64,000 bases of DNA from a virus. This document shows, piece after piece, positions 1-64,000 of this stretch. The stretch lies in the IMG/VR virus record IMGVR_UViG_3300045988_151578. One strand, written 5' to 3'. The notes beneath the pieces were generated by a model, which made no database searches, was not told the origin of the DNA, and saw only the letters and a program-made list of their open reading frames with translations. A program made the position numbers and the translations under genes. Position 1 is the stretch's first letter, and every line of letters starts with the position of its first letter.

Positions 1-1887
1 AAGGATACTACCAAACAAAGTCATATCAGATGCGGGAGATTGACATGGGAAATTTAATCCCAATCTTATAGCATAAGCTTCTTCATCACTGCTTTCAGAA
101 TAAATCTGAGGTAATCTACGTCTTCTACCAAATAATGACATAAGATAACCATGTTTTCTTAGATATATTTCCTGTTTCTCCTTAAATTCTCTTAATTTTG
201 GATGTTCATTGAAATATTCATCCATTTCTCTTTGAGCTTCCTGTTTAGAAACTATAATACCTGCTTTAGGATCTGATAACTTAACTGCTAATAGATTTGC
301 TCCGATACCATATATCAATCCAAAAGCTGTTTGCTTAGCATTTTTTCTACGTATTTTCCAAAGAGTATGTTCCGGATGTTGTTCATCATCATATATTGCA
401 AATGCTTCATCATAGGGTACTTTATATTTTTTAGCAGCAATAGCTAAGTGTGGATCTTGACCTTCTGCAAATGCTCTTAAATAAGTTTCATCTCCAGATA
501 AGTGAGCCATCATTCTTAATTCTGCTTGAGAAAAATCGGATTCAAAATATAATTTGCCAGGTTCTGCTACTAATTGCTTCTTTATATTGGGATCTACCGT
601 AGTTTTAGGTATTTGCTGCATATTTGGTTCAGCAGAAGATAATCTACCAGATGTGGTTCCATGAATTAAATATCGTCCATGTAATCTATGATCATCCTGA
701 TATTTTTCACTCCATCCTAAGATATAAGTCTTATACATTTTTTCCAATCCTCTTAATTCAAGAAGATTATCCAAGAAAATGGCTTTTGGTGAATCGGGAT
801 TTTTTACTTTTAACCTAAGATTTGATAGAGTTTCCTCATCAGTACTTGGTTTACCCTTATCCGTATATTTTAAAACAGGAAATTTAAATCCATCTTCACT
901 ATACATTAATTGAGGTAAATCATTATTACTGTTTAAGTTTACTCCCTTAGGCAGATCTAATTCCTTTTTAGAACTATATATTCCAGCTTTAATATTGGAT
1001 ATTTTAGTCAATCTATTAGCTATTTTCTTTTCATTAGAACTACCTTCTGATTCTTCTAGTTCTTCTATTTCTTTTTGGATAGATTCTATATAGTTACTTA
1101 TTTTAGTATCTACTAGATATTTACTGAACCTTTTAACCTTTGGCAAATTATAAATATTCTCATAGGCTTTCTCTATTTTAGGTTGATAATCCTGTAATAG
1201 CTTTTTATTAAATTCAGTATCAATATACAAGCCATTCCTTTCAACGCCTTGTATAACCCTTGAAGCAGGCATTATGAGATTTCTGAATAGATTGTAAAAT
1301 CCCAGTTTAATAAGTTTATTCTCTAAGAAGATACATAATCTAAAAGTATAATCACTATCCTGGCATCCATATTTGCATAGAGGTTCTAATTCCTTTTTAT
1401 CCCAAGGTATCTTATCGAAATTATCTTGTTTTTCATAATCTACATGTTCAGGTAAGTATCTCCTTACCATACTCTTAAGATCGTTAGGTTTCTCTTCATT
1501 AAGAACATATTTAGCAAGCATACCATCTATAACAGTACCTCTATACCAAATCTTATACCTATCGAATATCTGAAAGTCAAACTTTAAGTTCCAACCTAAT
1601 TTAACTACTTTTGGGTTTTCTATAATATGCTTACCAAATATTAGCAAAGCTTTTTTCCAATTATATCCCTTATCGGTATACTGTTTTGTCTGAAAATGGT
1701 CTAAAGGGATAGAACAACCCATACCTGGTTGAAAACATACAGATAGTATAGTTGGTTTAAAAGTATCATTATATATGGGTTCACTATTAGTTTCAAAGTC
1801 TACAGATGAATATCCAGTAGACTTACAAGCTCGAATTAATTTGTAAAGCTCCTTATAATTTCTTATTATGTGATATTTAGTTTCCAT
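1..1887 (-). CDS. DNA polymerase, family A (Pol I-like) with 3'-5' exonuclease domain; C-terminus cut by window edge
   Basis: It is missing from the ORF track because it runs off the window. My own translation from the ATG at 1887-1885 reads METKYHIIRNYKEL... It contains ExoI-like SVDFETN, Pol A motif A FESDFSQAELRMMAHLSGD and motif B RRKNAKQTAFGLIYG. The frame stays open to base 1. Confidence 0.85.
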   Translation of the reverse strand, partial: METKYHIIRNYKELYKLIRACKSTGYSSVDFETNSEPIYNDTFKPTILSVCFQPGMGCSIPLDHFQTKQYTDKGYNWKKALLIFGKHIIENPKVVKLGWNLKFDFQIFDRYKIWYRGTVIDGMLAKYVLNEEKPNDLKSMVRRYLPEHVDYEKQDNFDKIPWDKKELEPLCKYGCQDSDYTFRLCIFLENKLIKLGFYNLFRNLIMPASRVIQGVERNGLYIDTEFNKKLLQDYQPKIEKAYENIYNLPKVKRFSKYLVDTKISNYIESIQKEIEELEESEGSSNEKKIANRLTKISNIKAGIYSSKKELDLPKGVNLNSNNDLPQLMYSEDGFKFPVLKYTDKGKPSTDEETLSNLRLKVKNPDSPKAIFLDNLLELRGLEKMYKTYILGWSEKYQDDHRLHGRYLIHGTTSGRLSSAEPNMQQIPKTTVDPNIKKQLVAEPGKLYFESDFSQAELRMMAHLSGDETYLRAFAEGQDPHLAIAAKKYKVPYDEAFAIYDDEQHPEHTLWKIRRKNAKQTAFGLIYGIGANLLAVKLSDPKAGIIVSKQEAQREMDEYFNEHPKLREFKEKQEIYLRKHGYLMSLFGRRRRLPQIYSESSDEEAYAIRLGLNFPCQSPASDMTLFGSIL

Positions 1888-1902
1888 ATATAACCGTATT
1901 TA

Positions 1903-1924
1903 AGGGTGAGGATATCCTCACCCT
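1903..1924 (-). other. Perfect 22-nt palindrome (hairpin) between the TS-like gene stop and the polymerase start
   Basis: AGGGTGAGGAT|ATCCTCACCCT read directly. No U-tract follows on the minus strand, so this is more likely an attenuator or processing hairpin than a strong terminator. Confidence 0.4.
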
Positions 1925-1930
1925 ATGTTT

Positions 1931-2707
1931 TTAATATTTATCAACTAATTCTGATAGATCTCTACTAAGCCCCTTCCAATCTTTTTTGTAAGCATGTAGA
2001 GAATCTATATTGTGGTATAAATAACCCGGTGCAACACCAACTTCTTTAGCAATGTAATTCTTTAATCTCCAAGCTAAGTATACATCGTTACCGAAGTGTT
2101 GTATATAATCTGAGGATCTCTGATTATATATCATATGAAGTACCTTTCTTCCGCCTATGTTCTCTCTTATTAAGAAATGATAATACATTGAACATGGTAT
2201 TCTTCTAGAACCATCAAGATAATCCTTATCTATAGTTGTATTCCATACACTTAATATTGCTTTACGAGTATCAGGATCATCTTTAAGTAACTGTATTACG
2301 TTGTCAATGTAATTATTACAATTATCTTTATAAAAGGCTAAATCATTAAATCTTTCATTATAGGTATAATCAAATACTCCATGATCATTACCTCTGTCTA
2401 CCAAGAATTGTTCCCAAAGATCCCTTCTTTCTTTCCAAGCTTCTCCCGGGTTTATAAAGCTTCTATTTATTCTCTCATTAAATTCGGCTTTAGCCCAATC
2501 ATATGAATGAGAGAATGTGAACAACCAAACTGGATCACCAATATCTATCAAACAATATGACTGAGCGATTATTTCCTTAGTTATATAATCCTCATTACCC
2601 TCGATATCTTTATTCTGATAATGTTTAGGTTTTACAGTAAAACCATAACTCCTTAATTCCCTGCCCATTTCTGACATGAGCTCAAATGAATTTCCAAATA
2701 TTCTCAT
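1931..2707 (-). CDS. Thymidylate-synthase-superfamily enzyme; motif pattern closest to deoxypyrimidine-nucleotide hydroxymethylases/methylases
   Basis: Colinear TS-fold motifs: DPDTRKAILSVWN, nucleophile Cys in RIPCSMYYHFLIRE, NQRSSDYIQHFGNDVYLAW (R-S-x-D then N-D) and SLHAY. The C-terminal region after the H-x-Y motif is much shorter than in ThyA. Confidence 0.65.
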   Translation of the reverse strand: MRIFGNSFELMSEMGRELRSYGFTVKPKHYQNKDIEGNEDYITKEIIAQSYCLIDIGDPVWLFTFSHSYDWAKAEFNERINRSFINPGEAWKERRDLWEQFLVDRGNDHGVFDYTYNERFNDLAFYKDNCNNYIDNVIQLLKDDPDTRKAILSVWNTTIDKDYLDGSRRIPCSMYYHFLIRENIGGRKVLHMIYNQRSSDYIQHFGNDVYLAWRLKNYIAKEVGVAPGYLYHNIDSLHAYKKDWKGLSRDLSELVDKY

Positions 2708-2747
2708 AGTTTTAATTATTTATTGTTAATCTATAGCAAACGGTCTA

Positions 2748-3683
2748 CTATTTACTGTTAGAGTTGTTTTTAGCTTCTCTTTTCATCTTAGCCAGGTATT
2801 TCTTTTTATAGGCTTTTCTTTGAGAAAAACTTATTATGTTCTCGGGATATTCAATATCATCTTCCTCTATTACTAAGTCCTTAGCATATAGGGGTCTATA
2901 AGTATATATATCTGGTCTAAGTACTTTAAAACTTCGGAAATATACCTTGAATGAAGAAAAATCCTTCTCTTCTCCCTTCTTAAACTTATCAAATACTGAC
3001 TTAACCTTAGTTACCCAGGGATTATCAATACCCTTTAATACCTTCTTAAGGGATTTATGAGTATGATACATGATAAGGGTCTCAGTATTACCATACATCT
3101 GGGTAGCAAATACATTTAGCTGTACCGATTGATTAGGTCCATAAATGTATTCAGCCATCCTCTGAACCAGTAAGAAATCAAAAATGAGCCTTTTAGTAAT
3201 TTCTGAAGCTCTTAATACCATAGTTATTACAGGTATATCTTCCTGAAATCTTTTAGAGAATGTAGCCGATATTAGGCATTGCTTACCATTATCATGCTTA
3301 TTATTGAAGATATAACTTACATTGTAATTCTGATTATATTTCACTTTTAGGAATCTTAACTTACTTCTAAGTAAATCTAGCTTGTTAAAATCAATATAAT
3401 TATTCAGCAAGCTTGACCATTTAGAACTTGTATAGTTAAAACACCTACCATAATCAAATTCAGGATCAACCCAGGCTTTTCTTATTCGAATAAATACGTT
3501 ATATACTACGGCTAATCCACTATTGGCTATAGCTCCTTTATTAAATAATATTGGGTTCAACTGTAAGAAGTACTCATTAAGTTTTTCCCATGCCTCCTGA
3601 GAGGTAGAGAACTCCAGAGTATGAATATTCTCTGAACAATCCATGTTCTCTAACCCCTCTAATTGTTTATTCCATCCAGACAT
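2748..3683 (-). CDS. Divergent second TS-fold paralogue, function unknown
   Basis: Hand alignment only. Matches are YTSSKW, NGKQCLISATFSKR (Cys), ITMVLRASEITKRLIFDFLL (R-x-S-E ... F-D) and VFATQMYGN, in the same order as the TS motifs. It carries a Lys-rich C-terminal tail of about 70 aa. Confidence 0.4.
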   Translation of the reverse strand: MSGWNKQLEGLENMDCSENIHTLEFSTSQEAWEKLNEYFLQLNPILFNKGAIANSGLAVVYNVFIRIRKAWVDPEFDYGRCFNYTSSKWSSLLNNYIDFNKLDLLRSKLRFLKVKYNQNYNVSYIFNNKHDNGKQCLISATFSKRFQEDIPVITMVLRASEITKRLIFDFLLVQRMAEYIYGPNQSVQLNVFATQMYGNTETLIMYHTHKSLKKVLKGIDNPWVTKVKSVFDKFKKGEEKDFSSFKVYFRSFKVLRPDIYTYRPLYAKDLVIEEDDIEYPENIISFSQRKAYKKKYLAKMKREAKNNSNSK

Positions 3684-3684
3684 A

Positions 3685-4533
3685 TTAATAATTAGTTTTT
3701 AATCTCCAAAGGTTTAACTTATACTTCTTAAAGTATAGATTAGTTATACTGTAACAATCAAATCCATACATCTTAATAAATCCCATAAATAAATAGAAGG
3801 CTTCTACGATATAATTTTGAACTTCATTTTCTTTAGTTAATACCTGAGTTTTCTTCCATGGTCTACACTTAAGATCATTTCTAGCCATATTAAGGCAATA
3901 GGTTATATGGAATATAGCCAATTTCTCTGTTCGGTGATAACCATAATTCATACGACTAAATCCCGGGATGTATTCACTATCGGATGATGTTTGGTAATCC
4001 ACTATATTATATGGAGCAGTAGTTATAGCAGAATCATCCATCTTACTTATAAGTAAATCACGTCCAACAGCCATTACCTGATTTAAATTGGTGCATACCT
4101 TGGTTATATACTTACCTGACCACCTTAGTAAATCACTACTATCAATGTTCAAATAAAGAAGGATAGTCATAAGGAATCCCAAAGCATCTGCCTGTTCTTC
4201 ACAAGCATTCTGCAATGTATCTTTTATATACTGGGTACTTTCATCATCTAACCTATCCATATTCCATCCAATAGAATCATTATTCAATAACTGATATACA
4301 GTATCGGTAGATTCAAATCCCTCATTTAGTTCCTCTATAACCCTACTTATAAAATCCTTTATGATCTCCTGATTACGAGGTATATTAATATTCATAGGAT
4401 AATCAGGTAATTGTTCTATACCACTATCCTTATAAGCTTTAAGTTGATCCTTAGCTATGTCGAATATAGTATCTAAAAAATTTAGATTATAGGAATCTAT
4501 AGATAACTTATCTTTAATATTACGTATATCCAT
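3685..4533 (-). CDS. All-alpha NTP pyrophosphohydrolase (MazG / dimeric dUTPase-dCTPase superfamily)
   Basis: E-E-x-x-E (VIEELNEGFE) is followed about 45 aa later by E-x-x-D (CEEQADALGFLMTILL), the MazG-type metal-binding signature. A second helical half contains KCRPWKK. Confidence 0.5.
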   Translation of the reverse strand: MDIRNIKDKLSIDSYNLNFLDTIFDIAKDQLKAYKDSGIEQLPDYPMNINIPRNQEIIKDFISRVIEELNEGFESTDTVYQLLNNDSIGWNMDRLDDESTQYIKDTLQNACEEQADALGFLMTILLYLNIDSSDLLRWSGKYITKVCTNLNQVMAVGRDLLISKMDDSAITTAPYNIVDYQTSSDSEYIPGFSRMNYGYHRTEKLAIFHITYCLNMARNDLKCRPWKKTQVLTKENEVQNYIVEAFYLFMGFIKMYGFDCYSITNLYFKKYKLNLWRLKTNY

Positions 4534-4535
4534 AA

Positions 4536-5312
4536 TTATAATTTTTCAGTTGAAATACCAGATCCCATACCATTAGACCCTCTATCACTACCATTAGATA
4601 ACTTATCATAAGCTTCATCGGTAGTTTCAAGTAATACGCTTTTGATATATGGTGTATGTAAGAATTGTATCAACCCCTTATTATTTGAATAAGTAGCCAT
4701 ATCCAAAGTTACAGATTTATCCCCTAAGTTAGCTAAGCCTATATGTATTTCACCAGTATAATCTGCATCTACTACTTCAGCAGTAAATATCAAGCCATTA
4801 TTAGTAGCCATACCAGATTTATTCTTAGCCAATAGACAAGTACCTTTATCTACTATCCATACCCTTATACCTGAAGGAATAGAAACTCTTCCGTTTGGTT
4901 TTATAACTATACTATCTATCTCTCCCAATAGATTAGTATTAAACAAACAGCGATGATATTTAGTTATATCAGAGGGTTTTAACAGTGGCATAAAGAAATC
5001 TATACCAGCATCATTGTTACAAGCTCTTCTTGGACATTTAACTTTCCTTAATCGAGTAAAGTAAATCAAATCTGATTCTACTAAATCCTCTACATCATCA
5101 TGAAGGTGAATTTTATTATTTCTCATAGTTTTCTTATCTTTATTTATTATTTCTAAACTACCATCTCCAACAAAATCAAGTCTACTCATAAATTCCTCTT
5201 TTCTTTTGGCTCTTTTAGCTTGATTTTCTTTAGAAATAGATTCGATATCTCTATAAAAACTGTAAAGCTTAAATTTAAAATTTGGCTTTTTATTTCTTTT
5301 ATGATTTACCAT
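4536..5312 (-). CDS. dut: Trimeric dUTPase with an N-terminal basic extension of about 60-100 aa
   Basis: All five dUTPase motifs are present in order: NDAGIDFFMP, KNKSGMA, AEVVDADYTGEIHIG, GLIQFL and SDRGSNGMGSG. The start could instead be an internal Met (MSRLDF or MRNNKI). Confidence 0.85.
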   Translation of the reverse strand: MVNHKRNKKPNFKFKLYSFYRDIESISKENQAKRAKRKEEFMSRLDFVGDGSLEIINKDKKTMRNNKIHLHDDVEDLVESDLIYFTRLRKVKCPRRACNNDAGIDFFMPLLKPSDITKYHRCLFNTNLLGEIDSIVIKPNGRVSIPSGIRVWIVDKGTCLLAKNKSGMATNNGLIFTAEVVDADYTGEIHIGLANLGDKSVTLDMATYSNNKGLIQFLHTPYIKSVLLETTDEAYDKLSNGSDRGSNGMGSGISTEKL

Positions 5313-5706
5313 ACATCTCCCTATAGATTTTCCTTACATCCTTAGAAGGTATTTCGAATTTCTCGGAGCATTTCTTTACTATATCTCTTCGAGTATATTC
5401 ACCCTTCCTCTTTAATCTACGGATATATTTCTTTAATCCTTGAACATCTATAAGAGTATCTAAGTCCTTGTAGTGATTTTTGCTTTCTAATTCTTTTCGG
5501 GTTATATTTAAGTTTTGAGACATCTTGAAAGCACATAATTCAGAATCACCACATATTCTACACTCAGAAGTACTTAAATCATAATTCTTACCAAAGCATG
5601 GATCTCCATTAGAACCTATAAACATAAAAGATATAGGTTCTAATGGATCCTGCTTAGTAAGATCTAACGTTTTTTTCTTTTTATTGATCTTACATATAGA
5701 GCTCAT
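5299..5706 (-). CDS. Hypothetical protein (Cys-containing N-half, basic C-half)
   Basis: ORF in track. It shares strand and packing with its neighbours and overlaps dut by 14 nt. No recognisable motif. Confidence 0.55.
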   Translation of the reverse strand: MSSICKINKKKKTLDLTKQDPLEPISFMFIGSNGDPCFGKNYDLSTSECRICGDSELCAFKMSQNLNITRKELESKNHYKDLDTLIDVQGLKKYIRRLKRKGEYTRRDIVKKCSEKFEIPSKDVRKIYREMYGKS

Positions 5707-5716
5707 AAGTTACACT

Positions 5717-6223
5717 TTAACAATAACTATATTGATACAATACGTGAACAATTCCAGACCACATACCATTTTCTTTTGCTACTTCTGAATAGTATGATGA
5801 ATCAGCCAATTCTTGAGGTATGCCGTATATAGTGTATAGCTGATTTTTCAGCTTAGCATCTATCAACTGGTTCTTAATACGAATAAGATCCTGAAGATTG
5901 GTCAAATAAAGAGTTAAACTCAATTGACTGTAGATTATACTAAAACGATAAACTGTAACCGGTCCCATCTTATTCTCCATGATGTTAGTTACAAATTTAT
6001 AATCCGGATCAATAAATATATTATTGCATATATCTATCTTTGGAGCCTCTTCTCTGGGTTTAATCACTTCTTCATCTTTAATATGGTTATCATCTGTAGC
6101 CATAAGAGTTTCTCCACAATTTTTACAGATAATCTTTACTTCCTTATCTGAAGGATTAATGTTAACCATGTTTTCAGTACCGCATTTTGGGCACTTAAAA
6201 GCTTCTTTTTTAAATCTGCTCAT
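5717..6223 (-). CDS. Hypothetical protein with N-terminal zinc ribbon
   Basis: CPKCG then CKNCG about 17 aa later. The track start at 6229 is a TTG; the first ATG is at 6223-6221. Confidence 0.6.
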   Translation of the reverse strand: MSRFKKEAFKCPKCGTENMVNINPSDKEVKIICKNCGETLMATDDNHIKDEEVIKPREEAPKIDICNNIFIDPDYKFVTNIMENKMGPVTVYRFSIIYSQLSLTLYLTNLQDLIRIKNQLIDAKLKNQLYTIYGIPQELADSSYYSEVAKENGMWSGIVHVLYQYSYC

Positions 6224-6292
6224 ATTCAAAGTATTTTTAGTTATTATTTAACATAATATAATAGGTCGAAAGTAATATTTAACGTACTGGTA

Positions 6293-6799
6293 TTATTCTG
6301 CAGTAATATGATTAATCAGCTCTGATATAAGCTTGTAGTCTTTCTCTCGATGATAAGCAAGTTTCTTTGAAATCATATTCTCTAGATTTGCAAAAGGATA
6401 AGCAAGGGTTCCATTTTCAAAATCCAATCTACTGTAGCTACTTCTTATGATATCAGAATTATCATGGGGATCCACTATGATAAGATTAATGATTACTCCT
6501 TTGTAATAGAAAGCAACATTATAGGTGTTCTTATAAGAGGGATCCATTTTAATATTGCTAGCATCAACCAAAGTTTGAATGGTAGATCTTATGGATAAGA
6601 ATTCAGGTTTATTAATAAGGATATCTACATCTCCCACCAAGTATCTATGCTTTTCAGCAAATTTAGGGAATTGTTGGTATAAAGCAACTCTGCCAGTAAT
6701 AGCAGTTTGTTCTGCAATGCTGTTCTTTATTAAAACATCAGCATAAAAGCTTTCGATAGCTTTGATATACTGTTCCTTAGTAAAACTTTTGTTAAGCAT
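6293..6799 (-). CDS. Minimal nucleotidyltransferase-fold protein (MNT/AbiEii-like)
   Basis: ITGRVALYQQ...HRYLVGDVDILI has the G-[SR] ... D-x-D pattern of Pol-beta-type NTases. A later acidic IIVDPHD and a C-terminal KKLAYHREKDYKLISEL resemble the R-x-KD-x-x-D/L tail of MNT-type proteins. It is the first gene after an early promoter. Confidence 0.45.
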   Translation of the reverse strand: MLNKSFTKEQYIKAIESFYADVLIKNSIAEQTAITGRVALYQQFPKFAEKHRYLVGDVDILINKPEFLSIRSTIQTLVDASNIKMDPSYKNTYNVAFYYKGVIINLIIVDPHDNSDIIRSSYSRLDFENGTLAYPFANLENMISKKLAYHREKDYKLISELINHITAE

Positions 6800-6837
6800 A
6801 ATTTTATAATTTTAAAGTGAAACAATTTATTTATATG

Positions 6838-6869
6838 CAAATATAATATATTTATTTTATATATGCAAA
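6838..6869 (-). promoter_or_regulatory. Early promoter, Bacteroidota sigma-A type (-33 TTTG / -7 TATATTTG)
   Basis: The minus strand reads TTTG (6869-6866), 20 nt, then TATATTTG (6845-6838). It sits in a block conserved with six other copies, and a 28-nt leader identical to the 59.96 kb copy follows. Confidence 0.7.
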
Positions 6870-6963
6870 TTTCTATTTATAATAAGCTGAGTTAAGTACT
6901 TATTGTTGTGGATTAGATCTTATCTTTTAGACCTCCTTATTTTTGGGATTTATAGGTAGTGCC

Positions 6964-6991
6964 TATCTTCAGTTCCCAGGAACTGAAGATA
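6964..6991 (-). terminator. 13-bp perfect hairpin downstream of the helicase gene
   Basis: TATCTTCAGTTCC-CA-GGAACTGAAGATA read directly. It lies 22 nt after the stop at 7013. No clear U-tract. Confidence 0.45.
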
Positions 6992-7012
6992 TGACATCAT
7001 AGTACTTATGAT

Positions 7013-8491
7013 TTATAGAGGATACGAGTATTTATGCCTATTCTTCGAGAGATCTATTACCTTTAACCCCTGATCTATATAATAATTCTTTCTATGCTTA
7101 CTATGCCTTGAAAGATATTTACCAGGGTAAGATAAATCATCTAAATAAACACGACTCTTAGTTTTACTGGTTCTTACTAATCGTCCTAAGAACTGAATAG
7201 ATTTTTCTTGAGAATCCATAGATGATGCCTGTATCATACATCTCAATAAAGGAAAGTTTTTACCACGAGCTATAATAGTAGTAGATATTAGGATATCTAT
7301 ATCACCATTCCTAAATTTATTCATTATATCTACTCTCTCTTTAGTTGGAGTATTTACATGTACACAGGCAATTTTATATTTCTTAAGTTTATCTTTCAAG
7401 AATGTATAAAGATTTTCTGCATGTTTAACATATTTGCATACTACGAGAGCAGGAACTCTACCGTATGACAAATTATATTTTAATCGGAATAATACCATTT
7501 GCCAATTACGAGTATTATTCGTAATCATATCATCATATAAATCCTTATAATCGGTATACTCAGATTCATAATTACCATACCAATATTTTCCAGGAACTAT
7601 TTTCACTATGGTGTTAGTAGAATATCCCTTTTTAATGGATTCCTTTAAAGTGAATTTAGCTATCTCAGGACCAAAAAAAGATTCAAGGTTAAAATTCTTA
7701 AGCTTATCCTTAGCTAATTTACTCATATATATGGTTCCAGATAAACCTAATCTTACCCGGGTATTATATAAATGAGTTATCACATTCTGATACATTTTAT
7801 TATTAGCCAAGTCTGCCTCATCTACTAATACCATATCAATTTTAGATAACTCTCTTTGATAGGTCTTTATATTCCGGGATATAGATTGGATCATACCTAT
7901 AGAGAATTGGGTCCAATTACTAACTTTACTACCCTGAACATAAGTTATGTTTTCATTTGGTAGGTATTTACAGAATTCTTGCTTAGCTTGTCTTAACCAA
8001 TCGGCATCATTAGTTATCAATAAAGTCTTTAGTTTCTTTTTAAAAGATAGATACAAAGCCGACATTATTAAACTCTTACCAGCATTTACCGTATAATTTA
8101 TTACACCAATAGGATATTGTACTCCCATAATTTGATTATGAATAACTGATTCTACGGCTTTAATCTGTTCGGGTCTTAATTTATACTCTCCTATTGATCT
8201 TATGGATTTATCTACTTTAGGTATTGGAGATCTTTCATCTAATATCCTAAAATCTTTATACCCATAACTGTGTAATAAATTTACTATCCTGGGTAACATA
8301 CCAATTTTAAATTGGCCTTTAGCGGAAATAAATTTTACTTTACCATCCCAATTAGCCATACCTCTGGCTCTAGTCCTTAAATAAAAAGCATTGGGATGTC
8401 TTATTGATAGGTCTTTATATAATTTTAAAGCCCACTTCTGAGGTATATCTACCTCTCCAACATTACAATTTTTAATTATTATCCTTCCCAT
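7013..8491 (-). CDS. Superfamily 2 DNA helicase (DEAD/DEAH-type, UvsW/RecG-like role possible)
   Basis: Motif I VNAGKSLIMSA, motif II VLVDEADL, motif III LSGT, motif VI QFLGRLVRT. Confidence 0.8.
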   Translation of the reverse strand: MGRIIIKNCNVGEVDIPQKWALKLYKDLSIRHPNAFYLRTRARGMANWDGKVKFISAKGQFKIGMLPRIVNLLHSYGYKDFRILDERSPIPKVDKSIRSIGEYKLRPEQIKAVESVIHNQIMGVQYPIGVINYTVNAGKSLIMSALYLSFKKKLKTLLITNDADWLRQAKQEFCKYLPNENITYVQGSKVSNWTQFSIGMIQSISRNIKTYQRELSKIDMVLVDEADLANNKMYQNVITHLYNTRVRLGLSGTIYMSKLAKDKLKNFNLESFFGPEIAKFTLKESIKKGYSTNTIVKIVPGKYWYGNYESEYTDYKDLYDDMITNNTRNWQMVLFRLKYNLSYGRVPALVVCKYVKHAENLYTFLKDKLKKYKIACVHVNTPTKERVDIMNKFRNGDIDILISTTIIARGKNFPLLRCMIQASSMDSQEKSIQFLGRLVRTSKTKSRVYLDDLSYPGKYLSRHSKHRKNYYIDQGLKVIDLSKNRHKYSYPL

Positions 8492-8493
8492 AT

Positions 8494-9330
8494 TTATTTA
8501 ATTTTATCCCATAAACTACCTTCACCCCCCTCTTCTTCATCTGATTCGGATTCTTTACCCATAAATTTATATAGGTACTTATTATATCTTGCTATAGATT
8601 TATCATTAGTTAGTGAAGAAAGTTCTGGTATCCCATTACACCAAGACAAACCTTCAAATTGAGCCGTGATATAATCTGGATAATTGGGTAACCAATCCCT
8701 ATCTTTCAAGAAATGATATAACTGAATAAAGTATTGATATTTATCCATATCTTTCTCAAAAGATTCTAATATGCCCGTTTTATCTGCAATCTTCTTCACA
8801 TAATAATCGTGCATATCTTTTATTATCTTCTTATCTTTTGAGGATAATTCCATATATTCCTTTTGAGCTACATAAGTTTCGGTTATAACCTCTTGCATAG
8901 ATATAAGTCTTTGAACTAAATTACGGGCATTATTCATTTTAGATATGCCTATTTTTATGTACTTTATAAACCCTTCCCGGGTTTCTAATTGGAAATCCTT
9001 ACAGAAGATATTACATATCTGAGCTAACTTTTTGCAATTAGTCCATTCCCTTTGTTGTGTTTCATTTATTTTCCTTACTCCCCTATGTTTTAATTTTATA
9101 CGGGTAGCATATATAATATCAGCTACCAAATAGGCATCTCCCGTATCTGCTAGTAATATGTTGTTAACTTTTTTATCAATTTGTTTACTACTAACTAAAA
9201 TACTTCTAGAATTTAAAGCCGTTTTCTTAGCATAAGCCAAAAAATCATCTACGGATACATCAACTCCAAACCTATTAAAAAGGGATTTTAGTTGAGTACG
9301 AGTAATGTGAATTGAAGGTTCTCTTTTCAT
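8494..9330 (-). CDS. Hypothetical replication-module protein with acidic C-terminal tail
   Basis: It lies between the helicase and primase genes. The C-terminus is SESDEEEGGEGSLWDKIK. No recognisable catalytic motif. Confidence 0.55.
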   Translation of the reverse strand: MKREPSIHITRTQLKSLFNRFGVDVSVDDFLAYAKKTALNSRSILVSSKQIDKKVNNILLADTGDAYLVADIIYATRIKLKHRGVRKINETQQREWTNCKKLAQICNIFCKDFQLETREGFIKYIKIGISKMNNARNLVQRLISMQEVITETYVAQKEYMELSSKDKKIIKDMHDYYVKKIADKTGILESFEKDMDKYQYFIQLYHFLKDRDWLPNYPDYITAQFEGLSWCNGIPELSSLTNDKSIARYNKYLYKFMGKESESDEEEGGEGSLWDKIK

Positions 9331-9364
9331 ATATTATAATTTAAGATAAATATGAATTCTCATA

Positions 9365-10315
9365 TCATAATGAGTTCTTCATAGATATAAGCTCTTGATA
9401 ATCTTGATAATGAAATTTATATACATATGATAAAACTTTATTTCTACCTAAGTCATTGCAATCCTTACCATCTGGTAAATATACTACCTTGACTTTTTTA
9501 TAAGCTACCAATTTTAAAGCTAGATTAATCGCATAAGCTTTAGCATCTGGATCTAGTAAAATAATGAATCTTTCTACCGGAGACTTAATAAGTTCGTTTA
9601 CTTGATAAGCACTTATGGACTTACCCATAGTAGCTATGGCATTATTTCCCATAGTTAAAGCATTAAAGGCTCCTTCACAAATAAACACCTTAGTATACAT
9701 ACTAAGTGCATCATGATTGTATATTATAAATTCTTTACCTAACCCAGTAGTATCTTTATTAGGATTAGAATATCTTGGTCCTGAACCTAAAACGTTTCTA
9801 GCATTGTAATATCTTAGTTCATTACCATAGAAAAAAGGTATTATAAGATAACCAAACAGATTACCTTCATGACAATAGCCAACTCCTTGAGAGGATAGTT
9901 GATTTATATCGAATCCTCTTTTTATCACATAATTTCTAATAGATCTAGCTAACTGGGATTTACCAAACTTTATATTTATAAATCCATCTGGAAGATATAC
10001 ATTCTTCTTTTCGGCTAATTCTATCTTTTCTTCCTTAAACTCTAAATCGTTAAATTCTCCTTTATTTAGAAAATCCAGAAGTTCTCCATAAGTATCAAAT
10101 CCTTCTATGTCCATTATTAATTGAGCTGGAGAAGGATGAGCATTACATCTGAAACAATTGCATCTATATAAGGATAGATTTACTCCCAACTTCTCTACTC
10201 TATGACAATAAGGACATACAGGTATCCTCATCCATCCATGTTTATAATCCCAAGCTCCTAGCCTTTTTACAAAATAGGACTTTAATTGAGATTTAAAGTG
10301 ATTGGTTATTTTCAT
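9365..10315 (-). CDS. DNA primase (zinc finger + TOPRIM, DnaG/T7 gp4 N-terminal type)
   Basis: Zn finger CPYCHR...CNCFRC. TOPRIM acidic residues are in ICEGAFNAL and ILLDPDAKA. Confidence 0.8.
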   Translation of the reverse strand: MKITNHFKSQLKSYFVKRLGAWDYKHGWMRIPVCPYCHRVEKLGVNLSLYRCNCFRCNAHPSPAQLIMDIEGFDTYGELLDFLNKGEFNDLEFKEEKIELAEKKNVYLPDGFINIKFGKSQLARSIRNYVIKRGFDINQLSSQGVGYCHEGNLFGYLIIPFFYGNELRYYNARNVLGSGPRYSNPNKDTTGLGKEFIIYNHDALSMYTKVFICEGAFNALTMGNNAIATMGKSISAYQVNELIKSPVERFIILLDPDAKAYAINLALKLVAYKKVKVVYLPDGKDCNDLGRNKVLSYVYKFHYQDYQELISMKNSL

Positions 10316-10475
10316 GTTCCTTCAAGAAATTATTTATGGTTTTTCTTATTTTCTTAATATCTCTTATACTAAGACAACCTATTGAAGTATATTGCCAACC
10401 ATTTTGGCTTATACTTAAACGGTATCCTCCAAACCTTTTAGTAATCTCTACGACGGGTAATTTCTTTTTGTTCAT
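10293..10475 (-). CDS. Small hypothetical protein between helicase and primase
   Basis: The track ORF 10293..10520 overlaps the helicase 3' end. An internal ATG at 10475 lies 1 nt after the helicase stop (TAA-T-ATG) and gives a 60-aa product, MNKKKLPVVEITKRF... Confidence 0.4.
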   Translation of the reverse strand: MNKKKLPVVEITKRFGGYRLSISQNGWQYTSIGCLSIRDIKKIRKTINNFLKEHENNQSL

Positions 10476-10476
10476 A

Positions 10477-11919
10477 TTATATATCTCCATTAAGTTTATT
10501 ACGTTTTTCTGGATCTGCATCTGGATTTACTCTTTTGGTTTTACCCTTAAGTTTTTCATCCAATTTAGAACCATATATTTGGTCATAATTCTTTCTTTGC
10601 TCTTTAGTGAATTCTACTGCACGTTGCCTATCTACATCTACTTTAAATAGAGCTCTTCCAAAAGGAACTCCATCTCTATTTACTACTATCTCCAATCTTT
10701 GAATATTATCTTTCTCTTCTTGAACTGTAGCATTTAAACCAAGTATACACTGAGCATTACGAACAATAGATATAGCTCCGGATATATCATTTTCCTCATA
10801 CCTAGTTTCCCTATGTTTAGCACCTTCTCTAGTAATATGATTAGCAGTCCATATACAATCTAATTGCATCTCATCAGCAAGATTTTGAATATCTACATAT
10901 ATATTAGATATCCTATCAAAATCTTCCTTATCCCTATTTATTGAAGCCAATTTAGCAGCATAGTCTATCATAACTACCCTAATATCTATACCCTGGTTAC
11001 GAAGTTTTATTATCATATTCCTTATATAATTACAATCTGTAATCATAGCAGGGACTCTATCAACTATAAACTCAACTCCAAATCTTGAAAGCTTTCTCAT
11101 ATGTTTAGCTTCAAGTTTATCATAATCTCCAGAATATAATTCCTTCTTAGTTTTATTAATAGAAGACTGGATCATACGGTCCATTATTTGGGTTTTACCA
11201 TTTTCTGTATCTATATATAAAACCGACTTCTTCATTCTAAGATAACCTCTTGCAGTATTAATCAGGAAGAAAGTTTTCTTAGCTTTAGGCTTATCCAATA
11301 ATACTATCACGGATCCTGAAGGAAAACCATTAGCATTGGTAAGTTGATTTAATTGCCTAAAAGGAGAAGGTATAACATCAGGTTCTGCTTGACGTTTAAA
11401 CTGTCTTTCGGTTATATCCCTAATAAGATATATAGGTTCATCCTCTTGCTTAGGTTTAGACTTCTTAAGGATCTGATCTACTTTCTTAGCATATTCCTCA
11501 TACTGATCAAAGTTATTTAGATCAAAAGAATCATTTAAGTTCTTCATCTCAATATAAGTAGAGAACTTATAAATCTTCTCTTGAATAAAATCAGCATCCT
11601 TTAGAGGTTCCTCATATAAATTACGTATAATCTTAAAAATGTTAGGAATATCATCCTTAGTAACTAAATCCACATATTCTTTAGATTCTAGTAATTCTTT
11701 TACTACTTCTTTTAGGATATTTTGAGAAGGAACATGAGAAGTTCTTTTATAATACTTAAACAATGCCTCGGCTATTAAAGCATGTTCTATTAAAACAAGA
11801 TAACTGGGTTTAATCCTTTTAATGAGTAAACCCATCTCCTTCCCCTGAATTAAAAATCTGAGTATTTCTAATTGGAAGTCCGTACTAAACTCAAACTTTA
11901 CTTTATTACGATTATTCAT
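10477..11919 (-). CDS. Replicative DnaB/T7 gp4-like hexameric helicase (RecA fold)
   Basis: Walker A-like LLDKPKAKKTFFLIN, Walker B VVMIDYAAKL and SGAISIVRNAQCILGLN. It sits next to the primase. Confidence 0.75.
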   Translation of the reverse strand: MNNRNKVKFEFSTDFQLEILRFLIQGKEMGLLIKRIKPSYLVLIEHALIAEALFKYYKRTSHVPSQNILKEVVKELLESKEYVDLVTKDDIPNIFKIIRNLYEEPLKDADFIQEKIYKFSTYIEMKNLNDSFDLNNFDQYEEYAKKVDQILKKSKPKQEDEPIYLIRDITERQFKRQAEPDVIPSPFRQLNQLTNANGFPSGSVIVLLDKPKAKKTFFLINTARGYLRMKKSVLYIDTENGKTQIMDRMIQSSINKTKKELYSGDYDKLEAKHMRKLSRFGVEFIVDRVPAMITDCNYIRNMIIKLRNQGIDIRVVMIDYAAKLASINRDKEDFDRISNIYVDIQNLADEMQLDCIWTANHITREGAKHRETRYEENDISGAISIVRNAQCILGLNATVQEEKDNIQRLEIVVNRDGVPFGRALFKVDVDRQRAVEFTKEQRKNYDQIYGSKLDEKLKGKTKRVNPDADPEKRNKLNGDI

Positions 11920-12048
11920 GTTTATAAGATTTTTAATAACTAATAGTTATATATTACTATAGTAGGTGGAAATGAGCCTGAGACCGGGTAGATTCATCTT
12001 AGTCTACTCCTTAATCCTCAGCTATATTTATAAATATATATGTATTTA

Positions 12049-12080
12049 TTTGCATATATAAAATAAATATTATATATTTG
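12049..12080 (+). promoter_or_regulatory. Early promoter, Bacteroidota sigma-A type
   Basis: TTTG (12049-12052), 20 nt, then TATATTTG (12073-12080). It lies 28 nt upstream of the ATG at 12108 in the same conserved cassette as the other copies. Confidence 0.7.
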
Positions 12081-12107
12081 CAAATATTATTATAATTTTA
12101 CACCGAT

Positions 12108-12758
12108 ATGAAAAGAGAAAGTTACAATGGTTCCGAGATACATCGACTAAAACCTATGAAAGATTATGATGAAAAGGTTTTTATGAAGATGTATAATCTA
12201 TGTAAACCCGTGATTAAAAATTTGGTATATCATATAGACTATAGGAGATTTAACCTTACTCCTGATATTATAGAATCTTACTTTTGGGATAAGATGCTAT
12301 ATGTTTTCAATAAATACTATGATTCTTCTACTGAAGAACATTTAAAAGCCAGGATATTAGCTTCTTTAAGTACTTATAAGAATAAATTATTAAGATATGC
12401 TTATAGTGATAAGGCTTCATATAATCAGAAATTATCTAAACTAGAAGATTTATTAGATAAGGATAAAGAAAGTTTAGATGATTCGGGAGATAATGAAGCT
12501 CTATCTGAAATGTGGGAGATGCTTAAAGATTATATGTATAAAAATCTATCAGAAGATGCTAAGCTTATTTTTGAATGTTTAGTTAGTCCTCCTCCATATA
12601 TAAAGGAAAGAATCAAAGAGGGTAGTAGAATAACTAACATGATATTACTAGAGTTTTTTGATATGCCTCGTACTAAGAGTTCTCTAAAATATATATCCGA
12701 AATAAGGGAGGATATTAATTACTGGTTAGATAGAGCTAAAAAGGATTTACATTATTAA
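12108..12758 (+). CDS. Putative phage sigma factor (sigma-70/ECF-like regions 2 and 4)
   Basis: The size, a region-2-like N-half (DEKVFMKMYNLCKPVIKNLV ... DIIESYFWDKML) and a C-terminal HTH-like segment (LSEDAKLIFECLV ... ITNMILLEFFDMPRTKSSLKYISEIR) fit. It is the only plus-strand gene in this region and has its own early promoter. Confidence 0.45.
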   Translation: MKRESYNGSEIHRLKPMKDYDEKVFMKMYNLCKPVIKNLVYHIDYRRFNLTPDIIESYFWDKMLYVFNKYYDSSTEEHLKARILASLSTYKNKLLRYAYSDKASYNQKLSKLEDLLDKDKESLDDSGDNEALSEMWEMLKDYMYKNLSEDAKLIFECLVSPPPYIKERIKEGSRITNMILLEFFDMPRTKSSLKYISEIREDINYWLDRAKKDLHY

Positions 12759-12770
12759 ATACACTAAATA

Positions 12771-12798
12771 AGGCAGAGGAATTCCTCTGCCTTATTTT
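12771..12798. terminator. Bidirectional rho-independent terminator between convergent genes
   Basis: Perfect palindrome AGGCAGAGGAA|TTCCTCTGCCT (12771-12792), with TATTTT after it on the plus strand and an A-rich run before it. Confidence 0.8.
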
Positions 12799-12803
12799 AA
12801 CGA

Positions 12804-14210
12804 TTATTTTTTACGGATAAGTACTAGTGTTATATGTGGTGGTAATATTACTATAGATTTTTGAGATGTTTGAGCTTTAACTTGATCTTCACTTTCTATT
12901 TGATTAGTAGTATAACCCCATTGCCTATTATCCTTATCATAATGTTTCTGTAAGTTAACATAAGGAGCAGGTGTTTTACCACTCCATACATTTACGGATG
13001 AACCACAATCTCCAGTAGTTAACATTGGATTATCCGCTGGTCCTGATTCTCCACTCATAGCAGTATCCTGAATTCCTAACATATGTTTATGCAATGGTAA
13101 CTCGGATTTATCTATGGTGAATTCATAAGTAGAATTAAATCCTCCAGTTTGGCCTGGAACATTAAAGTATATATTATCTTTAATACTTAATCCACCCTCT
13201 TTATAGCCTATTATAACTCTTCCTGCACCCTTATTGTACATCTCCCATCCATCGGGTATTTCCAGAGATTCCCATAACATAATAGCTCCTGAAGGAACTA
13301 GGGCATTCTTAAGTTCAGTCTGTACATAATCTTTTAATGAAGCTATTTGCTCATCTATATAATCTGTAACATTTTGCCCTTCATCACTATCTTCAGTAAG
13401 ATTACCAAACAGTTTATCATAATTAGATAAACAATCCATTACATATTTATGTATAGCTGCAGTATAGGGTATATTATTTGGCCAATTATGATTATAGGGT
13501 ATTAGACCATAATCTATCATTACTCCATCTACTGATCTTCTACCATATACTCCAATCAAGGTATGGTATATATCATCACTTGGTTTTTCACTACCAAGTA
13601 TATTTTCAAATACTAACCCTGATAGTCCTTCGAAAGAAAATACTGAAGTATCATATAAATCATGACGAGTTTTTTCGTTTTCCCATCCATCCCATTTAGT
13701 AGGATCCCGGGATATCTGATATAGATTATAGAACGAAGTTTTACTTTGTACATCATTAGATGTAATGTTTATGTTATCATGATTGAGATAATAAGCTTCA
13801 AATGCTAAGGTATCCGGTTTGGCTTCGGTATCTGGCCTATGCTTAGCAAATATGGCAATATCATACTCTTGGTCATTGCCCGTATTATTAGAATTAGCCA
13901 TAGGCACTGTAATATCCTGATCAGTAGCATGTAAATAACCATCAGAAGTTATACATACATTTACTGCTTGAATATTCTTGTTAATAGCCACATTATGGGA
14001 TTTAGCTAGGGCTTTTATATAATTAAGGATAGCTTTATTATCCTCTTTAACTGATGATGAATAACCTATAGTTACTACATCTCCACTCTTTCTGAAGTTA
14101 TTAAATCCACATATAGGACCTATGCCTTTAGTCATACATATAGCTTGGCTTAAATCCCAAGATTTAATATTACTTTCAAAATTAAAGTACGTCTTATAAC
14201 TATTAGCCAT
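12804..14210 (-). CDS. Tail fibre protein with phage tail-collar domain
   Basis: C-terminal PSGAIMLWESLEIPDGWEMYNKGAGRVIIGY ... ELPLHKH matches the tail-collar signature (P-x-G ... P-x-GW ... LP-x-H-x-H). Confidence 0.7.
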   Translation of the reverse strand: MANSYKTYFNFESNIKSWDLSQAICMTKGIGPICGFNNFRKSGDVVTIGYSSSVKEDNKAILNYIKALAKSHNVAINKNIQAVNVCITSDGYLHATDQDITVPMANSNNTGNDQEYDIAIFAKHRPDTEAKPDTLAFEAYYLNHDNINITSNDVQSKTSFYNLYQISRDPTKWDGWENEKTRHDLYDTSVFSFEGLSGLVFENILGSEKPSDDIYHTLIGVYGRRSVDGVMIDYGLIPYNHNWPNNIPYTAAIHKYVMDCLSNYDKLFGNLTEDSDEGQNVTDYIDEQIASLKDYVQTELKNALVPSGAIMLWESLEIPDGWEMYNKGAGRVIIGYKEGGLSIKDNIYFNVPGQTGGFNSTYEFTIDKSELPLHKHMLGIQDTAMSGESGPADNPMLTTGDCGSSVNVWSGKTPAPYVNLQKHYDKDNRQWGYTTNQIESEDQVKAQTSQKSIVILPPHITLVLIRKK

Positions 14211-14215
14211 AATTA

Positions 14216-14866
14216 TTATTTATTAAGGTTGTGATAAAAATCTAACTTTATATTATCATAGATCATTTTTATATTAGTGTAGCATCTATCCTCATTATAC
14301 CCACCATCATTATAGATTTCTGATTCTATAGATTCGGATACTTGTTTAACCCAATTATCTATCTCAGTATAATGGGATAATTTATTTGATTGATACCTAT
14401 ACACATCAAATTTTGAATTTATATCCTCAAATAGGTTCTGTACTAATTGATGTATCTTCCCTTCGGTTTTTGGTTTATTTACTATATTGTTTTCTACTAA
14501 TACCCTTTTTACTAACCCAATAGTCTTTAAAAGAGCTAAATCAAAGATAGTATTTGAAGTAGTCTTTATCCTTAGTTGAGTTTCTGGTATTAAACCATCA
14601 GCTAAATCTTCAATGATCTCATTGCTTTTTTTAACTGTCTCATTTAACTGAATCAATTGTGTAGTATAATTACTTATAATACCATCGATTAAATTCTTAA
14701 ACCAAACAAAACAGGATATCATTAAAGCTGCTGATAAGATTAAAAAGATAGCACAGATTATGACCGTTATACCATAATCTTGAATACCCTTAGCCAATTG
14801 AACAGAAGCATTAGTGGCCTGTGATACTTTATCCAGGCCACTAGTTGTTAATAGAAGATTTACCAT
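14216..14866 (-). CDS. Membrane-anchored protein inside the tail module
   Basis: One strong TM helix (GITVIICAIFLILSAALMISCFVWF). The rest is helical with no known motif. Confidence 0.5.
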   Translation of the reverse strand: MVNLLLTTSGLDKVSQATNASVQLAKGIQDYGITVIICAIFLILSAALMISCFVWFKNLIDGIISNYTTQLIQLNETVKKSNEIIEDLADGLIPETQLRIKTTSNTIFDLALLKTIGLVKRVLVENNIVNKPKTEGKIHQLVQNLFEDINSKFDVYRYQSNKLSHYTEIDNWVKQVSESIESEIYNDGGYNEDRCYTNIKMIYDNIKLDFYHNLNK

Positions 14867-14870
14867 AATA

Positions 14871-17800
14871 TTACTTATTTAAAATTAAAGTTAATTCAGA
14901 AGAATACTTGCCTGTTGTTGGTTTATATATAGACTTAAGTTGTAAGTTCTCCTTTACTATCTGTACTTTATCTCCTATTTTAAAGGTAGTATTTACTAAC
15001 TCTTTAAAGTCTTCATTATTATCTTGCAATATAACTTTTAATTCTTGAGTATCATCACCAGAATATCTTCTTAACAGTATATTATGTACAGACAATGTCC
15101 AATAACCATCTAAAGGACCTTGGTCATTATTGATGGTGTTAAAGAAATCATTAGTACTATCACCTATATCCTTTGGACCAATACTAAGAGTAAGTGGACC
15201 AAGAGTATTAGTAGATAACAACAAATCCATACTTACCAACTGATATCTGGTACCAGTTAACATATTCTTAAATTTTACGGTTATCTCATAATCTTTTAAC
15301 CCTCCTACAGCTTCGCTTAAAACTAATTTAGCTGTTATGTCTGAGTTATCATCACACTTATATACATAAGTACCAAAATCAAAAAAGCTAACCACTAATG
15401 GAGTTTTACCCGAAATAGGGGAAGGCTGACTACTTTCAGGATCTTTCATATCGGCTGATGATAAGCTTACATTTACTCCTTCTAGATAATCTCCGTTTTC
15501 ATTTCTTGCTTTAAGTGTACTTACATTTTGTTTATTAATAACACTACTACTACTTGGATCCCATATTAAAGAAGAAACTTCAGAACTAATAGTACCAGAT
15601 CTACATACAAAAGTACTCTTAGAGAATATATCTCCATACACTACTTTTAATGTAGTACTACCTATACCCAGTGAATAATCAAATTTGTAGGTATCCCCAT
15701 ATTGCTGTATATTAGTTTCTACTAAACTCCATTGTGATTCAGGTAAAGTTACCAATCCCATATCACTATATACTTTGACTTTACTCAGATCCAAATCTTG
15801 TATGTAATTACCCTTTGAGTCTTTAACTTTAAAAGATACTTTTATAGTACCAGGAGAAGTTAAAGCTTCAGATTGAGGCTCTATCTCTACAGATTTTGGA
15901 TAAGTAACATCATTAACTACAAAATCAGCAGATAACTCGGGATTATCATTAGATTTAAATGTATAAGTACCTGGAGCAGTTGCTCTAAATGTAACAGGTG
16001 AACCATTTAATGAACCATCTGGCATTACTATCTTATAAGTATTAGATGATATTGCCTGCTCATTAGTGTCAACCAGATATACATTAGTATCAGCTGTACC
16101 AGAACTGGGCATATCCAAAGTCTTAGGATCACATACTATACCTCCAACTGTTTGAGAAGAACTTAATATTGTAAATGTTGCTGAAGCTAAAGGCTTATCT
16201 GTTTCTCCTATTTGGTCTATAACACTTGACTTTATGGTATAGGTACCTATTAAACTGTTATCATTGGGTAACCCACTTCCTATTAGTGTTAAAGTATTGC
16301 CTGATACATTTTCAAAGCCAGGTACTAATTTATTATCCTTATATAAACTATAATTTAAACTATTAGCTACACTAGGTTTATTCGTAGTGACGTTTACCTG
16401 TATAGTTACTTTACCGTCTTCTGGTCTGTATACCACTGTTGAAGGAGTACAAGTTATCACTACTTGCAATGATAGATCTTCTACTTTAACTTCACAGTTG
16501 GTATATAACCCAGAATATCTAGTCCATCCTATATGATTATTTTCTATTGTATCACCGATATTATAGGTCTTACCTGTTTCTGTACCTGATACATTAGAAT
16601 CTTTATTCGGGTCATAATCTTCAGGTAGAATATATTCCCTAATGGTATCTGGGTATTCAGCTGTTTCTCCATCTATACTCCCCAATATCCTAAATTTAGC
16701 CTTATCATCTTCTGAAGCTAATTTATATATGGCTCTGGTAGTTTTGGTATTCCAATCACTTTCAAGTGGTGATACCCAATTCTTAGTATCTATGGGAGAA
16801 ATATAACTACTCTTTACATCCATTATGGCTATAGGAGTATAGTTTACATATCCTAATTTAGAAGTTAATTGTAGAGTATAACCATGGTTTATATTACCAT
16901 TTAGTATATCTACTCTAAACTTTACTGGAACATTACCAAAACCATCTGGGAATAATTCTTTGAAACCGCTTGTTGAAGGTCCTATATATGGTACGGTATA
17001 ATCTATATCCCCATTTTCAAAAAGATTAACTTGACTAGCATCCATATCATACCAATAAGGAGTTATAGTATATATGTATGGCCACTCATCTTTATCATCT
17101 TCGGTATTATTAGAAGAACTACCACTAAAAAGTAATTTACTCTTAGCTTTAACTACTAACCTTATACCACTAACAAATCTTAAACCTTCAGTATCATGTG
17201 ATTCATCTACTGTAGGCCTTACCTTAAACTTAAATGTACGTTCACTGTCTGAAGAAGATAATAATTGTATGCCCTCATTATTTACCTTGTTATTTTCAAG
17301 ATAAACCGTAGAGGGTGAAAATTCATATTTATATGAACCATCAAATACTCCCCAACCCCTTTCTAATAAGTAAGTACTTACGTTTATTTGATTTGGGTCC
17401 ATAGTACAATAGAAGTAATACATTACTCCAGTAGAAGGAGGAGTAAATATATCTCCATAGGAATATTCCTCTGGTGATCCTATGCGTTTAATCTTAAGTA
17501 ACTTTGGGTTATTTATAAACTTTGGGTCCTTAGTATCTACTATAAGCTTAACTTTAAAATCAGATAAAGGCTGATCCATGTTTTCTTGTGATGCCTTATA
17601 TTCTGAAACGTAAGTGCTTATATCCTCATTTGGGTTACCCATCAATACTTTATAGGTATATTCTGGGTATGACATGACATTATAAACTTTAGTAGACTGA
17701 GGGTTACCTTTATTGTCTAATAAATAAAACCTATAAGTACCAGGTAACTTAGCTTTGTAAATATTACCTGATACTTCAATGTTACTTGGACTGTAGTATA

Positions 17801-19121
17801 CCTGAAGATTATTATCTACTATGGTTTTCTCATCTTCTACACTATTAGATCCCCATCGTACAAAATTACCATTATAATCTTCTATCTTTTTACGGGTTTC
17901 TTTAGAATGAGTTATTACCTTAAAATTGATTGGGTTGCCTTCATCATCCATTGTGTATAATGGTAATTCCTTACTATACCCTTCTACTTCTATGTATAGG
18001 ATATAAGTATCAATACTTACTAACCTATTTATCTTAATCGGGTTAGTAGTATTATCACTGTACACATTTTTAAACAGATACTCTCCTGGCCCATTAACTA
18101 AATAAACTCCGTAATCTCTATCTCCTGGGTTTATTGGGTTACTCCAAGTTATACCACCGTTACTAGATACTACATAGGGTTCTTGACGTTTTTCTCCTTC
18201 TACTATACCCTCAGAAGTAATGGGTAACTCAAAAGGAGATTTAAAATAATCTAAATCTCCAACATAGTTTACCATTATGGTATGTTCTATGTTTATATCA
18301 TTACCCACCCACTTTATTTCATAACATACATTGTAAGGTATAAACTTATCTATAAAATTCGTTACTGATTGTTTGAAAGTATTTAAGCTATCAAAATTAG
18401 ATAAGGATTCATCATCTGGTATGGGTATATTAAAAGTTACCTTTATACATTGAGTACAACGGTAGGTATTATCAAAATAAGTATCCTTATCTGTATAATT
18501 GTATTCTCTATCAAATATGGTAGCATGAGGTAATATCTTTTCTGGATCTAGATTGTAATCACCTTTATAGGAGTAATTCTCTTTATACCAACCGTCATAA
18601 TCTAAAGCCTTAGTAGGATCTTCTATTAATTCTACACCAGAATTCTCATCCCATATATCATATAAAGAAAACATGGTTTTAAAGAATCTATCAGTACCTC
18701 TCCATTTTAATAAGGTTATAGAGTACTTTATTATATCCCTAAGTTTTTTATCTATATCATCGGTTTTAGTATAGAAACCAAATGGTAAATTATCCTTTAA
18801 CCATATTGATTCTTTCGATGAAAATTGTGGGTCATCAAACCCATTAAAATATTTAAACCATTTATCAGTATCTATTAAATATCTATTCGCATAAGGAATG
18901 CTGCCTAGCATATTCCACAAGTAACCTAAATAATATTTAGATGTAGTTTCTATATTTAGATTATCTAATACACTAGATATTTCAGGTGTTATTACATCAC
19001 TAAAATAGGTACCACAAATGTTTAAGAATTTCTCTAATATACCTCTACCTTCTGAATCCTTATAGGTATCATTAGATTTGAAGTAGTAAGGTAATAAATC
19101 TATTAAATTCTTAATATCCAT
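14871..19121 (-). CDS. Large baseplate wedge / fibre-network protein (gpI/Mu gp48-like N-terminus plus many Ig-like repeats)
   Basis: 1416 aa, immediately downstream of the baseplate J gene. The N-terminus DLLPYYFKSNDTYKDSEGRGILEKFLNICG resembles the tail-protein-I/DUF2313 start. A long beta-rich repetitive C-terminal part follows. Confidence 0.6.
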   Translation of the reverse strand: MDIKNLIDLLPYYFKSNDTYKDSEGRGILEKFLNICGTYFSDVITPEISSVLDNLNIETTSKYYLGYLWNMLGSIPYANRYLIDTDKWFKYFNGFDDPQFSSKESIWLKDNLPFGFYTKTDDIDKKLRDIIKYSITLLKWRGTDRFFKTMFSLYDIWDENSGVELIEDPTKALDYDGWYKENYSYKGDYNLDPEKILPHATIFDREYNYTDKDTYFDNTYRCTQCIKVTFNIPIPDDESLSNFDSLNTFKQSVTNFIDKFIPYNVCYEIKWVGNDINIEHTIMVNYVGDLDYFKSPFELPITSEGIVEGEKRQEPYVVSSNGGITWSNPINPGDRDYGVYLVNGPGEYLFKNVYSDNTTNPIKINRLVSIDTYILYIEVEGYSKELPLYTMDDEGNPINFKVITHSKETRKKIEDYNGNFVRWGSNSVEDEKTIVDNNLQVYYSPSNIEVSGNIYKAKLPGTYRFYLLDNKGNPQSTKVYNVMSYPEYTYKVLMGNPNEDISTYVSEYKASQENMDQPLSDFKVKLIVDTKDPKFINNPKLLKIKRIGSPEEYSYGDIFTPPSTGVMYYFYCTMDPNQINVSTYLLERGWGVFDGSYKYEFSPSTVYLENNKVNNEGIQLLSSSDSERTFKFKVRPTVDESHDTEGLRFVSGIRLVVKAKSKLLFSGSSSNNTEDDKDEWPYIYTITPYWYDMDASQVNLFENGDIDYTVPYIGPSTSGFKELFPDGFGNVPVKFRVDILNGNINHGYTLQLTSKLGYVNYTPIAIMDVKSSYISPIDTKNWVSPLESDWNTKTTRAIYKLASEDDKAKFRILGSIDGETAEYPDTIREYILPEDYDPNKDSNVSGTETGKTYNIGDTIENNHIGWTRYSGLYTNCEVKVEDLSLQVVITCTPSTVVYRPEDGKVTIQVNVTTNKPSVANSLNYSLYKDNKLVPGFENVSGNTLTLIGSGLPNDNSLIGTYTIKSSVIDQIGETDKPLASATFTILSSSQTVGGIVCDPKTLDMPSSGTADTNVYLVDTNEQAISSNTYKIVMPDGSLNGSPVTFRATAPGTYTFKSNDNPELSADFVVNDVTYPKSVEIEPQSEALTSPGTIKVSFKVKDSKGNYIQDLDLSKVKVYSDMGLVTLPESQWSLVETNIQQYGDTYKFDYSLGIGSTTLKVVYGDIFSKSTFVCRSGTISSEVSSLIWDPSSSSVINKQNVSTLKARNENGDYLEGVNVSLSSADMKDPESSQPSPISGKTPLVVSFFDFGTYVYKCDDNSDITAKLVLSEAVGGLKDYEITVKFKNMLTGTRYQLVSMDLLLSTNTLGPLTLSIGPKDIGDSTNDFFNTINNDQGPLDGYWTLSVHNILLRRYSGDDTQELKVILQDNNEDFKELVNTTFKIGDKVQIVKENLQLKSIYKPTTGKYSSELTLILNK

Positions 19122-19123
19122 AG

Positions 19124-20836
19124 TTATACTGTTTCAGTTATAGTACAAGAAAGATTATCTTCATAGAATAAAGCCACATTATAATTAGAAGCTTCATAAT
19201 CAGAGTTTATAGTTCCCAAGTAAATAGAGTATTTATACCCAATCCGTTGAGAATTACCATTAATATTGATATAGAACTCATTGTTATTCTTTAAATCTTG
19301 AATCAATACGTTATTACTCATATTTAACTTATCTGAAATGAACCCTCCACTTTCAGAATAAATATAATAAGTATTAGATGACAATATCTCTATGATGTAG
19401 TTCATTGGAGTATTAACTTTATTAAGATCAAAGTTAAGTATATCCAATGATGTACCATAGATTACTTTTGGCCATGGTGTTACATAGAATTCATTTATGT
19501 GTAGATAATCTACTGATTCTAGGTTATCTATGAGGGCATATAAATCTGATATACGTACACTATTACCCATCAAGGTACTTACGGGAGAATAAGCATTACC
19601 CAGGACTTCTACAATTTGATTACGTATAAAACTACTCTTATACCCCTTATTACCCGTAACAGATATATCCAGATTTATAAATACTACATTTACCGATTTT
19701 ACATCTAGCCAAGTAGTTAGTGGAGATCTTAATGATATATACTCCTTCACATTTTGACATAATCCCTCGGAAGCTATTGGGTAACCCTTATCCGAAGTAA
19801 CTGCACTTATGTAGATGTTAAGTTTTCTACCACATATATATTCTATATTAGCTTGATGTACTCCAGGGTACATCTCTGCTAAATCTTTGAAATCCTGCTT
19901 GGTTATAGCTACTTCTCGAGTATTTACACTTAGAGATATATGTCTCTTTAGAGTATCAAAATCCTCATAATCTGAACCACCGCTAGCAGGCAATGGGTTG
20001 TTTATTGTAAAATCTTTAAGTAAATCTTCTCCATCACTTTGGGTATTATTACTACTAGTAATATAACCAGAACCTATGTTACTCTTAATTCCATGAGTAA
20101 ATTTATAAGTTATGGTTACATCAGAACTATGGTCAGTTGGTACTTTACCAAATATGCCATCACCAAAAACAATAATAGGTATACTATCCTGGATAACCAC
20201 TTTAAAGTGATTATCCTTTGGACCAGAGTTAGCAAAGGAATTAACTAGAGACCATTTCTCTGAACCTATGGTCAATTCCATACTGCCTTCTACATAATAG
20301 GTATCACCGTTTAAATCTATGGAAATAATATTATTATCTGGTAATGAGCCCAAATTATCTGTTTGATACTCAAACTGAAATACCGATATCTTAGACATGG
20401 TTATACCCTGAGATATCTTATATTCCCTATCAGTATACCACATATATCCATAAGCAGTATCTATAAACTTACTACCAACCGGAATTATTATATCACTATC
20501 TGTAATACCCGTAAGTATCAGATCAGCTGAAGCTGCAGTTGCACCTCTTGGTGAATAATCCACTAATGCCGCATGTTTTAAAAGTGAAGTATACTTACGA
20601 GCTGTAAGCAAGAATGTTTCTCTACCAAGATTATCAATATAAAAGTGTAATACTTCAGCAATAGCTGAAAACATAGATATAATCAATACCAATATATTTC
20701 CTTCTGAAAAATCGGTTATCAGGGGTTTATCGGGATTATTGGGATCCTTTATTGTTTTTAACTTATCCAATAGCTTTTGCTTTATATCACTAAAGGATCT
20801 CTCTAATGGAGTTAGCCATTTATTACTTAGTGCCAT
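19124..20836 (-). CDS. Baseplate J-like protein (T4 gp6 / P2 gpJ family)
   Basis: The N-terminal region (ERSFSDIKQKLLDKL ... DFSEGNILVLIISMFSAIAEVLHFYIDNLGRETFLLTA) is typical of Baseplate_J. Position is between the gp25-like and gpI-like genes. Confidence 0.75.
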   Translation of the reverse strand: MALSNKWLTPLERSFSDIKQKLLDKLKTIKDPNNPDKPLITDFSEGNILVLIISMFSAIAEVLHFYIDNLGRETFLLTARKYTSLLKHAALVDYSPRGATAASADLILTGITDSDIIIPVGSKFIDTAYGYMWYTDREYKISQGITMSKISVFQFEYQTDNLGSLPDNNIISIDLNGDTYYVEGSMELTIGSEKWSLVNSFANSGPKDNHFKVVIQDSIPIIVFGDGIFGKVPTDHSSDVTITYKFTHGIKSNIGSGYITSSNNTQSDGEDLLKDFTINNPLPASGGSDYEDFDTLKRHISLSVNTREVAITKQDFKDLAEMYPGVHQANIEYICGRKLNIYISAVTSDKGYPIASEGLCQNVKEYISLRSPLTTWLDVKSVNVVFINLDISVTGNKGYKSSFIRNQIVEVLGNAYSPVSTLMGNSVRISDLYALIDNLESVDYLHINEFYVTPWPKVIYGTSLDILNFDLNKVNTPMNYIIEILSSNTYYIYSESGGFISDKLNMSNNVLIQDLKNNNEFYININGNSQRIGYKYSIYLGTINSDYEASNYNVALFYEDNLSCTITETV

Positions 20837-20848
20837 AGTATAATAAGT

Positions 20849-21271
20849 TTAATGATTATTTATATTGTCAAAATAAATCTCTAATGATTGTTGATCTGAA
20901 CTTTGATCTATAGTGTATTTAACATTTAAGAATATCTTATCCCCTTTAAGATATCCCTCTACATCATCGAATTTTATACGTGGTTCCCATTCCTCTATGG
21001 ATTCACGTATAAACTGATTTGTTATATATAATAACAGTGGTATCGAGGGTTCTTCCAATGTTTCCCATAACCTAGAACCATAATATTCTTGCCTAAATCT
21101 CTGATATAGCTGATGTTCAAATAGAGATCTTAAGTTATGTTTTATTAACTGTGGATCCCCAGAAACTGGATACCAACCACTTATATTAGGATTCTTAGGG
21201 TTTTTAGTTATAACTATTGGAAATAGAACACCCTTACCTATTAGAGTATCATTTATATTGTTGTCCATCAT
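20849..21271 (-). CDS. Baseplate wedge protein, GPW/gp25 family
   Basis: IGKGVLFPI ... LIKHNLRSLFEHQLYQRFRQEYYGSRLWETLEEP ... EWEPRI matches the gp25 signature. Confidence 0.75.
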   Translation of the reverse strand: MMDNNINDTLIGKGVLFPIVITKNPKNPNISGWYPVSGDPQLIKHNLRSLFEHQLYQRFRQEYYGSRLWETLEEPSIPLLLYITNQFIRESIEEWEPRIKFDDVEGYLKGDKIFLNVKYTIDQSSDQQSLEIYFDNINNH

Positions 21272-21936
21272 TGCTTTATTTTTGAGTTTTCATAATCAGA
21301 TTTATTAAATTTGGTAATAGGCTTACTAACTATTCTATTAGTAATTCCACTAATACCAGGACCAGTACTTACACCTGAGTGTGTATGAGTATTAAAGGTG
21401 TTTCTTAAAGTTTCTACTTCACTTACTAGATTATTAAGTTTATCGGTTAACTCTTGAATTTTTACTAAACCCTGGTTATTACCCTGATTGAATGTGATAG
21501 TATCTTCACAATCTATAGATATTGGACCTTTGGTATATATCCTAACTTCTCCTGTATCATCATTAATAAGGAATTTATGGCCATTCTTAGTTACTATACC
21601 AAATACATTTACATCCTTGAAATCCTCTGGTACATAATGGGGATCTAACCAACCTATATAATCCCATACTGGAGCTCCAACATCTCCTTGTTGAAATTCA
21701 GCTATTACTAGATCTCCCTTTTTAGGTATAGGTTTTCTTGAACCAAATCCCTTAGAACCATAATGGGATTTAGCATAAGCCCAAAAGGCATATCCCTCAT
21801 TTATCTGGTAATTTATCAACTGTAACCTACCTATGTTTTGGGGATCGTTATTATCTAGTACTTTACAAATATAAAAAGAATAATATCTACCAAAAGTTTC
21901 TAATCCTTCCTCTGAGAGTATACTAAATCCGCCCAT
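21268..21936 (-). CDS. Baseplate central spike (gpV / gp5 OB-fold, VgrG-like)
   Basis: YICKVLDNNDPQNIGRLQL ... PKKGDLVIAEFQQGDVGAPVWDYIGW is the Phage_base_V pattern. There is a 4-nt overlap with the gp25-like gene. Confidence 0.7.
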   Translation of the reverse strand: MGGFSILSEEGLETFGRYYSFYICKVLDNNDPQNIGRLQLINYQINEGYAFWAYAKSHYGSKGFGSRKPIPKKGDLVIAEFQQGDVGAPVWDYIGWLDPHYVPEDFKDVNVFGIVTKNGHKFLINDDTGEVRIYTKGPISIDCEDTITFNQGNNQGLVKIQELTDKLNNLVSEVETLRNTFNTHTHSGVSTGPGISGITNRIVSKPITKFNKSDYENSKIKQ

Positions 21937-21940
21937 ATTA

Positions 21941-23422
21941 TTACCTCTTTACTAAATTTAATATTGTTAAATAACCATTACTATCTATGCTATGTGTACA
22001 ATCTCGGATATACCATTTACCTGACCATTTCTTTCCCACATTATAGATATTAATATACTTGTAATTAGTAAGACCAGGTTTTCCTACAACAGTTAATTCA
22101 CAAGTTTGTTCTAGTTCTACTTGTTTCTTTAGAGCATTCTCTAAAGCTCCTAACCTATTGCTTAACCCAGAATATAATTGTTTTAATTCGTAATTCTCTT
22201 TTAATATCTGAAGATCTGGAGATGAATCAGCCGATCTCATCATAACTTCTCCAAGACTAACCTGACCCTGATTAGTTCCTTCGGTAGTATAAGCTTCTAC
22301 TCTCAATCGTTTTTCAGTATAAGATAATGGATATGATACGGGAGTTAAAGCTGAAGGACTAGTCATATTACCTGTACGAGTTCTTTTAGTAACAGATATA
22401 GGTTTAGAAGATATTAATACTTCTCCCGGGTATAAATAACTGTTAGGATCTAAAGGATCACCTCCAGATTTTACAGGTTTAGTCCTGACAACTTTAGAAG
22501 TCTTACCTCTATTAAAGGGTTTACCCTTTAACCTAGTTACATTATACTTAGAGTCGAATAACCTAGAGTATTTCTTTTTAAAAGCATCCATATCTCCACC
22601 CTCATAATATACCTTAGTATAATCTCTAAGAAATGATATAGCTTCATAGGGATGTTTTTTAGTATACTCTTCTACAATATCGTTTACTGCTCCCGGTGAC
22701 AAAGCATTTACATCTAGGCTGTTGGATACATTACCTTTACTTACGTCATCTCTAACTTTAAACTCTTTCTTTAAAGCTTTAACACGACTTTCATTATTCT
22801 TTTTACCAATATATTTTTCGGTTGGACCATTTGGAGATTTACTACCATATATAAGAGATACTCTGGTAGCATCTCTTGGAGCATAATCTTTAATCTTTAA
22901 TTCATACTTACTATTCGGAGATAAATCTTTAATCTGATTATCCAAATTTTCCATAAGACGATTGTAAGCTGAACTTACTTTATCATTATATGGATCATTG
23001 GTATTTATACGGTTTACTCTCATAACGGGACTACCTGAAGTACCTCCGGTATACTTAGTCTGTAAACTAAAAGAAGCCCTTATAAATTCTCCATTCTCAT
23101 CCTTATAAGTATAATCCGGTACTTTTGATGTATCCTCAAAATCTCTGTTATGTACATAGATTATACCCTGGATAGAATCTATGTACCATGGACCTCCAGG
23201 TACATTCTTAAATACGTTGTTTAACTGAGAATATACGTTATTACCTGATACTCCATTTGATGTATTTAGCATTGCTCTAAGATCATCTGGTAATTGATCT
23301 ATATCTGGAGTATCATCCAATCCATTACTAAACAGTATAGTTCCTAGAGTGTTATCAATTATAGGTTCAGAAGCTTGTACACTTTGGAATACTGGATGAT
23401 TAGCTAATTCGGGATTTAACAT
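21941..23422 (-). CDS. Baseplate hub protein (P2 gpD / Mu gp44-like)
   Basis: Position is immediately upstream of the spike gene. The C-terminus GKPGLTNYKYINIYNVGKKWSGKWYIRDCTHSIDSNGYLTILNL resembles the gpD C-terminal signature. Confidence 0.55.
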   Translation of the reverse strand: MLNPELANHPVFQSVQASEPIIDNTLGTILFSNGLDDTPDIDQLPDDLRAMLNTSNGVSGNNVYSQLNNVFKNVPGGPWYIDSIQGIIYVHNRDFEDTSKVPDYTYKDENGEFIRASFSLQTKYTGGTSGSPVMRVNRINTNDPYNDKVSSAYNRLMENLDNQIKDLSPNSKYELKIKDYAPRDATRVSLIYGSKSPNGPTEKYIGKKNNESRVKALKKEFKVRDDVSKGNVSNSLDVNALSPGAVNDIVEEYTKKHPYEAISFLRDYTKVYYEGGDMDAFKKKYSRLFDSKYNVTRLKGKPFNRGKTSKVVRTKPVKSGGDPLDPNSYLYPGEVLISSKPISVTKRTRTGNMTSPSALTPVSYPLSYTEKRLRVEAYTTEGTNQGQVSLGEVMMRSADSSPDLQILKENYELKQLYSGLSNRLGALENALKKQVELEQTCELTVVGKPGLTNYKYINIYNVGKKWSGKWYIRDCTHSIDSNGYLTILNLVKR

Positions 23423-23423
23423 A

Positions 23424-23975
23424 TCAAAACTTTTTAATAATTACACCTACATTATAACCACAACCATTCTTAAGCCACTTCAAAAAAGTATCCTTATCTG
23501 ATAATGGAGAGTATGGTTTCTTATATTTCATTAAGTCAGATTTATCTTTAGTAGTAACAGTAATAGTTACTCCATTGTTATCAAATACAGCATCTATCTG
23601 ACGTATTACAGTAGATATAATAGGACTAGTTAAAAATGAACCATCAGGAAATATATATCCATATTGAATAAGTATTTTAGCATTTTTCTGTAATCCCGAT
23701 ATATCTATGGTATCTGGATCATCACTCATAAATATTAATTTACCTTCATTCCCGGGATTAGTATTTTTTCTAAATCCTCCAGAACTTCTTGAGTTTGCCT
23801 CTTGAAAAGTATATCTGAAAGAATTCATGTACAGACCAAGAGGCAAATTAGTTAATGGGTTTAATATAGGTTGTGATGATTCATCGAATAAAGCTATATA
23901 GGGTGTACCAGTTCCTACATATAATGTGGGTTTTTCTGGTTTTTTAGATTTAACGTTAGCCATAATATCAAACAT
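23424..23975 (-). CDS. Tail/baseplate protein, unknown role
   Basis: ORF in track, packed between the LysM protein and hub genes. No motif recognised. Confidence 0.5.
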   Translation of the reverse strand: MFDIMANVKSKKPEKPTLYVGTGTPYIALFDESSQPILNPLTNLPLGLYMNSFRYTFQEANSRSSGGFRKNTNPGNEGKLIFMSDDPDTIDISGLQKNAKILIQYGYIFPDGSFLTSPIISTVIRQIDAVFDNNGVTITVTTKDKSDLMKYKKPYSPLSDKDTFLKWLKNGCGYNVGVIIKKF

Positions 23976-24252
23976 TAGGTATTTTTAATATCATCCCAGG
24001 TTGTAATTCATCAAAGGGATTTAGTATCTTATTTAAATCTGCTATATAGTACCATTTACCTGAATCACCATAGTAAAATGCAGCCAATCCTTGTAGGGTT
24101 TCTCCTTCCATAAGAGTATGTAATTTATAATTATTATCTTCATCCCAATTAATGGGAGCATACTCTTTCATAGTAATGTTACCCTCTGGAATTGATACTT
24201 GTATATAATCAGAAAATGGACTGTCTATAAAGTTATCTGAATTTAGTATCAT
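23968..24252 (-). CDS. LysM-domain tail protein (P2 gpX-like)
   Basis: HTLMEGETLQGLAAFYYGDSGKWYYIADLNKILNPFDELQPGMILKIP is a LysM motif. The size and position match tail protein X. Confidence 0.7.
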   Translation of the reverse strand: MILNSDNFIDSPFSDYIQVSIPEGNITMKEYAPINWDEDNNYKLHTLMEGETLQGLAAFYYGDSGKWYYIADLNKILNPFDELQPGMILKIPNV

Positions 24253-24253
24253 A

Positions 24254-25252
24254 TCATTGTATGTTTTGGTTATTTAATTTCAATCTACTTACACCATCAG
24301 AGGATATAATTTGTTCATAGGTAGTATTAACGTTATTAACTCGTTTAAATACTAAAGATTGTACGGCTGTCATAGGATATATATTATCTCCAATAAGCAT
24401 ATTACCCTGGTGATTACTCTTTATATTTACTGACATATCCTTTAAAGTATATGAAGCGGAATATAGGATAAACTTATATCCCTTAAATATATCCTTATCT
24501 GAGTTATTACCAAATAACAATTCCAATATTGGAGGACTAGATAAATAACCATTTGACTTACTCCAAGATTCCAATAACCTGCATTTTAATAACACTTCAT
24601 CTCTATTATTTGGATCATTGCAGTACCATGATACATCAAATGATATGGTATCTTCAGAACCAGTATATTGATAGAATGGGTTATTCCTTCCCATGGATTT
24701 TACTACTGCCCAAGATGTATCTGGTTGTACCTCTAATTGGCTTGGTCTATTCTGTATTTTTAATACCTGATAAGGTGATACTGTACGATTTATAATATAA
24801 ACTCCTACATCTTTTCTATTATTAAGCTTATATGATTGCCACAATGGTACTTTACTGTGATCATAATTATCCTTGCTTACATCCACATATCTATAATCGT
24901 CCAACCTATTTAAAGGTCTATACATAGAATGATAGGCTCCAGCTATAGTCATGTGTGACCTATCAGCTCCTAATCTATTAGCCTCATTTATTAAGGTAAA
25001 CTCAGTACTTATAGGAGATAGATATGACCTAGTAGAAGATCCAACAATAGCAAGGTGTGGTATTCTATTAGGATTTACTATATCATCTATTGATGGTTCG
25101 GCTTTTGGTTTTAAACCATTCCTTACAAACCTATCTCTAATAATCTTAGCTCTCCATTCAGTAAGATCTCTATTAGACTGTATAGCCGATATACCTAAAG
25201 ATACTAAAGAGTTAGTTCCTCTTCTAGTTATCTGACCTATTATTGTTGCCAT
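24254..25252 (-). CDS. Tail protein distal to the tape measure (tube-initiator/DNA-circulation-like position)
   Basis: Called by position only, directly after the TMP gene. Beta-rich with no firm motif. Confidence 0.45.
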   Translation of the reverse strand: MATIIGQITRRGTNSLVSLGISAIQSNRDLTEWRAKIIRDRFVRNGLKPKAEPSIDDIVNPNRIPHLAIVGSSTRSYLSPISTEFTLINEANRLGADRSHMTIAGAYHSMYRPLNRLDDYRYVDVSKDNYDHSKVPLWQSYKLNNRKDVGVYIINRTVSPYQVLKIQNRPSQLEVQPDTSWAVVKSMGRNNPFYQYTGSEDTISFDVSWYCNDPNNRDEVLLKCRLLESWSKSNGYLSSPPILELLFGNNSDKDIFKGYKFILYSASYTLKDMSVNIKSNHQGNMLIGDNIYPMTAVQSLVFKRVNNVNTTYEQIISSDGVSRLKLNNQNIQ

Positions 25253-25263
25253 AGTATTAAGTT

Positions 25264-27309
25264 TTAATATAAGATACCAATTTGATTCAAATCATAGGTA
25301 GATCCATCGGTAATAGTACCAACATCTCTACCATTTATAGTTAAAGCTACACGAGTTACTCTATCTGTCATACCCTTAGCTGCAGCTACAACAGCTTCAT
25401 CGCTTAAATGATTAGGTATGAAATAAGGATTATAATTGTTTTTAAAGGGGTCTATTACTATGTAATCTCTCATATCTCTGGTTACAGATAGATCTCTATT
25501 AACAGCGGTATTACCTGATATACTAGATAATAGATCTATGATTTCTGGCATAAATGTAACTATGGTGGCTATTCCCCAACCCCAACCAGGTAAGAATCTA
25601 CCAAGTATAGCTCCTATACCGGTAATTTTACCAAGTAATGAACCACCAAGTTTAGTTGCTGCCTTAGTAGTAGCAGCAACTGCTGCACCCTTACCTACAG
25701 CTGTAGCTGCTTTAGTTGCAGCTGTAGCTCCAGCTGTAGAAGTAGTACCAGTCATGGCTTTACCAAGTATTAATGCCGATAGTGTGTTATCTAACCCAGA
25801 CATAATGGATTTACCATTTTTACCTTTTCTCTGAACATATAGAGCACCAGTAGCAGGATTAATTCCCATTTTAGTTATTAAACCTGAATTAAGTCCAACA
25901 AGTATACCCATTAATCTAGTTATATTACTTAACTTAGCTTCTGTAGAAGTTAAAGCAGCATTTACAGAGGTTACTCCTGCTTTTAATGCAGTAGTACCAC
26001 CAGCAGCAGTTTTGAACCCAAGACTTATCATCTTTACGTTCATCACTACCATCTTTATGCCATTTACTACTAATCCTAAAGCTGATACTATACCTAAAAA
26101 TTCTACGGTCTTTTTACCTACTGGAGTTTGTATAAAGTCCTGTACAGTATCTACTATTTTAGTTAACCCTTGTACTAAAGGGGTAAATACCGTAAGTACT
26201 TCTCCAAGACTAACTTTAAAGTTCTCTATACTAGACTCTAACATGGATAATCTACCCTTAGGAGTTTCATTAAATTCACTTACGGTAGTATCTACTATAC
26301 CCGAGTTTTTATCATAAGTACCCATTATTCTAGCATAAGCATTGCTATTAGCCATATCCCTTAACATGGTAGCTACTGATCTAGAACCTCGAACTTGGAA
26401 TATCTCATCCCATAATATTATCTTATCCTTATCGGTTACACCTTCAAAAGCTTTATTAAGAGTTTGGAATATGGTTTGTAAATCTTTAAGTCTACCCTGA
26501 GCATCGAAGAAGTCTTTTTGGTCAAGTCCTAAAGCTCTTAAACCCATATAACCTTTTTTCCTAGCTTCTGAAGCAGATAGTGACAGATATCTTATCATAT
26601 TACCTAAAGCAACACCAGCCATTGAACCCTGCATACCAGAGTTACCCATAACACCAATAGCTGCAGCCATCTCTCTAAGAGATATACCAGCATTTGCAGC
26701 ATCTCCAGCTGCATACTTAATGGATTCAGCCAAATCCGGCAATGACATATTAGCATTGGTTACAGCTGTATAAATATCATCTCCAACTTGTTTTACCTGA
26801 TTCATAGGTATAGAGAAGGTAGACATGATATTAGTCATCAAGTCTGCTACTCCACCTTTACCTCCTACTGGTGTACCAAGTATAGTACCCAATTTAGCAA
26901 TGGTAGGGATCATAGCTTTTATGGCTTCTGTTTTATTACCAGCCATCGCTAAGAATCTTTCTGCGGATGCAATATCAGCTGAAGTTAAAGGTGTTATCTC
27001 ATTGACATCTTTAGCTAACTGTAATAATTCTCTTTGTTGATTATTAGTGGCTCCAGCTATTTTAGAAGCCATCCATACTTCATTCTGTACTCCAGCTGAA
27101 TACTTATAAGCATCAGCCATACCTCCAACAACAGATAAAGCAGCGGATGTAAGAATTCCGCTGCTAGAGTTTATGGCTTGTTTATAAGTATTAACTTCAC
27201 TCATCAATTGACGGAAGTCTCTAGATATAATACCAGCTTGAGTAGAAAATCTATTTTGTAGAGTAATGGCTACACCAATATCTACTAAACTTGATCCAGG
27301 ATTAAACAT
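25264..27309 (-). CDS. Tail tape measure protein
   Basis: 681 aa, between the chaperone pair and the baseplate genes. It has a helical N-half and Ala/Gly/Thr-rich hydrophobic C-terminal segments (AATKAATAVGKGAAVAATTKAATKLGG). Confidence 0.8.
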   Translation of the reverse strand: MFNPGSSLVDIGVAITLQNRFSTQAGIISRDFRQLMSEVNTYKQAINSSSGILTSAALSVVGGMADAYKYSAGVQNEVWMASKIAGATNNQQRELLQLAKDVNEITPLTSADIASAERFLAMAGNKTEAIKAMIPTIAKLGTILGTPVGGKGGVADLMTNIMSTFSIPMNQVKQVGDDIYTAVTNANMSLPDLAESIKYAAGDAANAGISLREMAAAIGVMGNSGMQGSMAGVALGNMIRYLSLSASEARKKGYMGLRALGLDQKDFFDAQGRLKDLQTIFQTLNKAFEGVTDKDKIILWDEIFQVRGSRSVATMLRDMANSNAYARIMGTYDKNSGIVDTTVSEFNETPKGRLSMLESSIENFKVSLGEVLTVFTPLVQGLTKIVDTVQDFIQTPVGKKTVEFLGIVSALGLVVNGIKMVVMNVKMISLGFKTAAGGTTALKAGVTSVNAALTSTEAKLSNITRLMGILVGLNSGLITKMGINPATGALYVQRKGKNGKSIMSGLDNTLSALILGKAMTGTTSTAGATAATKAATAVGKGAAVAATTKAATKLGGSLLGKITGIGAILGRFLPGWGWGIATIVTFMPEIIDLLSSISGNTAVNRDLSVTRDMRDYIVIDPFKNNYNPYFIPNHLSDEAVVAAAKGMTDRVTRVALTINGRDVGTITDGSTYDLNQIGILY

Positions 27310-27496
27310 GATTATTAGAGGTATTAAATTTTTTCTTTAAATCTTTTAGAGCTCCGATATAGGCCTCTGCTTCATCCAAAAAGTACTTCCTTACTCTGTA
27401 AGGAAGTACTAAAAAGGTGAGATAATCTAATTTTATCTCACCCCTTACTAGTGTTATATATTGAGCTGAAGGATTTAATCGGATAGGCAAAAAAAA
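27302..27496 (-). CDS. -1 frame extension of the tail assembly chaperone (gpGT / E+E' analogue)
   Basis: The -1 frame is open from the T8 run to the stop at 27302 (..FFLPIRLNPSAQYITLVRGE...). The track ORF 27302..27490 begins at a TTG inside the slippery run. Confidence 0.6.
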   Translation of the reverse strand, partial: FFLPIRLNPSAQYITLVRGEIKLDYLTFLVLPYRVRKYFLDEAEAYIGALKDLKKKFNTSNNHV

Positions 27497-28257
27497 CTAG
27501 GAACACCCATGATTCCAACTATGCCCTTTTCTGATGGGTTATTGGGATTCTCTACTTCTATATTTGAAGTAAATACCGGATCTATAGCCGATACAAAATC
27601 TCTTATCTCTTTCATATCTTTTACTGAGAAACATGAGAAATTGGTTACCCTCTCATATTTACCATTTACGTTTAACTTAAGGTTCTTGGCTATAAGTTCG
27701 GCATTACGAGTTCTCTTAGATTCAGGCAGATTTATAATATACCTTTCACTTTCACCATTAAGTAAGTCTATGGTTAAGAGTTTACCGGAAGAAAGGGAGA
27801 ACTCTATATCCTTAGTTTTTATATGGCCTTCACTATCGTAACCTTCGGGATAATGTGGTAAAGCAAATGGCTTACTATTTAGTTCTTCATCAGAAGGATA
27901 TTTACTATAATCTTCAAATATTAACTCATTGAGATCCTGTTCAAAGGTATAACTTGTACCATCATTGAAGGTATAATCGAATTCTACGGTATCACCCATA
28001 GAAAACATCCTATTTTTAATAAGGATATAGTTTCTATCCAAAGCAGGGATAGATCTTGATTGTTCTACGGTTAATTTACCAGATTCAGTAAAGTCTGTTG
28101 ATACTACTATAGCAGCTATAAATTTAGCCAAATTAGTTAAATCCTTACTGTCTACCGGGTTAGATAAAATGTCTTCATCGGCACCATTTTGTTCCCTTAT
28201 GGTATACTTATAACCAGAAGGAGCTACTAAATCTAAAGTTCTAAGTTGAATGTCCAT
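27475..28257 (-). CDS. Tail assembly chaperone (zero-frame product)
   Basis: Position between the tube and tape-measure genes. It is acidic and ends just after the slippery U8 run. Confidence 0.6.
   Translation of the reverse strand: MDIQLRTLDLVAPSGYKYTIREQNGADEDILSNPVDSKDLTNLAKFIAAIVVSTDFTESGKLTVEQSRSIPALDRNYILIKNRMFSMGDTVEFDYTFNDGTSYTFEQDLNELIFEDYSKYPSDEELNSKPFALPHYPEGYDSEGHIKTKDIEFSLSSGKLLTIDLLNGESERYIINLPESKRTRNAELIAKNLKLNVNGKYERVTNFSCFSVKDMKEIRDFVSAIDPVFTSNIEVENPNNPSEKGIVGIMGVPSFFCLSD
27489..27496 (-). other. Slippery sequence for programmed -1 ribosomal frameshift
   Basis: A8 on the plus strand equals U8 in the mRNA. The zero frame reads AGU UUU UUU UGC, four codons before the chaperone stop. 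Confidence 0.6.
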
Positions 28258-28304
28258 TGTTTTTAAAGTTTTAAGTGAATGAATATTTGTATTGTATAAT
28301 AGTC

Positions 28305-28376
28305 TAAGGATTTACATAGAAAAGAGGTGAAACCAAAGTAAATTATGGTCCCACCTCCCATCCACCTAAATCCTTA
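28305..28376 (-). promoter_or_regulatory. Nested stem structure in the tube-chaperone intergenic region (attenuator/terminator candidate)
   Basis: The outer 10-bp stem TAAGGATTTA (28305-28314) / TAAATCCTTA (28367-28376) encloses the inner stem GAGGTG (28324-28329) / CACCTC (28352-28357). Confidence 0.4.
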
Positions 28377-28393
28377 ATAAAAACAATTAAGTA

Positions 28394-28858
28394 TTAGTAT
28401 CGGTCTGCTGTTCCTACAGAAAATTCTATATTCTCTATAGTATTCTCTGAAGCAGTTCTATCGAAGTCCATACCGGTTATCTTAGTAGGCCATACCTCTT
28501 CATAGTGATGAGTATTTAATATGGTTACTCCATCTTCGGCAAGATCATTTACCTCTACTACTTCCCAATAATCTTCTGGAACTAGTCCTCCACCAAGTAT
28601 CATATCTTGGCAAGAATTTAACCAATCCCATACCCAAGTATCTGAACCTGCTGTAGTAAGAAGTTTTTCTATTACTAAGTTACCTACTGTAACTCTACCA
28701 GCAGTTTTTACATCTCGATTTATATCTCCATGAGTTACCTGGTCTATCTCTATATCAGGTAGAGTAACCTTCTGACACAGGTACGGATTTATAGGGTGTT
28801 TTGGGAAAGAAACACTAAATAGGAATTTCTTTCTCGGGTTTTTTACTTTTGCTCCCAT
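28394..28858 (-). CDS. Tail tube protein (T4 gp19-like)
   Basis: 154 aa directly downstream of the sheath gene. The N-terminal KKFLFSVSFP pattern and size are typical of contractile-tail tube proteins. Confidence 0.7.
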   Translation of the reverse strand: MGAKVKNPRKKFLFSVSFPKHPINPYLCQKVTLPDIEIDQVTHGDINRDVKTAGRVTVGNLVIEKLLTTAGSDTWVWDWLNSCQDMILGGGLVPEDYWEVVEVNDLAEDGVTILNTHHYEEVWPTKITGMDFDRTASENTIENIEFSVGTADRY

Positions 28859-28870
28859 ATATAAAACATT

Positions 28871-30625
28871 TTAAGCGTTATCAGTTGAATCTATAGATAC
28901 AGTACTTGAAGCTGCATCTATAGTAATAACTATAGATATTTCTTGCATAGGCACTACATCTTTATACTTAAGTATAGCCTTGTATTTACCCTGCCTTACA
29001 TCAGCTTCATTGTTTACTTCAAGATTAGAGTAGTCAGTTGCATATTGATCACCCATCCAGGTATACTCTGACATAGCATTCTGGTCTACCAAACTATCAA
29101 GCTTCGGTTTTACCTCTAAGTATATAGACTTCCATGTATCCCATATGTTAGGTTCCTCTATGTACTTCTCAAGTATAGGTCTAAGAGTTTTCTTAAGATA
29201 CAAGTTAAGTCTAACTATAGACAAGAATCTTTCAGAATCCTGTTTAACCTGAGAAGTGAATAGATGCCAAAGCATAGTCTGCTTACCCATTGAACTGGTG
29301 TCCTTAATTACGATCATGTTGATATAATTATGGGCCAGTTCGTTTAGATCATAGTACCTAGAGGGTGATCCATAGTTAGGACATACTGGACCTTTAGCAT
29401 CGGTTATAATTCCTCTATTAGCTCCAGCGAATGACTTCCATGGACCATAGTTACTAGCCGAAGAATCACCAAGACCAAGTATAGTACCAATTACATCACA
29501 ACTCTGAAGTCTTCCAGATTCATTATAGTACTTTATACCACCTCCGAAATATGCAATATACTTAGAGTTACCTATAGTATTCATAACTTCATTTTGCCAA
29601 GCTACCATGTCAGCAATTTTAGTTAAAGTCTTAGGTATCTCTATATAATAGGTGAATTCCTGCAAACTCTTTATTTCTTCGGCAATCTTAGTATGTATGT
29701 TGAGTTGATACTCCTTGTTGGTCTCTTCATCTTCATCAAATACTCGATTGTACAAGGATGAACAAGTTATCTGGTATACATCAACATAATCCTTGATAGT
29801 ATCGAAAGCATTAACCCAATCATCTACTGATCCCGGGTATTCTGCATTTGGCAGTTCTTCGTAGTTAGGCTGTATAACTTGTACCTTCTCATTACCACTA
29901 TTCCAATCAGTTACTGTAAGCTTATTGGTTGACTGATCATATTTCTTTATAGAATCTATGAGCTTATCAAAGCTTACTTCATCAAGATTACCCTTACTAT
30001 CTACAGGCTGGAAGTATGATGTATTGCTTATAAAGTCATACAACATCTGATAATCTACAGTAGTAGGGTTAACTTCAGTAGAATTCTGATAAGAGAAGAT
30101 ATTTCCACTTTCTACTTCTGTATTTGAGCTATCCTTAATTGAGTAAGTATAGTTTACTATACCCGAGGATTCTCTCTTTTTAAATGTTACCGTATAGGTA
30201 TCATCTTTCTGTCCGTTGATCTTTACTCCAAGCTTTAGAGTACCTAATTCACCAAAGGTTAGAAGAGTAAATGTTGGCTGACCTGCAGCACTTGCAAGTT
30301 CAGTCTCATATTCATCAGCCATCAATACACCAGCACCTGGATCTGAGAATTTTCCTGGCTGTATAGTTTCACTGGCACATACTCTTACTACTCGTAATTT
30401 AGAACCTAAAGCCAAAGCTTTCTTAACGTTTGAAATAGTACCATCTGGCATAACTTCATCACCATATATCCTTTGGAACTGTGGCCATGAAGTGATTATC
30501 TCCGAGGGGTCATTAAACGGACCTTTAGTAGTTCTTGTTATAATACAAGAAACTCCATTTAATGGAGTACTCTCTTGAACATTATTGTTCTCGAAAGTAA
30601 ATTTAACATAAGGTGAATTTGACAT
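28871..30625 (-). CDS. Tail sheath protein
   Basis: 584 aa immediately upstream of the tube gene. Size, order and overall composition fit contractile sheath proteins. Confidence 0.75.
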   Translation of the reverse strand: MSNSPYVKFTFENNNVQESTPLNGVSCIITRTTKGPFNDPSEIITSWPQFQRIYGDEVMPDGTISNVKKALALGSKLRVVRVCASETIQPGKFSDPGAGVLMADEYETELASAAGQPTFTLLTFGELGTLKLGVKINGQKDDTYTVTFKKRESSGIVNYTYSIKDSSNTEVESGNIFSYQNSTEVNPTTVDYQMLYDFISNTSYFQPVDSKGNLDEVSFDKLIDSIKKYDQSTNKLTVTDWNSGNEKVQVIQPNYEELPNAEYPGSVDDWVNAFDTIKDYVDVYQITCSSLYNRVFDEDEETNKEYQLNIHTKIAEEIKSLQEFTYYIEIPKTLTKIADMVAWQNEVMNTIGNSKYIAYFGGGIKYYNESGRLQSCDVIGTILGLGDSSASNYGPWKSFAGANRGIITDAKGPVCPNYGSPSRYYDLNELAHNYINMIVIKDTSSMGKQTMLWHLFTSQVKQDSERFLSIVRLNLYLKKTLRPILEKYIEEPNIWDTWKSIYLEVKPKLDSLVDQNAMSEYTWMGDQYATDYSNLEVNNEADVRQGKYKAILKYKDVVPMQEISIVITIDAASSTVSIDSTDNA

Positions 30626-30674
30626 ATCTTTGAATATTTAGTTATCCATTTATTAAAAATCACGTAGTATTGTA

Positions 30675-31373
30675 TTATTGTTGAATATGTAATATAGTCA
30701 TATCAGTTTCTTCTTTACCATAAGCTCCTATTAAGGTAATTATATCATTGATAGGTTTTATATCTTCATCGGTAATATTAGAATAATCTATGATACTGTC
30801 ATTACATGTGTAACTATATACTTTCTCTAATATGCCATGTTCTTTATCATTATAATCATAATAATTACCAATCTCTACATATATATTACCAGTAGGTTGT
30901 AATTTTTTATTTACCCAATCCTTAAAATCTCCAATATAAGGTACCAGATAACCTCTAGCAGGTAATGATAAATACATGATATTATGTAATAACCTTAATT
31001 CTGGCATATTGTTAGCTACCAGATGAACATCTATAGAAATGTCCTTAGTTTCAAAAGGATGCTCTACTCTATTAAAGTTACCATTGGCATTATCTTCTAT
31101 GGCATATTTTTCCATACCAATCATACCCGGGTAGTATGCTTGCAAATCTAGGGTTATTCTTGGGCATATTTTAGCTCCTCTAGTTTGATTATTTCCAACT
31201 CCAAAGATACTTACAAAGTTTTTAATACTACTTTTATCTTGTTCATAACGAGATTCATTCTCCTGGGATATTGGTAAATAATCGTCGGGATTTAAGGTTA
31301 ACCCCATATTTATAGCAGTACTAAGTAAACTGGCATAAAAAGTTCTTTCAACTATTTCCTCTGAGTTTACCAT
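30675..31373 (-). CDS. Neck/tail-terminator region protein
   Basis: Called by position only, between the head-completion genes and the sheath. Confidence 0.4.
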   Translation of the reverse strand: MVNSEEIVERTFYASLLSTAINMGLTLNPDDYLPISQENESRYEQDKSSIKNFVSIFGVGNNQTRGAKICPRITLDLQAYYPGMIGMEKYAIEDNANGNFNRVEHPFETKDISIDVHLVANNMPELRLLHNIMYLSLPARGYLVPYIGDFKDWVNKKLQPTGNIYVEIGNYYDYNDKEHGILEKVYSYTCNDSIIDYSNITDEDIKPINDIITLIGAYGKEETDMTILHIQQ

Positions 31374-31374
31374 A

Positions 31375-31992
31375 TTATTTAATTGTTAATTTAGTTTTAT
31401 CTCCCATACTCATACTATAAACTATAGATCCATAGAATTGAGTATATCGGTTAATAGATTCTCTTAAACCCTTAACTACCTCCTTTTTGAGTTTTTCTTT
31501 ACCTCCAGCTTGTTCATAGGCTGGTCTCCATAATGGTCTAGCCGGTAAATCACCATCACCAGAACCATACTCTAACATCCTAGCTATTTGAGCCATAGTT
31601 TTTCTACTTGACCCCTTTAAACCTGATGGTCTTCTTAAACCTTGTGGTAATCCAACATATACTATACCATTTTTACGAGTATCAACTTTAACGTATCTAG
31701 CATAAAATCCAGATAGGTAAAATATTGGATGAGGTCCTAAAGTTTTAACCGTAGATTGAGCATGAGGTTTCCAACTTACTCCATTTGGAGGTGTTCCCTT
31801 TTTTAAACATCTTTGTACTATCCTATACAGTCTATCAGCAAATCTATTAGCACCTATACTATACCCTTGAACTAATAATTTCGGTACATTATTTAAAAGA
31901 TTTACTGCTAACTTCTGTTTAGTTTGGTTAACATATATCCTTATTTCACCTAAACCTCTTAAGTCTATATTAGGTACTTTATTACTTGCCAT
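31375..31992 (-). CDS. Head-tail joining / tail completion protein (HK97 gp10-like)
   Basis: LPARPLWRPAYEQ resembles the conserved A-R-P-(F/L) motif of the HK97 gp10 family. Position in the neck module. Confidence 0.5.
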   Translation of the reverse strand: MASNKVPNIDLRGLGEIRIYVNQTKQKLAVNLLNNVPKLLVQGYSIGANRFADRLYRIVQRCLKKGTPPNGVSWKPHAQSTVKTLGPHPIFYLSGFYARYVKVDTRKNGIVYVGLPQGLRRPSGLKGSSRKTMAQIARMLEYGSGDGDLPARPLWRPAYEQAGGKEKLKKEVVKGLRESINRYTQFYGSIVYSMSMGDKTKLTIK

Positions 31993-32014
31993 ATAGTGTA
32001 ATTTATTTTAATTT

Positions 32015-32536
32015 CTAGAACTCTTCCCAATTTATAGATATAAATTCATCATGATATTCTCTATCCATAAACTTAGACCAAGTTTTTAATATAAGTCCTT
32101 GATATAGGATTTTACTTTTAATCCATAGACCTATAAAATTCATACATGATAAATCTGAATGTACAAAATCTGGGTAAAATTTTGAGTATGTCCAATTAGC
32201 TAAATATGTGATATCGCCCAAAGATAAATAATCAGGTATATCAATACTTAAACTATGTAAGTTATCATTGATCTGATTCGGTGACCAAATATGAGAAGTA
32301 CCATTTTTATTTTGTAATAGGCCACTGGCATATTCGGATAGTTCTAAATTAAACTTACCACCTACTCTCTTAAAGTATTTATCAAAGGCACTTTCATTAT
32401 CTTTAACCACTATATCCTGGTGAACTACCTTGATTGGGTGTTCATCACATTCATAGTTCACTTTAGTTTTATCGGGTAAATCCTGATCTTCACTCCGATT
32501 AGGGGTTTTACTTTTAAAAATAATAATCTTACTCAT
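32015..32536 (-). CDS. Hypothetical neck-module protein
   Basis: ORF in track with operon packing. No motif. Confidence 0.45.
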   Translation of the reverse strand: MSKIIIFKSKTPNRSEDQDLPDKTKVNYECDEHPIKVVHQDIVVKDNESAFDKYFKRVGGKFNLELSEYASGLLQNKNGTSHIWSPNQINDNLHSLSIDIPDYLSLGDITYLANWTYSKFYPDFVHSDLSCMNFIGLWIKSKILYQGLILKTWSKFMDREYHDEFISINWEEF

Positions 32537-32538
32537 AG

Positions 32539-33042
32539 CTATACCTTTTTAAGTAATTGAGATATCATATCCTTTAATTCTCCCATATCACTCTTTAATT
32601 CTCCAACATTACTTTCGATTTGTTTAAACCTACTTTCGGTCTCTCTTTTCTGTTTTATAACGGGATTATGTTCTGCCAATAATTCATCGCATAAATGAAC
32701 TACCTTCTTATTGTAAGGTTCTCTATCTAACTCACCCTGAGATTTATCTCTAAAGGTTTCCAATTCTTTTAGAGCAACTTCCTTACTTACACATATAACT
32801 ATATTATCCATAGCATATGAGGAATCCTTTTCACTAAAGGTATATCTTAAATTTGGATTGTGATTAGGTATACTTAATCTTAAATCCACCACTCTATCTG
32901 TAATTCCAGGTATACTAGAATCATAATGTGGATCGGTACTACTTTCTACTTTTAATGGAAAAAGTGTTAACTTATCTTGATCTATTTGGCTCTTATCTAA
33001 AATATATACAGAGCCACCTTCTTTAATATCTTTAAAAGTCAT
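32539..33042 (-). CDS. Hypothetical neck-module protein with C-terminal coiled coil
   Basis: The C-terminus ESRFKQIESNVGELKSDMGELKDMISQLLKKV is heptad-like. Confidence 0.45.
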   Translation of the reverse strand: MTFKDIKEGGSVYILDKSQIDQDKLTLFPLKVESSTDPHYDSSIPGITDRVVDLRLSIPNHNPNLRYTFSEKDSSYAMDNIVICVSKEVALKELETFRDKSQGELDREPYNKKVVHLCDELLAEHNPVIKQKRETESRFKQIESNVGELKSDMGELKDMISQLLKKV

Positions 33043-33070
33043 GATTGTATTTATTAAGTTTAGGTTATAT

Positions 33071-33110
33071 AAAAATATAGAAAGCCAGTAATTAGTAATT
33101 ACTGGCTTTT
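33071..33110 (-). terminator. Rho-independent terminator after ORF 33122..33505
   Basis: AAAGCCAGTAATTA-G-TAATTACTGGCTTT (33081-33109). The A5 run at 33071-33075 on the plus strand gives a U-run after the hairpin on the minus strand. Confidence 0.65.
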
Positions 33111-33121
33111 ATTAAGGGAAA

Positions 33122-33505
33122 CTATGCTGATACAAGAGCGATAGTCAAAGAATCATTAATCAATAGGCATCTACCATTTACATGAATAATTCTACCAACT
33201 GAATTAATGTTAACTGAACTAGGTACGGCTGTTTGACCTTGGAAGGATACATCAAAATTCTCTGTATACTTTGGGCTATTATTACCCATATTAGAAAAGC
33301 TTATAGTAGCAGTAACTGGTACAAATACTGTACTACCAACTAATGTAGGTTGACCGTAAGTATAATCAATGGTTATAGGTAAATTAGACCCACAACAAAT
33401 ACCTAAATTACGACATAATCTTTCACTAAATGAAGCCGTGATTGATATCTGATTGGCCGTTAAAGCTGTAGTGGCCAATCCTGCTGGAGATACATAAACA
33501 GACAT
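33122..33505 (-). CDS. Small beta-rich hypothetical virion-module protein
   Basis: 127 aa, rich in Ser/Thr/Val with four Cys (including ICCG). It is flanked by intergenic spacers and followed by its own terminator. Confidence 0.5.
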   Translation of the reverse strand: MSVYVSPAGLATTALTANQISITASFSERLCRNLGICCGSNLPITIDYTYGQPTLVGSTVFVPVTATISFSNMGNNSPKYTENFDVSFQGQTAVPSSVNINSVGRIIHVNGRCLLINDSLTIALVSA

Positions 33506-33568
33506 GGCCTAAAATTTTAATAACCTCTCCGGAGGAAATCACTATACAGTTTAAGGAATTTATTGAGC

Positions 33569-34810
33569 TTATATAAACTTGCTCTTTAAAGTATCAATCT
33601 CTTTTCTTAATCTCTGTATCTCTAATACTAATAAAGAGGTATAATCAACTGATTTATACCCTTTATCATCTTCTACAACTAAGTTATTAAGTCCTGCCTT
33701 CTCCAAATCTTGAGCTATTACTCCATAAGACTTAACCTTATTTTTGTCTTTCTTATAGTTAAACTCTTTAAACTCAATATTGGTAAGTTTATTCAGATCC
33801 TCAGTAATAGGATTTATATTCTCTTTTAATCTCTCATCAGAAGTTTGAGTAACTTTTGGTGTTGTAATAGAACCATCAGAATAATTTATGATAGTCCTTT
33901 GATTACCCAACTGCATATTCTTATTGGCCTGACAAACTATAAAAGCATAATCTCCAGTACCATCTGCAGTATCTACTTTTGCTTTGGTCTGTCTTACAAA
34001 TCTCCAATCTCCATTATTAGTATAAACTTGGAAAGAACACTCTGCTTGACCTCCAAAATCATTTATATAGCTCTCTGCCAGCCAACTTTCATACTTAGCA
34101 TAATAATCAACGGGTATAACTAAACCTTTTAGGGTTGTCTTACCATTTACTGTAAGATTATCTGTAACAGTTCCTCCACTTAATGGTAAATAAGTTTTTC
34201 CTCCATGAGATGTATATAAACTACTTAACTGCGAAGCCTGGATAGATGTCATGAATCCATTAGTAGAAGCTGATGCTTGAGGCATACTTACCTTTATCAT
34301 TTGAACATCTGGAGATGATGTATTTATAGGATCTCTGAAAGTAGTATGTTGAGCTACTAGTGGACCGTTAAAGAACAATCCAAACTTATTATCTTCAATA
34401 TTTATATCATGTAAAGTAGTACCAGGAGAAGTGAGAGAATTAGAAATAGACTTGTTAAAGAATACATGCTTTACTATCTTGGCTTTATCAGTAGCAACTT
34501 CATCAAGATTGGCTTTATCATTTTTAGACATCAATCCATCCTGTGAAGTACTAGCCAAACCTAAATCAGTTATATCAGATTTACTATGAGTATGATCAGC
34601 ATCAGCTTTCTCATTTAATTTACTCTGTAAACTACTTATATCCGATTTAGTGGCATACCCAGATAAATCTGGTTGACCACCATATATTATACCCTTAAAG
34701 AGGATTACACCTGTATCCTTAGCAAAATATAAACCTCCAGAATGGGAAGGAGGGCTATAAGAGCCCTCCTTCCCCTCAAAGAATTTTAACAAAGCCATAT
34801 TATACTTCAA
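33569..34810 (-). CDS. Tail/neck fibre with C-terminal intramolecular chaperone (peptidase S74) domain
   Basis: C-terminal SDERLKENINPI ... SYGVIAQDLEKAGLNNLV ... VDYTSLLVLEIQRLRKEIDTLK is the S74 chaperone-of-endosialidase signature. The N-terminus is paralogous to the next fibre. Confidence 0.75.
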   Translation of the reverse strand: MKYNMALLKFFEGKEGSYSPPSHSGGLYFAKDTGVILFKGIIYGGQPDLSGYATKSDISSLQSKLNEKADADHTHSKSDITDLGLASTSQDGLMSKNDKANLDEVATDKAKIVKHVFFNKSISNSLTSPGTTLHDINIEDNKFGLFFNGPLVAQHTTFRDPINTSSPDVQMIKVSMPQASASTNGFMTSIQASQLSSLYTSHGGKTYLPLSGGTVTDNLTVNGKTTLKGLVIPVDYYAKYESWLAESYINDFGGQAECSFQVYTNNGDWRFVRQTKAKVDTADGTGDYAFIVCQANKNMQLGNQRTIINYSDGSITTPKVTQTSDERLKENINPITEDLNKLTNIEFKEFNYKKDKNKVKSYGVIAQDLEKAGLNNLVVEDDKGYKSVDYTSLLVLEIQRLRKEIDTLKSKFI

Positions 34811-36323
34811 TTAAAGTTAGAGCAGTCTCCAAAGCTGCAACTCTAGTCTGAAGCGAGTTGAGATCATTCTGCTTAGCATAAGTAGTAGTGATCACATTAC
34901 CACTTGCATCCTGAGTAGCTTTGGTAGCTGATGTTGCAGTATTAGCATTACCCTTAAGATTACCCTTAAAGGTAGCAGCTGTAAGAGTTTTTGTAGACGG
35001 GTTGAAAGTAATACCATTACCTTTCTGTACTCCCTTAGTTTCCTGGTCTGTATTACCAGCAGTACCGGCCAACAATACGTTATATTCACCGTTAGTAACA
35101 TTTACAGCATTCTGAAGAACATTCTGGTCAGTCCAAGGTACAGAAACGTAAGCTTTTTCACTGTCGAGTTTAACGGCATAGTTCTTACCGCTTTCACTAT
35201 ATCCAATTTGAATACCTCCTCGAACACCTGATGCAGCCAAAGGTAGAGAATAGTTACTCAAACTCTCAAGCTTAGTCTTATCACCCTTAGACATAAGACC
35301 TGCAGCTGCAGTAGAAGCTAATGATAGCGTTACAACTTTATTTGAACCTGAAAGTGTGTGGAAAGTCAAAGTACCATTACTTGTACCGGCAGCCCAAGTA
35401 ATGTTAGTACCAAGAGCATCACTCTTCTTAGCATAAGTAGCATCAATATTGAGACCCTCAATAGCTGATACTTTCTTCTTGAGTGAAGCTATGTCAGTAG
35501 CATTTTGTTTACCCTTAGATCCCTCATAAGCAGTACCATGGGTTTCACCAAGAGCTATACTAGCTGATATCTCTACTAAGGCCTTACCATCCCAACGGTA
35601 TAGAATGTTAGTTCTTGAAGTACTGCCCGTAGCATCCGTAAGACGGAAGTTATAGATGGTATCTTCTTTAGGATCAGTACCTTCATCCCAACCACTTGAT
35701 AGTCTTTCGTAGATCTTCTTGGTATCTATTACATAGTAACGATCACCTTCTGATACACCAGATGATGGCAAGTTAGTACTGCTAGCTACAGCTTTCTCAA
35801 TACCGAATACTCTAGCCATCTGACCATCGAGCTGAGATACTGGAATTTTGCCACGTTCATCCAATGTAGCAACACCATTAGCAACTCCCATTTCGCTACG
35901 CTTAACCTGTGCATCATTGGTTACATTACCCAGGCTAATGTCGGTCTTAGTTATACTCGGATTAGAACTGATCTTCTTACCATTGATGGTATACCCATCT
36001 ACTGTAGTTTTTACAGCATTTATTGCCTGCTGCTGAGCAGTAGATACTGGTTTGTTAGCATCAGAAGTATTATCTACATTACCAAGTCCAACCATTGACT
36101 TGTTAAGTGTAATAGTAGTACTCTGAGTACCATCCGTATAAGCAATGGTCATAGTAGTACCACTGATATCTACACTCTTAACGGCTTTAAAAGATGTAGA
36201 CATACCGTAAGATATACCCTGGAAGATAATCTCTTTGGTATCAGTAGCAAAGTATACACCATACGGATAGGTTTCTTGTACATAAGAGGCTTTTTTACCT
36301 ACAATAAAATTAATAAGTGCCAT
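34800..36323 (-). CDS. Fibre protein (paralogous N-terminal anchor)
   Basis: MALINFIVGKKASY..GVYFATDTKEIIFQGISYG aligns with MALLKFFEGKEGSY..GLYFAKDTGVILFKGIIYG of 33569..34810. They share a GLMSK(G/N)DK motif. Gly/Thr/Ala-rich. Confidence 0.65.
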   Translation of the reverse strand: MALINFIVGKKASYVQETYPYGVYFATDTKEIIFQGISYGMSTSFKAVKSVDISGTTMTIAYTDGTQSTTITLNKSMVGLGNVDNTSDANKPVSTAQQQAINAVKTTVDGYTINGKKISSNPSITKTDISLGNVTNDAQVKRSEMGVANGVATLDERGKIPVSQLDGQMARVFGIEKAVASSTNLPSSGVSEGDRYYVIDTKKIYERLSSGWDEGTDPKEDTIYNFRLTDATGSTSRTNILYRWDGKALVEISASIALGETHGTAYEGSKGKQNATDIASLKKKVSAIEGLNIDATYAKKSDALGTNITWAAGTSNGTLTFHTLSGSNKVVTLSLASTAAAGLMSKGDKTKLESLSNYSLPLAASGVRGGIQIGYSESGKNYAVKLDSEKAYVSVPWTDQNVLQNAVNVTNGEYNVLLAGTAGNTDQETKGVQKGNGITFNPSTKTLTAATFKGNLKGNANTATSATKATQDASGNVITTTYAKQNDLNSLQTRVAALETALTLIEV

Positions 36324-36348
36324 AAAATTTGTTTTTAAAGTTAATGAA

Positions 36349-38457
36349 TTAAATTACGAATTGTATAGTTAATGAACCATATAAATCGGTTTTAACCTTC
36401 GATAAATCTTTCTGTATAGCCTCAATAGAACTTGTATTGTTATCTATTTTAGATCCCAAATCCAATTCCATATTGGCATCTGCATCTTTACGATCTTGAA
36501 TCTCTTTTGCTAAGGCAGTATCTATATCATTTAACTGACCTTCAATACCGGTTACCTTATCATTAAATCTAGATTGTAATTCCTCTCTAGCTTCAACTTC
36601 TGTATCAAGATCTTGTCTAAGTGTAGCTGTGGTATTTTCCAAAGCTACTACTCTTTCCTCTAAATTATTAGAACTATCAACTAAACTATCCAGAGTCTCT
36701 TTAAGGGTATCTACTCTACTCTGTAATCCCTGAATAAGTTCAAGATTACGTTGAATATTGGCAGTATTAGTATTTATCAAATCCCTCTGAGCATCTATTC
36801 TGTCGCTTAATGCTTTATCTGCATTGCTAAGAGTAGTATTAAGATTATTAATAATACCCGTTAAAGAATCTCTAAGAGAACTTATTTCATTAGAGATTTT
36901 ACTATCCAATTCTTTATCTGCCGTCTCTCTAGCAGATTTTTCGTTATCTATGTTAGTTTGTAACTGAGCATCAGCTGTATCTACCTTAGAACCCAATGAT
37001 TCTCTGGCTTCAACTTCAGTATTTAATTGTTCAGTTATAGCGGCTAATCTTTTAGTAATGGTAGCAGCAAAATTAGGATCATCACCAAGTGCCCTTGATA
37101 TCTCTTCGAGAGTATCTAATACTTCAGGAGCAGAACCAATGATCTTTTCTATTGCAGCATTTACTTGTTCCTCATTCTGATAATTAGCATCATTCTCTAA
37201 TTGAGATACCAGAGTTAATAACTTAGCTCCCTCATCTATGCTATTTAGTTTATCTAACAATTCATCGGTAAAGTCATTTTCTGATAAGCCTTTACCAGAT
37301 TCTTTATCTACCTTACCATCTAATGAACTATTGATAGTATCTACTTTAGATTGTAAATTCTCATCATACTGTTGGAATTTAGCATCAACACTGCCAGATA
37401 AATCTGATATAGTATGCTGTATGGAAGTATCTGCATTCTCCCGGGCTTTAGCTTCGGCTTCTAAATCCTTTTGTAAAAGAGCATCAGATTGAGTTCTGTC
37501 ATTGATTTCCTGAGTTACTCTTTCATCTACTTTAGTGATATTAGAGTTTACTTCAGAAATTTCATCAGTAATACGGCTATCTAAAGTATTATCAGCATCC
37601 TTACGATTCTGTATTTCCTGGGTTAAAGCATTATTTATTTCTCCAGCTTTAGTATCTGCATAAGTCTTAGCTTCCTGTATTTTAGAAGCTAATTCTGATT
37701 TATCCGATATCTGAGTTCTAGCTAAATCCTCTATCTTATCATTTAGTGATTTCTCGGCATTTGTAGCTCTACTCTCCTCTACTTCTACAAGAGAATTGGC
37801 ATAATCCTTAAGTTCACTGGCTTTACTTTCTATAGAAAGTTTAACCTTACCAAGATCTGATTCAATACCCGAAATATCATCTTGCAAAGTACCAATACTA
37901 TTCATCAATTCTGATTTGATACTATCGGCTTTGTTTGATACTTCGGCTATCTTAGCTAGTAGATTAGTATTGAAACTATCAAGTTCTTGTCTAATACTGT
38001 TTTCAGCAGCAGTAGCTCTACCTATCTCTGTATTAAGAGCATTAGATAAATCGGTTATTTTATTAAGGATAGTTGTAGCAAAATTGGGATCATTGTTAAG
38101 AGCATCGGCTAACTCTTTAAGAGTATCCAACGCTTCTCCTGAACCATCTATCAAATCATTTATTGCCTTTTCTACATCTTCCTTAGTTTGAAATTCTAAG
38201 TCATTCTCTAATTGAGATACCTTAGTTATAATATGATTAGTACACTCCTCTAGCTTAAGTTTAAGTTCATCAGTAAAGTCATTTTCTGATAAACCTTTAC
38301 CTGGCTCTTTATCTACCTTATTAGATAGGGAGAGTACAAAAGTTAGAAAATCTCTGAAAGTTCCTTCAAACCCGGCTTCCACAAAATCATTGTAATAACC
38401 TTGTTTAAGTCTCTCATCTATTTCTTCTCCACTTGAATAATACTTACTTACATACAT
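36349..38457 (-). CDS. Long coiled-coil fibre (fibritin/whisker-like) with internal duplication
   Basis: 702 aa, almost entirely heptad-like. The GKGLSENDFTDE...SQLEND...LDTL(K/E)E(L/I)..AL..DPNFA block appears twice (aa 48-150 and 383-487). Confidence 0.65.
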   Translation of the reverse strand: MYVSKYYSSGEEIDERLKQGYYNDFVEAGFEGTFRDFLTFVLSLSNKVDKEPGKGLSENDFTDELKLKLEECTNHIITKVSQLENDLEFQTKEDVEKAINDLIDGSGEALDTLKELADALNNDPNFATTILNKITDLSNALNTEIGRATAAENSIRQELDSFNTNLLAKIAEVSNKADSIKSELMNSIGTLQDDISGIESDLGKVKLSIESKASELKDYANSLVEVEESRATNAEKSLNDKIEDLARTQISDKSELASKIQEAKTYADTKAGEINNALTQEIQNRKDADNTLDSRITDEISEVNSNITKVDERVTQEINDRTQSDALLQKDLEAEAKARENADTSIQHTISDLSGSVDAKFQQYDENLQSKVDTINSSLDGKVDKESGKGLSENDFTDELLDKLNSIDEGAKLLTLVSQLENDANYQNEEQVNAAIEKIIGSAPEVLDTLEEISRALGDDPNFAATITKRLAAITEQLNTEVEARESLGSKVDTADAQLQTNIDNEKSARETADKELDSKISNEISSLRDSLTGIINNLNTTLSNADKALSDRIDAQRDLINTNTANIQRNLELIQGLQSRVDTLKETLDSLVDSSNNLEERVVALENTTATLRQDLDTEVEAREELQSRFNDKVTGIEGQLNDIDTALAKEIQDRKDADANMELDLGSKIDNNTSSIEAIQKDLSKVKTDLYGSLTIQFVI
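36997..37311 (-). repeat. Intragenic duplication, copy 2 (aa 383-487 of the coiled-coil fibre)
   Basis: Protein-level repeat read directly from the translation. Confidence 0.7.
38008..38316 (-). repeat. Intragenic duplication, copy 1 (aa 48-150 of the coiled-coil fibre)
   Basis: Protein-level repeat read directly from the translation. Confidence 0.7.
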
Positions 38458-38469
38458 AAAATGAGGATT

Positions 38470-38883
38470 TTAATCTTTAAAACAAAAAATTTCACTGTTA
38501 CCACATCTGAAGTATATACCATCCTGGCTAGCAAAACCATTATGTACATCCTCAGGATGTTCTGGATCCGGATCACCAGCATCTATTATGTCTCCCATTA
38601 TGATTCCATAATCTGGAAGAACATCTATACGAATTTTGATAATCTGACCAACTCCAATAACCTGAGTAATTACTCTATCGAATAATACTCCAAAATAATC
38701 TTGGAATATAGAAGTAAATTTTTGTCCAGATAAACTTTGATGTATAGCTAAATAATGACTATTCGAATCACTAATCTCTAAATGTAAACCAACGTTAGAT
38801 GAATTTACTTTTATAAGATTACTATCATACCAAACTTTACCATCTATGGTTACAGGAGTAAATCTTAAATAAACACCTGTCAT
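38470..38883 (-). CDS. Hypothetical structural-module protein
   Basis: ORF in track with operon packing. No motif. Confidence 0.5.
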   Translation of the reverse strand: MTGVYLRFTPVTIDGKVWYDSNLIKVNSSNVGLHLEISDSNSHYLAIHQSLSGQKFTSIFQDYFGVLFDRVITQVIGVGQIIKIRIDVLPDYGIIMGDIIDAGDPDPEHPEDVHNGFASQDGIYFRCGNSEIFCFKD

Positions 38884-38895
38884 ATCTGAATACGT

Positions 38896-39372
38896 TTAAG
38901 TTATAAAGGTTATCTTTGTATCTCTATCTCTTTTAAGAATCAATAAAAATACTAAAGCTTGATCTTTTGCTTGAGATACTTGAGTATCTCCACAGGGCAT
39001 ATAAGTAATACCATTGATGATAAATCTATCCTCCACCCAATTAAAATCCCAATACCCATCATCATTAAGATAATTATTATCTAAAAGATACCTATGAGAT
39101 ATCATGATTGATAAATTCTCATCATCTAACTGACCAGTAGTTGAAGCCTTGTTTATAGGCCAATTTCTAAAGGCATTATAATAACATAAAGCTTCTATTG
39201 TTAGGTTATAATAATGTGGAGTATAGTCCTCTCCATGAGTAAGTATTTGGTTCACATGTTTAGCCCATGTTATGGTTTGTCTACCAGCATCATCATCCAA
39301 AAAGTTCTGAATTATGAGCTTGTACCTATCCCAAGATTTATTAGATACATACTTTTTTGGTAACTTAGTCAT
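38896..39372 (-). CDS. Hypothetical structural-module protein
   Basis: ORF in track with operon packing. No motif. Confidence 0.5.
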   Translation of the reverse strand: MTKLPKKYVSNKSWDRYKLIIQNFLDDDAGRQTITWAKHVNQILTHGEDYTPHYYNLTIEALCYYNAFRNWPINKASTTGQLDDENLSIMISHRYLLDNNYLNDDGYWDFNWVEDRFIINGITYMPCGDTQVSQAKDQALVFLLILKRDRDTKITFIT

Positions 39373-39377
39373 AGTTA

Positions 39378-40241
39378 CTACCTCCTATGTTTATTAAGTA
39401 GTATTCTTGGATTTGGTACATCTAAAGGACCAGGTCTTTTTAATCTAACGTTTCTCGGAGGTAATATTGGTTGATAGTTCTCACAAAATGGTAAGAATAT
39501 ATCCAACCTGTTAGCTAAAGTACACAAGTTCTTACGTAATTCATCTATGATACCTCCAGGTTTAAGAGCATCAGTAAAAGCCTTGAATAGACTACTTCCA
39601 CTCTCGGTTAATTTATCATAATACTGTACTTCTGTTGGACCCGTAGTTATAGATTTAATCCTATCTCCTCTTGCAGAATCAGCATTATCCTCTTCTGAAT
39701 CAGTAGTAGAACTTATTACACTACCAATATACTCATTAGATTTTATTAGGATATTCATAACCCTTACATTCAAAAAATCCCAGGCAGCCAATTCCATAAT
39801 TAATTGATTTTCTAGTCCTTCATAAGATAATTCATCATTATAATCCTCAATGGGAGTATCATGATTTACTAGAGGACCTATATACAATTGCCATTTATTG
39901 ATATACATGGCTTTATCTTCAATGGTAATTTTATCACCAATAACTGAAGGTATATAGTTATCTATCAATTCATATATGCTACCAGTTAAATGAGTTTTTG
40001 CTTTATTGGTTACTATTACAGTCTTACATACAGTACTATTAAATCCAGAAGAATCAGTTACAGTAAGTGTTACTTGATAAAATCCAGGTTTTTCATAGGT
40101 ATAATTAGGTAATCTCTGATTATATACATAACCCTTATCATCACCAAAATCCCACTCAAAAATGGATTTGGGTGGGGTTTTGGTAACTACTATAAAAGAA
40201 ACGTTTAGACCTAGTGTATTATATACAAAATCTAGATCCAT
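39378..40241 (-). CDS. PKD-domain protein (possible capsid decoration/adhesin)
   Basis: N-terminal FEWDFGDDKGYVYNQRLPNYTYEKPGFYQVTLTVTDSSGFNSTVCKTVIV is a PKD/Ig-like signature (WDFGDG ... Y-x-x-x-G-x-Y-x-V-x-L-x-V-x-D). Confidence 0.6.
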   Translation of the reverse strand: MDLDFVYNTLGLNVSFIVVTKTPPKSIFEWDFGDDKGYVYNQRLPNYTYEKPGFYQVTLTVTDSSGFNSTVCKTVIVTNKAKTHLTGSIYELIDNYIPSVIGDKITIEDKAMYINKWQLYIGPLVNHDTPIEDYNDELSYEGLENQLIMELAAWDFLNVRVMNILIKSNEYIGSVISSTTDSEEDNADSARGDRIKSITTGPTEVQYYDKLTESGSSLFKAFTDALKPGGIIDELRKNLCTLANRLDIFLPFCENYQPILPPRNVRLKRPGPLDVPNPRILLNKHRR

Positions 40242-40263
40242 ACAATAAAAAAAATAAGATTAT

Positions 40264-40650
40264 TTATTCATCATCCTTATCCAGTAATACCTCAAGTATA
40301 GATTCTACAGTATCATTATCATCATATGATACTCCATTGCGATTGGCTACTTGTTTTACCTGTTCAAGAGTATAACCCTTAGCTATTTTAGCAATAGTAA
40401 GACCATTCTTTAATTGGCCTTTCATCTTGTTAAATAGCTTATCGGGATCATCCTTAGAACCTACATCGGATTTATTCTCTACTAAAATCAAGTGACCAGA
40501 ATTGATGGCCAACTGTATTCTACGAGTACGGAATTGAACTGGTGTAAGTTCTACTACTTCACCACGGCATACCGTAATACCTGTGGACTGATCATGGAAA
40601 CTATAGGCTTTATCTCCTGTAGTTACTTTATAAACCTTAGACTTTGTCAT
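40264..40650 (-). CDS. Hypothetical protein with C-terminal HeH/SAP-like motif
   Basis: YTLEQVKQVANRNGVSYDDNDTVESILEVLL resembles a Rho-N/HeH helix-extended-helix motif. Confidence 0.4.
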   Translation of the reverse strand: MTKSKVYKVTTGDKAYSFHDQSTGITVCRGEVVELTPVQFRTRRIQLAINSGHLILVENKSDVGSKDDPDKLFNKMKGQLKNGLTIAKIAKGYTLEQVKQVANRNGVSYDDNDTVESILEVLLDKDDE

Positions 40651-40682
40651 ATTTATTAAGAATTTAAGTTATATACTATAAT

Positions 40683-40778
40683 AGAGAGATTCTAGATATA
40701 GGCAAATGGCTAAAAAATGTTATGAATGTCTCAATTTATCAAATGAAAAGATTATACCTAATATCTAGAAGTCTCTCT
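40683..40778 (-). promoter_or_regulatory. Long-range 17-bp stem immediately downstream of the major capsid gene
   Basis: AGAGAGATTCTAGATAT (40683-40699) pairs with ATATCTAGAAGTCTCTCT (40761-40778) with one bulged G and a 61-nt loop. Confidence 0.4.
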
Positions 40779-40785
40779 TATGATA

Positions 40786-41898
40786 TTACTCCAGATTTAC
40801 CAGAAGATATGGATCTATGTTCATGAAATCTGGGAATCCATTGTCTGAGAACTTCTTACTTGAATCCAGCATAAGAACGGCATCCTGATACATCTTACTG
40901 AATCCTGTAGTAAGTGTAGCATATACAGCTTCTGTCTGATTAGATACTATTCTCTCAGATTCAAGCATAAGCTGTTTAGCTGTAAGCTTAATCAAAGCTG
41001 CAGACTTATCAATCATCATCAACTGATTATCTGGAGTTCCCGGGTGAATGTAGAAATCTGCAGACTTAGGGACTGGAGACTTAACATTGAGTGTTGCCTG
41101 AGTAGTTCCGTAACTCTTATCCTTGAATTCTGGGAGATCAAGTAATTCGATAGACTGATCCTCACCACCGATCATGGTAGTAAAGTTACGGCCCATACGA
41201 GAAGCTCTTACCCAAATGTGGAGCAAGTCTTTATAAGCAATACCCTTATCAGTATCATATACTCCAATTACTGGAGCAGATTCTGAACCATCGGCTTTGT
41301 TACCGTTGATTGCTACATCCATTGCAAGATTATCCATAGCATAACCAAGCTGAATACCGAAATCACGGAGATATATACCAAGTACGTCAAGAGATACATA
41401 ACTCTTAACTTCATCAGTGAGTTTAAAGCCCTTACCAATTTTGAACAGTCTTACTGACTTCTGTCCATAACTGATATCTCCCAATGGGATAGTCTCAGCC
41501 TCATTTATCTTAGCCGGTGCAGCATCACTCATGTTGATAAACGGCATGATAGCTGATAGTCCATTGATTGGTTGATCAGCTGTGATAATCTGAGGATAGA
41601 AAGGTGCCTGTCTCATGCCCAGGGTAATGGCATCACGGATAATCTCTGGTACAACCCATCTTACACTCTGATCTGGCATAGAGTATAAGTTCTGCATAGT
41701 AGTAACTCTAGTATTTATACCGATTTTTTCGAAGAGTTCTGATTGTGTAATTCCCCACTTTCCTTTTACAAACTCTTCAAAGGTAACTTCTACGGGTTTA
41801 TGAGAACTATCTCCAGCACGTAGAGCATCCAAAGAATGTACTATATTCGGAAGTTCTTTCTTGAAATCCTTAGCTTCCATTTTTGTTATATCTACCAT
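40786..41898 (-). CDS. Major capsid protein (HK97-fold expected)
   Basis: 370 aa, placed after the protease-scaffold and decoration genes and followed by a strong hairpin. Called on size, order and composition, not a specific motif. Confidence 0.65.
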   Translation of the reverse strand: MVDITKMEAKDFKKELPNIVHSLDALRAGDSSHKPVEVTFEEFVKGKWGITQSELFEKIGINTRVTTMQNLYSMPDQSVRWVVPEIIRDAITLGMRQAPFYPQIITADQPINGLSAIMPFINMSDAAPAKINEAETIPLGDISYGQKSVRLFKIGKGFKLTDEVKSYVSLDVLGIYLRDFGIQLGYAMDNLAMDVAINGNKADGSESAPVIGVYDTDKGIAYKDLLHIWVRASRMGRNFTTMIGGEDQSIELLDLPEFKDKSYGTTQATLNVKSPVPKSADFYIHPGTPDNQLMMIDKSAALIKLTAKQLMLESERIVSNQTEAVYATLTTGFSKMYQDAVLMLDSSKKFSDNGFPDFMNIDPYLLVNLE

Positions 41899-41919
41899 AA
41901 TTTAAATGTGTTTTTAAGT

Positions 41920-42366
41920 TTAACGTACCAATACTTGTATAATCTCGTTTGCTTCATCAGCCGGATTCAATGCCAAGAAATCTTCATTTATTCCCTGGTT
42001 AGCCTTTACGAATCTACCGTTAAGTATATCACCAGAAGGAATTACCGGACCACATTTAACTGTACCATTTGATACCCAGTTAACAATGGCATATCCTCTC
42101 ATCATTACTGTTACTTCTACTGGATAGTTTCTCTGTTCCCCATAAGCTGGAGTTTCGCTACTTGTAAGAGCAATGCCCAGATAGTTTTTCTTGCCATCCT
42201 TAAAGGGTTCTATATTACCCTCATCGGTAAGACATACTGGCATACCTGGATAAATCTTCTCTCCGGATTTTACTGTAAATGCCTGACAAAGCTTATGTGA
42301 TTCACTTTTATAAATCACCACTTTAGGAGTTCTTTGTCCTAAAAGAGTTAATGGAGTTTCTTTCAT
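41920..42366 (-). CDS. Capsid decoration/cement-like protein (DUF2190-like)
   Basis: 148 aa between the protease-scaffold and the MCP. The pattern G-x-x-V ... YLGIALTSS ... VTVMMRGYAIVN ... G is reminiscent of the DUF2190 beta-clip family. Confidence 0.45.
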   Translation of the reverse strand: MKETPLTLLGQRTPKVVIYKSESHKLCQAFTVKSGEKIYPGMPVCLTDEGNIEPFKDGKKNYLGIALTSSETPAYGEQRNYPVEVTVMMRGYAIVNWVSNGTVKCGPVIPSGDILNGRFVKANQGINEDFLALNPADEANEIIQVLVR

Positions 42367-42395
42367 AACTTTATTTATTGATTTAGATTATTGAT

Positions 42396-43871
42396 TTATA
42401 TCTTAGACTTATACAATGTCTCAGCATTGAATTCCTCCTCCTTGTTTTTGGTTTCGTCCTCATTTTTAGTTTCATCTTCTTTTACAGAAGAAGCTCGGCT
42501 AATCTTATGAGAACCACATTCTGAACAAACTAGTGGGAACTTTTCCTCAAGCCGGATCTCATAATCCTTATTCAAGGCTATAAGAGTTTCTACTCCGGTA
42601 GTTTCTGCACTGAGCATCTTAACAATAGTTTCATCAACGTCCTTCTCAGAAGTAAACAGCTTCTTATAGTTAGTAACTGTTTTATCTCTGAGTTTAGCTA
42701 TATAATCTTTACCTACCTCAGAGAACTTCTCAAGAGATTTAACCTGGTCTTCCAACTTAGTGATTTTATCACTAAGAGAAGTTTTTTCAGTATTGAGATT
42801 GGCATTATCTGATTCGAGATTATTACATTTCTCTACCAATGAAGATATAGATTTGTAAGCCTCATCCAGATTTATCTCTCCTTCGGTATCATTAAGCTTA
42901 ATCAAGCCATTTTTTCCGAATATTCTTTCTAAAAAGTTCTGTAATTCTTGGTTCATGTCTTTTGTGATTTTATTATTAGTATTATTTTCTTTATTATATC
43001 CTTGAGTATCGTCGTTATATGGACAAGTTTTATAATCCTCATATGAGTAATGTTTTGGTTCATCCATATACTCTTTATAAGAATTATATACCCGATTAGC
43101 ATATGTAGGATTAACTATTTTACCATTATCACCAACTTTCTGAGCATAAGGATCAGCTCCATGTGATACTAGTGATGTTTCGGCATATCTTATTACTTCG
43201 GTAACTACTCTACATATGAGATTGCCCTTAGAATCATATGTTCCCAGTTTCTCCCAAAATTCATTGTTATCCAATTCTGGATGAGATTTATCCCACCTAA
43301 ATTGAACAGTTACTGAATTTGAATGTATAGATGGTGGTTCCATTAGAATACCTCTAGCGATACGTGGATTAGATTTACCATCTATCTTAAGTACACCATT
43401 TATTCCTGCTGGTATTTTAAACCTACCATCAGTATAACCTTCTTGCCACATCACCTGTGAAACTGATCCTATTGCATTACCAATACTAGTTTCATGATCA
43501 CAGTTTACAGTTTGACCCAGCATTAATTTCATAGAAGCCTTTAGAACACCGTTTTTACTAAAATCAGTAGGCATCCAATTTTTGGATACTATAATTTCTG
43601 ATATTAGCCTGAATACAGGTTCTATAAATTCTTCAGACTTAGGCTTAAGATCATCCAGAGACAAATCAGGATAATAAGTGTTATAATCAATATCACTAAA
43701 AAATCCAAATTTAGCTATACTTTCTGGACTTACCTTAGACCACTTATAAAAGTTTTCATTGAAGGTTAATGGATCTATACTCTTTGGTATATGATTAGCC
43801 ATTATAGTATGACCCTGATCTATGATCATACGATCCTCAAAACTTTGGTTCTTTAGATTTTTGTAATACAT
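42396..43871 (-). CDS. Prohead protease (S78-like) fused to a coiled-coil scaffold region
   Basis: Candidate catalytic His in VNCDHETSIGNAIG and Ser in HSNSVTVQF. The C-terminal 170 aa are coiled coil (LESDNANLNTEKTSLSDKITKLEDQVKSLEK) plus CSECGSH. Position is after the portal gene. Confidence 0.5.
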   Translation of the reverse strand: MYYKNLKNQSFEDRMIIDQGHTIMANHIPKSIDPLTFNENFYKWSKVSPESIAKFGFFSDIDYNTYYPDLSLDDLKPKSEEFIEPVFRLISEIIVSKNWMPTDFSKNGVLKASMKLMLGQTVNCDHETSIGNAIGSVSQVMWQEGYTDGRFKIPAGINGVLKIDGKSNPRIARGILMEPPSIHSNSVTVQFRWDKSHPELDNNEFWEKLGTYDSKGNLICRVVTEVIRYAETSLVSHGADPYAQKVGDNGKIVNPTYANRVYNSYKEYMDEPKHYSYEDYKTCPYNDDTQGYNKENNTNNKITKDMNQELQNFLERIFGKNGLIKLNDTEGEINLDEAYKSISSLVEKCNNLESDNANLNTEKTSLSDKITKLEDQVKSLEKFSEVGKDYIAKLRDKTVTNYKKLFTSEKDVDETIVKMLSAETTGVETLIALNKDYEIRLEEKFPLVCSECGSHKISRASSVKEDETKNEDETKNKEEEFNAETLYKSKI

Positions 43872-43900
43872 AATTATGAGGGTTTATAATTTAATATGCT

Positions 43901-45376
43901 TTATCTTGCTTTTGAATCTTGGTCTTTCCTCTTTGGAGCTGGATTATTCTTATCTCTAGTTCTACGGTTAGACTGATTCTTGTCATCTTGACGTTGTTTT
44001 TTCTTAGTAGCTTCTTGTGGATCAGAGTTATCACTATCTTCAAGGGATACTCTTGGTTCATCCTGATCTGGAGAATCATAGCCCATTTCCCAAGCATATT
44101 GCCACTGAGATATTATTCCAGCAGCATATAACAAATTAAGATTCTGTATCTTATATTGTCTTCCCTGTTGAACTTTAACTTCATCTGATATAGTTGAAGT
44201 TCCCCAAGTAATAGTTATACCCTTATTATTAAATCCAGCCAACCTTAGTTCAAGTGTATATATAAACTTAAGTACATACCCAACAATAGTCTGTATATTA
44301 CTCAATTGAGATATAAGCTTGCTTAATACTATACCACTACCTCCCTCAGTACTTGAATTATTAAGACCGATGATAGAACTGTTAACTCCAAGTCCATTAG
44401 CTACCGATTGTTGATTCATATTCCAGGGAGTTTGTAAATTGCCCAACTCCTTAGTTGTAGCATTAAGCTTAAATTCGGATTCATCCATAAATCCAGTAAC
44501 TATACCGTCTTTAAGTGATTCCTTCATGTTTAGCTTTAGTTTTCTAAGCATACGATCTAGCCTTAATTCATAAGCTTTAAGAGATTCACCTCCGGATTGA
44601 CTAGGTTTTTCTATTTTAGCCTCTAAGAATCCAACCATACCCATCAAATCCATAATATGCTTAAAATTAATTCTCATATCTTGCTGGCTTTTTAATGAAT
44701 CTAAAGCAGCCATAAATGGAGGTATTCCATAAGGTTCATCTGTATCATTATACATACCAGCATAAACATAAGTTTCTGGATTTAACTTTATAAAATCTTC
44801 TCCGGGTTTTCTAAGAAAATTTACATTTCTTTGGTATGGTACATATACTCCATCTTCCTGTTGATGGAAGTATATATTCTCAGGTTTAAGGAACAATATA
44901 GTTGAAAGACCATCTAATTTCATATTTGGAACGGCTTCAACTGATATAGCTCCTCCGGTTAGTAATTGTACAATCATCTTGTTAACTAACCCATCAATAC
45001 CAGCAGTATACCTTGACCATTTAGAAGATACATCTATTAGATGATCTCTCATAGCATTGGCTTCTTTATCGGTATTGTTCGGAAATAATATATTATGATG
45101 AGTATTGGCTAACTTAAAAGTATCCTGTAGAGCTATGCTCATATCAGGGTTTACCTTGTATAGATCCCTTATTAAGGGTATAACTTCTCTACGAAATGAT
45201 GGGTTTACCATCTTAGTCATACCCTTAAGTATAGAATATACACTAGTATTAGAACTATCCTCAGGTACTGATACTCGTCCTGGAGATATAGCTACTACCT
45301 CTTTGTTTGGTTTTTGAGGACTAGGTTTACTCTTATCCTTAGTTTTAAATAGGTTAAAATTAAAAAAATTTCTCAT
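43901..45376 (-). CDS. Portal protein
   Basis: 491 aa directly downstream of TerL with a 4-nt overlap, and a highly charged C-terminal tail. Called on order and size. Confidence 0.7.
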   Translation of the reverse strand: MRNFFNFNLFKTKDKSKPSPQKPNKEVVAISPGRVSVPEDSSNTSVYSILKGMTKMVNPSFRREVIPLIRDLYKVNPDMSIALQDTFKLANTHHNILFPNNTDKEANAMRDHLIDVSSKWSRYTAGIDGLVNKMIVQLLTGGAISVEAVPNMKLDGLSTILFLKPENIYFHQQEDGVYVPYQRNVNFLRKPGEDFIKLNPETYVYAGMYNDTDEPYGIPPFMAALDSLKSQQDMRINFKHIMDLMGMVGFLEAKIEKPSQSGGESLKAYELRLDRMLRKLKLNMKESLKDGIVTGFMDESEFKLNATTKELGNLQTPWNMNQQSVANGLGVNSSIIGLNNSSTEGGSGIVLSKLISQLSNIQTIVGYVLKFIYTLELRLAGFNNKGITITWGTSTISDEVKVQQGRQYKIQNLNLLYAAGIISQWQYAWEMGYDSPDQDEPRVSLEDSDNSDPQEATKKKQRQDDKNQSNRRTRDKNNPAPKRKDQDSKAR

Positions 45377-46875
45377 TTTGGTAATATTATTACATTAGAC
45401 TTACCTTTCCTTATATGATTAGTGATGGCTTTCCCCATTATATCATCATCAGCATATACTTCTCCTTCAAGATCTACATCACCTTGAGAATTAGCTCTAT
45501 GCTTACCCATAGCAACAGGTCTATTCAAACTGTCATATATAAATGTATAGGCTTCTTGTACAAAGAATGGATCTTTTACTACTATATTGTTTTCTCTTAT
45601 ATCAGTTTCTAGTCCGTCAATTATAACGGGTCTATTCTTATTAGTAGTTAACCAACCAGGACACTTATCCATCTCTGGTTTGCTCTTACCTTTTTTCTTA
45701 ACAAGCTTTTGATAAAAATATAAATTTGGGTAACCCTCTGCTTGTAAAAAAGCGGTTACTGCCATACCAACATCATTTGATTCAGGGGCTAAGGTAGCAT
45801 AATTATAATAAGTTCCAGTATCACCAAGTAACCTACTAAATTTATCTACAGATACTTTCCCCTTAAATACAGATTGTTCTTCACCATCCTTATCCATACA
45901 AGTAAATGATGAATAGTCTGAAGCTCTACCAGTTGAAACATCAGCTCCAATGAAATATTTCTTATCCTTTTCTGGTTCATTAAATCTTCGATATTGACCA
46001 TTCATTGCAGTATATATTGCAGGATAATCAGATAAACAGTCTTCTATAGCTTTTATATCTGTAAGATCAAATACAGTATTTCCTGAACCAAGAAAGTCTC
46101 CATCAATCTCTTGAGCAGTTCTTCTTGGTCCAAGAGCTTTAGCCATTTCAGTATACCAATTATCATCTCTTTCAGGGTGCATTCTCCAATACAATCTAAT
46201 TGGTACAAATGGATTAGACCCAGCTAAGGCTTCTACCCAGCTTGAGTGATAAAATCCACCTATACCAAATGGAGTACTGTTAACTATAGCAGATCCTCCC
46301 GTAGATAGTGTTGGGAATGCAGCTGCCCATATTTGAGCAGACCATCTAACAATAGCTGCTTCATCTATGATTAGCAATGACAAAGATTCAGAACGACCAG
46401 CTTCGGAAGAAGTAGGTATAGATTCTATAAATGACCCATTATCGAATTCTATCATTGAAGCACTACCATATTCTCCAGTTCTACCATTTATAATTGGTGT
46501 TTGTAAGTACCATGGTAGATTCTTATACATATACTTAATCTTTCTAAGTACTTTCTTAGCTGTAGTGTCCTTAATTGAGATAATGTTTATCTTTTTATTG
46601 GGGTGATACATAGCTAACCATAAACAGTACATAGATATAAGCTCGGTAATACCAGCTTGTCTAAATTTAAGTATTATGTTAAACCTATTGCATAAGAATT
46701 GGTAAAGTACTGACTTTTGATAAGGATATAGATTGAATTGAACCTTACCTTTTACTGGATGTATAACGTATATAAAAGTACTAAAGAAGAAAGGGTCCTT
46801 AGTAACTTGATACAAGTTATGTAATTCAGTACTGGTTAAGTTCTTAGAACTAAAATCTTCTCCTCTTTTTGCCAT
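45373..46875 (-). CDS. Terminase large subunit
   Basis: T4 gp17-like ATPase layout: LYPYQKSVL, Walker A region KFRQAGITEL, Walker B LLIIDEAAIV. The nuclease domain Asp lies in FIGADVSTG. Confidence 0.85.
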   Translation of the reverse strand: MAKRGEDFSSKNLTSTELHNLYQVTKDPFFFSTFIYVIHPVKGKVQFNLYPYQKSVLYQFLCNRFNIILKFRQAGITELISMYCLWLAMYHPNKKINIISIKDTTAKKVLRKIKYMYKNLPWYLQTPIINGRTGEYGSASMIEFDNGSFIESIPTSSEAGRSESLSLLIIDEAAIVRWSAQIWAAAFPTLSTGGSAIVNSTPFGIGGFYHSSWVEALAGSNPFVPIRLYWRMHPERDDNWYTEMAKALGPRRTAQEIDGDFLGSGNTVFDLTDIKAIEDCLSDYPAIYTAMNGQYRRFNEPEKDKKYFIGADVSTGRASDYSSFTCMDKDGEEQSVFKGKVSVDKFSRLLGDTGTYYNYATLAPESNDVGMAVTAFLQAEGYPNLYFYQKLVKKKGKSKPEMDKCPGWLTTNKNRPVIIDGLETDIRENNIVVKDPFFVQEAYTFIYDSLNRPVAMGKHRANSQGDVDLEGEVYADDDIMGKAITNHIRKGKSNVIILPK

Positions 46876-46876
46876 G

Positions 46877-47569
46877 TTATTTAAACTTATATGTGATGGA
46901 AATTTCTAAATCTTTACCCAAACTTTTCTGAAGGCTTGGATAATAGAATAGATTTACTCCAAGATTATAATTAAATCTCTTAGTCTCGAGAGATATACCT
47001 GAAGATAAATCCCAAAAGTTATTAAATACTCGATATTTACCTTGAATGTAAGGTACCAATTTAAGGTTAATTTTATTACCTACTTCCTTAACGGTTAATT
47101 TCCCATCTACCCAATTATAGGCATAATTATCTAAATCTATTGGATAATCCTCGATTTTATAGGTACTATCGATAACATTTTTAAATGTAAGTGATAGGAA
47201 ATCCTTAGATAATAAGAATTGATAGATAGAATCACCAAGAAATCCCGAAGAATAGCCACCGTAATTGGTGCCCGTCATAGGAGATAGTGTGTCATCGGCA
47301 TGTGTTGCATAAGAGACGGAATCGTAGCTATTACTTTCGGGATTTTTGAAAAGTGTAACCTTAGTAGGAATCATACCGTTGTTAAACGGTTCTACTTTCT
47401 TAAATTCATCCAGATTCTTATAAACTGTATCCGGTACGGAAGATGTAGTATGGATGTATCCCGTATCGGAATTTAGTTTGTGATTTAGATAAATTGATCG
47501 AAAGCAAAAGTAAATAGTCAATAGTGATAAAATTATGATCGCTAAATTCTTGATCTTGTTATTATCCAT
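46877..47569 (-). CDS. Signal-anchored beta-rich protein at the head of the structural operon
   Basis: N-terminal TM helix (LAIIILSLLTIYFCF). The C-terminal part is rich in alternating aromatic/polar beta-strand-like residues and ends ISITYKFK. Its stop abuts the TerL start. Confidence 0.55.
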   Translation of the reverse strand: MDNNKIKNLAIIILSLLTIYFCFRSIYLNHKLNSDTGYIHTTSSVPDTVYKNLDEFKKVEPFNNGMIPTKVTLFKNPESNSYDSVSYATHADDTLSPMTGTNYGGYSSGFLGDSIYQFLLSKDFLSLTFKNVIDSTYKIEDYPIDLDNYAYNWVDGKLTVKEVGNKINLKLVPYIQGKYRVFNNFWDLSSGISLETKRFNYNLGVNLFYYPSLQKSLGKDLEISITYKFK

Positions 47570-47614
47570 AAATCGAAATTTAAATTCTTATCAGTTAGTG
47601 AATATTGATACTAT

Positions 47615-47642
47615 TATTGGGCTTTACACGTAAAGCCCAATA
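47615..47642 (-). terminator. Hairpin terminating the methyltransferase operon
   Basis: TATTGGGCTTTAC-AC-GTAAAGCCCAATA read directly. A second weaker stem, ATTGATT...AATCAAT, lies beside it. Confidence 0.55.
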
Positions 47643-47825
47643 TTGATTGAGCGTAGCGAAATCAATTCATTTATGTTTTATTCTTTTCTTTCTTTCTATT
47701 ACTCCTCGTATATATACATACATATAAAAATTTATATATATATACGAAGTATAGTATATATATAAATTTTTCAAGGTACCCCGACGTTTATAATATATAA
47801 TCATATATTATATCGTGAAACTTTA

Positions 47826-48845
47826 TTAGGGCCTTAATAAGCATTTCCTAAACCATAATCCTATCTCATATACGGATCCTTTTGCCAAAGTATACCTTGC
47901 CTTATTTAACCAATAATCATACCTATCCTTATCCATGTAAATTTTATACCTTTTGGGAAATCCCATTATGTGTTTTATATCCTGTATACCTAAAGGATAA
48001 CCATCAGGTCTAAACTGTCTATCTGCAGGTCTTACTGTAAGAGGACATCTATCTGGATCTAATTTATATACTCCAGGTAAAGTTGACATCTTCTTAGTCT
48101 TGATAGGCCATTTTCTTTCATCTTTAAAATCTGTATCCCATAGCTTTTTAATTTGGGATACGGTTAAATTTTTCTTTTCAGGTAATTCCCTATAATCATA
48201 CATCGCTAAAGTTTTATTTAAACTCGGCATATAATTCTGATTATTTCCATTAAAATAGGCAGGTTCCAGTAAATTTCTAGAAACTTTTATAGTATTTATG
48301 CTAAATATATTATTAAACTTATTTACTAAGCTCTTATATTTATCCTTTATACCTATAATAATTAACCTATTCCTAGACTTCTGAGAATTACCAAACTCTG
48401 ATACAGAATGGCAATGATATACCAAATGATAACCCTTAAAGGTATTTTCCCATACTCCTTTTGGTATTAGATCCAATAATCTGGGTAAGTTTTCTATTAG
48501 GAATATCTCTGGCTTATAATGAAGTATACACTCTATCACTAAATTAATGGACTTATTTTTTTCAGGTTTACCCAAAGTTTTAACTTTAGATAACCTCATT
48601 ACTGAACTAGCTCCACAATCTGGTGATGATAAGATTATATTTGGATGTTCAAAATCTAAGTATTTTTCTCTTAGAAATGGTACTTGGTTAAAGTTAAGTT
48701 TCCACTGTTCTTCTAGAGGAGTATGAAATACTCCTCTAGATTCAATGTTTCCTATTAGATGTTTTCTAAATGGGAATAATAAAGCTCCTTGACCAGCACA
48801 TACACCAAGTACCTTTAAGTTTTTAAAGGTAATCTTTCCAGGCAT
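47826..48845 (-). CDS. DNA (cytosine-5) methyltransferase
   Basis: C5-MTase motifs in order: I GVCAGQGA, IV SSPDCGASS (catalytic Cys), VI LIENLPRL, VIII NSQKSRNRLIIIG, IX IMGFPKRY, X LAKGSVYEIG. Confidence 0.75.
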   Translation of the reverse strand: MPGKITFKNLKVLGVCAGQGALLFPFRKHLIGNIESRGVFHTPLEEQWKLNFNQVPFLREKYLDFEHPNIILSSPDCGASSVMRLSKVKTLGKPEKNKSINLVIECILHYKPEIFLIENLPRLLDLIPKGVWENTFKGYHLVYHCHSVSEFGNSQKSRNRLIIIGIKDKYKSLVNKFNNIFSINTIKVSRNLLEPAYFNGNNQNYMPSLNKTLAMYDYRELPEKKNLTVSQIKKLWDTDFKDERKWPIKTKKMSTLPGVYKLDPDRCPLTVRPADRQFRPDGYPLGIQDIKHIMGFPKRYKIYMDKDRYDYWLNKARYTLAKGSVYEIGLWFRKCLLRP

Positions 48846-49149
48846 ATTTCTCTCGATATACTAGATAATTTAGGTAATCATCATTATTATAAGCTTCAAG
48901 TTCAAAACATATATTTCTATAAGCTTTGTGGAAATTCCAATATACTAGTAATAGGTAAAATAGGTGTAATACATATAAAAGGATAAATCCTATATACCAG
49001 GTTTCCTTCCATTGCATAGAGTGAATCTTTTCATGATTCATTTCTTTCTCAGTAAGAGTAACACCTTTTCTTACAAACAACCATATACCAAATAGGTTTA
49101 AAGCTTTAAACCCTTTAAAGGGTATTATTGAACTATATACAATCTTCAT
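48823..49149 (-). CDS. Small membrane protein with HExxH motif (putative zinc metallopeptidase-like)
   Basis: HEKIH is followed by two TM helices (WYIGFILLYVLHLFYLLLVYW) and FELEAY. It overlaps the MTase start by 23 nt. Confidence 0.5.
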   Translation of the reverse strand: MKIVYSSIIPFKGFKALNLFGIWLFVRKGVTLTEKEMNHEKIHSMQWKETWYIGFILLYVLHLFYLLLVYWNFHKAYRNICFELEAYNNDDYLNYLVYREKYAWKDYL

Positions 49150-49151
49150 AA

Positions 49152-49619
49152 TTACTCAATAGTTATGGTTATTTTATCATAATTTACTAACTCATCCTGA
49201 TACAGTTTCTTGAGAGTATCCTTGGAATTGATTACTTGTCCTACTACTTTGTTTTCTCCAACTAATATACACCCTTCAGTATCTTTTGGAGTATTACCTG
49301 AATGTATAAGTATACCATCAAATCCTGGGACATTAAGTAACCTTGGCACTCTACCTCCATTAATATTGGTTTTATACCAAGATACCTTAGAATATTTAGG
49401 AGATACAATTGACAAAGTTACATTATAAGTACCTTTTGGGATAGCCGTTTCTCCTTTTTTCTTAGTACTCTTTATATCCTCCAAAGGCATATCACTGGTT
49501 AAACCACGATCTTTATCCTCAAGAGTATCACAAAAGTACTTACCCTTAAGATACAGGTGACCTATAGTATACTTATCTTTACAGGCCACTCTCTTTAACG
49601 TCATCTTTAACTCTTTCAT
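49152..49619 (-). CDS. YkuD/L,D-transpeptidase-like (DUF5675-like) protein, possible cell-wall enzyme
   Basis: GILIHSGNTPKDTEGCILVG resembles the His ... Gly-Cys catalytic motif of YkuD-fold enzymes. The track start 49682 is TTG; ATG codons lie at 49619 and 49604. Confidence 0.4.
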   Translation of the reverse strand: MKELKMTLKRVACKDKYTIGHLYLKGKYFCDTLEDKDRGLTSDMPLEDIKSTKKKGETAIPKGTYNVTLSIVSPKYSKVSWYKTNINGGRVPRLLNVPGFDGILIHSGNTPKDTEGCILVGENKVVGQVINSKDTLKKLYQDELVNYDKITITIE

Positions 49620-49684
49620 ACCTATAAATTTTATATTATAACATAATACGAACGTATAGTCTTGCCTTGAACTTAGCTCCAAAC

Positions 49685-49765
49685 CTGAGCTATTTTTATA
49701 AAAATGTCTGTATTTATTTGCATAATAAAAATAAATGTATTAATTTTGCACATATAAATAATTAA
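49685..49765 (+). repeat. Promoter cassette copy, inverted repeat partner of 59991..60072
   Basis: The reverse complement differs from 59991..60072 by one T indel and one G/T mismatch over about 82 nt (aligned by hand). Confidence 0.85.
49717..49748 (+). promoter_or_regulatory. Early promoter, Bacteroidota sigma-A type
   Basis: TTTG (49717-49720), 20 nt, then TAATTTTG (49741-49748). The ATG at 49777 follows. Confidence 0.7.
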
Positions 49766-49776
49766 ATCAAAAATTT

Positions 49777-50172
49777 ATGAAAAAAGAATTTATTTTAAAA
49801 GTTGGTTCAGAGGTATTATACTATGATACCTGGTTTAATATCACAAAACACAAGGTTATTGATATAACCAATGACATTGCAAAACTTGATAATCAAGTAA
49901 AATGCCATACTAAACTTAATAAATCGGAAGTTTATCCAAGATTTGATCACAAATCAGGTATAGTTATGCCAATAACTGAAAAAAATGAGTTACTTTATAA
50001 TCTTAATCAGGATTTACAGGATAAACTCATCAAAACTTTTCAACTTTCAGACAAATTAAGAGCTATAAAACACCGATTATTAGATAATCCAGATGATGAA
50101 ACTCTTAAAATGACTAGTAAATTGGTAAAATGCTTAGATAAAACCTTAAAAATAATCGAAAATATACAATAA
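49777..50172 (+). CDS. Hypothetical protein
   Basis: First ORF after the plus-strand early promoter. No motif. Confidence 0.55.
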   Translation: MKKEFILKVGSEVLYYDTWFNITKHKVIDITNDIAKLDNQVKCHTKLNKSEVYPRFDHKSGIVMPITEKNELLYNLNQDLQDKLIKTFQLSDKLRAIKHRLLDNPDDETLKMTSKLVKCLDKTLKIIENIQ

Positions 50173-50173
50173 T

Positions 50174-50362
50174 ATGAGCTCAACTTGGGATATACTTGGT
50201 ATTATTTACTTAATTTGCCTAATACCGGCAATTTTGATCACAATAGTTATAAAAAATAGGATCAACATAAAGAGTACCTTATTCATATTTGGTACAGTTT
50301 GGTTAATATTACCCATGTTTCCTATATGGTATTTGATTAAAAAGTTTCAAAATAACGAATAA
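50174..50362 (+). CDS. Small two-TM membrane protein (holin candidate)
   Basis: 62 aa with two hydrophobic helices (ILGIIYLICLIPAILITIVI and LFIFGTVWLILPMFPIWYLI) and a charged C-terminus. Confidence 0.5.
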   Translation: MSSTWDILGIIYLICLIPAILITIVIKNRINIKSTLFIFGTVWLILPMFPIWYLIKKFQNNE

Positions 50363-50364
50363 TT

Positions 50365-50601
50365 ATGGATATATTTGGTCACTTTAATACTGATGGAGAA
50401 TTAAAAGGGTTCTCGGCTAACATTGCACCTATATTGGGTGCATTGTTAGTAGTAGTTTTAACCTTGGTAGGTTTATTCGTTGTAGTAGTATTTCCATTTG
50501 TGGGATGGTTATCTCCCTGGGTTTTTAAGAAAACTTACTTAAAAGTAATGTTTACTATAGCTTGGTTAATGAGTTTAATATCATTTTTCACTTATTTTTA
50601 A
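50365..50601 (+). CDS. Small membrane protein (holin/antiholin candidate)
   Basis: 78 aa with hydrophobic helices IAPILGALLVVVLTLVGLFVVVVFPFVGWL and VMFTIAWLMSLISFFTYF. Confidence 0.5.
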   Translation: MDIFGHFNTDGELKGFSANIAPILGALLVVVLTLVGLFVVVVFPFVGWLSPWVFKKTYLKVMFTIAWLMSLISFFTYF

Positions 50602-50678
50602 TTATGGAAGATCAAGAGTTAGAAGAAGTAGTATATTTGCCTGATTGGGCAGTTATAGAGTAATAGGAGGATTTTGTT

Positions 50679-51152
50679 ATGCAAGTATTTATACCTTATG
50701 CACAACCAATAGATGTTGCACAAACTCTATGGAATGATCAAAAACGTTATAATAAACAGATCATAGAATGTATTCAGATACTAAGAGCTATGGATGGACA
50801 TACAGCTTGGTCTAATCATCCTGTAGTTAAGATGTATAAAAATAACCGTGACTGGTTAGTATGTTATGCTAAATGTCTTAGTAGTTATCGTCTATTTAAG
50901 GAAACTGGAGATAAGAAGTATATAGGTGAAGCTAATGCTTGGAATATTAATGCTGATAGTTGTAGACCTGACTTTATAAAGAATAGCTTTATAAATAAGG
51001 ACGAGATACTTATTCAGCATAGAAAGAGACTTTATACAAAAGCTCCAGAATTATATCCTCAGTTTATTAAGTATGGTACTAGTGATATAAATTATTACTT
51101 CGTAGATGGTAAAATATTAAAATACAGAAATGGTAAACTCATAGAAGATTGA
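50679..51152 (+). CDS. Pyr_excise-like protein (pyrimidine-dimer DNA glycosylase family resemblance)
   Basis: L-x-NDQKRYNKQIIECIQIL ... AWSNHPVVKMY resembles the LD-x-KRL-x-KQR-x-E-x-x-QIL ... NHP signature as I remember it. It is preceded by a perfect AGGAGG 8 nt upstream of the ATG. Confidence 0.4.
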   Translation: MQVFIPYAQPIDVAQTLWNDQKRYNKQIIECIQILRAMDGHTAWSNHPVVKMYKNNRDWLVCYAKCLSSYRLFKETGDKKYIGEANAWNINADSCRPDFIKNSFINKDEILIQHRKRLYTKAPELYPQFIKYGTSDINYYFVDGKILKYRNGKLIED

Positions 51153-51214
51153 ATCACTAACGAACATAGTAGATAGTGTTCATATATAAATTAAACTTTA
51201 AAATTATAAATATT

Positions 51215-51397
51215 ATGGATAAAGAACAGATCACATTAAACCAATTCAAAGCCTTTAAAAGATTAAGGGGTAGAGGCATTATAAACATGAATGACATAGT
51301 TACTGGAGCTAGATTATGTATGATTACAGAAGAAGCATATGAAACTATTATGTGGAACTACGGATATTTAGAGGAGAAATTTAAAAATAAAATGTAG
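51215..51397 (+). CDS. Small hypothetical protein
   Basis: The track ORF starts at a GTG (51176). The first ATG at 51215 gives a 60-aa product, MDKEQITLNQFKAFKRL... Confidence 0.45.
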   Translation: MDKEQITLNQFKAFKRLRGRGIINMNDIVTGARLCMITEEAYETIMWNYGYLEEKFKNKM

Positions 51398-51399
51398 TT

Positions 51400-51678
51400 A
51401 TGGCAAAGAAAATTATTAAAGAGGGCATTGTTCCAAAATATATGGGAAAATGCCCATTATGTGGTACCGAATTTACTTTTGAACATCAAGATATAAAAAG
51501 TAAAACAGAAATGAGGATAGCTGAGAATCCTAATATAAATATCATATCCTCATGTGATCCATTCGTAAAAATAGATTTTGTTACTTGTCCAAAATGTTAT
51601 ACTCCTATAAAGATGGATAATCCCGGGATAAAAAGGGTATACGATCAAATAGAGGGTGAAACAAAAGAAAACATATAA
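51400..51678 (+). CDS. Small zinc-ribbon protein
   Basis: CPLCGTEF ... CPKCYTP. Confidence 0.5.
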   Translation: MAKKIIKEGIVPKYMGKCPLCGTEFTFEHQDIKSKTEMRIAENPNINIISSCDPFVKIDFVTCPKCYTPIKMDNPGIKRVYDQIEGETKENI

Positions 51679-51697
51679 AATTATAAATGTTAACGGT

Positions 51698-52162
51698 ATG
51701 ATAAAATCAATGTTATTAGTAGTAATCCTGGTATTTATACTGGGATTACTAGTTTATATAAGTCCAACTATATGGGTTTATTTGCGTATGACATATCTAA
51801 GAATAAAATTATATCTTACTCGCAATAGATATTTATGTCTTAGATTATTTTTCACTAGAGATTACCTAATTTATTTAAAAGTGTTACATAATATGCACAT
51901 TCTTAAATTTATAGGTAAAGCTCCTATTAAAATACGTACTAATAATGGAGAAACCCTTTTTATGGTTAAAGTATATACAGATGAAAAGTATACATTATTG
52001 ATTAATCCTCAAATAGATGGTGAATCCCTATTATTGGATAAACCCGCAAAAATAGATAAGGGTGGTGTAATAACTGTGGATGGTTCTGTTAAGTGTACCA
52101 TAAACAAGGTATCATTTCCAAGAGAAGCTAAGAAGTTGTATGATAAATATATAACAGCATAG
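51698..52162 (+). CDS. Membrane-anchored hypothetical protein
   Basis: The track start 51656 is GTG. The ATG at 51698 gives MIKSMLLVVILVFILGLLVYI (TM helix). Confidence 0.45.
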   Translation: MIKSMLLVVILVFILGLLVYISPTIWVYLRMTYLRIKLYLTRNRYLCLRLFFTRDYLIYLKVLHNMHILKFIGKAPIKIRTNNGETLFMVKVYTDEKYTLLINPQIDGESLLLDKPAKIDKGGVITVDGSVKCTINKVSFPREAKKLYDKYITA

Positions 52163-52164
52163 AT

Positions 52165-52377
52165 ATGAAAAACAAAGTTAGTAAACCAGCTAAGGCATTA
52201 TTTACCATAGGTGCCATAATAGCTATTGTTAGTGCTACAATATTTTTTAAATCTTATAAAGGTTGTACTGAAGAGATACCCTCTTATATGTACCCTTTTA
52301 TTGAGGAATGTACCAGACATGAAATTAAGGGAGAAATAGAGAAGGAAGAGGATTATATATTAGAAGAAGAACCATAA
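52165..52377 (+). CDS. Small single-TM protein with acidic tail
   Basis: KALFTIGAIIAIVSATIFF is a TM helix. The C-terminus is EKEEDYILEEEP. Confidence 0.45.
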   Translation: MKNKVSKPAKALFTIGAIIAIVSATIFFKSYKGCTEEIPSYMYPFIEECTRHEIKGEIEKEEDYILEEEP

Positions 52378-52390
52378 AAATATTAGTGAT

Positions 52391-53041
52391 ATGTTAGGAA
52401 GTCATAATTCATTCAGTTACCTCAAGCCAGTTAAATGGTGGATGAGGTTAATTAATTTTGCAGGGAAATGCCAATCTCTGGATGTTTACGATCAGGTATT
52501 CTTAAATGATGTAAAATTCTTTGATGTAAGGCTTAGATGGGATAATAAGTCCCAGAAGTTTTATTTGGCTCATGGAATAATAAGGTATTCCTGGGATATA
52601 TCCCCTTTAGTGAGTTTTTTGAATTGGTTATATACCGATGAGTTGGATGATTTAATAAATATGGGTGGTAAGAAATTTAAGTGTAGCTATTCTCCTATAT
52701 TTAGGTTTGTTCTAGAGTATAATAATCCAATAAATGATAGAACTATTATTGATAATTTTAAAGCATTACTTGATACTTTAATATTTATGTACGATGGCAT
52801 TAATATCCTGGGAGGATATACTAAATGGGATGAGCAATGTATTTATACGGGGATAGGTGATAAGGATGTTACATTAAATCATGGGTATTCTTCTGTATTG
52901 GGATGGAAGAGATATTTCCTTATACCCTGGGTTTATGCTTGGTATTATAATCATAAGAATGATAGGTATATAAGGTATTTGGTTAATAAGAATAAGGAGG
53001 TTATTCTAGTGGATTTTGTGGATATGGTAAATACTATATAA
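52391..53041 (+). CDS. PLC-like phosphodiesterase (PI-PLC X-domain fold)
   Basis: GSHNS (cf. G-T-H-D-S), CQSLDVYDQVFLNDVKFFDVRLR (cf. T-Q ... Q ... G-x-R-x-F-D-I-R) and YLAHGII (cf. L-H-H-G) occur in the order and spacing of bacterial PI-PLC catalytic motifs. Confidence 0.65.
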   Translation: MLGSHNSFSYLKPVKWWMRLINFAGKCQSLDVYDQVFLNDVKFFDVRLRWDNKSQKFYLAHGIIRYSWDISPLVSFLNWLYTDELDDLINMGGKKFKCSYSPIFRFVLEYNNPINDRTIIDNFKALLDTLIFMYDGINILGGYTKWDEQCIYTGIGDKDVTLNHGYSSVLGWKRYFLIPWVYAWYYNHKNDRYIRYLVNKNKEVILVDFVDMVNTI

Positions 53042-53246
53042 TAATGGAACTCATAGATTTTGTTTTAAGGTGTAAAGTTGTTTTGTTTTGATTCCTTGGG
53101 GTATTGGGATTTATTCCTGGTACCCCTTTATTGTGTGTGTTGTGTTTTGTGTGGTATATATTTTCGAGGAACCCCTTTAATACGTACGGGAAATGGCCAA
53201 GTAGTTTCAGGGGAGCACGGTTGCAGTGATATTAAAAAAGTAAAAA

Positions 53247-53288
53247 TAAAAATAGGGGACAAATATTTTAATTTGTCCCCTATTTTTA
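53247..53288. terminator. Bidirectional terminator between the convergent plus and minus clusters
   Basis: A stem of 14 bp or more, AATAGGGGACAAAT / ATTTGTCCCCTATT, with a 6-nt loop. A-runs and T-runs flank both sides. Confidence 0.8.
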
Positions 53289-53918
53289 TTTTGCGTATAT
53301 AGTTAAATAAATTTCATCTTTACTTACATCATTATAATCATAAAGAATATTTGATATATTATTTAAGAAATTTAAAATTTCTTTAATTTGCATATCAAAC
53401 AAAATATTATTTTGTTTAAAAAAAGTTATTTCTAAAAGTTCTTCATTATCTGGCACAATATCTAAAAATGTTTCATCATCAGTTAAGTCTGAATTAAATT
53501 CAATGTGTTTGATACTTTTTGTAAGCATTGATTTAACTAAAAGATTTATCAAACCTTTATATTTTGTTAAATAGTTCGGTTTATTTGTATAACTATTTGT
53601 TAAACTTACTGAAAATTGATAATACTCAAAACTATCTTTTGTTAAATAGTCAATAGTGCAAACTTGATATTGTGAGTATTTGAAAAATAAATTCAATATC
53701 TTATTAAAATATTGAATGTTATATTCAACACTATTAGTTATCATATAATTTGCCCAAAACGTTTCAAAAAAATATGTGTCTGTTTTTAAACTTAAATTTA
53801 AGTTTAAACCAAATAGACCAAACAAATTATTCGTAAACAATTCAGTAACTAATTTGCTTAAATTAGTACTATATGTTTCAACATATTTTATCAAAAAATC
53901 TTTGTTTAACTTGTTCAT
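53286..53918 (-). CDS. Hypothetical protein, low-GC cassette gene 3
   Basis: 210 aa, rich in Asn/Phe/Leu/Tyr/Lys. It overlaps the upstream ORF by 4 nt. No motif. Confidence 0.55.
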   Translation of the reverse strand: MNKLNKDFLIKYVETYSTNLSKLVTELFTNNLFGLFGLNLNLSLKTDTYFFETFWANYMITNSVEYNIQYFNKILNLFFKYSQYQVCTIDYLTKDSFEYYQFSVSLTNSYTNKPNYLTKYKGLINLLVKSMLTKSIKHIEFNSDLTDDETFLDIVPDNEELLEITFFKQNNILFDMQIKEILNFLNNISNILYDYNDVSKDEIYLTIYAK

Positions 53919-54169
53919 AACTTTACAATATAAATGTTATTTGAATTTTTTTCATTGCTTATTACTTTTGGTCTGATATTCAAATTATAGATAAATAAAT
54001 TTTGAATATTAACTATATCGTTATTATCGTTTGGTATCTTTATACAAAAAGTTTTGATAAAACTTTTTGTACTAAACCAAAACAATTTTAATGTTATTTT
54101 TTTATGTGTAGGTTTTTTAAAACCTACACACTTACATTTTGCAACAAATTCTAAATTGTAATGTTTCAT
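53915..54169 (-). CDS. Hypothetical basic protein, low-GC cassette gene 2
   Basis: 84 aa. It fits exactly between neighbours (2-nt gap upstream, 4-nt overlap downstream). The alternative-frame ORF 54132..54368 was rejected. Confidence 0.45.
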   Translation of the reverse strand: MKHYNLEFVAKCKCVGFKKPTHKKITLKLFWFSTKSFIKTFCIKIPNDNNDIVNIQNLFIYNLNIRPKVISNEKNSNNIYIVKL

Positions 54170-54171
54170 AA

Positions 54172-54561
54172 CTATTTATTTTTGTTTGTACGTTTTGTGG
54201 TTTGTTGCTTTTGCTCCTGATTGTTTGATTTTTGCAAATAATCTTTGCAAATTTGCAAACAATTTGCATACGTATCACGTTTTTCATTTCGTGTGTTTTC
54301 ACTGCAAACACTTGAAACTGAATAATCATTAATTGCATAAACTTGCTGATAAAAATCAATAAATTCATTTATGCTTTTTTCAGTTTTTGACAAAACTACC
54401 TCACTTGCAAAAGCAAATGCAATTTTGCGTAATTTTCTACGTGCTTTTTTTAAATCGTTTTCGTTTAGACCTGTAAAAAGCTCTTTTTTGTAGATTTCAC
54501 GTGCAGAATTAATTTCTACATTTACATTTAACTTACTGAAAATTTCATTTAATGTTGCCAT
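54172..54561 (-). CDS. Hypothetical helical protein with basic tail, low-GC cassette gene 1
   Basis: 129 aa, first gene after promoter 54610..54641. The C-terminus is QKQQTTKRTNKNK. Confidence 0.55.
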   Translation of the reverse strand: MATLNEIFSKLNVNVEINSAREIYKKELFTGLNENDLKKARRKLRKIAFAFASEVVLSKTEKSINEFIDFYQQVYAINDYSVSSVCSENTRNEKRDTYANCLQICKDYLQKSNNQEQKQQTTKRTNKNK

Positions 54562-54609
54562 AATCTTAAAGTTTTAATTAGTTAGACGTTTTATTTAAAT
54601 TTTCTGTTG

Positions 54610-54641
54610 CAAAGATAAAGAGTTTTTTCTAAACTTACAAA
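54610..54641 (-). promoter_or_regulatory. Early promoter, Bacteroidota sigma-A type (diverged copy)
   Basis: The minus strand reads TTTG (54641-54638), 20 nt, then TATCTTTG (54617-54610). The 23-nt leader TTTGCAACAGAAAATTTAAATAA is shared with the 56.86 kb copy. Confidence 0.6.
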
Positions 54642-54697
54642 CATTTTTCAAGAAAAATTTTTATTTTATTTGTATTTTTGATTTAAATCAAAAAATT

Positions 54698-54706
54698 GTG
54701 CCGGAT
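54698..54706 (+). repeat. GTGCCGGAT direct repeat, copy 1
   Basis: AAAAATTGTGCCGGATATTT compared with AAAAATCGTGCCGGATTTTT 211 bp downstream, inside a very AT-rich stretch. Confidence 0.6.
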
Positions 54707-54908
54707 ATTTATTTTTAACAAAAAATATTTTGATATTTGAAAAATTATTTTATTCACGTACATTATATATTAAATTAATAGTCCTTAAATGTTCATATCG
54801 TGTTTTTAAATGTTAACAGCCCAAACGGACTACATTTTTTAAATTTAACAAAAACTCTAAAAATTTTTAATTTTAATATTTTTGTGAAAATTTTTAAAAA
54901 TAAAAATC

Positions 54909-54917
54909 GTGCCGGAT
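54909..54917 (+). repeat. GTGCCGGAT direct repeat, copy 2
   Basis: See copy 1. Confidence 0.6.
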
Positions 54918-55004
54918 TTTTTAATATTTTCGTTTGTGTGTTTAAAATTTTCACATATAATTTAAATTTGTGGCTATAGGGATCACTGAGCCCTAATAAC
55001 TATT

Positions 55005-55038
55005 GGGGCCTTGTCTCTATAGGGGCTTTATCTCTATA
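55005..55038 (+). repeat. Tandem 17-bp iteron-like repeat x2
   Basis: GGGGCCTTGTCTCTATA (55005-55021) and GGGGCTTTATCTCTATA (55022-55038) read directly. Confidence 0.8.
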
Positions 55039-55116
55039 GTGATAATATTAAAGCTTATATGTATATATGATCTAAGGCCATATCTCATATCCTAATATAT
55101 CCTGATAAGAGCTATA

Positions 55117-55141
55117 GGGGCTTCAATACTTTATCTCTATA
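55117..55141 (+). repeat. Third iteron-like copy with an 8-nt insertion
   Basis: GGGGCTTcaatacTTTATCTCTATA. Confidence 0.65.
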
Positions 55142-55158
55142 AGGTTAAGGCTTAAGGT

Positions 55159-55191
55159 ATGTAACAAAGTTAGCGAATGTAACAAAGTTAG
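55159..55191 (+). repeat. Perfect 15-bp direct repeat with 18-bp period
   Basis: ATGTAACAAAGTTAG-CGA-ATGTAACAAAGTTAG. Confidence 0.8.
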
Positions 55192-55197
55192 GCTCAC

Positions 55198-55232
55198 AAA
55201 AAAAGATCCCGAGTATCACTACTGAGGATCTT
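55198..55232 (-). terminator. Rho-independent terminator (minus strand)
   Basis: Stem AAGATCC..GAGTA-TCAC-TACT..GGATCTT (7 + 4 bp with a 2-nt internal mismatch). The preceding A7 on the plus strand gives a U-run after the hairpin on the minus strand. Confidence 0.6.
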
Positions 55233-55403
55233 CGACAATTATGAATTTTAAAAGAATTTTGAAAATTTAATGAAAATAGGTTTAGAGATATATCCCATAG
55301 GTCCAACCCTGGCGTTTGTATAACTAATTAAAAACTTTGTTGTGAATGTGATAAATTTCCTTGTTATCGATTTATATTATATAGTTTATCTTAGAGAGTA
55401 TGA

Positions 55404-55424
55404 GGAAAGCTTATTAGGCTTTCC
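55404..55424 (-). terminator. Short hairpin immediately after the stop of 55435..55809
   Basis: GGAAAGC-TTATTAG-GCTTTCC. No U-tract. Confidence 0.3.
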
Positions 55425-55434
55425 CCAATTTTGA

Positions 55435-55809
55435 TTATAGGGCTTCTCTATTGAATAATTCAACTAGAGTTAGTTTGCAAGTTTCTCTTTTAATGAATTC
55501 CTGTTCCCGAGTTATTAAGGATGGCTGATCTATGATTTCCTCTAAGAATATTTCCCAGGCTTCTTCTATGTAATTTTTATTTGGGTTTTGGTTATATTCT
55601 AGAGAGACCGTTAGTTGTAAGAATTGATAACCTTTCCATTCAGATTCTTTGGCATCTTCTATGATAACCTTGAATAATTTACTGAATGGGTGAGAAGAGA
55701 ATAGATGATCTCTTTCGAATTTGGTTTTTATTTGGTTTATCAGATGCTGGGTTTCCTGGGTTAGAGAATTAAAATCCTCATTCGATATGTTATTTGTGAA
55801 AGTATCCAT
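55435..55809 (-). CDS. Hypothetical acidic early protein
   Basis: ORF in track. No motif. Confidence 0.55.
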   Translation of the reverse strand: MDTFTNNISNEDFNSLTQETQHLINQIKTKFERDHLFSSHPFSKLFKVIIEDAKESEWKGYQFLQLTVSLEYNQNPNKNYIEEAWEIFLEEIIDQPSLITREQEFIKRETCKLTLVELFNREAL

Positions 55810-55821
55810 AGTGATGTGAAT

Positions 55822-56277
55822 TTAGAAGTTATTTTTGTTAAATGTATCGGTAAATATCATAAGAGTATAGAATTGATTATTCGAATCAGTAAGATAGGTT
55901 ATCCCATCTATGTGATTATTCTCGGATTCCATCTCATCCTCTTCGAAAAGCTTTTCGATAGAATCTATTAGGGATTTACCATGATCCTTATCCTTAGTGG
56001 GATAACTTATTGTGAAGGTTACCATAAGTTTATCCTCGGTTTCCCTAACCTTATTAAGGGTTAGTTTGTCGCAATATGAGGTTATAGGATGATCTCCATA
56101 GGAACAGTCATCCAAGATATTCATCTCTATCTCCTTAAGCATCATCCTTGCCTTCATGGATATGTCCAGATTCATATTAGGCATCTTCTTTCGAAAGTCC
56201 TTGATAGCATCTAATGGAGTTTCATATAGATCATTGATTACTCTATCGATTGAATTAATGAAGTTTCTAGTGTTCAT
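55822..56277 (-). CDS. Hypothetical acidic early protein
   Basis: ORF in track. No motif. Confidence 0.55.
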   Translation of the reverse strand: MNTRNFINSIDRVINDLYETPLDAIKDFRKKMPNMNLDISMKARMMLKEIEMNILDDCSYGDHPITSYCDKLTLNKVRETEDKLMVTFTISYPTKDKDHGKSLIDSIEKLFEEDEMESENNHIDGITYLTDSNNQFYTLMIFTDTFNKNNF

Positions 56278-56374
56278 ATTTATTGTTAATTAAAGATTGA
56301 TAATATGATTAATGCTAAGTATACTATGACGAATATTAGGATTACGAATAGTGTATCCTTTATGGTTGATTTTT

Positions 56375-56815
56375 TCATTTGAGATTGATTATTATGGTTA
56401 TTGTTATTTGTGTGTTATGTATATTCCCGGTTCTGTGTAATCTGATAAGATTATTATCCTTATCGCAGAATACGATGTGATATTTATCGAATTCCCGGGA
56501 TTGATAGGTAGTGGTTTCGAGGAAGTTAACTAGGATATCGCATACCAGATTCCAAATGAGATTATTATTGAATCTAGCCTGGGATGCAGCTTCTTCGTTT
56601 CCCTTAAGATTTCGATTTAATAAAGATATGGATAATACTTCCGTATGGAATGGTAGTGTAACTGCATTGATTAAATCCTGGTAATTCTCTTCGTGTTTGA
56701 AAGTGTATAAGCTATCTTTTTTGATTTCGATACATTTCTCTTCTACCTTTGAAAGGATTGCATTAAGATCGAGATCCTTGAAGGTGATTGGTTTGATGGT
56801 TTTTGATTTTTTCAT
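56375..56815 (-). CDS. Hypothetical early protein
   Basis: First ORF after promoter 56863..56894. No motif. Confidence 0.55.
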   Translation of the reverse strand: MKKSKTIKPITFKDLDLNAILSKVEEKCIEIKKDSLYTFKHEENYQDLINAVTLPFHTEVLSISLLNRNLKGNEEAASQARFNNNLIWNLVCDILVNFLETTTYQSREFDKYHIVFCDKDNNLIRLHRTGNIHNTQITITIIINLK

Positions 56816-56862
56816 TTTACTACATTTTTAATTGTTATACATATTATTTAAATTTTCTGTTG

Positions 56863-56894
56863 CAAAATTAATGCAAATAATTCATATATGCAAA
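56863..56894 (-). promoter_or_regulatory. Early promoter, Bacteroidota sigma-A type
   Basis: The minus strand reads TTTG (56894-56891), 20 nt, then TAATTTTG (56870-56863). Confidence 0.65.
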
Positions 56895-57067
56895 TATTTT
56901 TGCAACAAATTTATAATTTCAGCTCGTTTGAAGATAGTTTATGATAGTAGATGAGTAAGATTTGCTCTTTTAGCATATCCCGGGATAATTCTAGAGGAGT
57001 ATTTTTAATTTTAGATAAGATTAATAAGTTAATAAGTGGGATATTTTTCTAGATATGGGTATAGTAA

Positions 57068-57326
57068 GGGGCCTTGTGTCTTTATCTCCACGAGGATTTA
57101 ATATAAAATAAAGGCCTATAAACGTGCCTATGCTTTAAAGTTTGGGGCATATTAGGGGCCTTAATTCCTTATCCTGAATGGGCCTAAAATAATTAATATT
57201 GGGGCCTTAGTTCATTAATAATTTAATAGATTGGGGCTTTATTTCCTTTAGGTTGGGGTACCACAAATCCTTAAATCCCAGTAGCTTTATATATAATATA
57301 TACTATAGTAAAGTTGGGGATTGGGG
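57068..57326 (+). repeat. Cluster of eight GGGG-containing iteron-like motifs (TTGGGGCYTTA-type)
   Basis: GGGG runs start at 57068, 57144, 57155, 57201, 57233, 57255, 57316 and 57323. Examples are GGGGCCTTGTGTCTTTATCTCCA, GGGGCCTTAATTCCTTATCC, GGGGCCTTAGTTCATT and GGGGCTTTATTTCCTTTAGG. No ORF of 60 aa or more lies here. Confidence 0.75.
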
Positions 57327-57378
57327 ATAAGGATTTGGTTCTGAGATAGCGAATTTAGGATCTGGAATTGGATATCAC

Positions 57379-57422
57379 AAAAAAGAGTCCAGCTATACAT
57401 GTACATATTGTAGTATAGCTGG
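57379..57422 (-). terminator. Rho-independent terminator (minus strand)
   Basis: 10-bp stem CCAGCTATAC / GTATAGCTGG with a 14-nt loop. A6 on the plus strand at 57379-57384 gives a U6 run 4 nt after the hairpin on the minus strand. Confidence 0.7.
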
Positions 57423-57537
57423 AAAGCTCTTGTGTTTAGTACCCCCCTTTATCCTATCCCCAAGTTGGGATTTTAGGATTTTTTTCGCCCCACCCCCTGA
57501 AGGTACCTATAGTATGTTTATTTATTAGTATTATATA

Positions 57538-57801
57538 TTATTTGAATATAAGGATGGTATCGGATTTTATTCGAATGTATCGATCTTTTATACTATCTGA
57601 GTTTAAGTATATGTATGTATCTATTACTTTTACTGTATCAGATATTTTTGATTTATCTTGATACCTTATATTCTTTTTTGGTTTTTCTTTGTTTGGGGTG
57701 GGTACTATACTGGGTAGGAATGGTAGGATTATTAAATATATCGATAGGATTAAATCGATTAATAGTAATTTTCCCAGGGGTTCCTTTAATAGTCTTCTCA
57801 T
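57538..57801 (-). CDS. Small membrane protein
   Basis: TM helix LLLIDLILSIYLIILPFLPSIV. 4-nt overlap with the upstream ORF. Confidence 0.5.
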   Translation of the reverse strand: MRRLLKEPLGKLLLIDLILSIYLIILPFLPSIVPTPNKEKPKKNIRYQDKSKISDTVKVIDTYIYLNSDSIKDRYIRIKSDTILIFK

Positions 57802-57986
57802 TCTGATAACTGATTTAATAGGTTTTTGTTTTGTTTGGAGAGGTACTTTCTGATTACATCCTTAATCTCCTGGGATGTATTCTGATTGAGGTATAGGATT
57901 ATCACTTCTCTTTCCGATAGTGTGTAGAGATATTCTATCTGTTCTTCCTCGGTTGAGAGGTTTTGGATTATTTCTAATGGGATCAT
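57798..57986 (-). CDS. Small acidic hypothetical protein
   Basis: 62 aa with 4-nt overlaps on both sides. Confidence 0.5.
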   Translation of the reverse strand: MIPLEIIQNLSTEEEQIEYLYTLSEREVIILYLNQNTSQEIKDVIRKYLSKQNKNLLNQLSE

Positions 57987-58207
57987 AATGATAAGGAGTT
58001 GATGAAGAATTCTACGTAGTCGTTATCTATACCTAAATTATGGCAAGCCTCTTCGAAATCCTCATATCTTAGATCTCCTACATCTCTTAGATCATTCAAG
58101 TTATCTATTTCGTTGTTGATGTAGTCGGATGCTTGTTTGGGAGAGCAATGGCATGAATCACATACCTGATTTATTATATTGTCTCTATCGTTCATAGTTA
58201 TAGCCAT
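57983..58207 (-). CDS. Small strongly acidic hypothetical protein
   Basis: 74 aa, Asp/Glu/Asn-rich (DNLNDLRDVGDLRYEDFEEACHNLGIDNDYVEFF), with C-x-x-C-x-C near the N-terminus. Confidence 0.5.
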   Translation of the reverse strand: MAITMNDRDNIINQVCDSCHCSPKQASDYINNEIDNLNDLRDVGDLRYEDFEEACHNLGIDNDYVEFFINSLSL

Positions 58208-58209
58208 AG

Positions 58210-58428
58210 TTATTCCTCCTTAATAAATGTTACGGTTAAGATGTTTCTATTTCTTGTGCCTTGGATTCTTACGTGTACTTTGCTAGAGTTTATATACTTT
58301 AAGAAGTAACTCATTATATATCTTATAAGATATATTCTAGAATGAGTTCTCATACGGGGTAATTTTACAAGGTAGTGAAAGGATTTATTATGTGCCCTCA
58401 CTACCTTGATATCGTATCCTATATTCAT
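58210..58428 (-). CDS. Small basic hypothetical protein
   Basis: 72 aa, Arg/Lys/His-rich, in operon packing. Confidence 0.45.
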   Translation of the reverse strand: MNIGYDIKVVRAHNKSFHYLVKLPRMRTHSRIYLIRYIMSYFLKYINSSKVHVRIQGTRNRNILTVTFIKEE

Positions 58429-58799
58429 TGCTGTAGGAAAATCTTCTTGAACTTGTAGTTGATCATTTGAGCAACTGCAATATATTCCATGTATGTATCA
58501 TTAGTGATAGGATTGGGTTCTTGATTTACCCAATGCAGATATTCACTGAATGTACCTTCGAATTCTATATCGTGTAGCGGAAAGATCTTTTGAACTGATA
58601 TCTTTACGAAATCCTCATTCTTAAGGGTTTTTACGAAATCTTCAGGATTTACATCGGTTGGGTTAGGTATACCCTTATGATAAGCCACTATATCATATTT
58701 GTTAGCGACATTATGAACCATAGTAAAATCATTGAAACTGTTAATCCGGGCATGGTCATTTAAAGCTAAGTTCATAATTCTTAGCTTATTATCATCCAT
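58425..58799 (-). CDS. Hypothetical protein
   Basis: ORF in track. It overlaps the upstream ORF by 8 nt. Confidence 0.5.
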   Translation of the reverse strand: MDDNKLRIMNLALNDHARINSFNDFTMVHNVANKYDIVAYHKGIPNPTDVNPEDFVKTLKNEDFVKISVQKIFPLHDIEFEGTFSEYLHWVNQEPNPITNDTYMEYIAVAQMINYKFKKIFLQQ

Positions 58800-59436
58800 T
58801 AAGGGATCTCCTATAATGCAAGATTGACCCTATACGAGAATAACCACATATAACTGCATCACTACCTATAACGGAATCACCATATACTTCCGAACGATCC
58901 ATTATGATAGCATCATCCTTTACAACGGCATCCCATACTTCAGCATAATCTCTTATATAAGCCGTTCCTTTTATTTTAGCATGTCCATATACACGAGCCC
59001 CATCTCTTATGATGGGTGAACCAAATATCTGGGCATTACCTGCAACTACTGCTGAATTCATTACTCTAGAAAAACCCGATACTTGGGCATGATCCATAAC
59101 TACAGCATTATTTAGAATCCTAGCAGAACTAAGTACTATTGCTTCGTCAAGTACCCTAGCATTACTAGATATACAAGCATTATGTTTTACAATAGCTTCA
59201 TCTAATACAGTAGCATTACCTACTACTTTAGCCTTATCTAATACTTTGGCATTGCCTCCTACCCAACATTCATTGACTTGAGATAGATTATCATATTTTT
59301 GTATGTATCCTCCAATATCTCCGGCTTTAACCCTTGTACCGATATTTCTTAAAGCTTGGATTCGGTATAGAGTTTTGCCCTCATATTCGATCTTATGTTT
59401 GTCATCCCTTAAGATTTGATACTTTCGATTTTCCAT
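58792..59436 (-). CDS. Left-handed beta-helix (hexapeptide repeat) protein, YdcK-like
   Basis: About 22 consecutive hexapeptide units (NAKVLD KAKVVG NATVLD EAIVKH ...). The N-terminal YQILRDD..YEGKTLYRIQAL..VKAGDIGGYIQ..NLSQVNECWV resembles the E. coli YdcK N-terminus as I remember it. Confidence 0.6.
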   Translation of the reverse strand: MENRKYQILRDDKHKIEYEGKTLYRIQALRNIGTRVKAGDIGGYIQKYDNLSQVNECWVGGNAKVLDKAKVVGNATVLDEAIVKHNACISSNARVLDEAIVLSSARILNNAVVMDHAQVSGFSRVMNSAVVAGNAQIFGSPIIRDGARVYGHAKIKGTAYIRDYAEVWDAVVKDDAIIMDRSEVYGDSVIGSDAVICGYSRIGSILHYRRSLNG

Positions 59437-59448
59437 ATTCGTATGTTT

Positions 59449-59961
59449 TTATAATTTTGTTGTTTTTTGATTGTAAAGTTCGCTATCCAGGTATTTTGTA
59501 GTACCATCTGTGATGAAAACCTCATCTTTTTTGAGAGATTCATACATGGATAAGTAGAACATGCAGTTTTCGTCTTCCTCATCATAATGTTCGAAATAGG
59601 TTTTGAGCATACTCTGCATTTCTTTGAGTATCTGTTTGAAATACTCATTGTAAGCAACGGTTAAATCCCGGAGAAGATTTAAGAAATATAAAGCCTGGCA
59701 TGCGCATTCCATATCATCAGGTATATAGTCAAACCAAGAGTCATCTCCATATTCTTCTGAAAAATCTATGTTTTGTAGGTTTTTCAGAGTATCCTTATAA
59801 AGAGCAGTAGCACTCTTATAAATGTATACCGTAGAATATTCAGGATCATCCTCTAATTTGATTGTTTGTATGGCATTTTCCGATGACCAATCATCCATTC
59901 TTGAGAAGATGGCAATGTTTAATGTGGTGTTGTTACCAAGTTTTGCATTTTGATTTTTCAT
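59449..59961 (-). CDS. Hypothetical acidic early protein
   Basis: First ORF after promoter 60009..60040. No motif. Confidence 0.55.
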   Translation of the reverse strand: MKNQNAKLGNNTTLNIAIFSRMDDWSSENAIQTIKLEDDPEYSTVYIYKSATALYKDTLKNLQNIDFSEEYGDDSWFDYIPDDMECACQALYFLNLLRDLTVAYNEYFKQILKEMQSMLKTYFEHYDEEDENCMFYLSMYESLKKDEVFITDGTTKYLDSELYNQKTTKL

Positions 59962-59990
59962 AATTTTATAATTTTAAAGTGAAACATATA

Positions 59991-60072
59991 TTAATTATTT
60001 TATATGTGCAAAATTAATACATTTATTTTTATTATGCAAATAAATACATACATTTTTATAAAAATAGCTCAG
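59991..60072 (-). repeat. Promoter cassette copy: inverted partner of 49685..49765 and direct partner of 63946..64000
   Basis: Hand alignment. About 82 nt are near-identical to the inverted 49.7 kb copy. 59969-60023 is identical to 63946-64000. Confidence 0.85.
60009..60040 (-). promoter_or_regulatory. Early promoter, Bacteroidota sigma-A type
   Basis: The minus strand reads TTTG (60040-60037), 20 nt, then TAATTTTG (60016-60009). Confidence 0.7.
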
Positions 60073-60249
60073 TTCCGAAGGAGGTGTATAGGATAAAGTA
60101 TATACACACTAAAAAAGGCCTACTTTCTCAAGCAAGCCCCTAAAAACCAACCAATTAATATGAAAAAATTCATGTGTTACAGTGGTTGACACCCTTACTA
60201 ACTAGTTAAAACAATTTGAAAACTTATATGATTATGTATATTATAATAG

Positions 60250-60633
60250 TTACTTTATGATCAAGTCATCTATAGGCACTTTCAATAATTCTGATATCTC
60301 CATCAATAAACCTCTACCGGGTTGAACACTATTAGATGTTATAGAGTATATACTTTTAGGATTACCTAACTTAAGTACTTCTCCTAGAACTTTTACTCTT
60401 ATGCCCTTAGATTTACATACCTCTCCTATACGATTTTTAACAAACCCATATTTCTTTTTACGTATAGCACTGCCTACATAATTAGAAGCAGCACCTTTAC
60501 CTCTAAAATGCTTTATACAATGTTTTTGATTAGTAGATAATTTTCTAGCCCATACATTTGCACTTCCATGTATTAGTCCATCTCTAACTTCAAAATCATC
60601 GTAATCCTTTAAATATAAATACGTCTTACCCAT
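60250..60633 (-). CDS. Putative DNA-binding regulator with C-terminal XRE-like helix-turn-helix
   Basis: IGEVCKSKGIRVKVLGEVLKLGNPKSIYSITSNSVQPGRGLLMEISELLKVPIDDLI has the HTH_XRE layout. Confidence 0.5.
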   Translation of the reverse strand: MGKTYLYLKDYDDFEVRDGLIHGSANVWARKLSTNQKHCIKHFRGKGAASNYVGSAIRKKKYGFVKNRIGEVCKSKGIRVKVLGEVLKLGNPKSIYSITSNSVQPGRGLLMEISELLKVPIDDLIIK

Positions 60634-60680
60634 ATCTAATATTATTAATATACGTGCATTATGTTTTAAATTAGCTATAT

Positions 60681-61031
60681 TTAATCTTGTCTAGAATTAT
60701 CTTTTACTAATAACTTTATAATTTCTACTGATATCTTAAATCCCATCTCTTGAGGAATATATAATATCGTAAGAATAATCTTATCCTTTGGCAATAATAT
60801 CTGAATGATATTATTGGGTATTACCAATATTGGTTGTGGAGCACATCCATCCCGGGTAAAATTATCAAAGATAGCTTTTATACGACTTTCTACTTCACTT
60901 ACACCTGGTATGGCTATTCTTATAGATGTCATTGCTTGTTTTAATCCTTGAGTAAGAGCATTATACAACCAAGTATTATCTACTAAATCATTCTTACTCA
61001 TTCTTACTATGTTTATGCTAATATTTTCCAT
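60681..61031 (-). CDS. Hypothetical protein
   Basis: ORF in track. No motif. Confidence 0.5.
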   Translation of the reverse strand: MENISINIVRMSKNDLVDNTWLYNALTQGLKQAMTSIRIAIPGVSEVESRIKAIFDNFTRDGCAPQPILVIPNNIIQILLPKDKIILTILYIPQEMGFKISVEIIKLLVKDNSRQD

Positions 61032-61035
61032 AATT

Positions 61036-61941
61036 TTATTTGTTTAAGTACATTGACCCAATAGATTCTAATCCACTATCCTCTTCTGATGGTTCTGGAT
61101 CTTCATATACATCTAATTCAGGATCATAATCATCGGGATCTATATTTTGTTCTATTTCTCTTCTTAACTGATGATGTAATTCAGAGGATTTTTCTAAAGC
61201 ACCTTTATAGTTATCAACTATAGAGTTAAGTTCTACATTATCTAGGCTGGATACTTCTTTTTGTTCTATATTTCCCTGTTTAGTAGCAACTACTTCAGGT
61301 AAGTCATCTATATTATACTTATTTTCTAAGAATTTTACTTCAGCAGATTCTAAGTAATTATGACTGGATTCGTCTTGTATTAAGCTTCTAGCCTCATCTA
61401 CAGTTATATATTGCTGATTGTTTTCTATTACGTTATTGCTATTTATCTGGTTAAATATGTTAGTAGTACCTCCTCCTATTAAGTTCTTAATGATTGTCTG
61501 TAAAGAACTAGATGAATCTATCTTTAGTTTTAAAGCCTTATTCAATTCTGCAGTTAGATATGGTACATACTTACCATTTTGAGCTTTCTTTAGGATATCT
61601 ACCTGTTTAGATATTTCCATTCTATCCTCTAAAGCCCATAATAATTGTTCTCCACATAAACTACTGAATAGTTCTTCTTGTTTATCCATATCCCACATTT
61701 TATTAGATAGTAACCTATCTCTCATGAATAATTGAACATAGGTTACTTCAACTCCAATAGTAGTAGATAGGTGATTTATATCATAGGATATTCCACAAAC
61801 ATAACCGTTATTTAATATCCACTCCCTAATAAAATAATCTTGAGCTTTCTTTAAATAACTTTTATCTTTGGTTTCATGAAACTTACTCATTAATGAGGTA
61901 AATCCCATTGGTCTCGGTATTCTTTTATGATTATCTGACAT
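61036..61941 (-). CDS. Hypothetical protein with acidic Pro/Asp/Glu C-terminal tail
   Basis: The track start 61974 is TTG; the first ATG is at 61941 (MSDNHKRIPRP...). The C-terminus is DPDDYDPELDVYEDPEPSEEDSG. Confidence 0.5.
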   Translation of the reverse strand: MSDNHKRIPRPMGFTSLMSKFHETKDKSYLKKAQDYFIREWILNNGYVCGISYDINHLSTTIGVEVTYVQLFMRDRLLSNKMWDMDKQEELFSSLCGEQLLWALEDRMEISKQVDILKKAQNGKYVPYLTAELNKALKLKIDSSSSLQTIIKNLIGGGTTNIFNQINSNNVIENNQQYITVDEARSLIQDESSHNYLESAEVKFLENKYNIDDLPEVVATKQGNIEQKEVSSLDNVELNSIVDNYKGALEKSSELHHQLRREIEQNIDPDDYDPELDVYEDPEPSEEDSGLESIGSMYLNK

Positions 61942-62242
61942 ACTTATAAGATTTTCTAATATCGTTTTTTTCAATATAGTCTATCTTCTTCAACTTTACC
62001 CATAAGTATAAATCAACCGTATCACTTTCATAAAAATGAGAAGAGTATATTAGAGCTTCATATTTATCATCAGGATATGATAATAAAGTAAAGGGTATAT
62101 CATGTACCAAATCCCAGGTGAATATAAAATCACAATTTAAAGATTTAGGGATTTCCCGAAGAAAATCCCTAACCTTAATAACCCTAAATTTATTACCATG
62201 TTGATCTAGGATTAAGTCACCCGTATTATTTTTGTCTCGCAT
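61931..62242 (-). CDS. Hypothetical protein
   Basis: ORF in track with an ATG start. Confidence 0.5.
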   Translation of the reverse strand: MRDKNNTGDLILDQHGNKFRVIKVRDFLREIPKSLNCDFIFTWDLVHDIPFTLLSYPDDKYEALIYSSHFYESDTVDLYLWVKLKKIDYIEKNDIRKSYKYVR

Positions 62243-62687
62243 TACTAGGATATTTTTCTAATAATCTCTTAACTCCGATAGGATCATCCTTATCCACAAT
62301 TTGTGATTCAGAATCCTTATAAGCAATCATCACGGGTTCGTGATTTTTATGCCTATATTCGTTTATCTTATTTTGCTGATTAGGGAAATTAGATAATCTA
62401 TAAGGAACTACGTAGGTCCTATAAAAATATCCCCAAAGGCTTTTAGTTAAGGGTTTACCAACATAGTGTGATCTGAGAGCAGATATGCTTTGGAATTTTA
62501 CCTCAAAGTTTTTAACTAACTCCCTAAAAGCAGCATAATAGATTATACCAGATTTGGCATTTACATACTTGCTTTTACTTATGCTTAGTAAAAATTCTGT
62601 ACCAAATTCCTTCATGAATTCTTTTCTATCGAATTCATAGTTTTTTTGGTCCATATTGAACTTCTTTATATATTCTAGTGCTTCCAT
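62226..62687 (-). CDS. Hypothetical protein
   Basis: ORF in track with an ATG start. Confidence 0.5.
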   Translation of the reverse strand: MEALEYIKKFNMDQKNYEFDRKEFMKEFGTEFLLSISKSKYVNAKSGIIYYAAFRELVKNFEVKFQSISALRSHYVGKPLTKSLWGYFYRTYVVPYRLSNFPNQQNKINEYRHKNHEPVMIAYKDSESQIVDKDDPIGVKRLLEKYPSNARQK

Positions 62688-62688
62688 T

Positions 62689-63153
62689 TTATTCGTATTT
62701 TAATGTTACATCAAGTGGTTTTGATAATATTGTGAATAAATAACCGAATTTACCTTCATCGGTCAAAACTTCAGTATATGAAGACCATACAGATCCTCTT
62801 ATCCTAAATAAATCTAGTTGAACTGGCCCATCTTTTAAGGGTATTTCTGTGATATATAACGTGTGATCACTTTCATCATATCCATATGATTCAAAAGTAA
62901 AGTGTGGATGATTATCATGTATCCATAAATTACCCTCTATAAAATACTTAGGATATCTTTCTGAGTTTTTGGTATCTATGAATTTGCATTTCCATAAATA
63001 TCCTCTTCCATAAAGATATCCAAAGGTAGTTTCTGGATCAATTTCCTTATTGGGATTAGCAGGATAGCTAAATAGAAGTTTTGCGATGTTTGTTTTTAGA
63101 TTTCTTATTAACATGTTTCTTAGATTTCTTTTTGTGAGACAATAGATATTCAT
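62689..63153 (-). CDS. Hypothetical protein
   Basis: The track start 63165 is TTG; ATG codons lie at 63153 and 63114. The N-terminus overlaps the 3' end of 63068..63403, so the true start is uncertain. Confidence 0.45.
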   Translation of the reverse strand: MNIYCLTKRNLRNMLIRNLKTNIAKLLFSYPANPNKEIDPETTFGYLYGRGYLWKCKFIDTKNSERYPKYFIEGNLWIHDNHPHFTFESYGYDESDHTLYITEIPLKDGPVQLDLFRIRGSVWSSYTEVLTDEGKFGYLFTILSKPLDVTLKYE

Positions 63154-63403
63154 TGATATCTTCAATCCTATCTAATACTACAGCCTTAACGACTATTTTG
63201 ACAGGTAAGAAGAAAACGTTTTGAATATTACTGGCATTTATACATATGTCATATAATTTCATAAACTTGTTACGGTCACCAAATTTTAAATCTCTTTGAA
63301 TTAGGTAGGTGATGATGGCTTTCTTATGTAAAGCTATCAACTCTTCTCGATTTTTAGATATTTCCTTTTTTGATAGAGCCGTATATTTCTTATAATTAGC
63401 CAT
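63068..63403 (-). CDS. Hypothetical protein with Lys-rich C-terminal tail
   Basis: ATG start at 63403. The C-terminus is HKKKSKKHVNKKSKNKHRKTSI. Confidence 0.45.
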   Translation of the reverse strand: MANYKKYTALSKKEISKNREELIALHKKAIITYLIQRDLKFGDRNKFMKLYDICINASNIQNVFFLPVKIVVKAVVLDRIEDINEYLLSHKKKSKKHVNKKSKNKHRKTSI

Positions 63404-63461
63404 AATTAACCATTATTAGGTTAGTGAGATATAATCATTCCCACTAACCTATATTAAGAGA

Positions 63462-63938
63462 TTAAACAACTTCCACATTTGGTTTGAGAACTTCGGATTT
63501 GTAAATTTCGAATGCTTTCTTGGCTTCCTTATATTCCTTAGAATTTTCATCCTTAATCCTAAGATAAGCCCTTTCCAAAGTCTTAAGTTTATTTCTTACC
63601 GATTGTCTCCATTTCTTTCTCTGGAGGGTATCTTCTATTCCTTCCGGGTAGATGTATTTAACTTCCCTATTTGAAGTTACCTTCTCTACCAAAGAAGCAG
63701 CCTGCTGTTTTGCAACATCCTTGATAACCTTTTCGACCTTTTCTTCAGGAGTTACCTTCTTTTTGAGTTTGATAACCTTCTTGGGTTTTTCGGTGTTTTC
63801 TGATTCCTTAGATTTAAGGACCTTCTTAGTTTTCTTAGATTCGGTAGTATTGGATTTTTCTACCTTGGTTTTGTTAACCTTCTGATTTTCCTGGGTGTTC
63901 TCAGCTTTTGTAGCTTTAACTTTTAATACTTTTTTCAT
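63462..63938 (-). CDS. Lysine-rich (histone H1-like low-complexity) early protein
   Basis: The N-terminal ~70 aa are a K/E/T/N-rich low-complexity region (KKVLKVKATKAENTQENQKVNKTKVEKSNTTESKKTKKVLKSKESENTEKPKKVIKLKKK) followed by a helical C-terminal domain. It is the first gene after promoter copy 63986..>64000. Confidence 0.55.
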   Translation of the reverse strand: MKKVLKVKATKAENTQENQKVNKTKVEKSNTTESKKTKKVLKSKESENTEKPKKVIKLKKKVTPEEKVEKVIKDVAKQQAASLVEKVTSNREVKYIYPEGIEDTLQRKKWRQSVRNKLKTLERAYLRIKDENSKEYKEAKKAFEIYKSEVLKPNVEVV

Positions 63939-63985
63939 AAATTCTTAATTTTAAAGTGAAACATATATTAATTATTTTATATGTG

Positions 63986-64000
63986 CAAAATTAATACATT
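63986..64000 (-). promoter_or_regulatory. Early promoter -7 box (TAATTTTG); the -33 box lies beyond the window end
   Basis: 63946-64000 is identical to 59969-60023, which contains the -7 box of the 60 kb promoter. Confidence 0.6.

Follow-up and report, generated by a model that had tools for sequence, protein, structure and literature searches.

Paired thymidylate synthase-fold genes beside a phage DNA polymerase: a candidate route to nucleotide-level cytosine modification

Two neighbouring genes in a 64,000-nucleotide stretch of viral DNA (IMG/VR record IMGVR_UViG_3300045988_151578; the whole stretch is referred to as the window) encode proteins of the thymidylate synthase (TS) fold. Genes of these two kinds, ORF1-like and ORF2-like, form a fixed adjacent pair, an observation that is new here. 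The phage family of the window is abundant in the human gut and likely corresponds to the 'Flandersviridae'. With moderate confidence, we propose that the most likely function of ORF1 and ORF2 is modification of dCMP at C5, at the nucleotide level, and that together with two further genes they make up a nucleotide-pool module feeding the adjacent phage DNA polymerase.

The four genes are tightly packed minus-strand ORFs, and the gene for a family-A DNA polymerase (PolA) comes immediately downstream of them (Table 1). Only 1–2 nt separate ORF4 from ORF3 and ORF3 from ORF2, and 40 nt separate ORF2 from ORF1. A PolA homologue also follows the TS-like gene in locus L001, where it is annotated as DNA polymerase 1, and, as a protein of 766 aa, in L003, a 98%-identical relative of the window phage. 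An earlier note, made from the sequence alone, had described four co-oriented genes next to the polymerase as two TS-fold enzymes, an all-alpha NTPase and a trimeric dUTPase. Its coordinates and orientation were confirmed, and its four assignments proved correct, by Pfam and PHROG searches for ORF1, ORF3 and ORF4 and by AlphaFold2 and Foldseek for ORF2.

Table 1. Features of the window discussed in the text.
Feature	Coordinates	Strand	Remark
Family-A DNA polymerase (PolA), N-terminal part	1..1887	(-)	Continuous PolA-like frame from ~1887 downwards, cut off by the start of the window
ORF1, short TS-family enzyme of the 'cassette' clade, predicted dCMP C5-modifying	1931..2707	(-)	
ORF2, highly diverged TS-fold protein, unannotated family	2748..3683	(-)	
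ORF3, all-alpha NTP pyrophosphatase (dimeric dUTPase/MazG/T4 gp56 type), predicted dCTPase/dUTPase	3685..4533	(-)	
ORF4, trimeric dUTPase, N-terminal extension ~100 aa	4536..5312	(-)	
C5 cytosine DNA methylase-like gene	47826..48845	(-)	Pfam PF00145, 2.5e-11

ORF1 matched the Pfam family Thymidylat_synt (PF00303, E 9e-17) and PHROG 160 (E 2e-28). The motifs that the earlier note had quoted are present in the sequence, and the local resemblance it saw to T4 gp42 is real (FLIRE and SLHAY, compared with YLIRD and SLHVY in T4). Alignments to S. aureus TS, MilA and AfhB of phage HY126 placed C172 at Cys146 and D208 at Asn177 (E. coli ThyA numbering); Ser173 aligns with ThyA His147 and Asp200 is the equivalent of Asp169, giving Arg143, Cys146, Ser147, Arg166, Asp169 and Asp177 as the ORF1 residues at these positions. 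In place of the dUMP/methyl signature Asn177/His147/Leu143, ORF1 has Asp, Ser and Arg. It also lacks the C-terminal folate-closing tail, with 19 residues beyond SLHAY versus ~55 in E. coli ThyA, and scored 65.1 bits against the best NCBIfam TS equivalog model (cutoff 174.55). An ordinary ThyA was rejected on these three counts despite the PF00303 fold. A methyltransferase of the Xp12 type was rejected as well: such enzymes combine Asp177 with an otherwise complete ThyA architecture (Arg126/Arg127, Glu58, C-terminal tail), usually with DHFR and a 5mC-selective deaminase close by, whereas ORF1 shows Asp177 only, with Lys replacing Arg at position 127 and the tail missing, and neither DHFR nor deaminase was found among the window ORFs scanned.

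When the ORF1 family profile was compared with PDB sequences, AfhB was the best match (1.2e-10), followed by MilA (2e-7) and ThyA (6e-7). Positions 177 and 147 are the two that best separated cytosine-modified from unmodified contigs in MetaGPA (PMC8670742). With Asp177, Ser147 and cytosine-specific TS homologues as its best profile matches, ORF1 reads as a putatively cytosine-specific enzyme. Its product is not readable from published signatures because Arg143 matches none of them: hydroxymethylases carry Asp or Glu at position 143, the acidic residue (T4 D145) being thought to admit water, and methyl-forming enzymes carry a hydrophobic residue (PMC13326640). Arg occupies this position, in place of an acidic residue, in all 12 cassette TS proteins compared. 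These proteins form a clade of their own, separate from the dTMP synthases and marked by Arg143, Asp177, replacement of Arg127 by Gln or Lys, and absence of the C-terminal tail. The label 'thymidylate synthase' that pipelines give them is probably wrong.

ORF2 had no Pfam or NCBIfam match. Its AlphaFold2 model, computed from a diverse alignment (pLDDT 93.5, pTM 0.89), matched only TS-fold proteins in Foldseek, with probability 1.0 to TS-fold entries and AfhB (1.4e-5), MilA (3e-5) and T4 dCMP hydroxymethylase (1e-4) ranking ahead of ThyA proteins; searches of the viral library BFVD gave the same picture. The likeness to TS in these PDB comparisons is at the level of fold only (TM 0.35–0.56). 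Sequence-level support for a relationship to TS is weak: hhalign gave a probability of 19% (E 1.2e-3), a few family members matched the cassette-TS HMM (E 8.5e-6 to 8e-4), and the sole PDB sequences matched by the ORF2 profile were AfhB entries (E 0.06). Profile–profile alignment equated C136, R158, E161 and D169 with Cys146, Arg166, Asp169 and Asn177, respectively. Across 79 diverse sequences, C136, R158 and D169 never vary, and they persist as far as the actinophage members, while E161 is nearly invariant; counted from the catalytic Cys, the equivalent of position 143 is Gly. As modelled, ORF2 is a TS-fold protein with catalytic-type residues. The suggestion that both TS-fold proteins have Asp at the base-discriminating position is borne out by D208 of ORF1 and D169 of ORF2.

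The prominence of AfhB in these searches raises the alternative that ORF2, like AfhB and RB69 gp48, hydroxylates dCMP at position 5 in a flavin-dependent manner and that the phage makes 5-hydroxycytosine or a derivative of it. AfhB tops the Foldseek list of ORF2 (TM 0.56 normalised to target) and is the best PDB match of both profiles. Like the 5-hydroxy-dCMP synthases (HY126 AfhB, RB69 gp48, DLP3 gp80), the two window proteins are TS-fold proteins with Asp at position 177, and ORF1 shares their shortness. However, the diagnostic D169N substitution (PMC13326640) is absent, with Asp in ORF1 and Glu (E161) in ORF2, whereas the control DLP3 gp80 has the expected Asn. No arabinosyltransferase, glycosyltransferase or NDP-sugar genes were found among the window ORFs scanned, and we regard this alternative as very unlikely.

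Genes of the two families were examined across phages. Of 80 IMG/VR relatives of the window phage, 79 have the ORF2-like and ORF1-like genes side by side. At each of 12 diverse loci, the cassette TS gene has a gene of the ORF2 family upstream, either immediately or close by, and the two often overlap by 1–4 nt. The cassette has the order (kinase)–NTPase–ORF2-like–TS-like–(dCMP deaminase)–PolA and is carried by phages of Bacteroidota, Bacillota, Actinomycetota and Pseudomonadota. Cultured carriers include Mycobacterium phage Muddy, Gordonia phages such as Feastonyeet, Streptomyces and Microbacterium phages, C. perfringens phages such as H1, and Serratia phage Opt-155. For Muddy and other well-studied carriers, no DNA modification was reported in the literature searched. 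The earlier note had called two such paralogues a departure from the textbook arrangement. That statement is correct, but the pair is fixed and widespread rather than a peculiarity of this phage, and the divergence between the two proteins is far too great for a recent duplication.

As another alternative, ORF2 might be a TS-fold partner with no catalysis of its own, serving as a pseudo-enzyme, regulatory subunit or scaffold, and ORF1 alone might carry out Xp12-like methylation or T4-like hydroxymethylation of dCMP. Translational coupling would suit a stoichiometric complex. ORF2 has no Arg126/Arg127 pair (NQNY stands there in a manual alignment) and no recognisable folate-binding motifs, and TS(Asp177) homologues on their own sufficed to produce 5-methyl-dCMP in 5/7 cases tested in vivo (10.1101/2024.12.05.627091). 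The enzymes that worked alone may, on the other hand, be of the kind seen in the Xp12-type phage DLP4, where the complete ThyA architecture is present and no ORF2-like gene lies nearby. Although mean column identity in the ORF2 family is 22%, three residues never change: the Cys that would act as nucleophile, the Arg that would bind phosphate and the Asp that would read the base. Such a pattern is typical of active sites. A purely non-catalytic role for ORF2 is, in our judgement, unlikely.

The cassette TS does not appear to be the dTMP synthase of its carriers, because some of them also possess a canonical enzyme: Microbacterium phage Triscuit has ThyA beside the cassette TS, and L001 carries ThyX. 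A less direct form of dTMP supply can be envisaged, in which the pair makes 5-methyl-dCMP and this nucleotide or its triphosphate is deaminated to dTMP or dTTP, so that the dCTP pool would be converted to thymidine nucleotides with no dUMP intermediate and no lasting modification of the DNA. In many cassettes the gene that comes right after the TS-like one belongs to the dCMP deaminase family, and a phage deaminase of such a neighbourhood converts 5-methyl-dCTP to dTTP (10.1101/2024.12.05.627091); the conserved C5 DNA methylase described below could coexist with this scheme. The published deaminase, however, operates beside full 5-methylcytosine replacement rather than in its place (10.1101/2024.12.05.627091), and neither the window nor the L003 flank contains a deaminase that we could find. 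With Triscuit and L001 already supplied with ThyA or ThyX, and with ORF2 left unexplained, we consider such a scheme rather improbable.

The remaining two genes encode nucleotide-clearing enzymes. ORF3 matched the Pfam family dUTPase_2 (PF08761, 27.5 bits, cutoff 22.9) as well as PHROG 12184 and 173. T4 gp56 belongs to the same family (25.4 bits), and all cassette NTPases fall, with gp56, into PF08761/PF01503; a direct BLASTP comparison of ORF3 with gp56 was not significant. Family membership predicts a dCTPase activity for ORF3, and the parallel drawn earlier with the T4 toolkit holds to the extent that ORF3 is in the Pfam family of the gp56 dCTPase. ORF4 matched PF00692 (28.9 bits, cutoff 22), PHROG 135 (2e-19), PDB dUTPases (1.4e-6) and NCBIfam dut (3.5e-14; 52.7 bits, below the equivalog cutoff of 103), and the motifs AGIDF, KNKSG, DADYTGE and RGSNGMGS were recognised by eye.

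The module resembles the T4 pathway in its gp56-family NTPase, in the catalytic Cys and Asp177 equivalent (D179 in T4) of both ORF1 (C172/D208) and ORF2 (C136/D169), and in its position near the DNA polymerase. ORF1 is short like gp42, has Thr/Ser at the His147 position, shares the local motifs and is missing the ThyA tail. It differs from gp42 in having Arg rather than Asp/Glu at the water-gate position 143, and hhalign relates the ORF1 family to gp42 with a probability of 38%. Unlike T4, the window phage has an obligatory second TS-fold gene and a conserved DNA C5 methylase, and no kinase or glucosyltransferase was found among the window ORFs scanned. The dCMP methyltransferase of Xp12 and Pamexvirus, which yields complete 5-methylcytosine, likewise pairs an Asp177 TS with an all-alpha NTP pyrophosphatase close to PolA. 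The wider cassette usually has a dCMP-deaminase-family gene next, a neighbourhood experimentally tied to cytosine-modified DNA (10.1101/2024.12.05.627091). In contrast, the enzyme of the Xp12 relative DLP4 is full-length and ThyA-like, with Arg21, Glu58, Arg126/Arg127, Asn143 and a long C-terminal tail, and it has an adjacent DHFR gene; the window phage combines a short enzyme of the Arg143 clade with an ORF2-like protein, and neither deaminase nor DHFR was found among the window ORFs scanned.

Modification of dCMP at C5 by ORF1 and ORF2, the function that we favour, would proceed as follows. ORF4 would remove dUTP, and ORF3 would hydrolyse dCTP, possibly also dUTP, to the monophosphate, keeping dCTP out of DNA and supplying dCMP. 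ORF1 and ORF2, each with a catalytic Cys and a cytosine-reading Asp, would jointly convert dCMP to a form bearing a methyl, hydroxymethyl or other group at C5, acting as an obligate functional unit of either consecutive enzymes or a hetero-oligomer. Kinases would then phosphorylate the product for incorporation by the phage PolA. The Asp177 and Thr/Ser147 signatures suggest the substrate, and incorporation into DNA is likewise a prediction. Consistent with this pathway, two metavirome studies found genes for TS(Asp177), an all-alpha (PRA-PH-type) NTPase, dCMP deaminase and PolA together specifically on contigs with modified cytosine (PMC8670742; 10.1101/2024.12.05.627091).

The nature of the modification is constrained by other genes, present and absent. 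The C5 DNA methylase-like gene has the motifs SPDCG, ENL and QxSRxR. Its homologues (62–94% identity, on contigs of 75–97 kb) accompany the cassette throughout the phage family, with these motifs invariant. Full cytosine replacement is disfavoured because such a methylase needs an unmodified C5 in DNA; if every cytosine were C5-substituted, the enzyme would be left without a phage substrate. 5-Methylcytosine or partial replacement fits better. With the ThyA-type tail missing and no DHFR gene found, a non-reductive, hydroxymethyl-like chemistry is somewhat favoured. The dNMP kinase and glycosyltransferase that the earlier note had suggested looking for elsewhere in the genome were not found among the window ORFs scanned, nor were dCMP deaminase or DHFR, and none of the four was found just beyond PolA in L003.

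To our knowledge, every nucleotide-level modification of pyrimidines described for phage DNA starts with an enzyme of the TS superfamily, and each characterised case (T4, SPO1, Xp12, RB69/AfhB) uses a single such enzyme. A second TS-fold protein with an intact active-site triad, fixed beside a distinct TS clade and a replicase in phages of four phyla, points to undescribed chemistry or enzyme architecture, and the strictness of the pairing suggests that cytosine in DNA may be modified by a route yet to be characterised. We tentatively raise the possibility that the ORF2-like family is an unrecognised catalytic branch of the TS superfamily, obligate with the Arg143/Asp177 clade and perhaps forming a heterodimer with mutually completed active sites; the product of the pair, for example a further-derivatised 5-(X-methyl)-dCMP, would then be unlike those of known hydroxymethylases, methylases or hydroxylases. 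Annotation pipelines call the TS partner 'thymidylate synthase' and the ORF2-like partner 'hypothetical protein'. If the ORF2-like family is such a branch, a DNA base or pathway not described before would be present in a very abundant phage family of the human gut, in Muddy, which is used in therapy, and in many more phages available in culture. Base modification affects how phages evade restriction and CRISPR, how far sequencing and libraries are biased where abundant gut phages are concerned, and how therapeutic phages behave.

The four consecutive, co-oriented genes reported in the earlier note were found, all on the minus strand and with the family memberships claimed there (see table). 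They are separated by 2 nt (ORF4/ORF3), 1 nt (ORF3/ORF2) and 40 nt (ORF2/ORF1), and upstream of them come genes for a primase and two helicases, one of them DnaB-like. The rest of the window, which has a GC content of ~31%, carries contractile-tail virion genes (sheath, baseplate, tape measure, major capsid protein, portal and terminase), and homologues occur on contigs of 80–89 kb from the human gut, numbering in the hundreds. From size, gene order and morphology, we infer a phage consistent with the proposed 'Flandersviridae' of Bacteroides (PMC8008677). The Cys-rich protein encoded next to ORF4 is conserved between helicase and dUTPase in MT121960, a distant gut phage (locus L001, 2358-2747). 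In a Flanders-like relative (locus L010), a gene for a rubrerythrin/ferritin-like protein lies upstream of the helicase (1291-1878).

Features of the module and of other regions of the window
Feature	Coordinates	Strand	Remarks
ORF4, trimeric dUTPase	4536-5312	minus	
ORF3, PF08761 NTPase	3685-4533	minus	
ORF2, TS-fold protein	2748-3683	minus	
ORF1, TS-family protein	1931-2707	minus	
Family-A DNA polymerase (PolA)	~1887 to window edge		directly downstream of ORF1
135-aa Cys-rich protein	5299-5706	minus	GDPCFGKxYDLSTxECRxCGDSELC; 14-nt overlap with ORF4 start; no family match
1416-aa ORF	14871-19121	minus	within tail/baseplate module; no PHROG or Pfam match
C5 DNA methylase-like	47826-48845	minus	PF00145, 2.5e-11; motifs SPDCG, ENL, QxSRxR
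DenV-like pyrimidine-dimer DNA glycosylase	50679-51152	plus	PF03013, 2.7e-8; plus-strand block at GC skew flip
Hexapeptide-repeat (LbH) acyltransferase-like	58792-59436	minus	PF00132, 1.5e-13; early region otherwise unannotated

ORF4 was identified as a trimeric dUTPase by Pfam (PF00692), PHROG (PHROG 135, 2e-19), PDB dUTPases (1.4e-6) and NCBIfam (dut, 3.5e-14). Its basic N-terminal extension of ~100 residues is kept in a 98% relative of the window phage (L003, 259 aa) and absent from the MT121960 and Flanders-like proteins (196 and 184 aa respectively). ORF3 scored 27.5 bits against the dimeric dUTPase family PF08761, above the gathering score of 22.9, and the same model was matched at 25.4 bits by the T4 dCTPase/dUTPase gp56 (sequence from the T4 record); BLASTP of ORF3 against gp56 directly was not significant.

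ORF1 belongs to the TS family (Pfam, 9e-17; PHROG 160, 2e-28), and its NCBIfam score, 65 bits, is well short of the 175-bit cutoff for thymidylate synthase equivalogs. Three independent alignments agreed on its residue assignments: E. coli ThyA Arg126, Cys146, Arg166-Ser167 and Asp169 correspond to ORF1 Arg148, Cys172, Arg197-Ser198 and Asp200, and ThyA Arg127, Leu143, His147 and Asn177 to Lys149, Arg169, Ser173 and Asp208. The chain ends 19 residues past SLHAY and therefore lacks the ThyA C-terminal tail. dCMP-specific TS homologues are marked by Asp177, and positions 177 and 147 (ThyA numbering) best discriminate modified from unmodified contigs (PMC8670742); because its residues fit these rules, ORF1 reads, from sequence, as cytosine-specific. 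At position 143, acidic residues go with hydroxymethyl or hydroxy products and hydrophobic residues with methyl, and 5-hydroxy-dCMP synthases are marked by Asn169 (PMC13326640). Arg143 of ORF1 lies outside every published product class.

The earlier note had read ORF2 as another TS-fold protein, highly divergent and carrying Asp as its base-discriminating residue, and a high-confidence model now supports this reading. On its own, the sequence matches nothing in Pfam, NCBIfam or the PDB; its sole family match is a PHROG of unknown function, and the family delimited by an exhaustive profile search is small, with 151 clusters at 50% identity. Because a first AlphaFold model from 38 close homologues was poor (pLDDT 61, nothing significant by Foldseek), a diverse alignment was needed, and AlphaFold2 with a 79-sequence family alignment yielded a model with pLDDT 93.5 and pTM 0.89. 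In the Foldseek comparison that the earlier note had proposed, this model matched only TS-fold proteins in the PDB at probability 1.0, led by the phage HY126 dCMP hydroxylase AfhB (1.4e-5) and the CMP hydroxymethylase MilA (3e-5), followed by T4 dCMP hydroxymethylase (1e-4 to 6e-4) and then ThyA proteins. In the viral library BFVD, two uncharacterised family members came first, followed by TS and dCMP-hydroxymethylase entries. TM-scores were modest (0.35–0.56), and the fold is predicted to be TS-like and strongly remodelled.

Sequence comparisons gave weaker support for this fold than structure, in a consistent register. A shallow ORF2 profile had no PDB match and reached 0.2% probability against the ORF1 family by hhalign; the ORF2 and ORF1 families aligned to each other by hhalign with an E of 1.2e-3 over 70 columns, and in the PDB the ORF2 profile matched AfhB entries alone (E 0.06). 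A few family members match the HMM of the ORF1-like cassette TS proteins directly (8.5e-6 to 8e-4). In the 79-sequence alignment, C136, R158 and D169 of ORF2 are invariant and E161 nearly so; they align to ThyA Cys146, Arg166, Asn177 and Asp169 respectively. In the AlphaFold2 model, the helix after the Arg-bearing strand has D169 as its fifth residue, the position that Asn177 has in E. coli ThyA. By manual alignment, NQNY stands at the site of the (S/T)RR pair that TS lends to the partner subunit's site. A 5-hydroxy-dCMP synthase was rejected for both ORF1 and ORF2, as neither carries the D169N substitution.

The main new result is that ORF2-like and TS-like genes form a fixed pair in a cassette that is widespread. 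In MT121960, the nearest record in GenBank, the order is dUTPase – all-alpha NTPase – ORF2-like – ThyX – second ORF2-like – ORF1-like – PolA. The core order, all-alpha NTPase – ORF2-like – TS-like – (dCMP deaminase) – PolA, often with a thymidylate/dNMP kinase in front, was found in C. perfringens phage H1, two unrelated metagenomic phages, Mycobacterium phage Muddy (gp49–gp44), Brevundimonas phage Strzyga, Serratia phage Opt-155, Gordonia phage Feastonyeet, Streptomyces phage KimJongPhill and Microbacterium phage Triscuit; for Pseudomonas phage STP12 the pair alone was verified, by HMM, because its record is without annotation. In Muddy and Strzyga, the protein encoded upstream of the TS gene, annotated as 'hypothetical protein', is an ORF2 homologue (hhalign probability 94–95%, E ~8e-8). 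With the ORF2-family HMM, a family member was found to adjoin the cassette TS in 12 of 12 loci, and the pair is adjacent in 79 of 80 IMG/VR relatives of the window phage, the remaining one being truncated at the end of its contig. Overlaps of 1–4 nt between the two genes were seen in many cassettes; fusions of the two were absent among 150 family representatives, the long members having low-complexity tails. All 12 cassette TS proteins have Gln/Lys127, Arg143, Thr/Ser147, Asp169, Asp177 and a short C-terminus. Three control TS loci (Maribacter phage Molly_5, DLP4 and DLP3) contained no separate ORF2-family gene; at DLP3 the family HMM matched gp80 itself alone, weakly.

Several variations on these loci were also seen. 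The two ORF2-like paralogues of MT121960 flank the ThyX gene (L001, 5182-7781), and its PolA (9441-13706) has 1421 aa versus 766 aa in L003, apparently through intein or homing-endonuclease-like insertions. In the Flanders-like relative, the TS-like gene and PolA are separated by an inserted HNH endonuclease (L010, 7656-8177). A distant ORF2-family member on a 3.6-kb contig (P0358, JGI sample 3300075153) has a metallophosphoesterase in place of the following TS-like gene, in the order dUTPase_2 – ORF2-like – Metallophos – unknown, with no TS-like gene within those 3.6 kb.

Triscuit (L095, 3243-4948) encodes both gp66, of the cassette clade (Arg143/Asp177), and, in the next gene, gp67, a canonical ThyA (Leu143, His147, Asn177 and Arg126/Arg127); both are annotated 'thymidylate synthase', and with ORF2-like gp64 the module has three TS-fold genes. 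As Triscuit has this ThyA and MT121960 its ThyX, the role of dTMP synthase does not fall to the cassette TS. On this coexistence, the signature residues and the NCBIfam score, ORF1 was rejected as the phage's ordinary thymidylate synthase.

In two NEB studies of metavirome DNA selected for modified cytosine, TS domains (with Asp177), PRA-PH-type NTPases, dCMP deaminases and PolA were found together specifically on the modified contigs (PMC8670742; 10.1101/2024.12.05.627091), and five of seven deaminase-linked TS homologues, as well as the Xp12 enzyme, produced 5-methyl-dCMP in E. coli (10.1101/2024.12.05.627091). The published TS–deaminase–PolA adjacency is, by gene order, the cassette arrangement seen here. 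In the literature searched, neither the ORF2-like family nor any modified DNA of Muddy, the C. perfringens phages, Strzyga, Opt-155 or Flandersviridae was described. An Xp12-type dCMP methylase was rejected for ORF1: the Xp12 relative DLP4 differs in architecture, its enzyme being full-length and ThyA-like with Asp177 and Asn143, and its locus has an adjoining DHFR gene and no ORF2-like neighbour. The Molly_5 locus (L093, 1-4382) also differs, its TS being glucosyltransferase-linked and without an ORF2-family gene. That TS homologue has a dUMP-hydroxymethylase-like signature (Asp143 and Asn177) and directly follows a beta-glucosyltransferase and two NDP-sugar enzymes; the locus looks like a glycosylated 5-hydroxymethyluracil system.

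The C5 DNA methylase-like gene bears on the extent of any cytosine replacement. Its homologues across the phage family (62–94% identity, contigs of 75–97 kb) keep invariant motifs, and several of these contigs equal ORF2-bearing contigs in length; motif IV reads SPDCG versus the usual PC dipeptide. From this conservation, the protein is taken to be an enzyme under selection that requires unsubstituted C5 in DNA. It fits partial replacement, 5mC as a common end-product, or no DNA modification, and fits complete 5hmC replacement poorly. The earlier note had called for a genome search for a dNMP kinase and glycosyltransferases; neither these nor a deaminase or DHFR turned up among the scanned subset of the window ORFs or just past PolA in the 98% relative.

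Cytosine modification, the function proposed from the module, is a reasonable but unproven inference. The most defensible statement is that the module is of the T4/Xp12-like dCTP-to-modified-dCMP type and distinct from those systems, its hallmark being two TS-fold proteins that form an obligate pair. The finding is of real interest because cultured carriers of the cassette exist, making the module directly testable.

What the first reader, a model, noticed from the sequence alone, without database searches (positions are those of the whole stretch)
54562..55434. Non-coding island A (about 870 bp): iteron-like GGGGCYTT..TATCTCTATA repeats beside an extremely AT-rich tract, resembling a replication origin
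In an otherwise tightly packed genome, this stretch contains no ORF of 60 aa or more. It contains:
- a tandem pair, GGGGCCTTGTCTCTATA / GGGGCTTTATCTCTATA (55005-55038);
- a third copy at 55117-55141, plus degenerate copies (CTATAGGGATCAC at 54974, AAGGCCATATCTCATAT at 55074);
- a perfect 15-bp direct repeat with 18-bp period (55159-55191);
- about 350 bp of very AT-rich DNA (54620-54960) on the other side of the array.

Iterons next to an AT-rich unwinding element is the classical origin architecture. Alternatives are a regulator-binding array upstream of promoter 54610..54641, or a plus-strand non-coding RNA.
Basis: partly seen in the sequence, partly recalled or inferred. Interest (0 to 1): 0.65.

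Follow-up and report, generated by a model that had tools for sequence, protein, structure and literature searches.

The report
Conserved repeat-rich non-coding island in gut phage
An 870-bp gene-free stretch of an uncultured gut Bacteroidota phage holds a terminator, strongly conserved short repeats, an AT-rich tract and a strong promoter; it may be the replication origin, but sequence analysis alone cannot show that.

Summary
GGGGC occurs 9 times in 64 kb; 8 of these lie on the + strand inside this island and a second island (56816-57537).

In the direction of the flanking minus-strand genes, the island reads:
- an intrinsic terminator;
- two perfect 18-bp tandem repeats;
- about 190 bp of GGGGCYTT/CTATAG units;
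- about 330 bp of AT-rich spacer;
- a Bacteroidetes-type promoter for the next gene.

The same gene-free island sits at the same place in 13 close relatives, more than 150 distant relatives (about 85-kb gut phages, probably 'Flandersviridae') and phage MT121964. The core is 88-100% conserved, against 70-74% at synonymous sites.

Ruled out or unsupported: a coding region, an Rfam family, a tRNA, an invertible segment and a structured RNA (no covariation on either strand). One 19-bp site is kept between clades but on opposite strands, which points to a protein-read DNA site.

An origin of replication is my best single guess (about 0.35). Against it: no initiator gene, no DnaA-box cluster, no GC-skew switch and irregular repeat spacing. 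A transcription-control array or a non-coding RNA gene remain live rivals.

The parts
55401..55427 (-). Hairpin directly after the stop codon of gene 55435..55809, without a U-tract
   Evidence: Folds at -14 kcal/mol, z = -4.4. The stem is conserved in window-clade relatives.
55233..55400 (-). Poorly conserved spacer; also a mosaic junction, because the gene upstream differs between relatives
   Evidence: Identity of the window to relatives is 0.65 here and 0.38 in the 3' end of the upstream gene.
55198..55233 (-). Intrinsic terminator of the upstream early operon (stem-loop followed by U7)
   Evidence: Folds at -15 kcal/mol, then UUUUUUU. It is 97-98% conserved in 13 sequences. Island B (57380-57440) and the distant clade have an equivalent hairpin plus T-run at the same place.
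55159..55197 (-). Two tandem 18-bp repeats, read in the direction of the genes as (C)CTAACTTTGTTACAT / CGCTAACTTTGTTACAT; they carry the family-wide CGCTAAC motif
   Evidence: 100% identical in all 13 window-clade sequences. CGCTAACT occurs 218 times in the direction of the genes and once in reverse in the family loci, always at the terminator-side edge of the islands. It occurs nowhere else in the window.
54971..55158 (+). Core of GGGGCYTT-(0/8 nt)-RTCTCTATAG units at 55005, 55022 and 55117, with degenerate copies at 54974 and 55074. It includes the hairpin 54990-55009.
   Evidence: Conservation is 88-95%, against 70-74% at third codon positions of the neighbouring gene. A profile of this core finds island B at 57067-57216 with E = 0.005.
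55117..55144 (+). Composite site GGGGCTTCAATACTTTATCTCTATAAGG, one copy of the family-wide site GGGGCCTTAATTCYTTATC
   Evidence: With 4 or fewer mismatches to the 19-mer, the only window hits are 55117, 57068, 57155 and 57201, all on the + strand. The distant clade keeps one copy with 1 mismatch on the opposite strand relative to the genes. The exact 18-mer occurs only in contigs of this phage family in IMG/VR.
54963..54970 (+). TAAATTTG, a -7-box-like octamer on the strand opposite the genes, at the border between core and AT tract (candidate promoter for a plus-strand transcript)
   Evidence: The distant clade has an invariant TAATTTTG at the equivalent border. In 11 of 13 window-clade sequences a 1-nt insertion alters the box.
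54620..54960 (.). AT-rich tract (GC about 0.17) with two copies of AAAAATYGTGCCGGATWTTT at 54682-54721 and 54893-54925
   Evidence: The two hairpins are weak (-4 and -2.6 kcal/mol; z about 0). 54790-54859 is only 68-74% conserved, whereas 54860-54970 is 91-96% conserved. GTGCCGGAT is absent from the distant clade.
54610..54641 (-). Bacteroidetes-type promoter TTTG-N20-TATCTTTG for gene 54561..54172
   Evidence: One of only 9 full matches in the window, 6 of which lie in intergenic DNA directly upstream of a gene. A 56-nt block around it is 84-86% identical in the distant clade, where it is present in 2-3 tandem copies.
54562..54609 (-). 5' untranslated leader of gene 54561..54172
   Evidence: 23 nt (54591-54613) are identical to 56844-56866 in island B.
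56816..57537 (.). Island B, a sister island of the same build (terminator, GGGGCYTT units, promoter)
   Evidence: It is 92% identical in L001, against about 88% over the surrounding region.

Best explanation
Island A is a composite region between two early operons of a Bacteroidota phage.

Shown:
- Its right end terminates the upstream minus-strand operon.
- Its left end is a strong host-type promoter for the next gene.
- Between them lies a conserved stretch of about 370 bp (54860-55232) that is neither coding nor a structured RNA.

Inferred:
- The conserved stretch is a set of DNA sites read by sequence-specific protein(s): the 18-bp CGCTAAC tandem pair, and the GGGGCYTT...TTATC(TC) units.
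- The most likely specific role is the phage's replication origin, or one of two together with island B.
- In that model an unidentified initiator binds the repeats.
- The adjoining AT-rich tract is then the unwinding element.
- Opening is helped by the negative supercoiling generated behind the strong promoter, which fires away from the tract. That last step is transcriptional activation of an origin, as known for lambda, oriC with gidA, T7 and T4.
For: Function:
- The core is 88-100% conserved in 13 sequences, while synonymous sites next door are 70-74% conserved.
- A gene-free island at the same syntenic place exists in the window clade, in more than 150 loci of the distant clade and in MT121964.

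DNA site rather than RNA:
- Variants that would make G.U pairs are symmetric between the strands (18 vs 17, and 27 vs 25), with few compensatory changes and many mismatches.
- RNAalifold finds little covariation.
- Folding z-scores for island A are only -1.5 and -1.7.
- The 19-mer GGGGCCTTAATTCYTTATC is kept with 1 mismatch between clades, but on opposite strands relative to the genes.

Origin-like features:
- Oriented repeats are confined to the islands.
- They abut the second least stable 300-bp stretch of the window.
- Islands A and B are the only large non-coding stretches found in about 74 of 80 kb.
- The phage carries its own DnaB-type helicase, primase and other replication genes, so it should have its own origin.
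- Strong promoter(s) point away from the AT tract in both clades.
Against: - No initiator was found. The genes between and beside the islands encode small, mostly acidic proteins with no Pfam or PHROGs match.
- The 129-aa downstream protein is modelled as a mainly helical protein (three long helices) with no fold match in the PDB.
- The conserved 278-aa protein of the replication module has no significant match either.
- Repeat spacing is irregular and copy number is low.
- There is no DnaA-box cluster.
- The GC skew changes sign near 50 kb and 58 kb, not at 54.5-55.4 kb.
- The same motifs occur in two islands 2 kb apart.
- The distant clade has only a short AT tract, mostly filled by tandem promoters.
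- A conserved block of 370 bp is more than iterons usually need.
Confidence: 0.35

Rival explanations
1. Transcription-control array. In this reading the repeats are binding sites for a phage (or host) regulator. The regulator would time the early operons by shutting off or insulating the strong promoters, by reinforcing termination between operons, or by controlling a weak promoter inside the 18-bp repeats.
For: - The island lies exactly between a terminator and a promoter.
- Both islands separate successive early operons.
- Each 18-bp repeat contains an imperfect dyad (TAAC-TTT-GTTA) and, in the window clade, a TAACTTTG octamer that fits the -7 box TAnnTTTG.
- The strand flip of the 19-mer between clades is compatible with protein-read DNA sites.
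- The window encodes a weak candidate helix-turn-helix protein at 60250..60633; its only database match is a PHROG 'transcriptional regulator' family at E = 0.0011.
Against: - The sites lie 330-560 bp upstream of the only canonical promoter, which is far for bacterial operators.
- In the distant clade the octamer reads TAACTTAG, TAACTATG or TAACTAAG, so it is not a conserved -7 box.
- No regulator has been tied to the sites.
Confidence: 0.25
2. A non-coding RNA gene. There are two versions:
- a G-rich plus-strand RNA of about 250 nt, starting near 54977 and running to the 55205-55231 hairpin;
- a C-rich RNA in the direction of the genes, starting at the 18-bp repeats and ending near 54900.
Either would act by base pairing or as a protein sponge rather than through a fixed fold.
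For: - -7-like octamers sit on the strand opposite the genes at the border between core and AT tract in both clades.
- Hairpins flank the core on both sides.
- Composition is strand-asymmetric, and GGGGCCUU is self-complementary only as plus-strand RNA, through G.U pairs. This gives -141.6 kcal/mol on the plus strand against -96.1 on the minus strand for island B.
- A long conserved block suits an RNA gene.
Against: - No Rfam family matches, even at E up to 10.
- There is no covariation and no wobble asymmetry between strands.
- Z-scores are alike on both strands.
- The conserved 19-mer would be sense in one clade and antisense in the other.
- The plus-strand box is altered by a 1-nt insertion in 11 of 13 window-clade sequences.
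- The GTGCCGGAT hairpins are too weak to act as terminators.
Confidence: 0.18
3. A promoter-terminator shuffling cassette of the PeSL type described for T4-like phages. In this reading the island serves mainly as a stretch of homology for recombination that swaps early genes, and its conservation comes from recombination sweeps rather than from an extra function.
For: - Identical or near-identical promoter and leader segments recur at 60040, 56894, 54641, 49717, 12049 and 6869.
- Gene content changes exactly at the island edge: the upstream gene is 124 aa in the window and 147 aa in relatives, and identity drops to 0.38.
- The neighbouring gene carries a 132-aa internal deletion.
- Many metagenome contigs break in this region.
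- The concept is described in PMC2839356 and PMC4122927.
Against: - PeSL elements are about 50-100 bp of promoter plus stem-loop. They do not explain a further 370-bp core that is kept at 88-100% with strictly oriented motifs.
- They also do not explain the conservation of short motifs across clades whose flanks no longer align.
Confidence: 0.1

Closest known systems
Iteron-type phage and plasmid origins: lambda ori, P1 oriR, and SPP1 oriL/oriR (own knowledge)
   Same: - Direct repeats in one orientation lie beside an AT-rich tract.
- The element lies in the early region.
- As in SPP1, two separate loci share the same repeat.
   Different: - Spacing is irregular and copies are few.
- The repeats come in at least two kinds.
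- No cognate initiator gene has been identified, and the element is not inside or beside a replication-initiator (rep) gene.
- There are no DnaA boxes.
Transcription-activated or transcription-primed origins: T7 primary origin (promoters 1.1A/B plus an AT-rich tract), T4 oriF/oriG, lactococcal phage c2 ori, ColE1 (own knowledge)
   Same: - Promoter(s) directly adjoin an AT-rich stretch between early operons.
- G clusters lie on one strand, downstream of a candidate promoter.
   Different: - No transcript has been shown.
- The strong promoter fires away from the repeats.
- The candidate plus-strand promoter is weak and not strictly conserved.
PeSL promoter/stem-loop cassettes of T4-type phages (PMC2839356, PMC4122927)
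   Same: - Repeated early promoter and leader segments, with terminators, flank small variable early genes.
- Mosaic junctions fall at the element's edge.
   Different: The island carries an additional conserved core of about 370 bp and an AT tract of about 330 bp that PeSLs lack.
Bacteroidetes housekeeping promoters, TTTG-N19-21-TAnnTTTG (consensus as used in PMC4747536 and PMC8748976; own knowledge of Bayley et al. 2000)
   Same: 54641-54610 on the minus strand matches both elements at the right spacing, about 50 nt upstream of the start codon.
   Different: None. This part of the island is an ordinary member.

Membership tests
Iteron-containing replication origin | Three or more direct repeats of about 17-22 bp in one orientation, at regular (helical) spacing | tested here: inconclusive
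   There are two kinds of oriented repeats, an 18-bp pair and three GGGGCYTT units. Spacings are 18, 17 and 95 bp here, and 87, 46 and 32 bp in island B.
Iteron-containing replication origin | Adjacent AT-rich DNA-unwinding element | tested here: met
   54607-54906 has GC 0.17 and is the second least stable 300-bp window of 64 kb. However, neighbouring coding DNA is nearly as AT-rich, and the tract is short in the distant clade.
Iteron-containing replication origin | A cognate initiator (Rep-, O- or DnaA-like) encoded nearby or identifiable in the genome | tested here: not met
   Flanking genes have no Pfam, PHROGs or NCBIfam match. AlphaFold2 models of the 129-aa and 278-aa proteins find no Rep or winged-helix match in the PDB. 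About 6 kb of the genome was not examined.
Iteron-containing replication origin | Host-factor sites (cluster of DnaA boxes) | tested here: not met
   TTATCCACA with 1 or fewer mismatches: none in island A. The whole window has 29 against 25 expected.
Iteron-containing replication origin | Compositional-skew switch at the site | tested here: not met
   The GC skew changes sign near 50 kb and 58 kb. Skew in this genome largely follows gene direction, so this test is weak.
Iteron-containing replication origin | Initiation of DNA synthesis at the site, or autonomous or phage-dependent replication of the cloned fragment | not testable with these tools
   Needs marker-frequency analysis, 2D gels or plasmid assays.
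Structured non-coding RNA | Base pairs maintained by compensatory changes, with a strand-specific excess of G.U pairs | tested here: not met
   Diversity within the clades is low, so the power of the test is limited.
Structured non-coding RNA | Match to a described RNA family | tested here: not met
   Rfam 15 at gathering score and at E up to 10, and ARAGORN: nothing relevant.
Bacteroidetes sigma-A promoter | TTTG (-33), 19-21 nt, TAnnTTTG (-7), upstream of a gene | tested here: met
   54641-54610 on the minus strand is TTTG-N20-TATCTTTG, and the start codon is at 54561. It is conserved in the distant clade.
Intrinsic terminator | G+C-containing stem-loop followed by a U run, downstream of a gene | tested here: met
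   55233-55198 on the minus strand folds at -15 kcal/mol and is followed by U7. It is 97-98% conserved.
Invertible promoter segment (Bacteroides 'inverton') | Both orientations found among genomes of one lineage | tested here: not met
   Core orientation is fixed: forward versus reverse counts are 140/0, 219/0, 14/0 and 14/0.
T7/SP6-type single-subunit RNA polymerase promoter | About 17-23 nt of conserved promoter ending in CACTATAG, plus a phage RNA polymerase gene | tested here: not met
   Only the CTATAG core recurs; the sequence upstream differs in every copy. No RNA polymerase gene was seen in the regions annotated.
PeSL cassette | Short repeated module of early promoter plus stem-loop, flanking variable early genes | tested here: met
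   This holds for the promoter, leader and terminator parts only. The 370-bp core lies outside the definition.

The most novel reading that the evidence does not exclude
The island could be a transcription-primed origin. In that reading a host-polymerase transcript starts at the plus-strand TAAATTTG box (54963-54970) and runs through the GGGGC clusters. There it forms a stable RNA-DNA hybrid that is used to start DNA synthesis, as in ColE1, T4 oriF, or the mitochondrial light-strand promoter with its conserved sequence blocks. The CGCTAAC pair would mark where the hybrid or the fork is processed. It would be the first origin of this type described for a phage of gut Bacteroidota.
Probability: 0.1. 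Interest if true: 0.7.

Novelty: new member of a known kind. Interest (0 to 1): 0.45.

Why it matters
These phages, and the related 85-kb clade that is probably 'Flandersviridae', are among the commonest viruses of the human gut. None is in culture with a worked-out life cycle, and the paper that described the family says nothing about non-coding DNA.

The two islands are the only sizeable non-coding stretches found in the roughly 74 of 80 kb examined. They carry the most conserved DNA seen in the compared loci, so they are the obvious places to look for the origin and for the switches of early transcription.

Defined short sites (the 18-mer, and the 19-28-bp site) give direct handles:
- for DNA pull-downs;
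- for building phage-dependent vectors for Bacteroides;
- for recognising this phage family in metagenomes.

Tried and rejected
- **Known RNA families:** Rfam (gathering score and permissive thresholds) and ARAGORN on the window, island B and a distant relative gave nothing.
- **Coding region under recoded stop codons:** rejected.
- **Structured RNA:** folding z-scores, RNAalifold on 70 sequences and a strand-asymmetry test of G.U-making variants gave no support on either strand.
- **T7/SP6-like promoters:** TCACTATAG at 55034-55042 matches the T7 core. This was rejected because the upstream recognition region is not conserved among copies.
- **Invertible segment:** rejected.
- **Cluster of DnaA boxes:** none.
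- **Initiator gene flanked by two iteron arrays, as in P1:** rejected. The three genes between the islands are small and acidic, and one tolerates a 132-aa internal deletion.
- **Downstream 129-aa protein or 278-aa replication-module protein as initiator:** no fold or sequence support.
- **Inverted repeat 54572-54587 / 55318-55333 as ends of a mobile element:** not conserved in L001.
- **Genome terminus or packaging (pac) site, from clustering of contig ends:** the ends are spread over 5 kb and are better explained by repeated promoters that break assemblies.
- **Host-derived motif:** CGCTAACTWWGKTACAT occurs at or below chance in 596 Gb of prokaryotic genomes.
- **Searches that returned little:**
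  - The exact-15-mer scan of IMG/VR returned chance hits only.
  - INPHARED had no nucleotide or protein match to the island or its neighbour.
- **GGCC sites as targets of the phage C5 methyltransferase:** noted but not pursued.

Full report
**What is there**

The window is an AT-rich (about 31% GC) tailed-phage genome.
- It carries a T4-type large terminase, a baseplate J protein, a tail tape-measure-like protein, a DnaB-type helicase, a Toprim primase, a dUTPase, a thymidylate synthase and a C5 methyltransferase.
- Its nearest GenBank relatives are uncultured gut phages.
- Promoters of the Bacteroidetes type, TTTG-N19-20-TAnnTTTG, lie directly upstream of genes at six places, so the host is a Bacteroidota bacterium.
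- Almost all genes are on the minus strand.
- Island A (54562-55434) lies between two minus-strand genes: 55435..55809 upstream and 54561..54172 downstream.

**Check of the observation**

- No ORF reaches 60 aa, and recoding stop codons does not open one.
- Gene callers left the homologous region empty in 11 of 12 fetched window-clade relatives.
- GGGGCYTT occurs 6 times against 2 expected. GGGGC occurs 9 times, 8 of them in island A or in a second island at 56816-57537, always on the + strand.
- CTATAGGG occurs only in island A.
- The AT tract is the second least stable 300-bp stretch of the window, although the coding DNA to its left is similar.

**Anatomy, read in the direction of the genes (minus strand)**

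1. A hairpin without a U run follows the stop codon (55427-55401; -14 kcal/mol).
2. A poorly conserved spacer follows.
3. A good intrinsic terminator lies at 55233-55198 (-15 kcal/mol, U7).
4. Directly after it come two 18-bp tandem repeats carrying CGCTAAC (55197-55159).
5. About 190 bp of units follow which, on the + strand, read GGGGCYTT-(0 or 8 nt)-RTCTCTATAG.
6. Then comes about 330 bp of AT-rich DNA with two copies of AAAAATYGTGCCGGATWTTT. These are too weak to be terminators (-4 kcal/mol or weaker, z about 0).
7. The promoter is at 54641-54610, followed by a 48-nt leader.

Island B has the same order of parts. A profile of the island-A core finds island B with E = 0.005.

**Relatives**

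- The downstream 129-aa protein has 70 homologues at 73-95% identity. I fetched 11 of their loci, plus L001 and L358.
- A distant clade of about 85-87-kb human-gut contigs, at roughly 46% protein identity, gave more than 150 loci. It is probably the proposed 'Flandersviridae'. That attribution rests only on genome size, host phylum and source; the describing paper (PMC8008677) does not mention non-coding islands.
- In all of these a gene-free gap of 700-870 bp precedes the gene.
- MT121964 (terminase 69% identical) has one syntenic 604-bp island: a terminator-like hairpin, ACTTCGCT..TTAGT, AAGGCC repeats, an AT-rich stretch, then TTTG-N19-TATATTTG. Only positions 1-7000 and 50000-75500 of that record were read.

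**Selection**

Across 13 window-clade sequences:

| Region | Conservation |
|---|---|
| 18-bp repeats | 100% |
| Terminator | 97-98% |
| GGGGC/CTATAG core | 88-95% |
| 54860-54970 | 91-96% |
| Downstream gene, third codon positions | 70-74% |
| Downstream gene, second codon positions | 93% |
| 54790-54859 and 55233-55434 | close to the synonymous rate |

So about 370 bp are under purifying selection. Parts of the AT tract are constrained at most in composition.

**RNA or DNA?**

- No Rfam family matches.
- Folding z-scores are weak for island A (-1.5 and -1.7). For island B they are similar on both strands (-3.8 and -3.2), which is what DNA-level inverted repeats give.
- In the distant clade (75 and 28 distinct sequences), variants that would make G.U pairs on one strand are as common as those making them on the other (18 vs 17; 27 vs 25). 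Compensatory changes are rare and mismatches common. RNAalifold agrees.
- The 19-mer GGGGCCTTAATTCYTTATC is found in the window only in the islands, on the + strand. The distant clade keeps it with one mismatch, on the opposite strand relative to the genes.
- In contrast, the CGCTAAC edge motif keeps its orientation (218 to 1).
- The cores never appear inverted within a clade, so this was an old inversion and not a switch.

A motif that survives inversion relative to every nearby promoter is most simply a protein-read DNA site. The exact 18-mer occurs only in this phage family in IMG/VR, and the CGCTAAC motif is at chance level in prokaryotic genomes.

**Is it the origin?**

For:
- oriented repeats lie beside an unwinding-prone tract;
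- the position is conserved;
- only two large non-coding stretches were found in about 74 of 80 kb;
- the phage has its own replication proteins;
- strong promoter(s) fire away from the AT tract, which would load it with negative supercoils. This last point is an inference from the twin-domain model and from known transcriptional activation of origins.

Against:
- spacing is irregular and copies are few;
- no initiator was recognised, either among neighbouring genes or in the 278-aa protein of the replication module;
- there are no DnaA boxes;
- the skew changes sign elsewhere;
- the motifs are shared by two islands, although SPP1 also has two origins;
- the AT tract is short in the distant clade.

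I put the origin reading at about 0.35. The broader statement, that the core is a protein-read cis-acting DNA element and not an RNA gene, I put at about 0.6.

**Rivals**

- A transcription-control array between early operons (0.25).
- A poorly structured non-coding RNA on either strand (0.18).
- A PeSL-like recombination cassette with no further function (0.1). The promoter, leader and terminator parts do behave like PeSLs: they are repeated and sit at mosaic junctions (PMC2839356, PMC4122927).

**Verdict**

The origin interpretation is reasonable but unproven, and several defining features of iteron origins were tested and not met. This is a new member of the known kind 'phage non-coding control island, candidate origin', of moderate interest. 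Its main value is that it points to defined short sites that can be tested directly.

Noticed in passing
window 56816-57537: Island B is a second gene-free island of the same build. It has a terminator at 57440-57380 (-24 kcal/mol), four GGGGCYTT units on the + strand, and a promoter at 56894-56863. It is 92% identical in L001, more than the surrounding region.
   Followed up: partly
window 60040-60009 (-), 49717-49748 (+), 6869-6838 (-), 12049-12080 (+): The 32-nt promoter TTTGCATAATAAAAATAAATGTATTAATTTTG is identical at two sites and near-identical at two more. About 80 nt around 60072-59993 also match the relative's copy of the 49.7-kb promoter region at 87.5% (L001 10244-10321). These look like repeated promoter cassettes of the PeSL type.
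   Followed up: partly
window 55822-56277 (-): This 151-aa protein is an internally deleted version (residues 39-170 missing) of a 288-aa protein found in most relatives. That part of the protein is therefore dispensable.
   Followed up: yes
window 50000-58000: The GC skew is positive on the + strand over the whole stretch, although the genes at 53286-58207 are on the minus strand. Their coding strand is C-rich, unlike the other minus-strand genes of the window.
   Followed up: no
window 54105-54130: A perfect 12-bp-stem palindrome (-16.7 kcal/mol, z = -5.1) lies inside ORF 53915..54169, just after the end of the 129-aa gene. It may be a terminator, which would make that gene monocistronic and would cast doubt on the 84-aa ORF.
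   Followed up: partly
L008 4400-4800 and other loci of the distant clade: A 13-nt tandem repeat (AAATATTAAGTGC) has 1-5 copies, and the strong promoter is present as 2-3 tandem copies of about 105-120 bp. Both vary between genomes.
   Followed up: partly
window 8494-9330 (-): This conserved 278-aa protein of the replication module has an AlphaFold2 model with pLDDT 76. Twelve of its top 50 Foldseek matches in the PDB are RNA polymerase sigma factors, but all have E above 1 and TM-score below 0.25. This is a lead for a phage sigma-like factor, not evidence.
   Followed up: partly
L360 (MT121964.1) 970-1573: Phage DP SC_6_H4_2017 has a syntenic 604-bp gene-free island. It holds a terminator-like hairpin, AAGGCC repeats and a TTTG-N19-TATATTTG promoter.
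   Followed up: partly
window 49777-53041 (+): This is the only multi-gene cluster on the plus strand. It includes small membrane-like proteins and has its own copy of the strong promoter.
   Followed up: no
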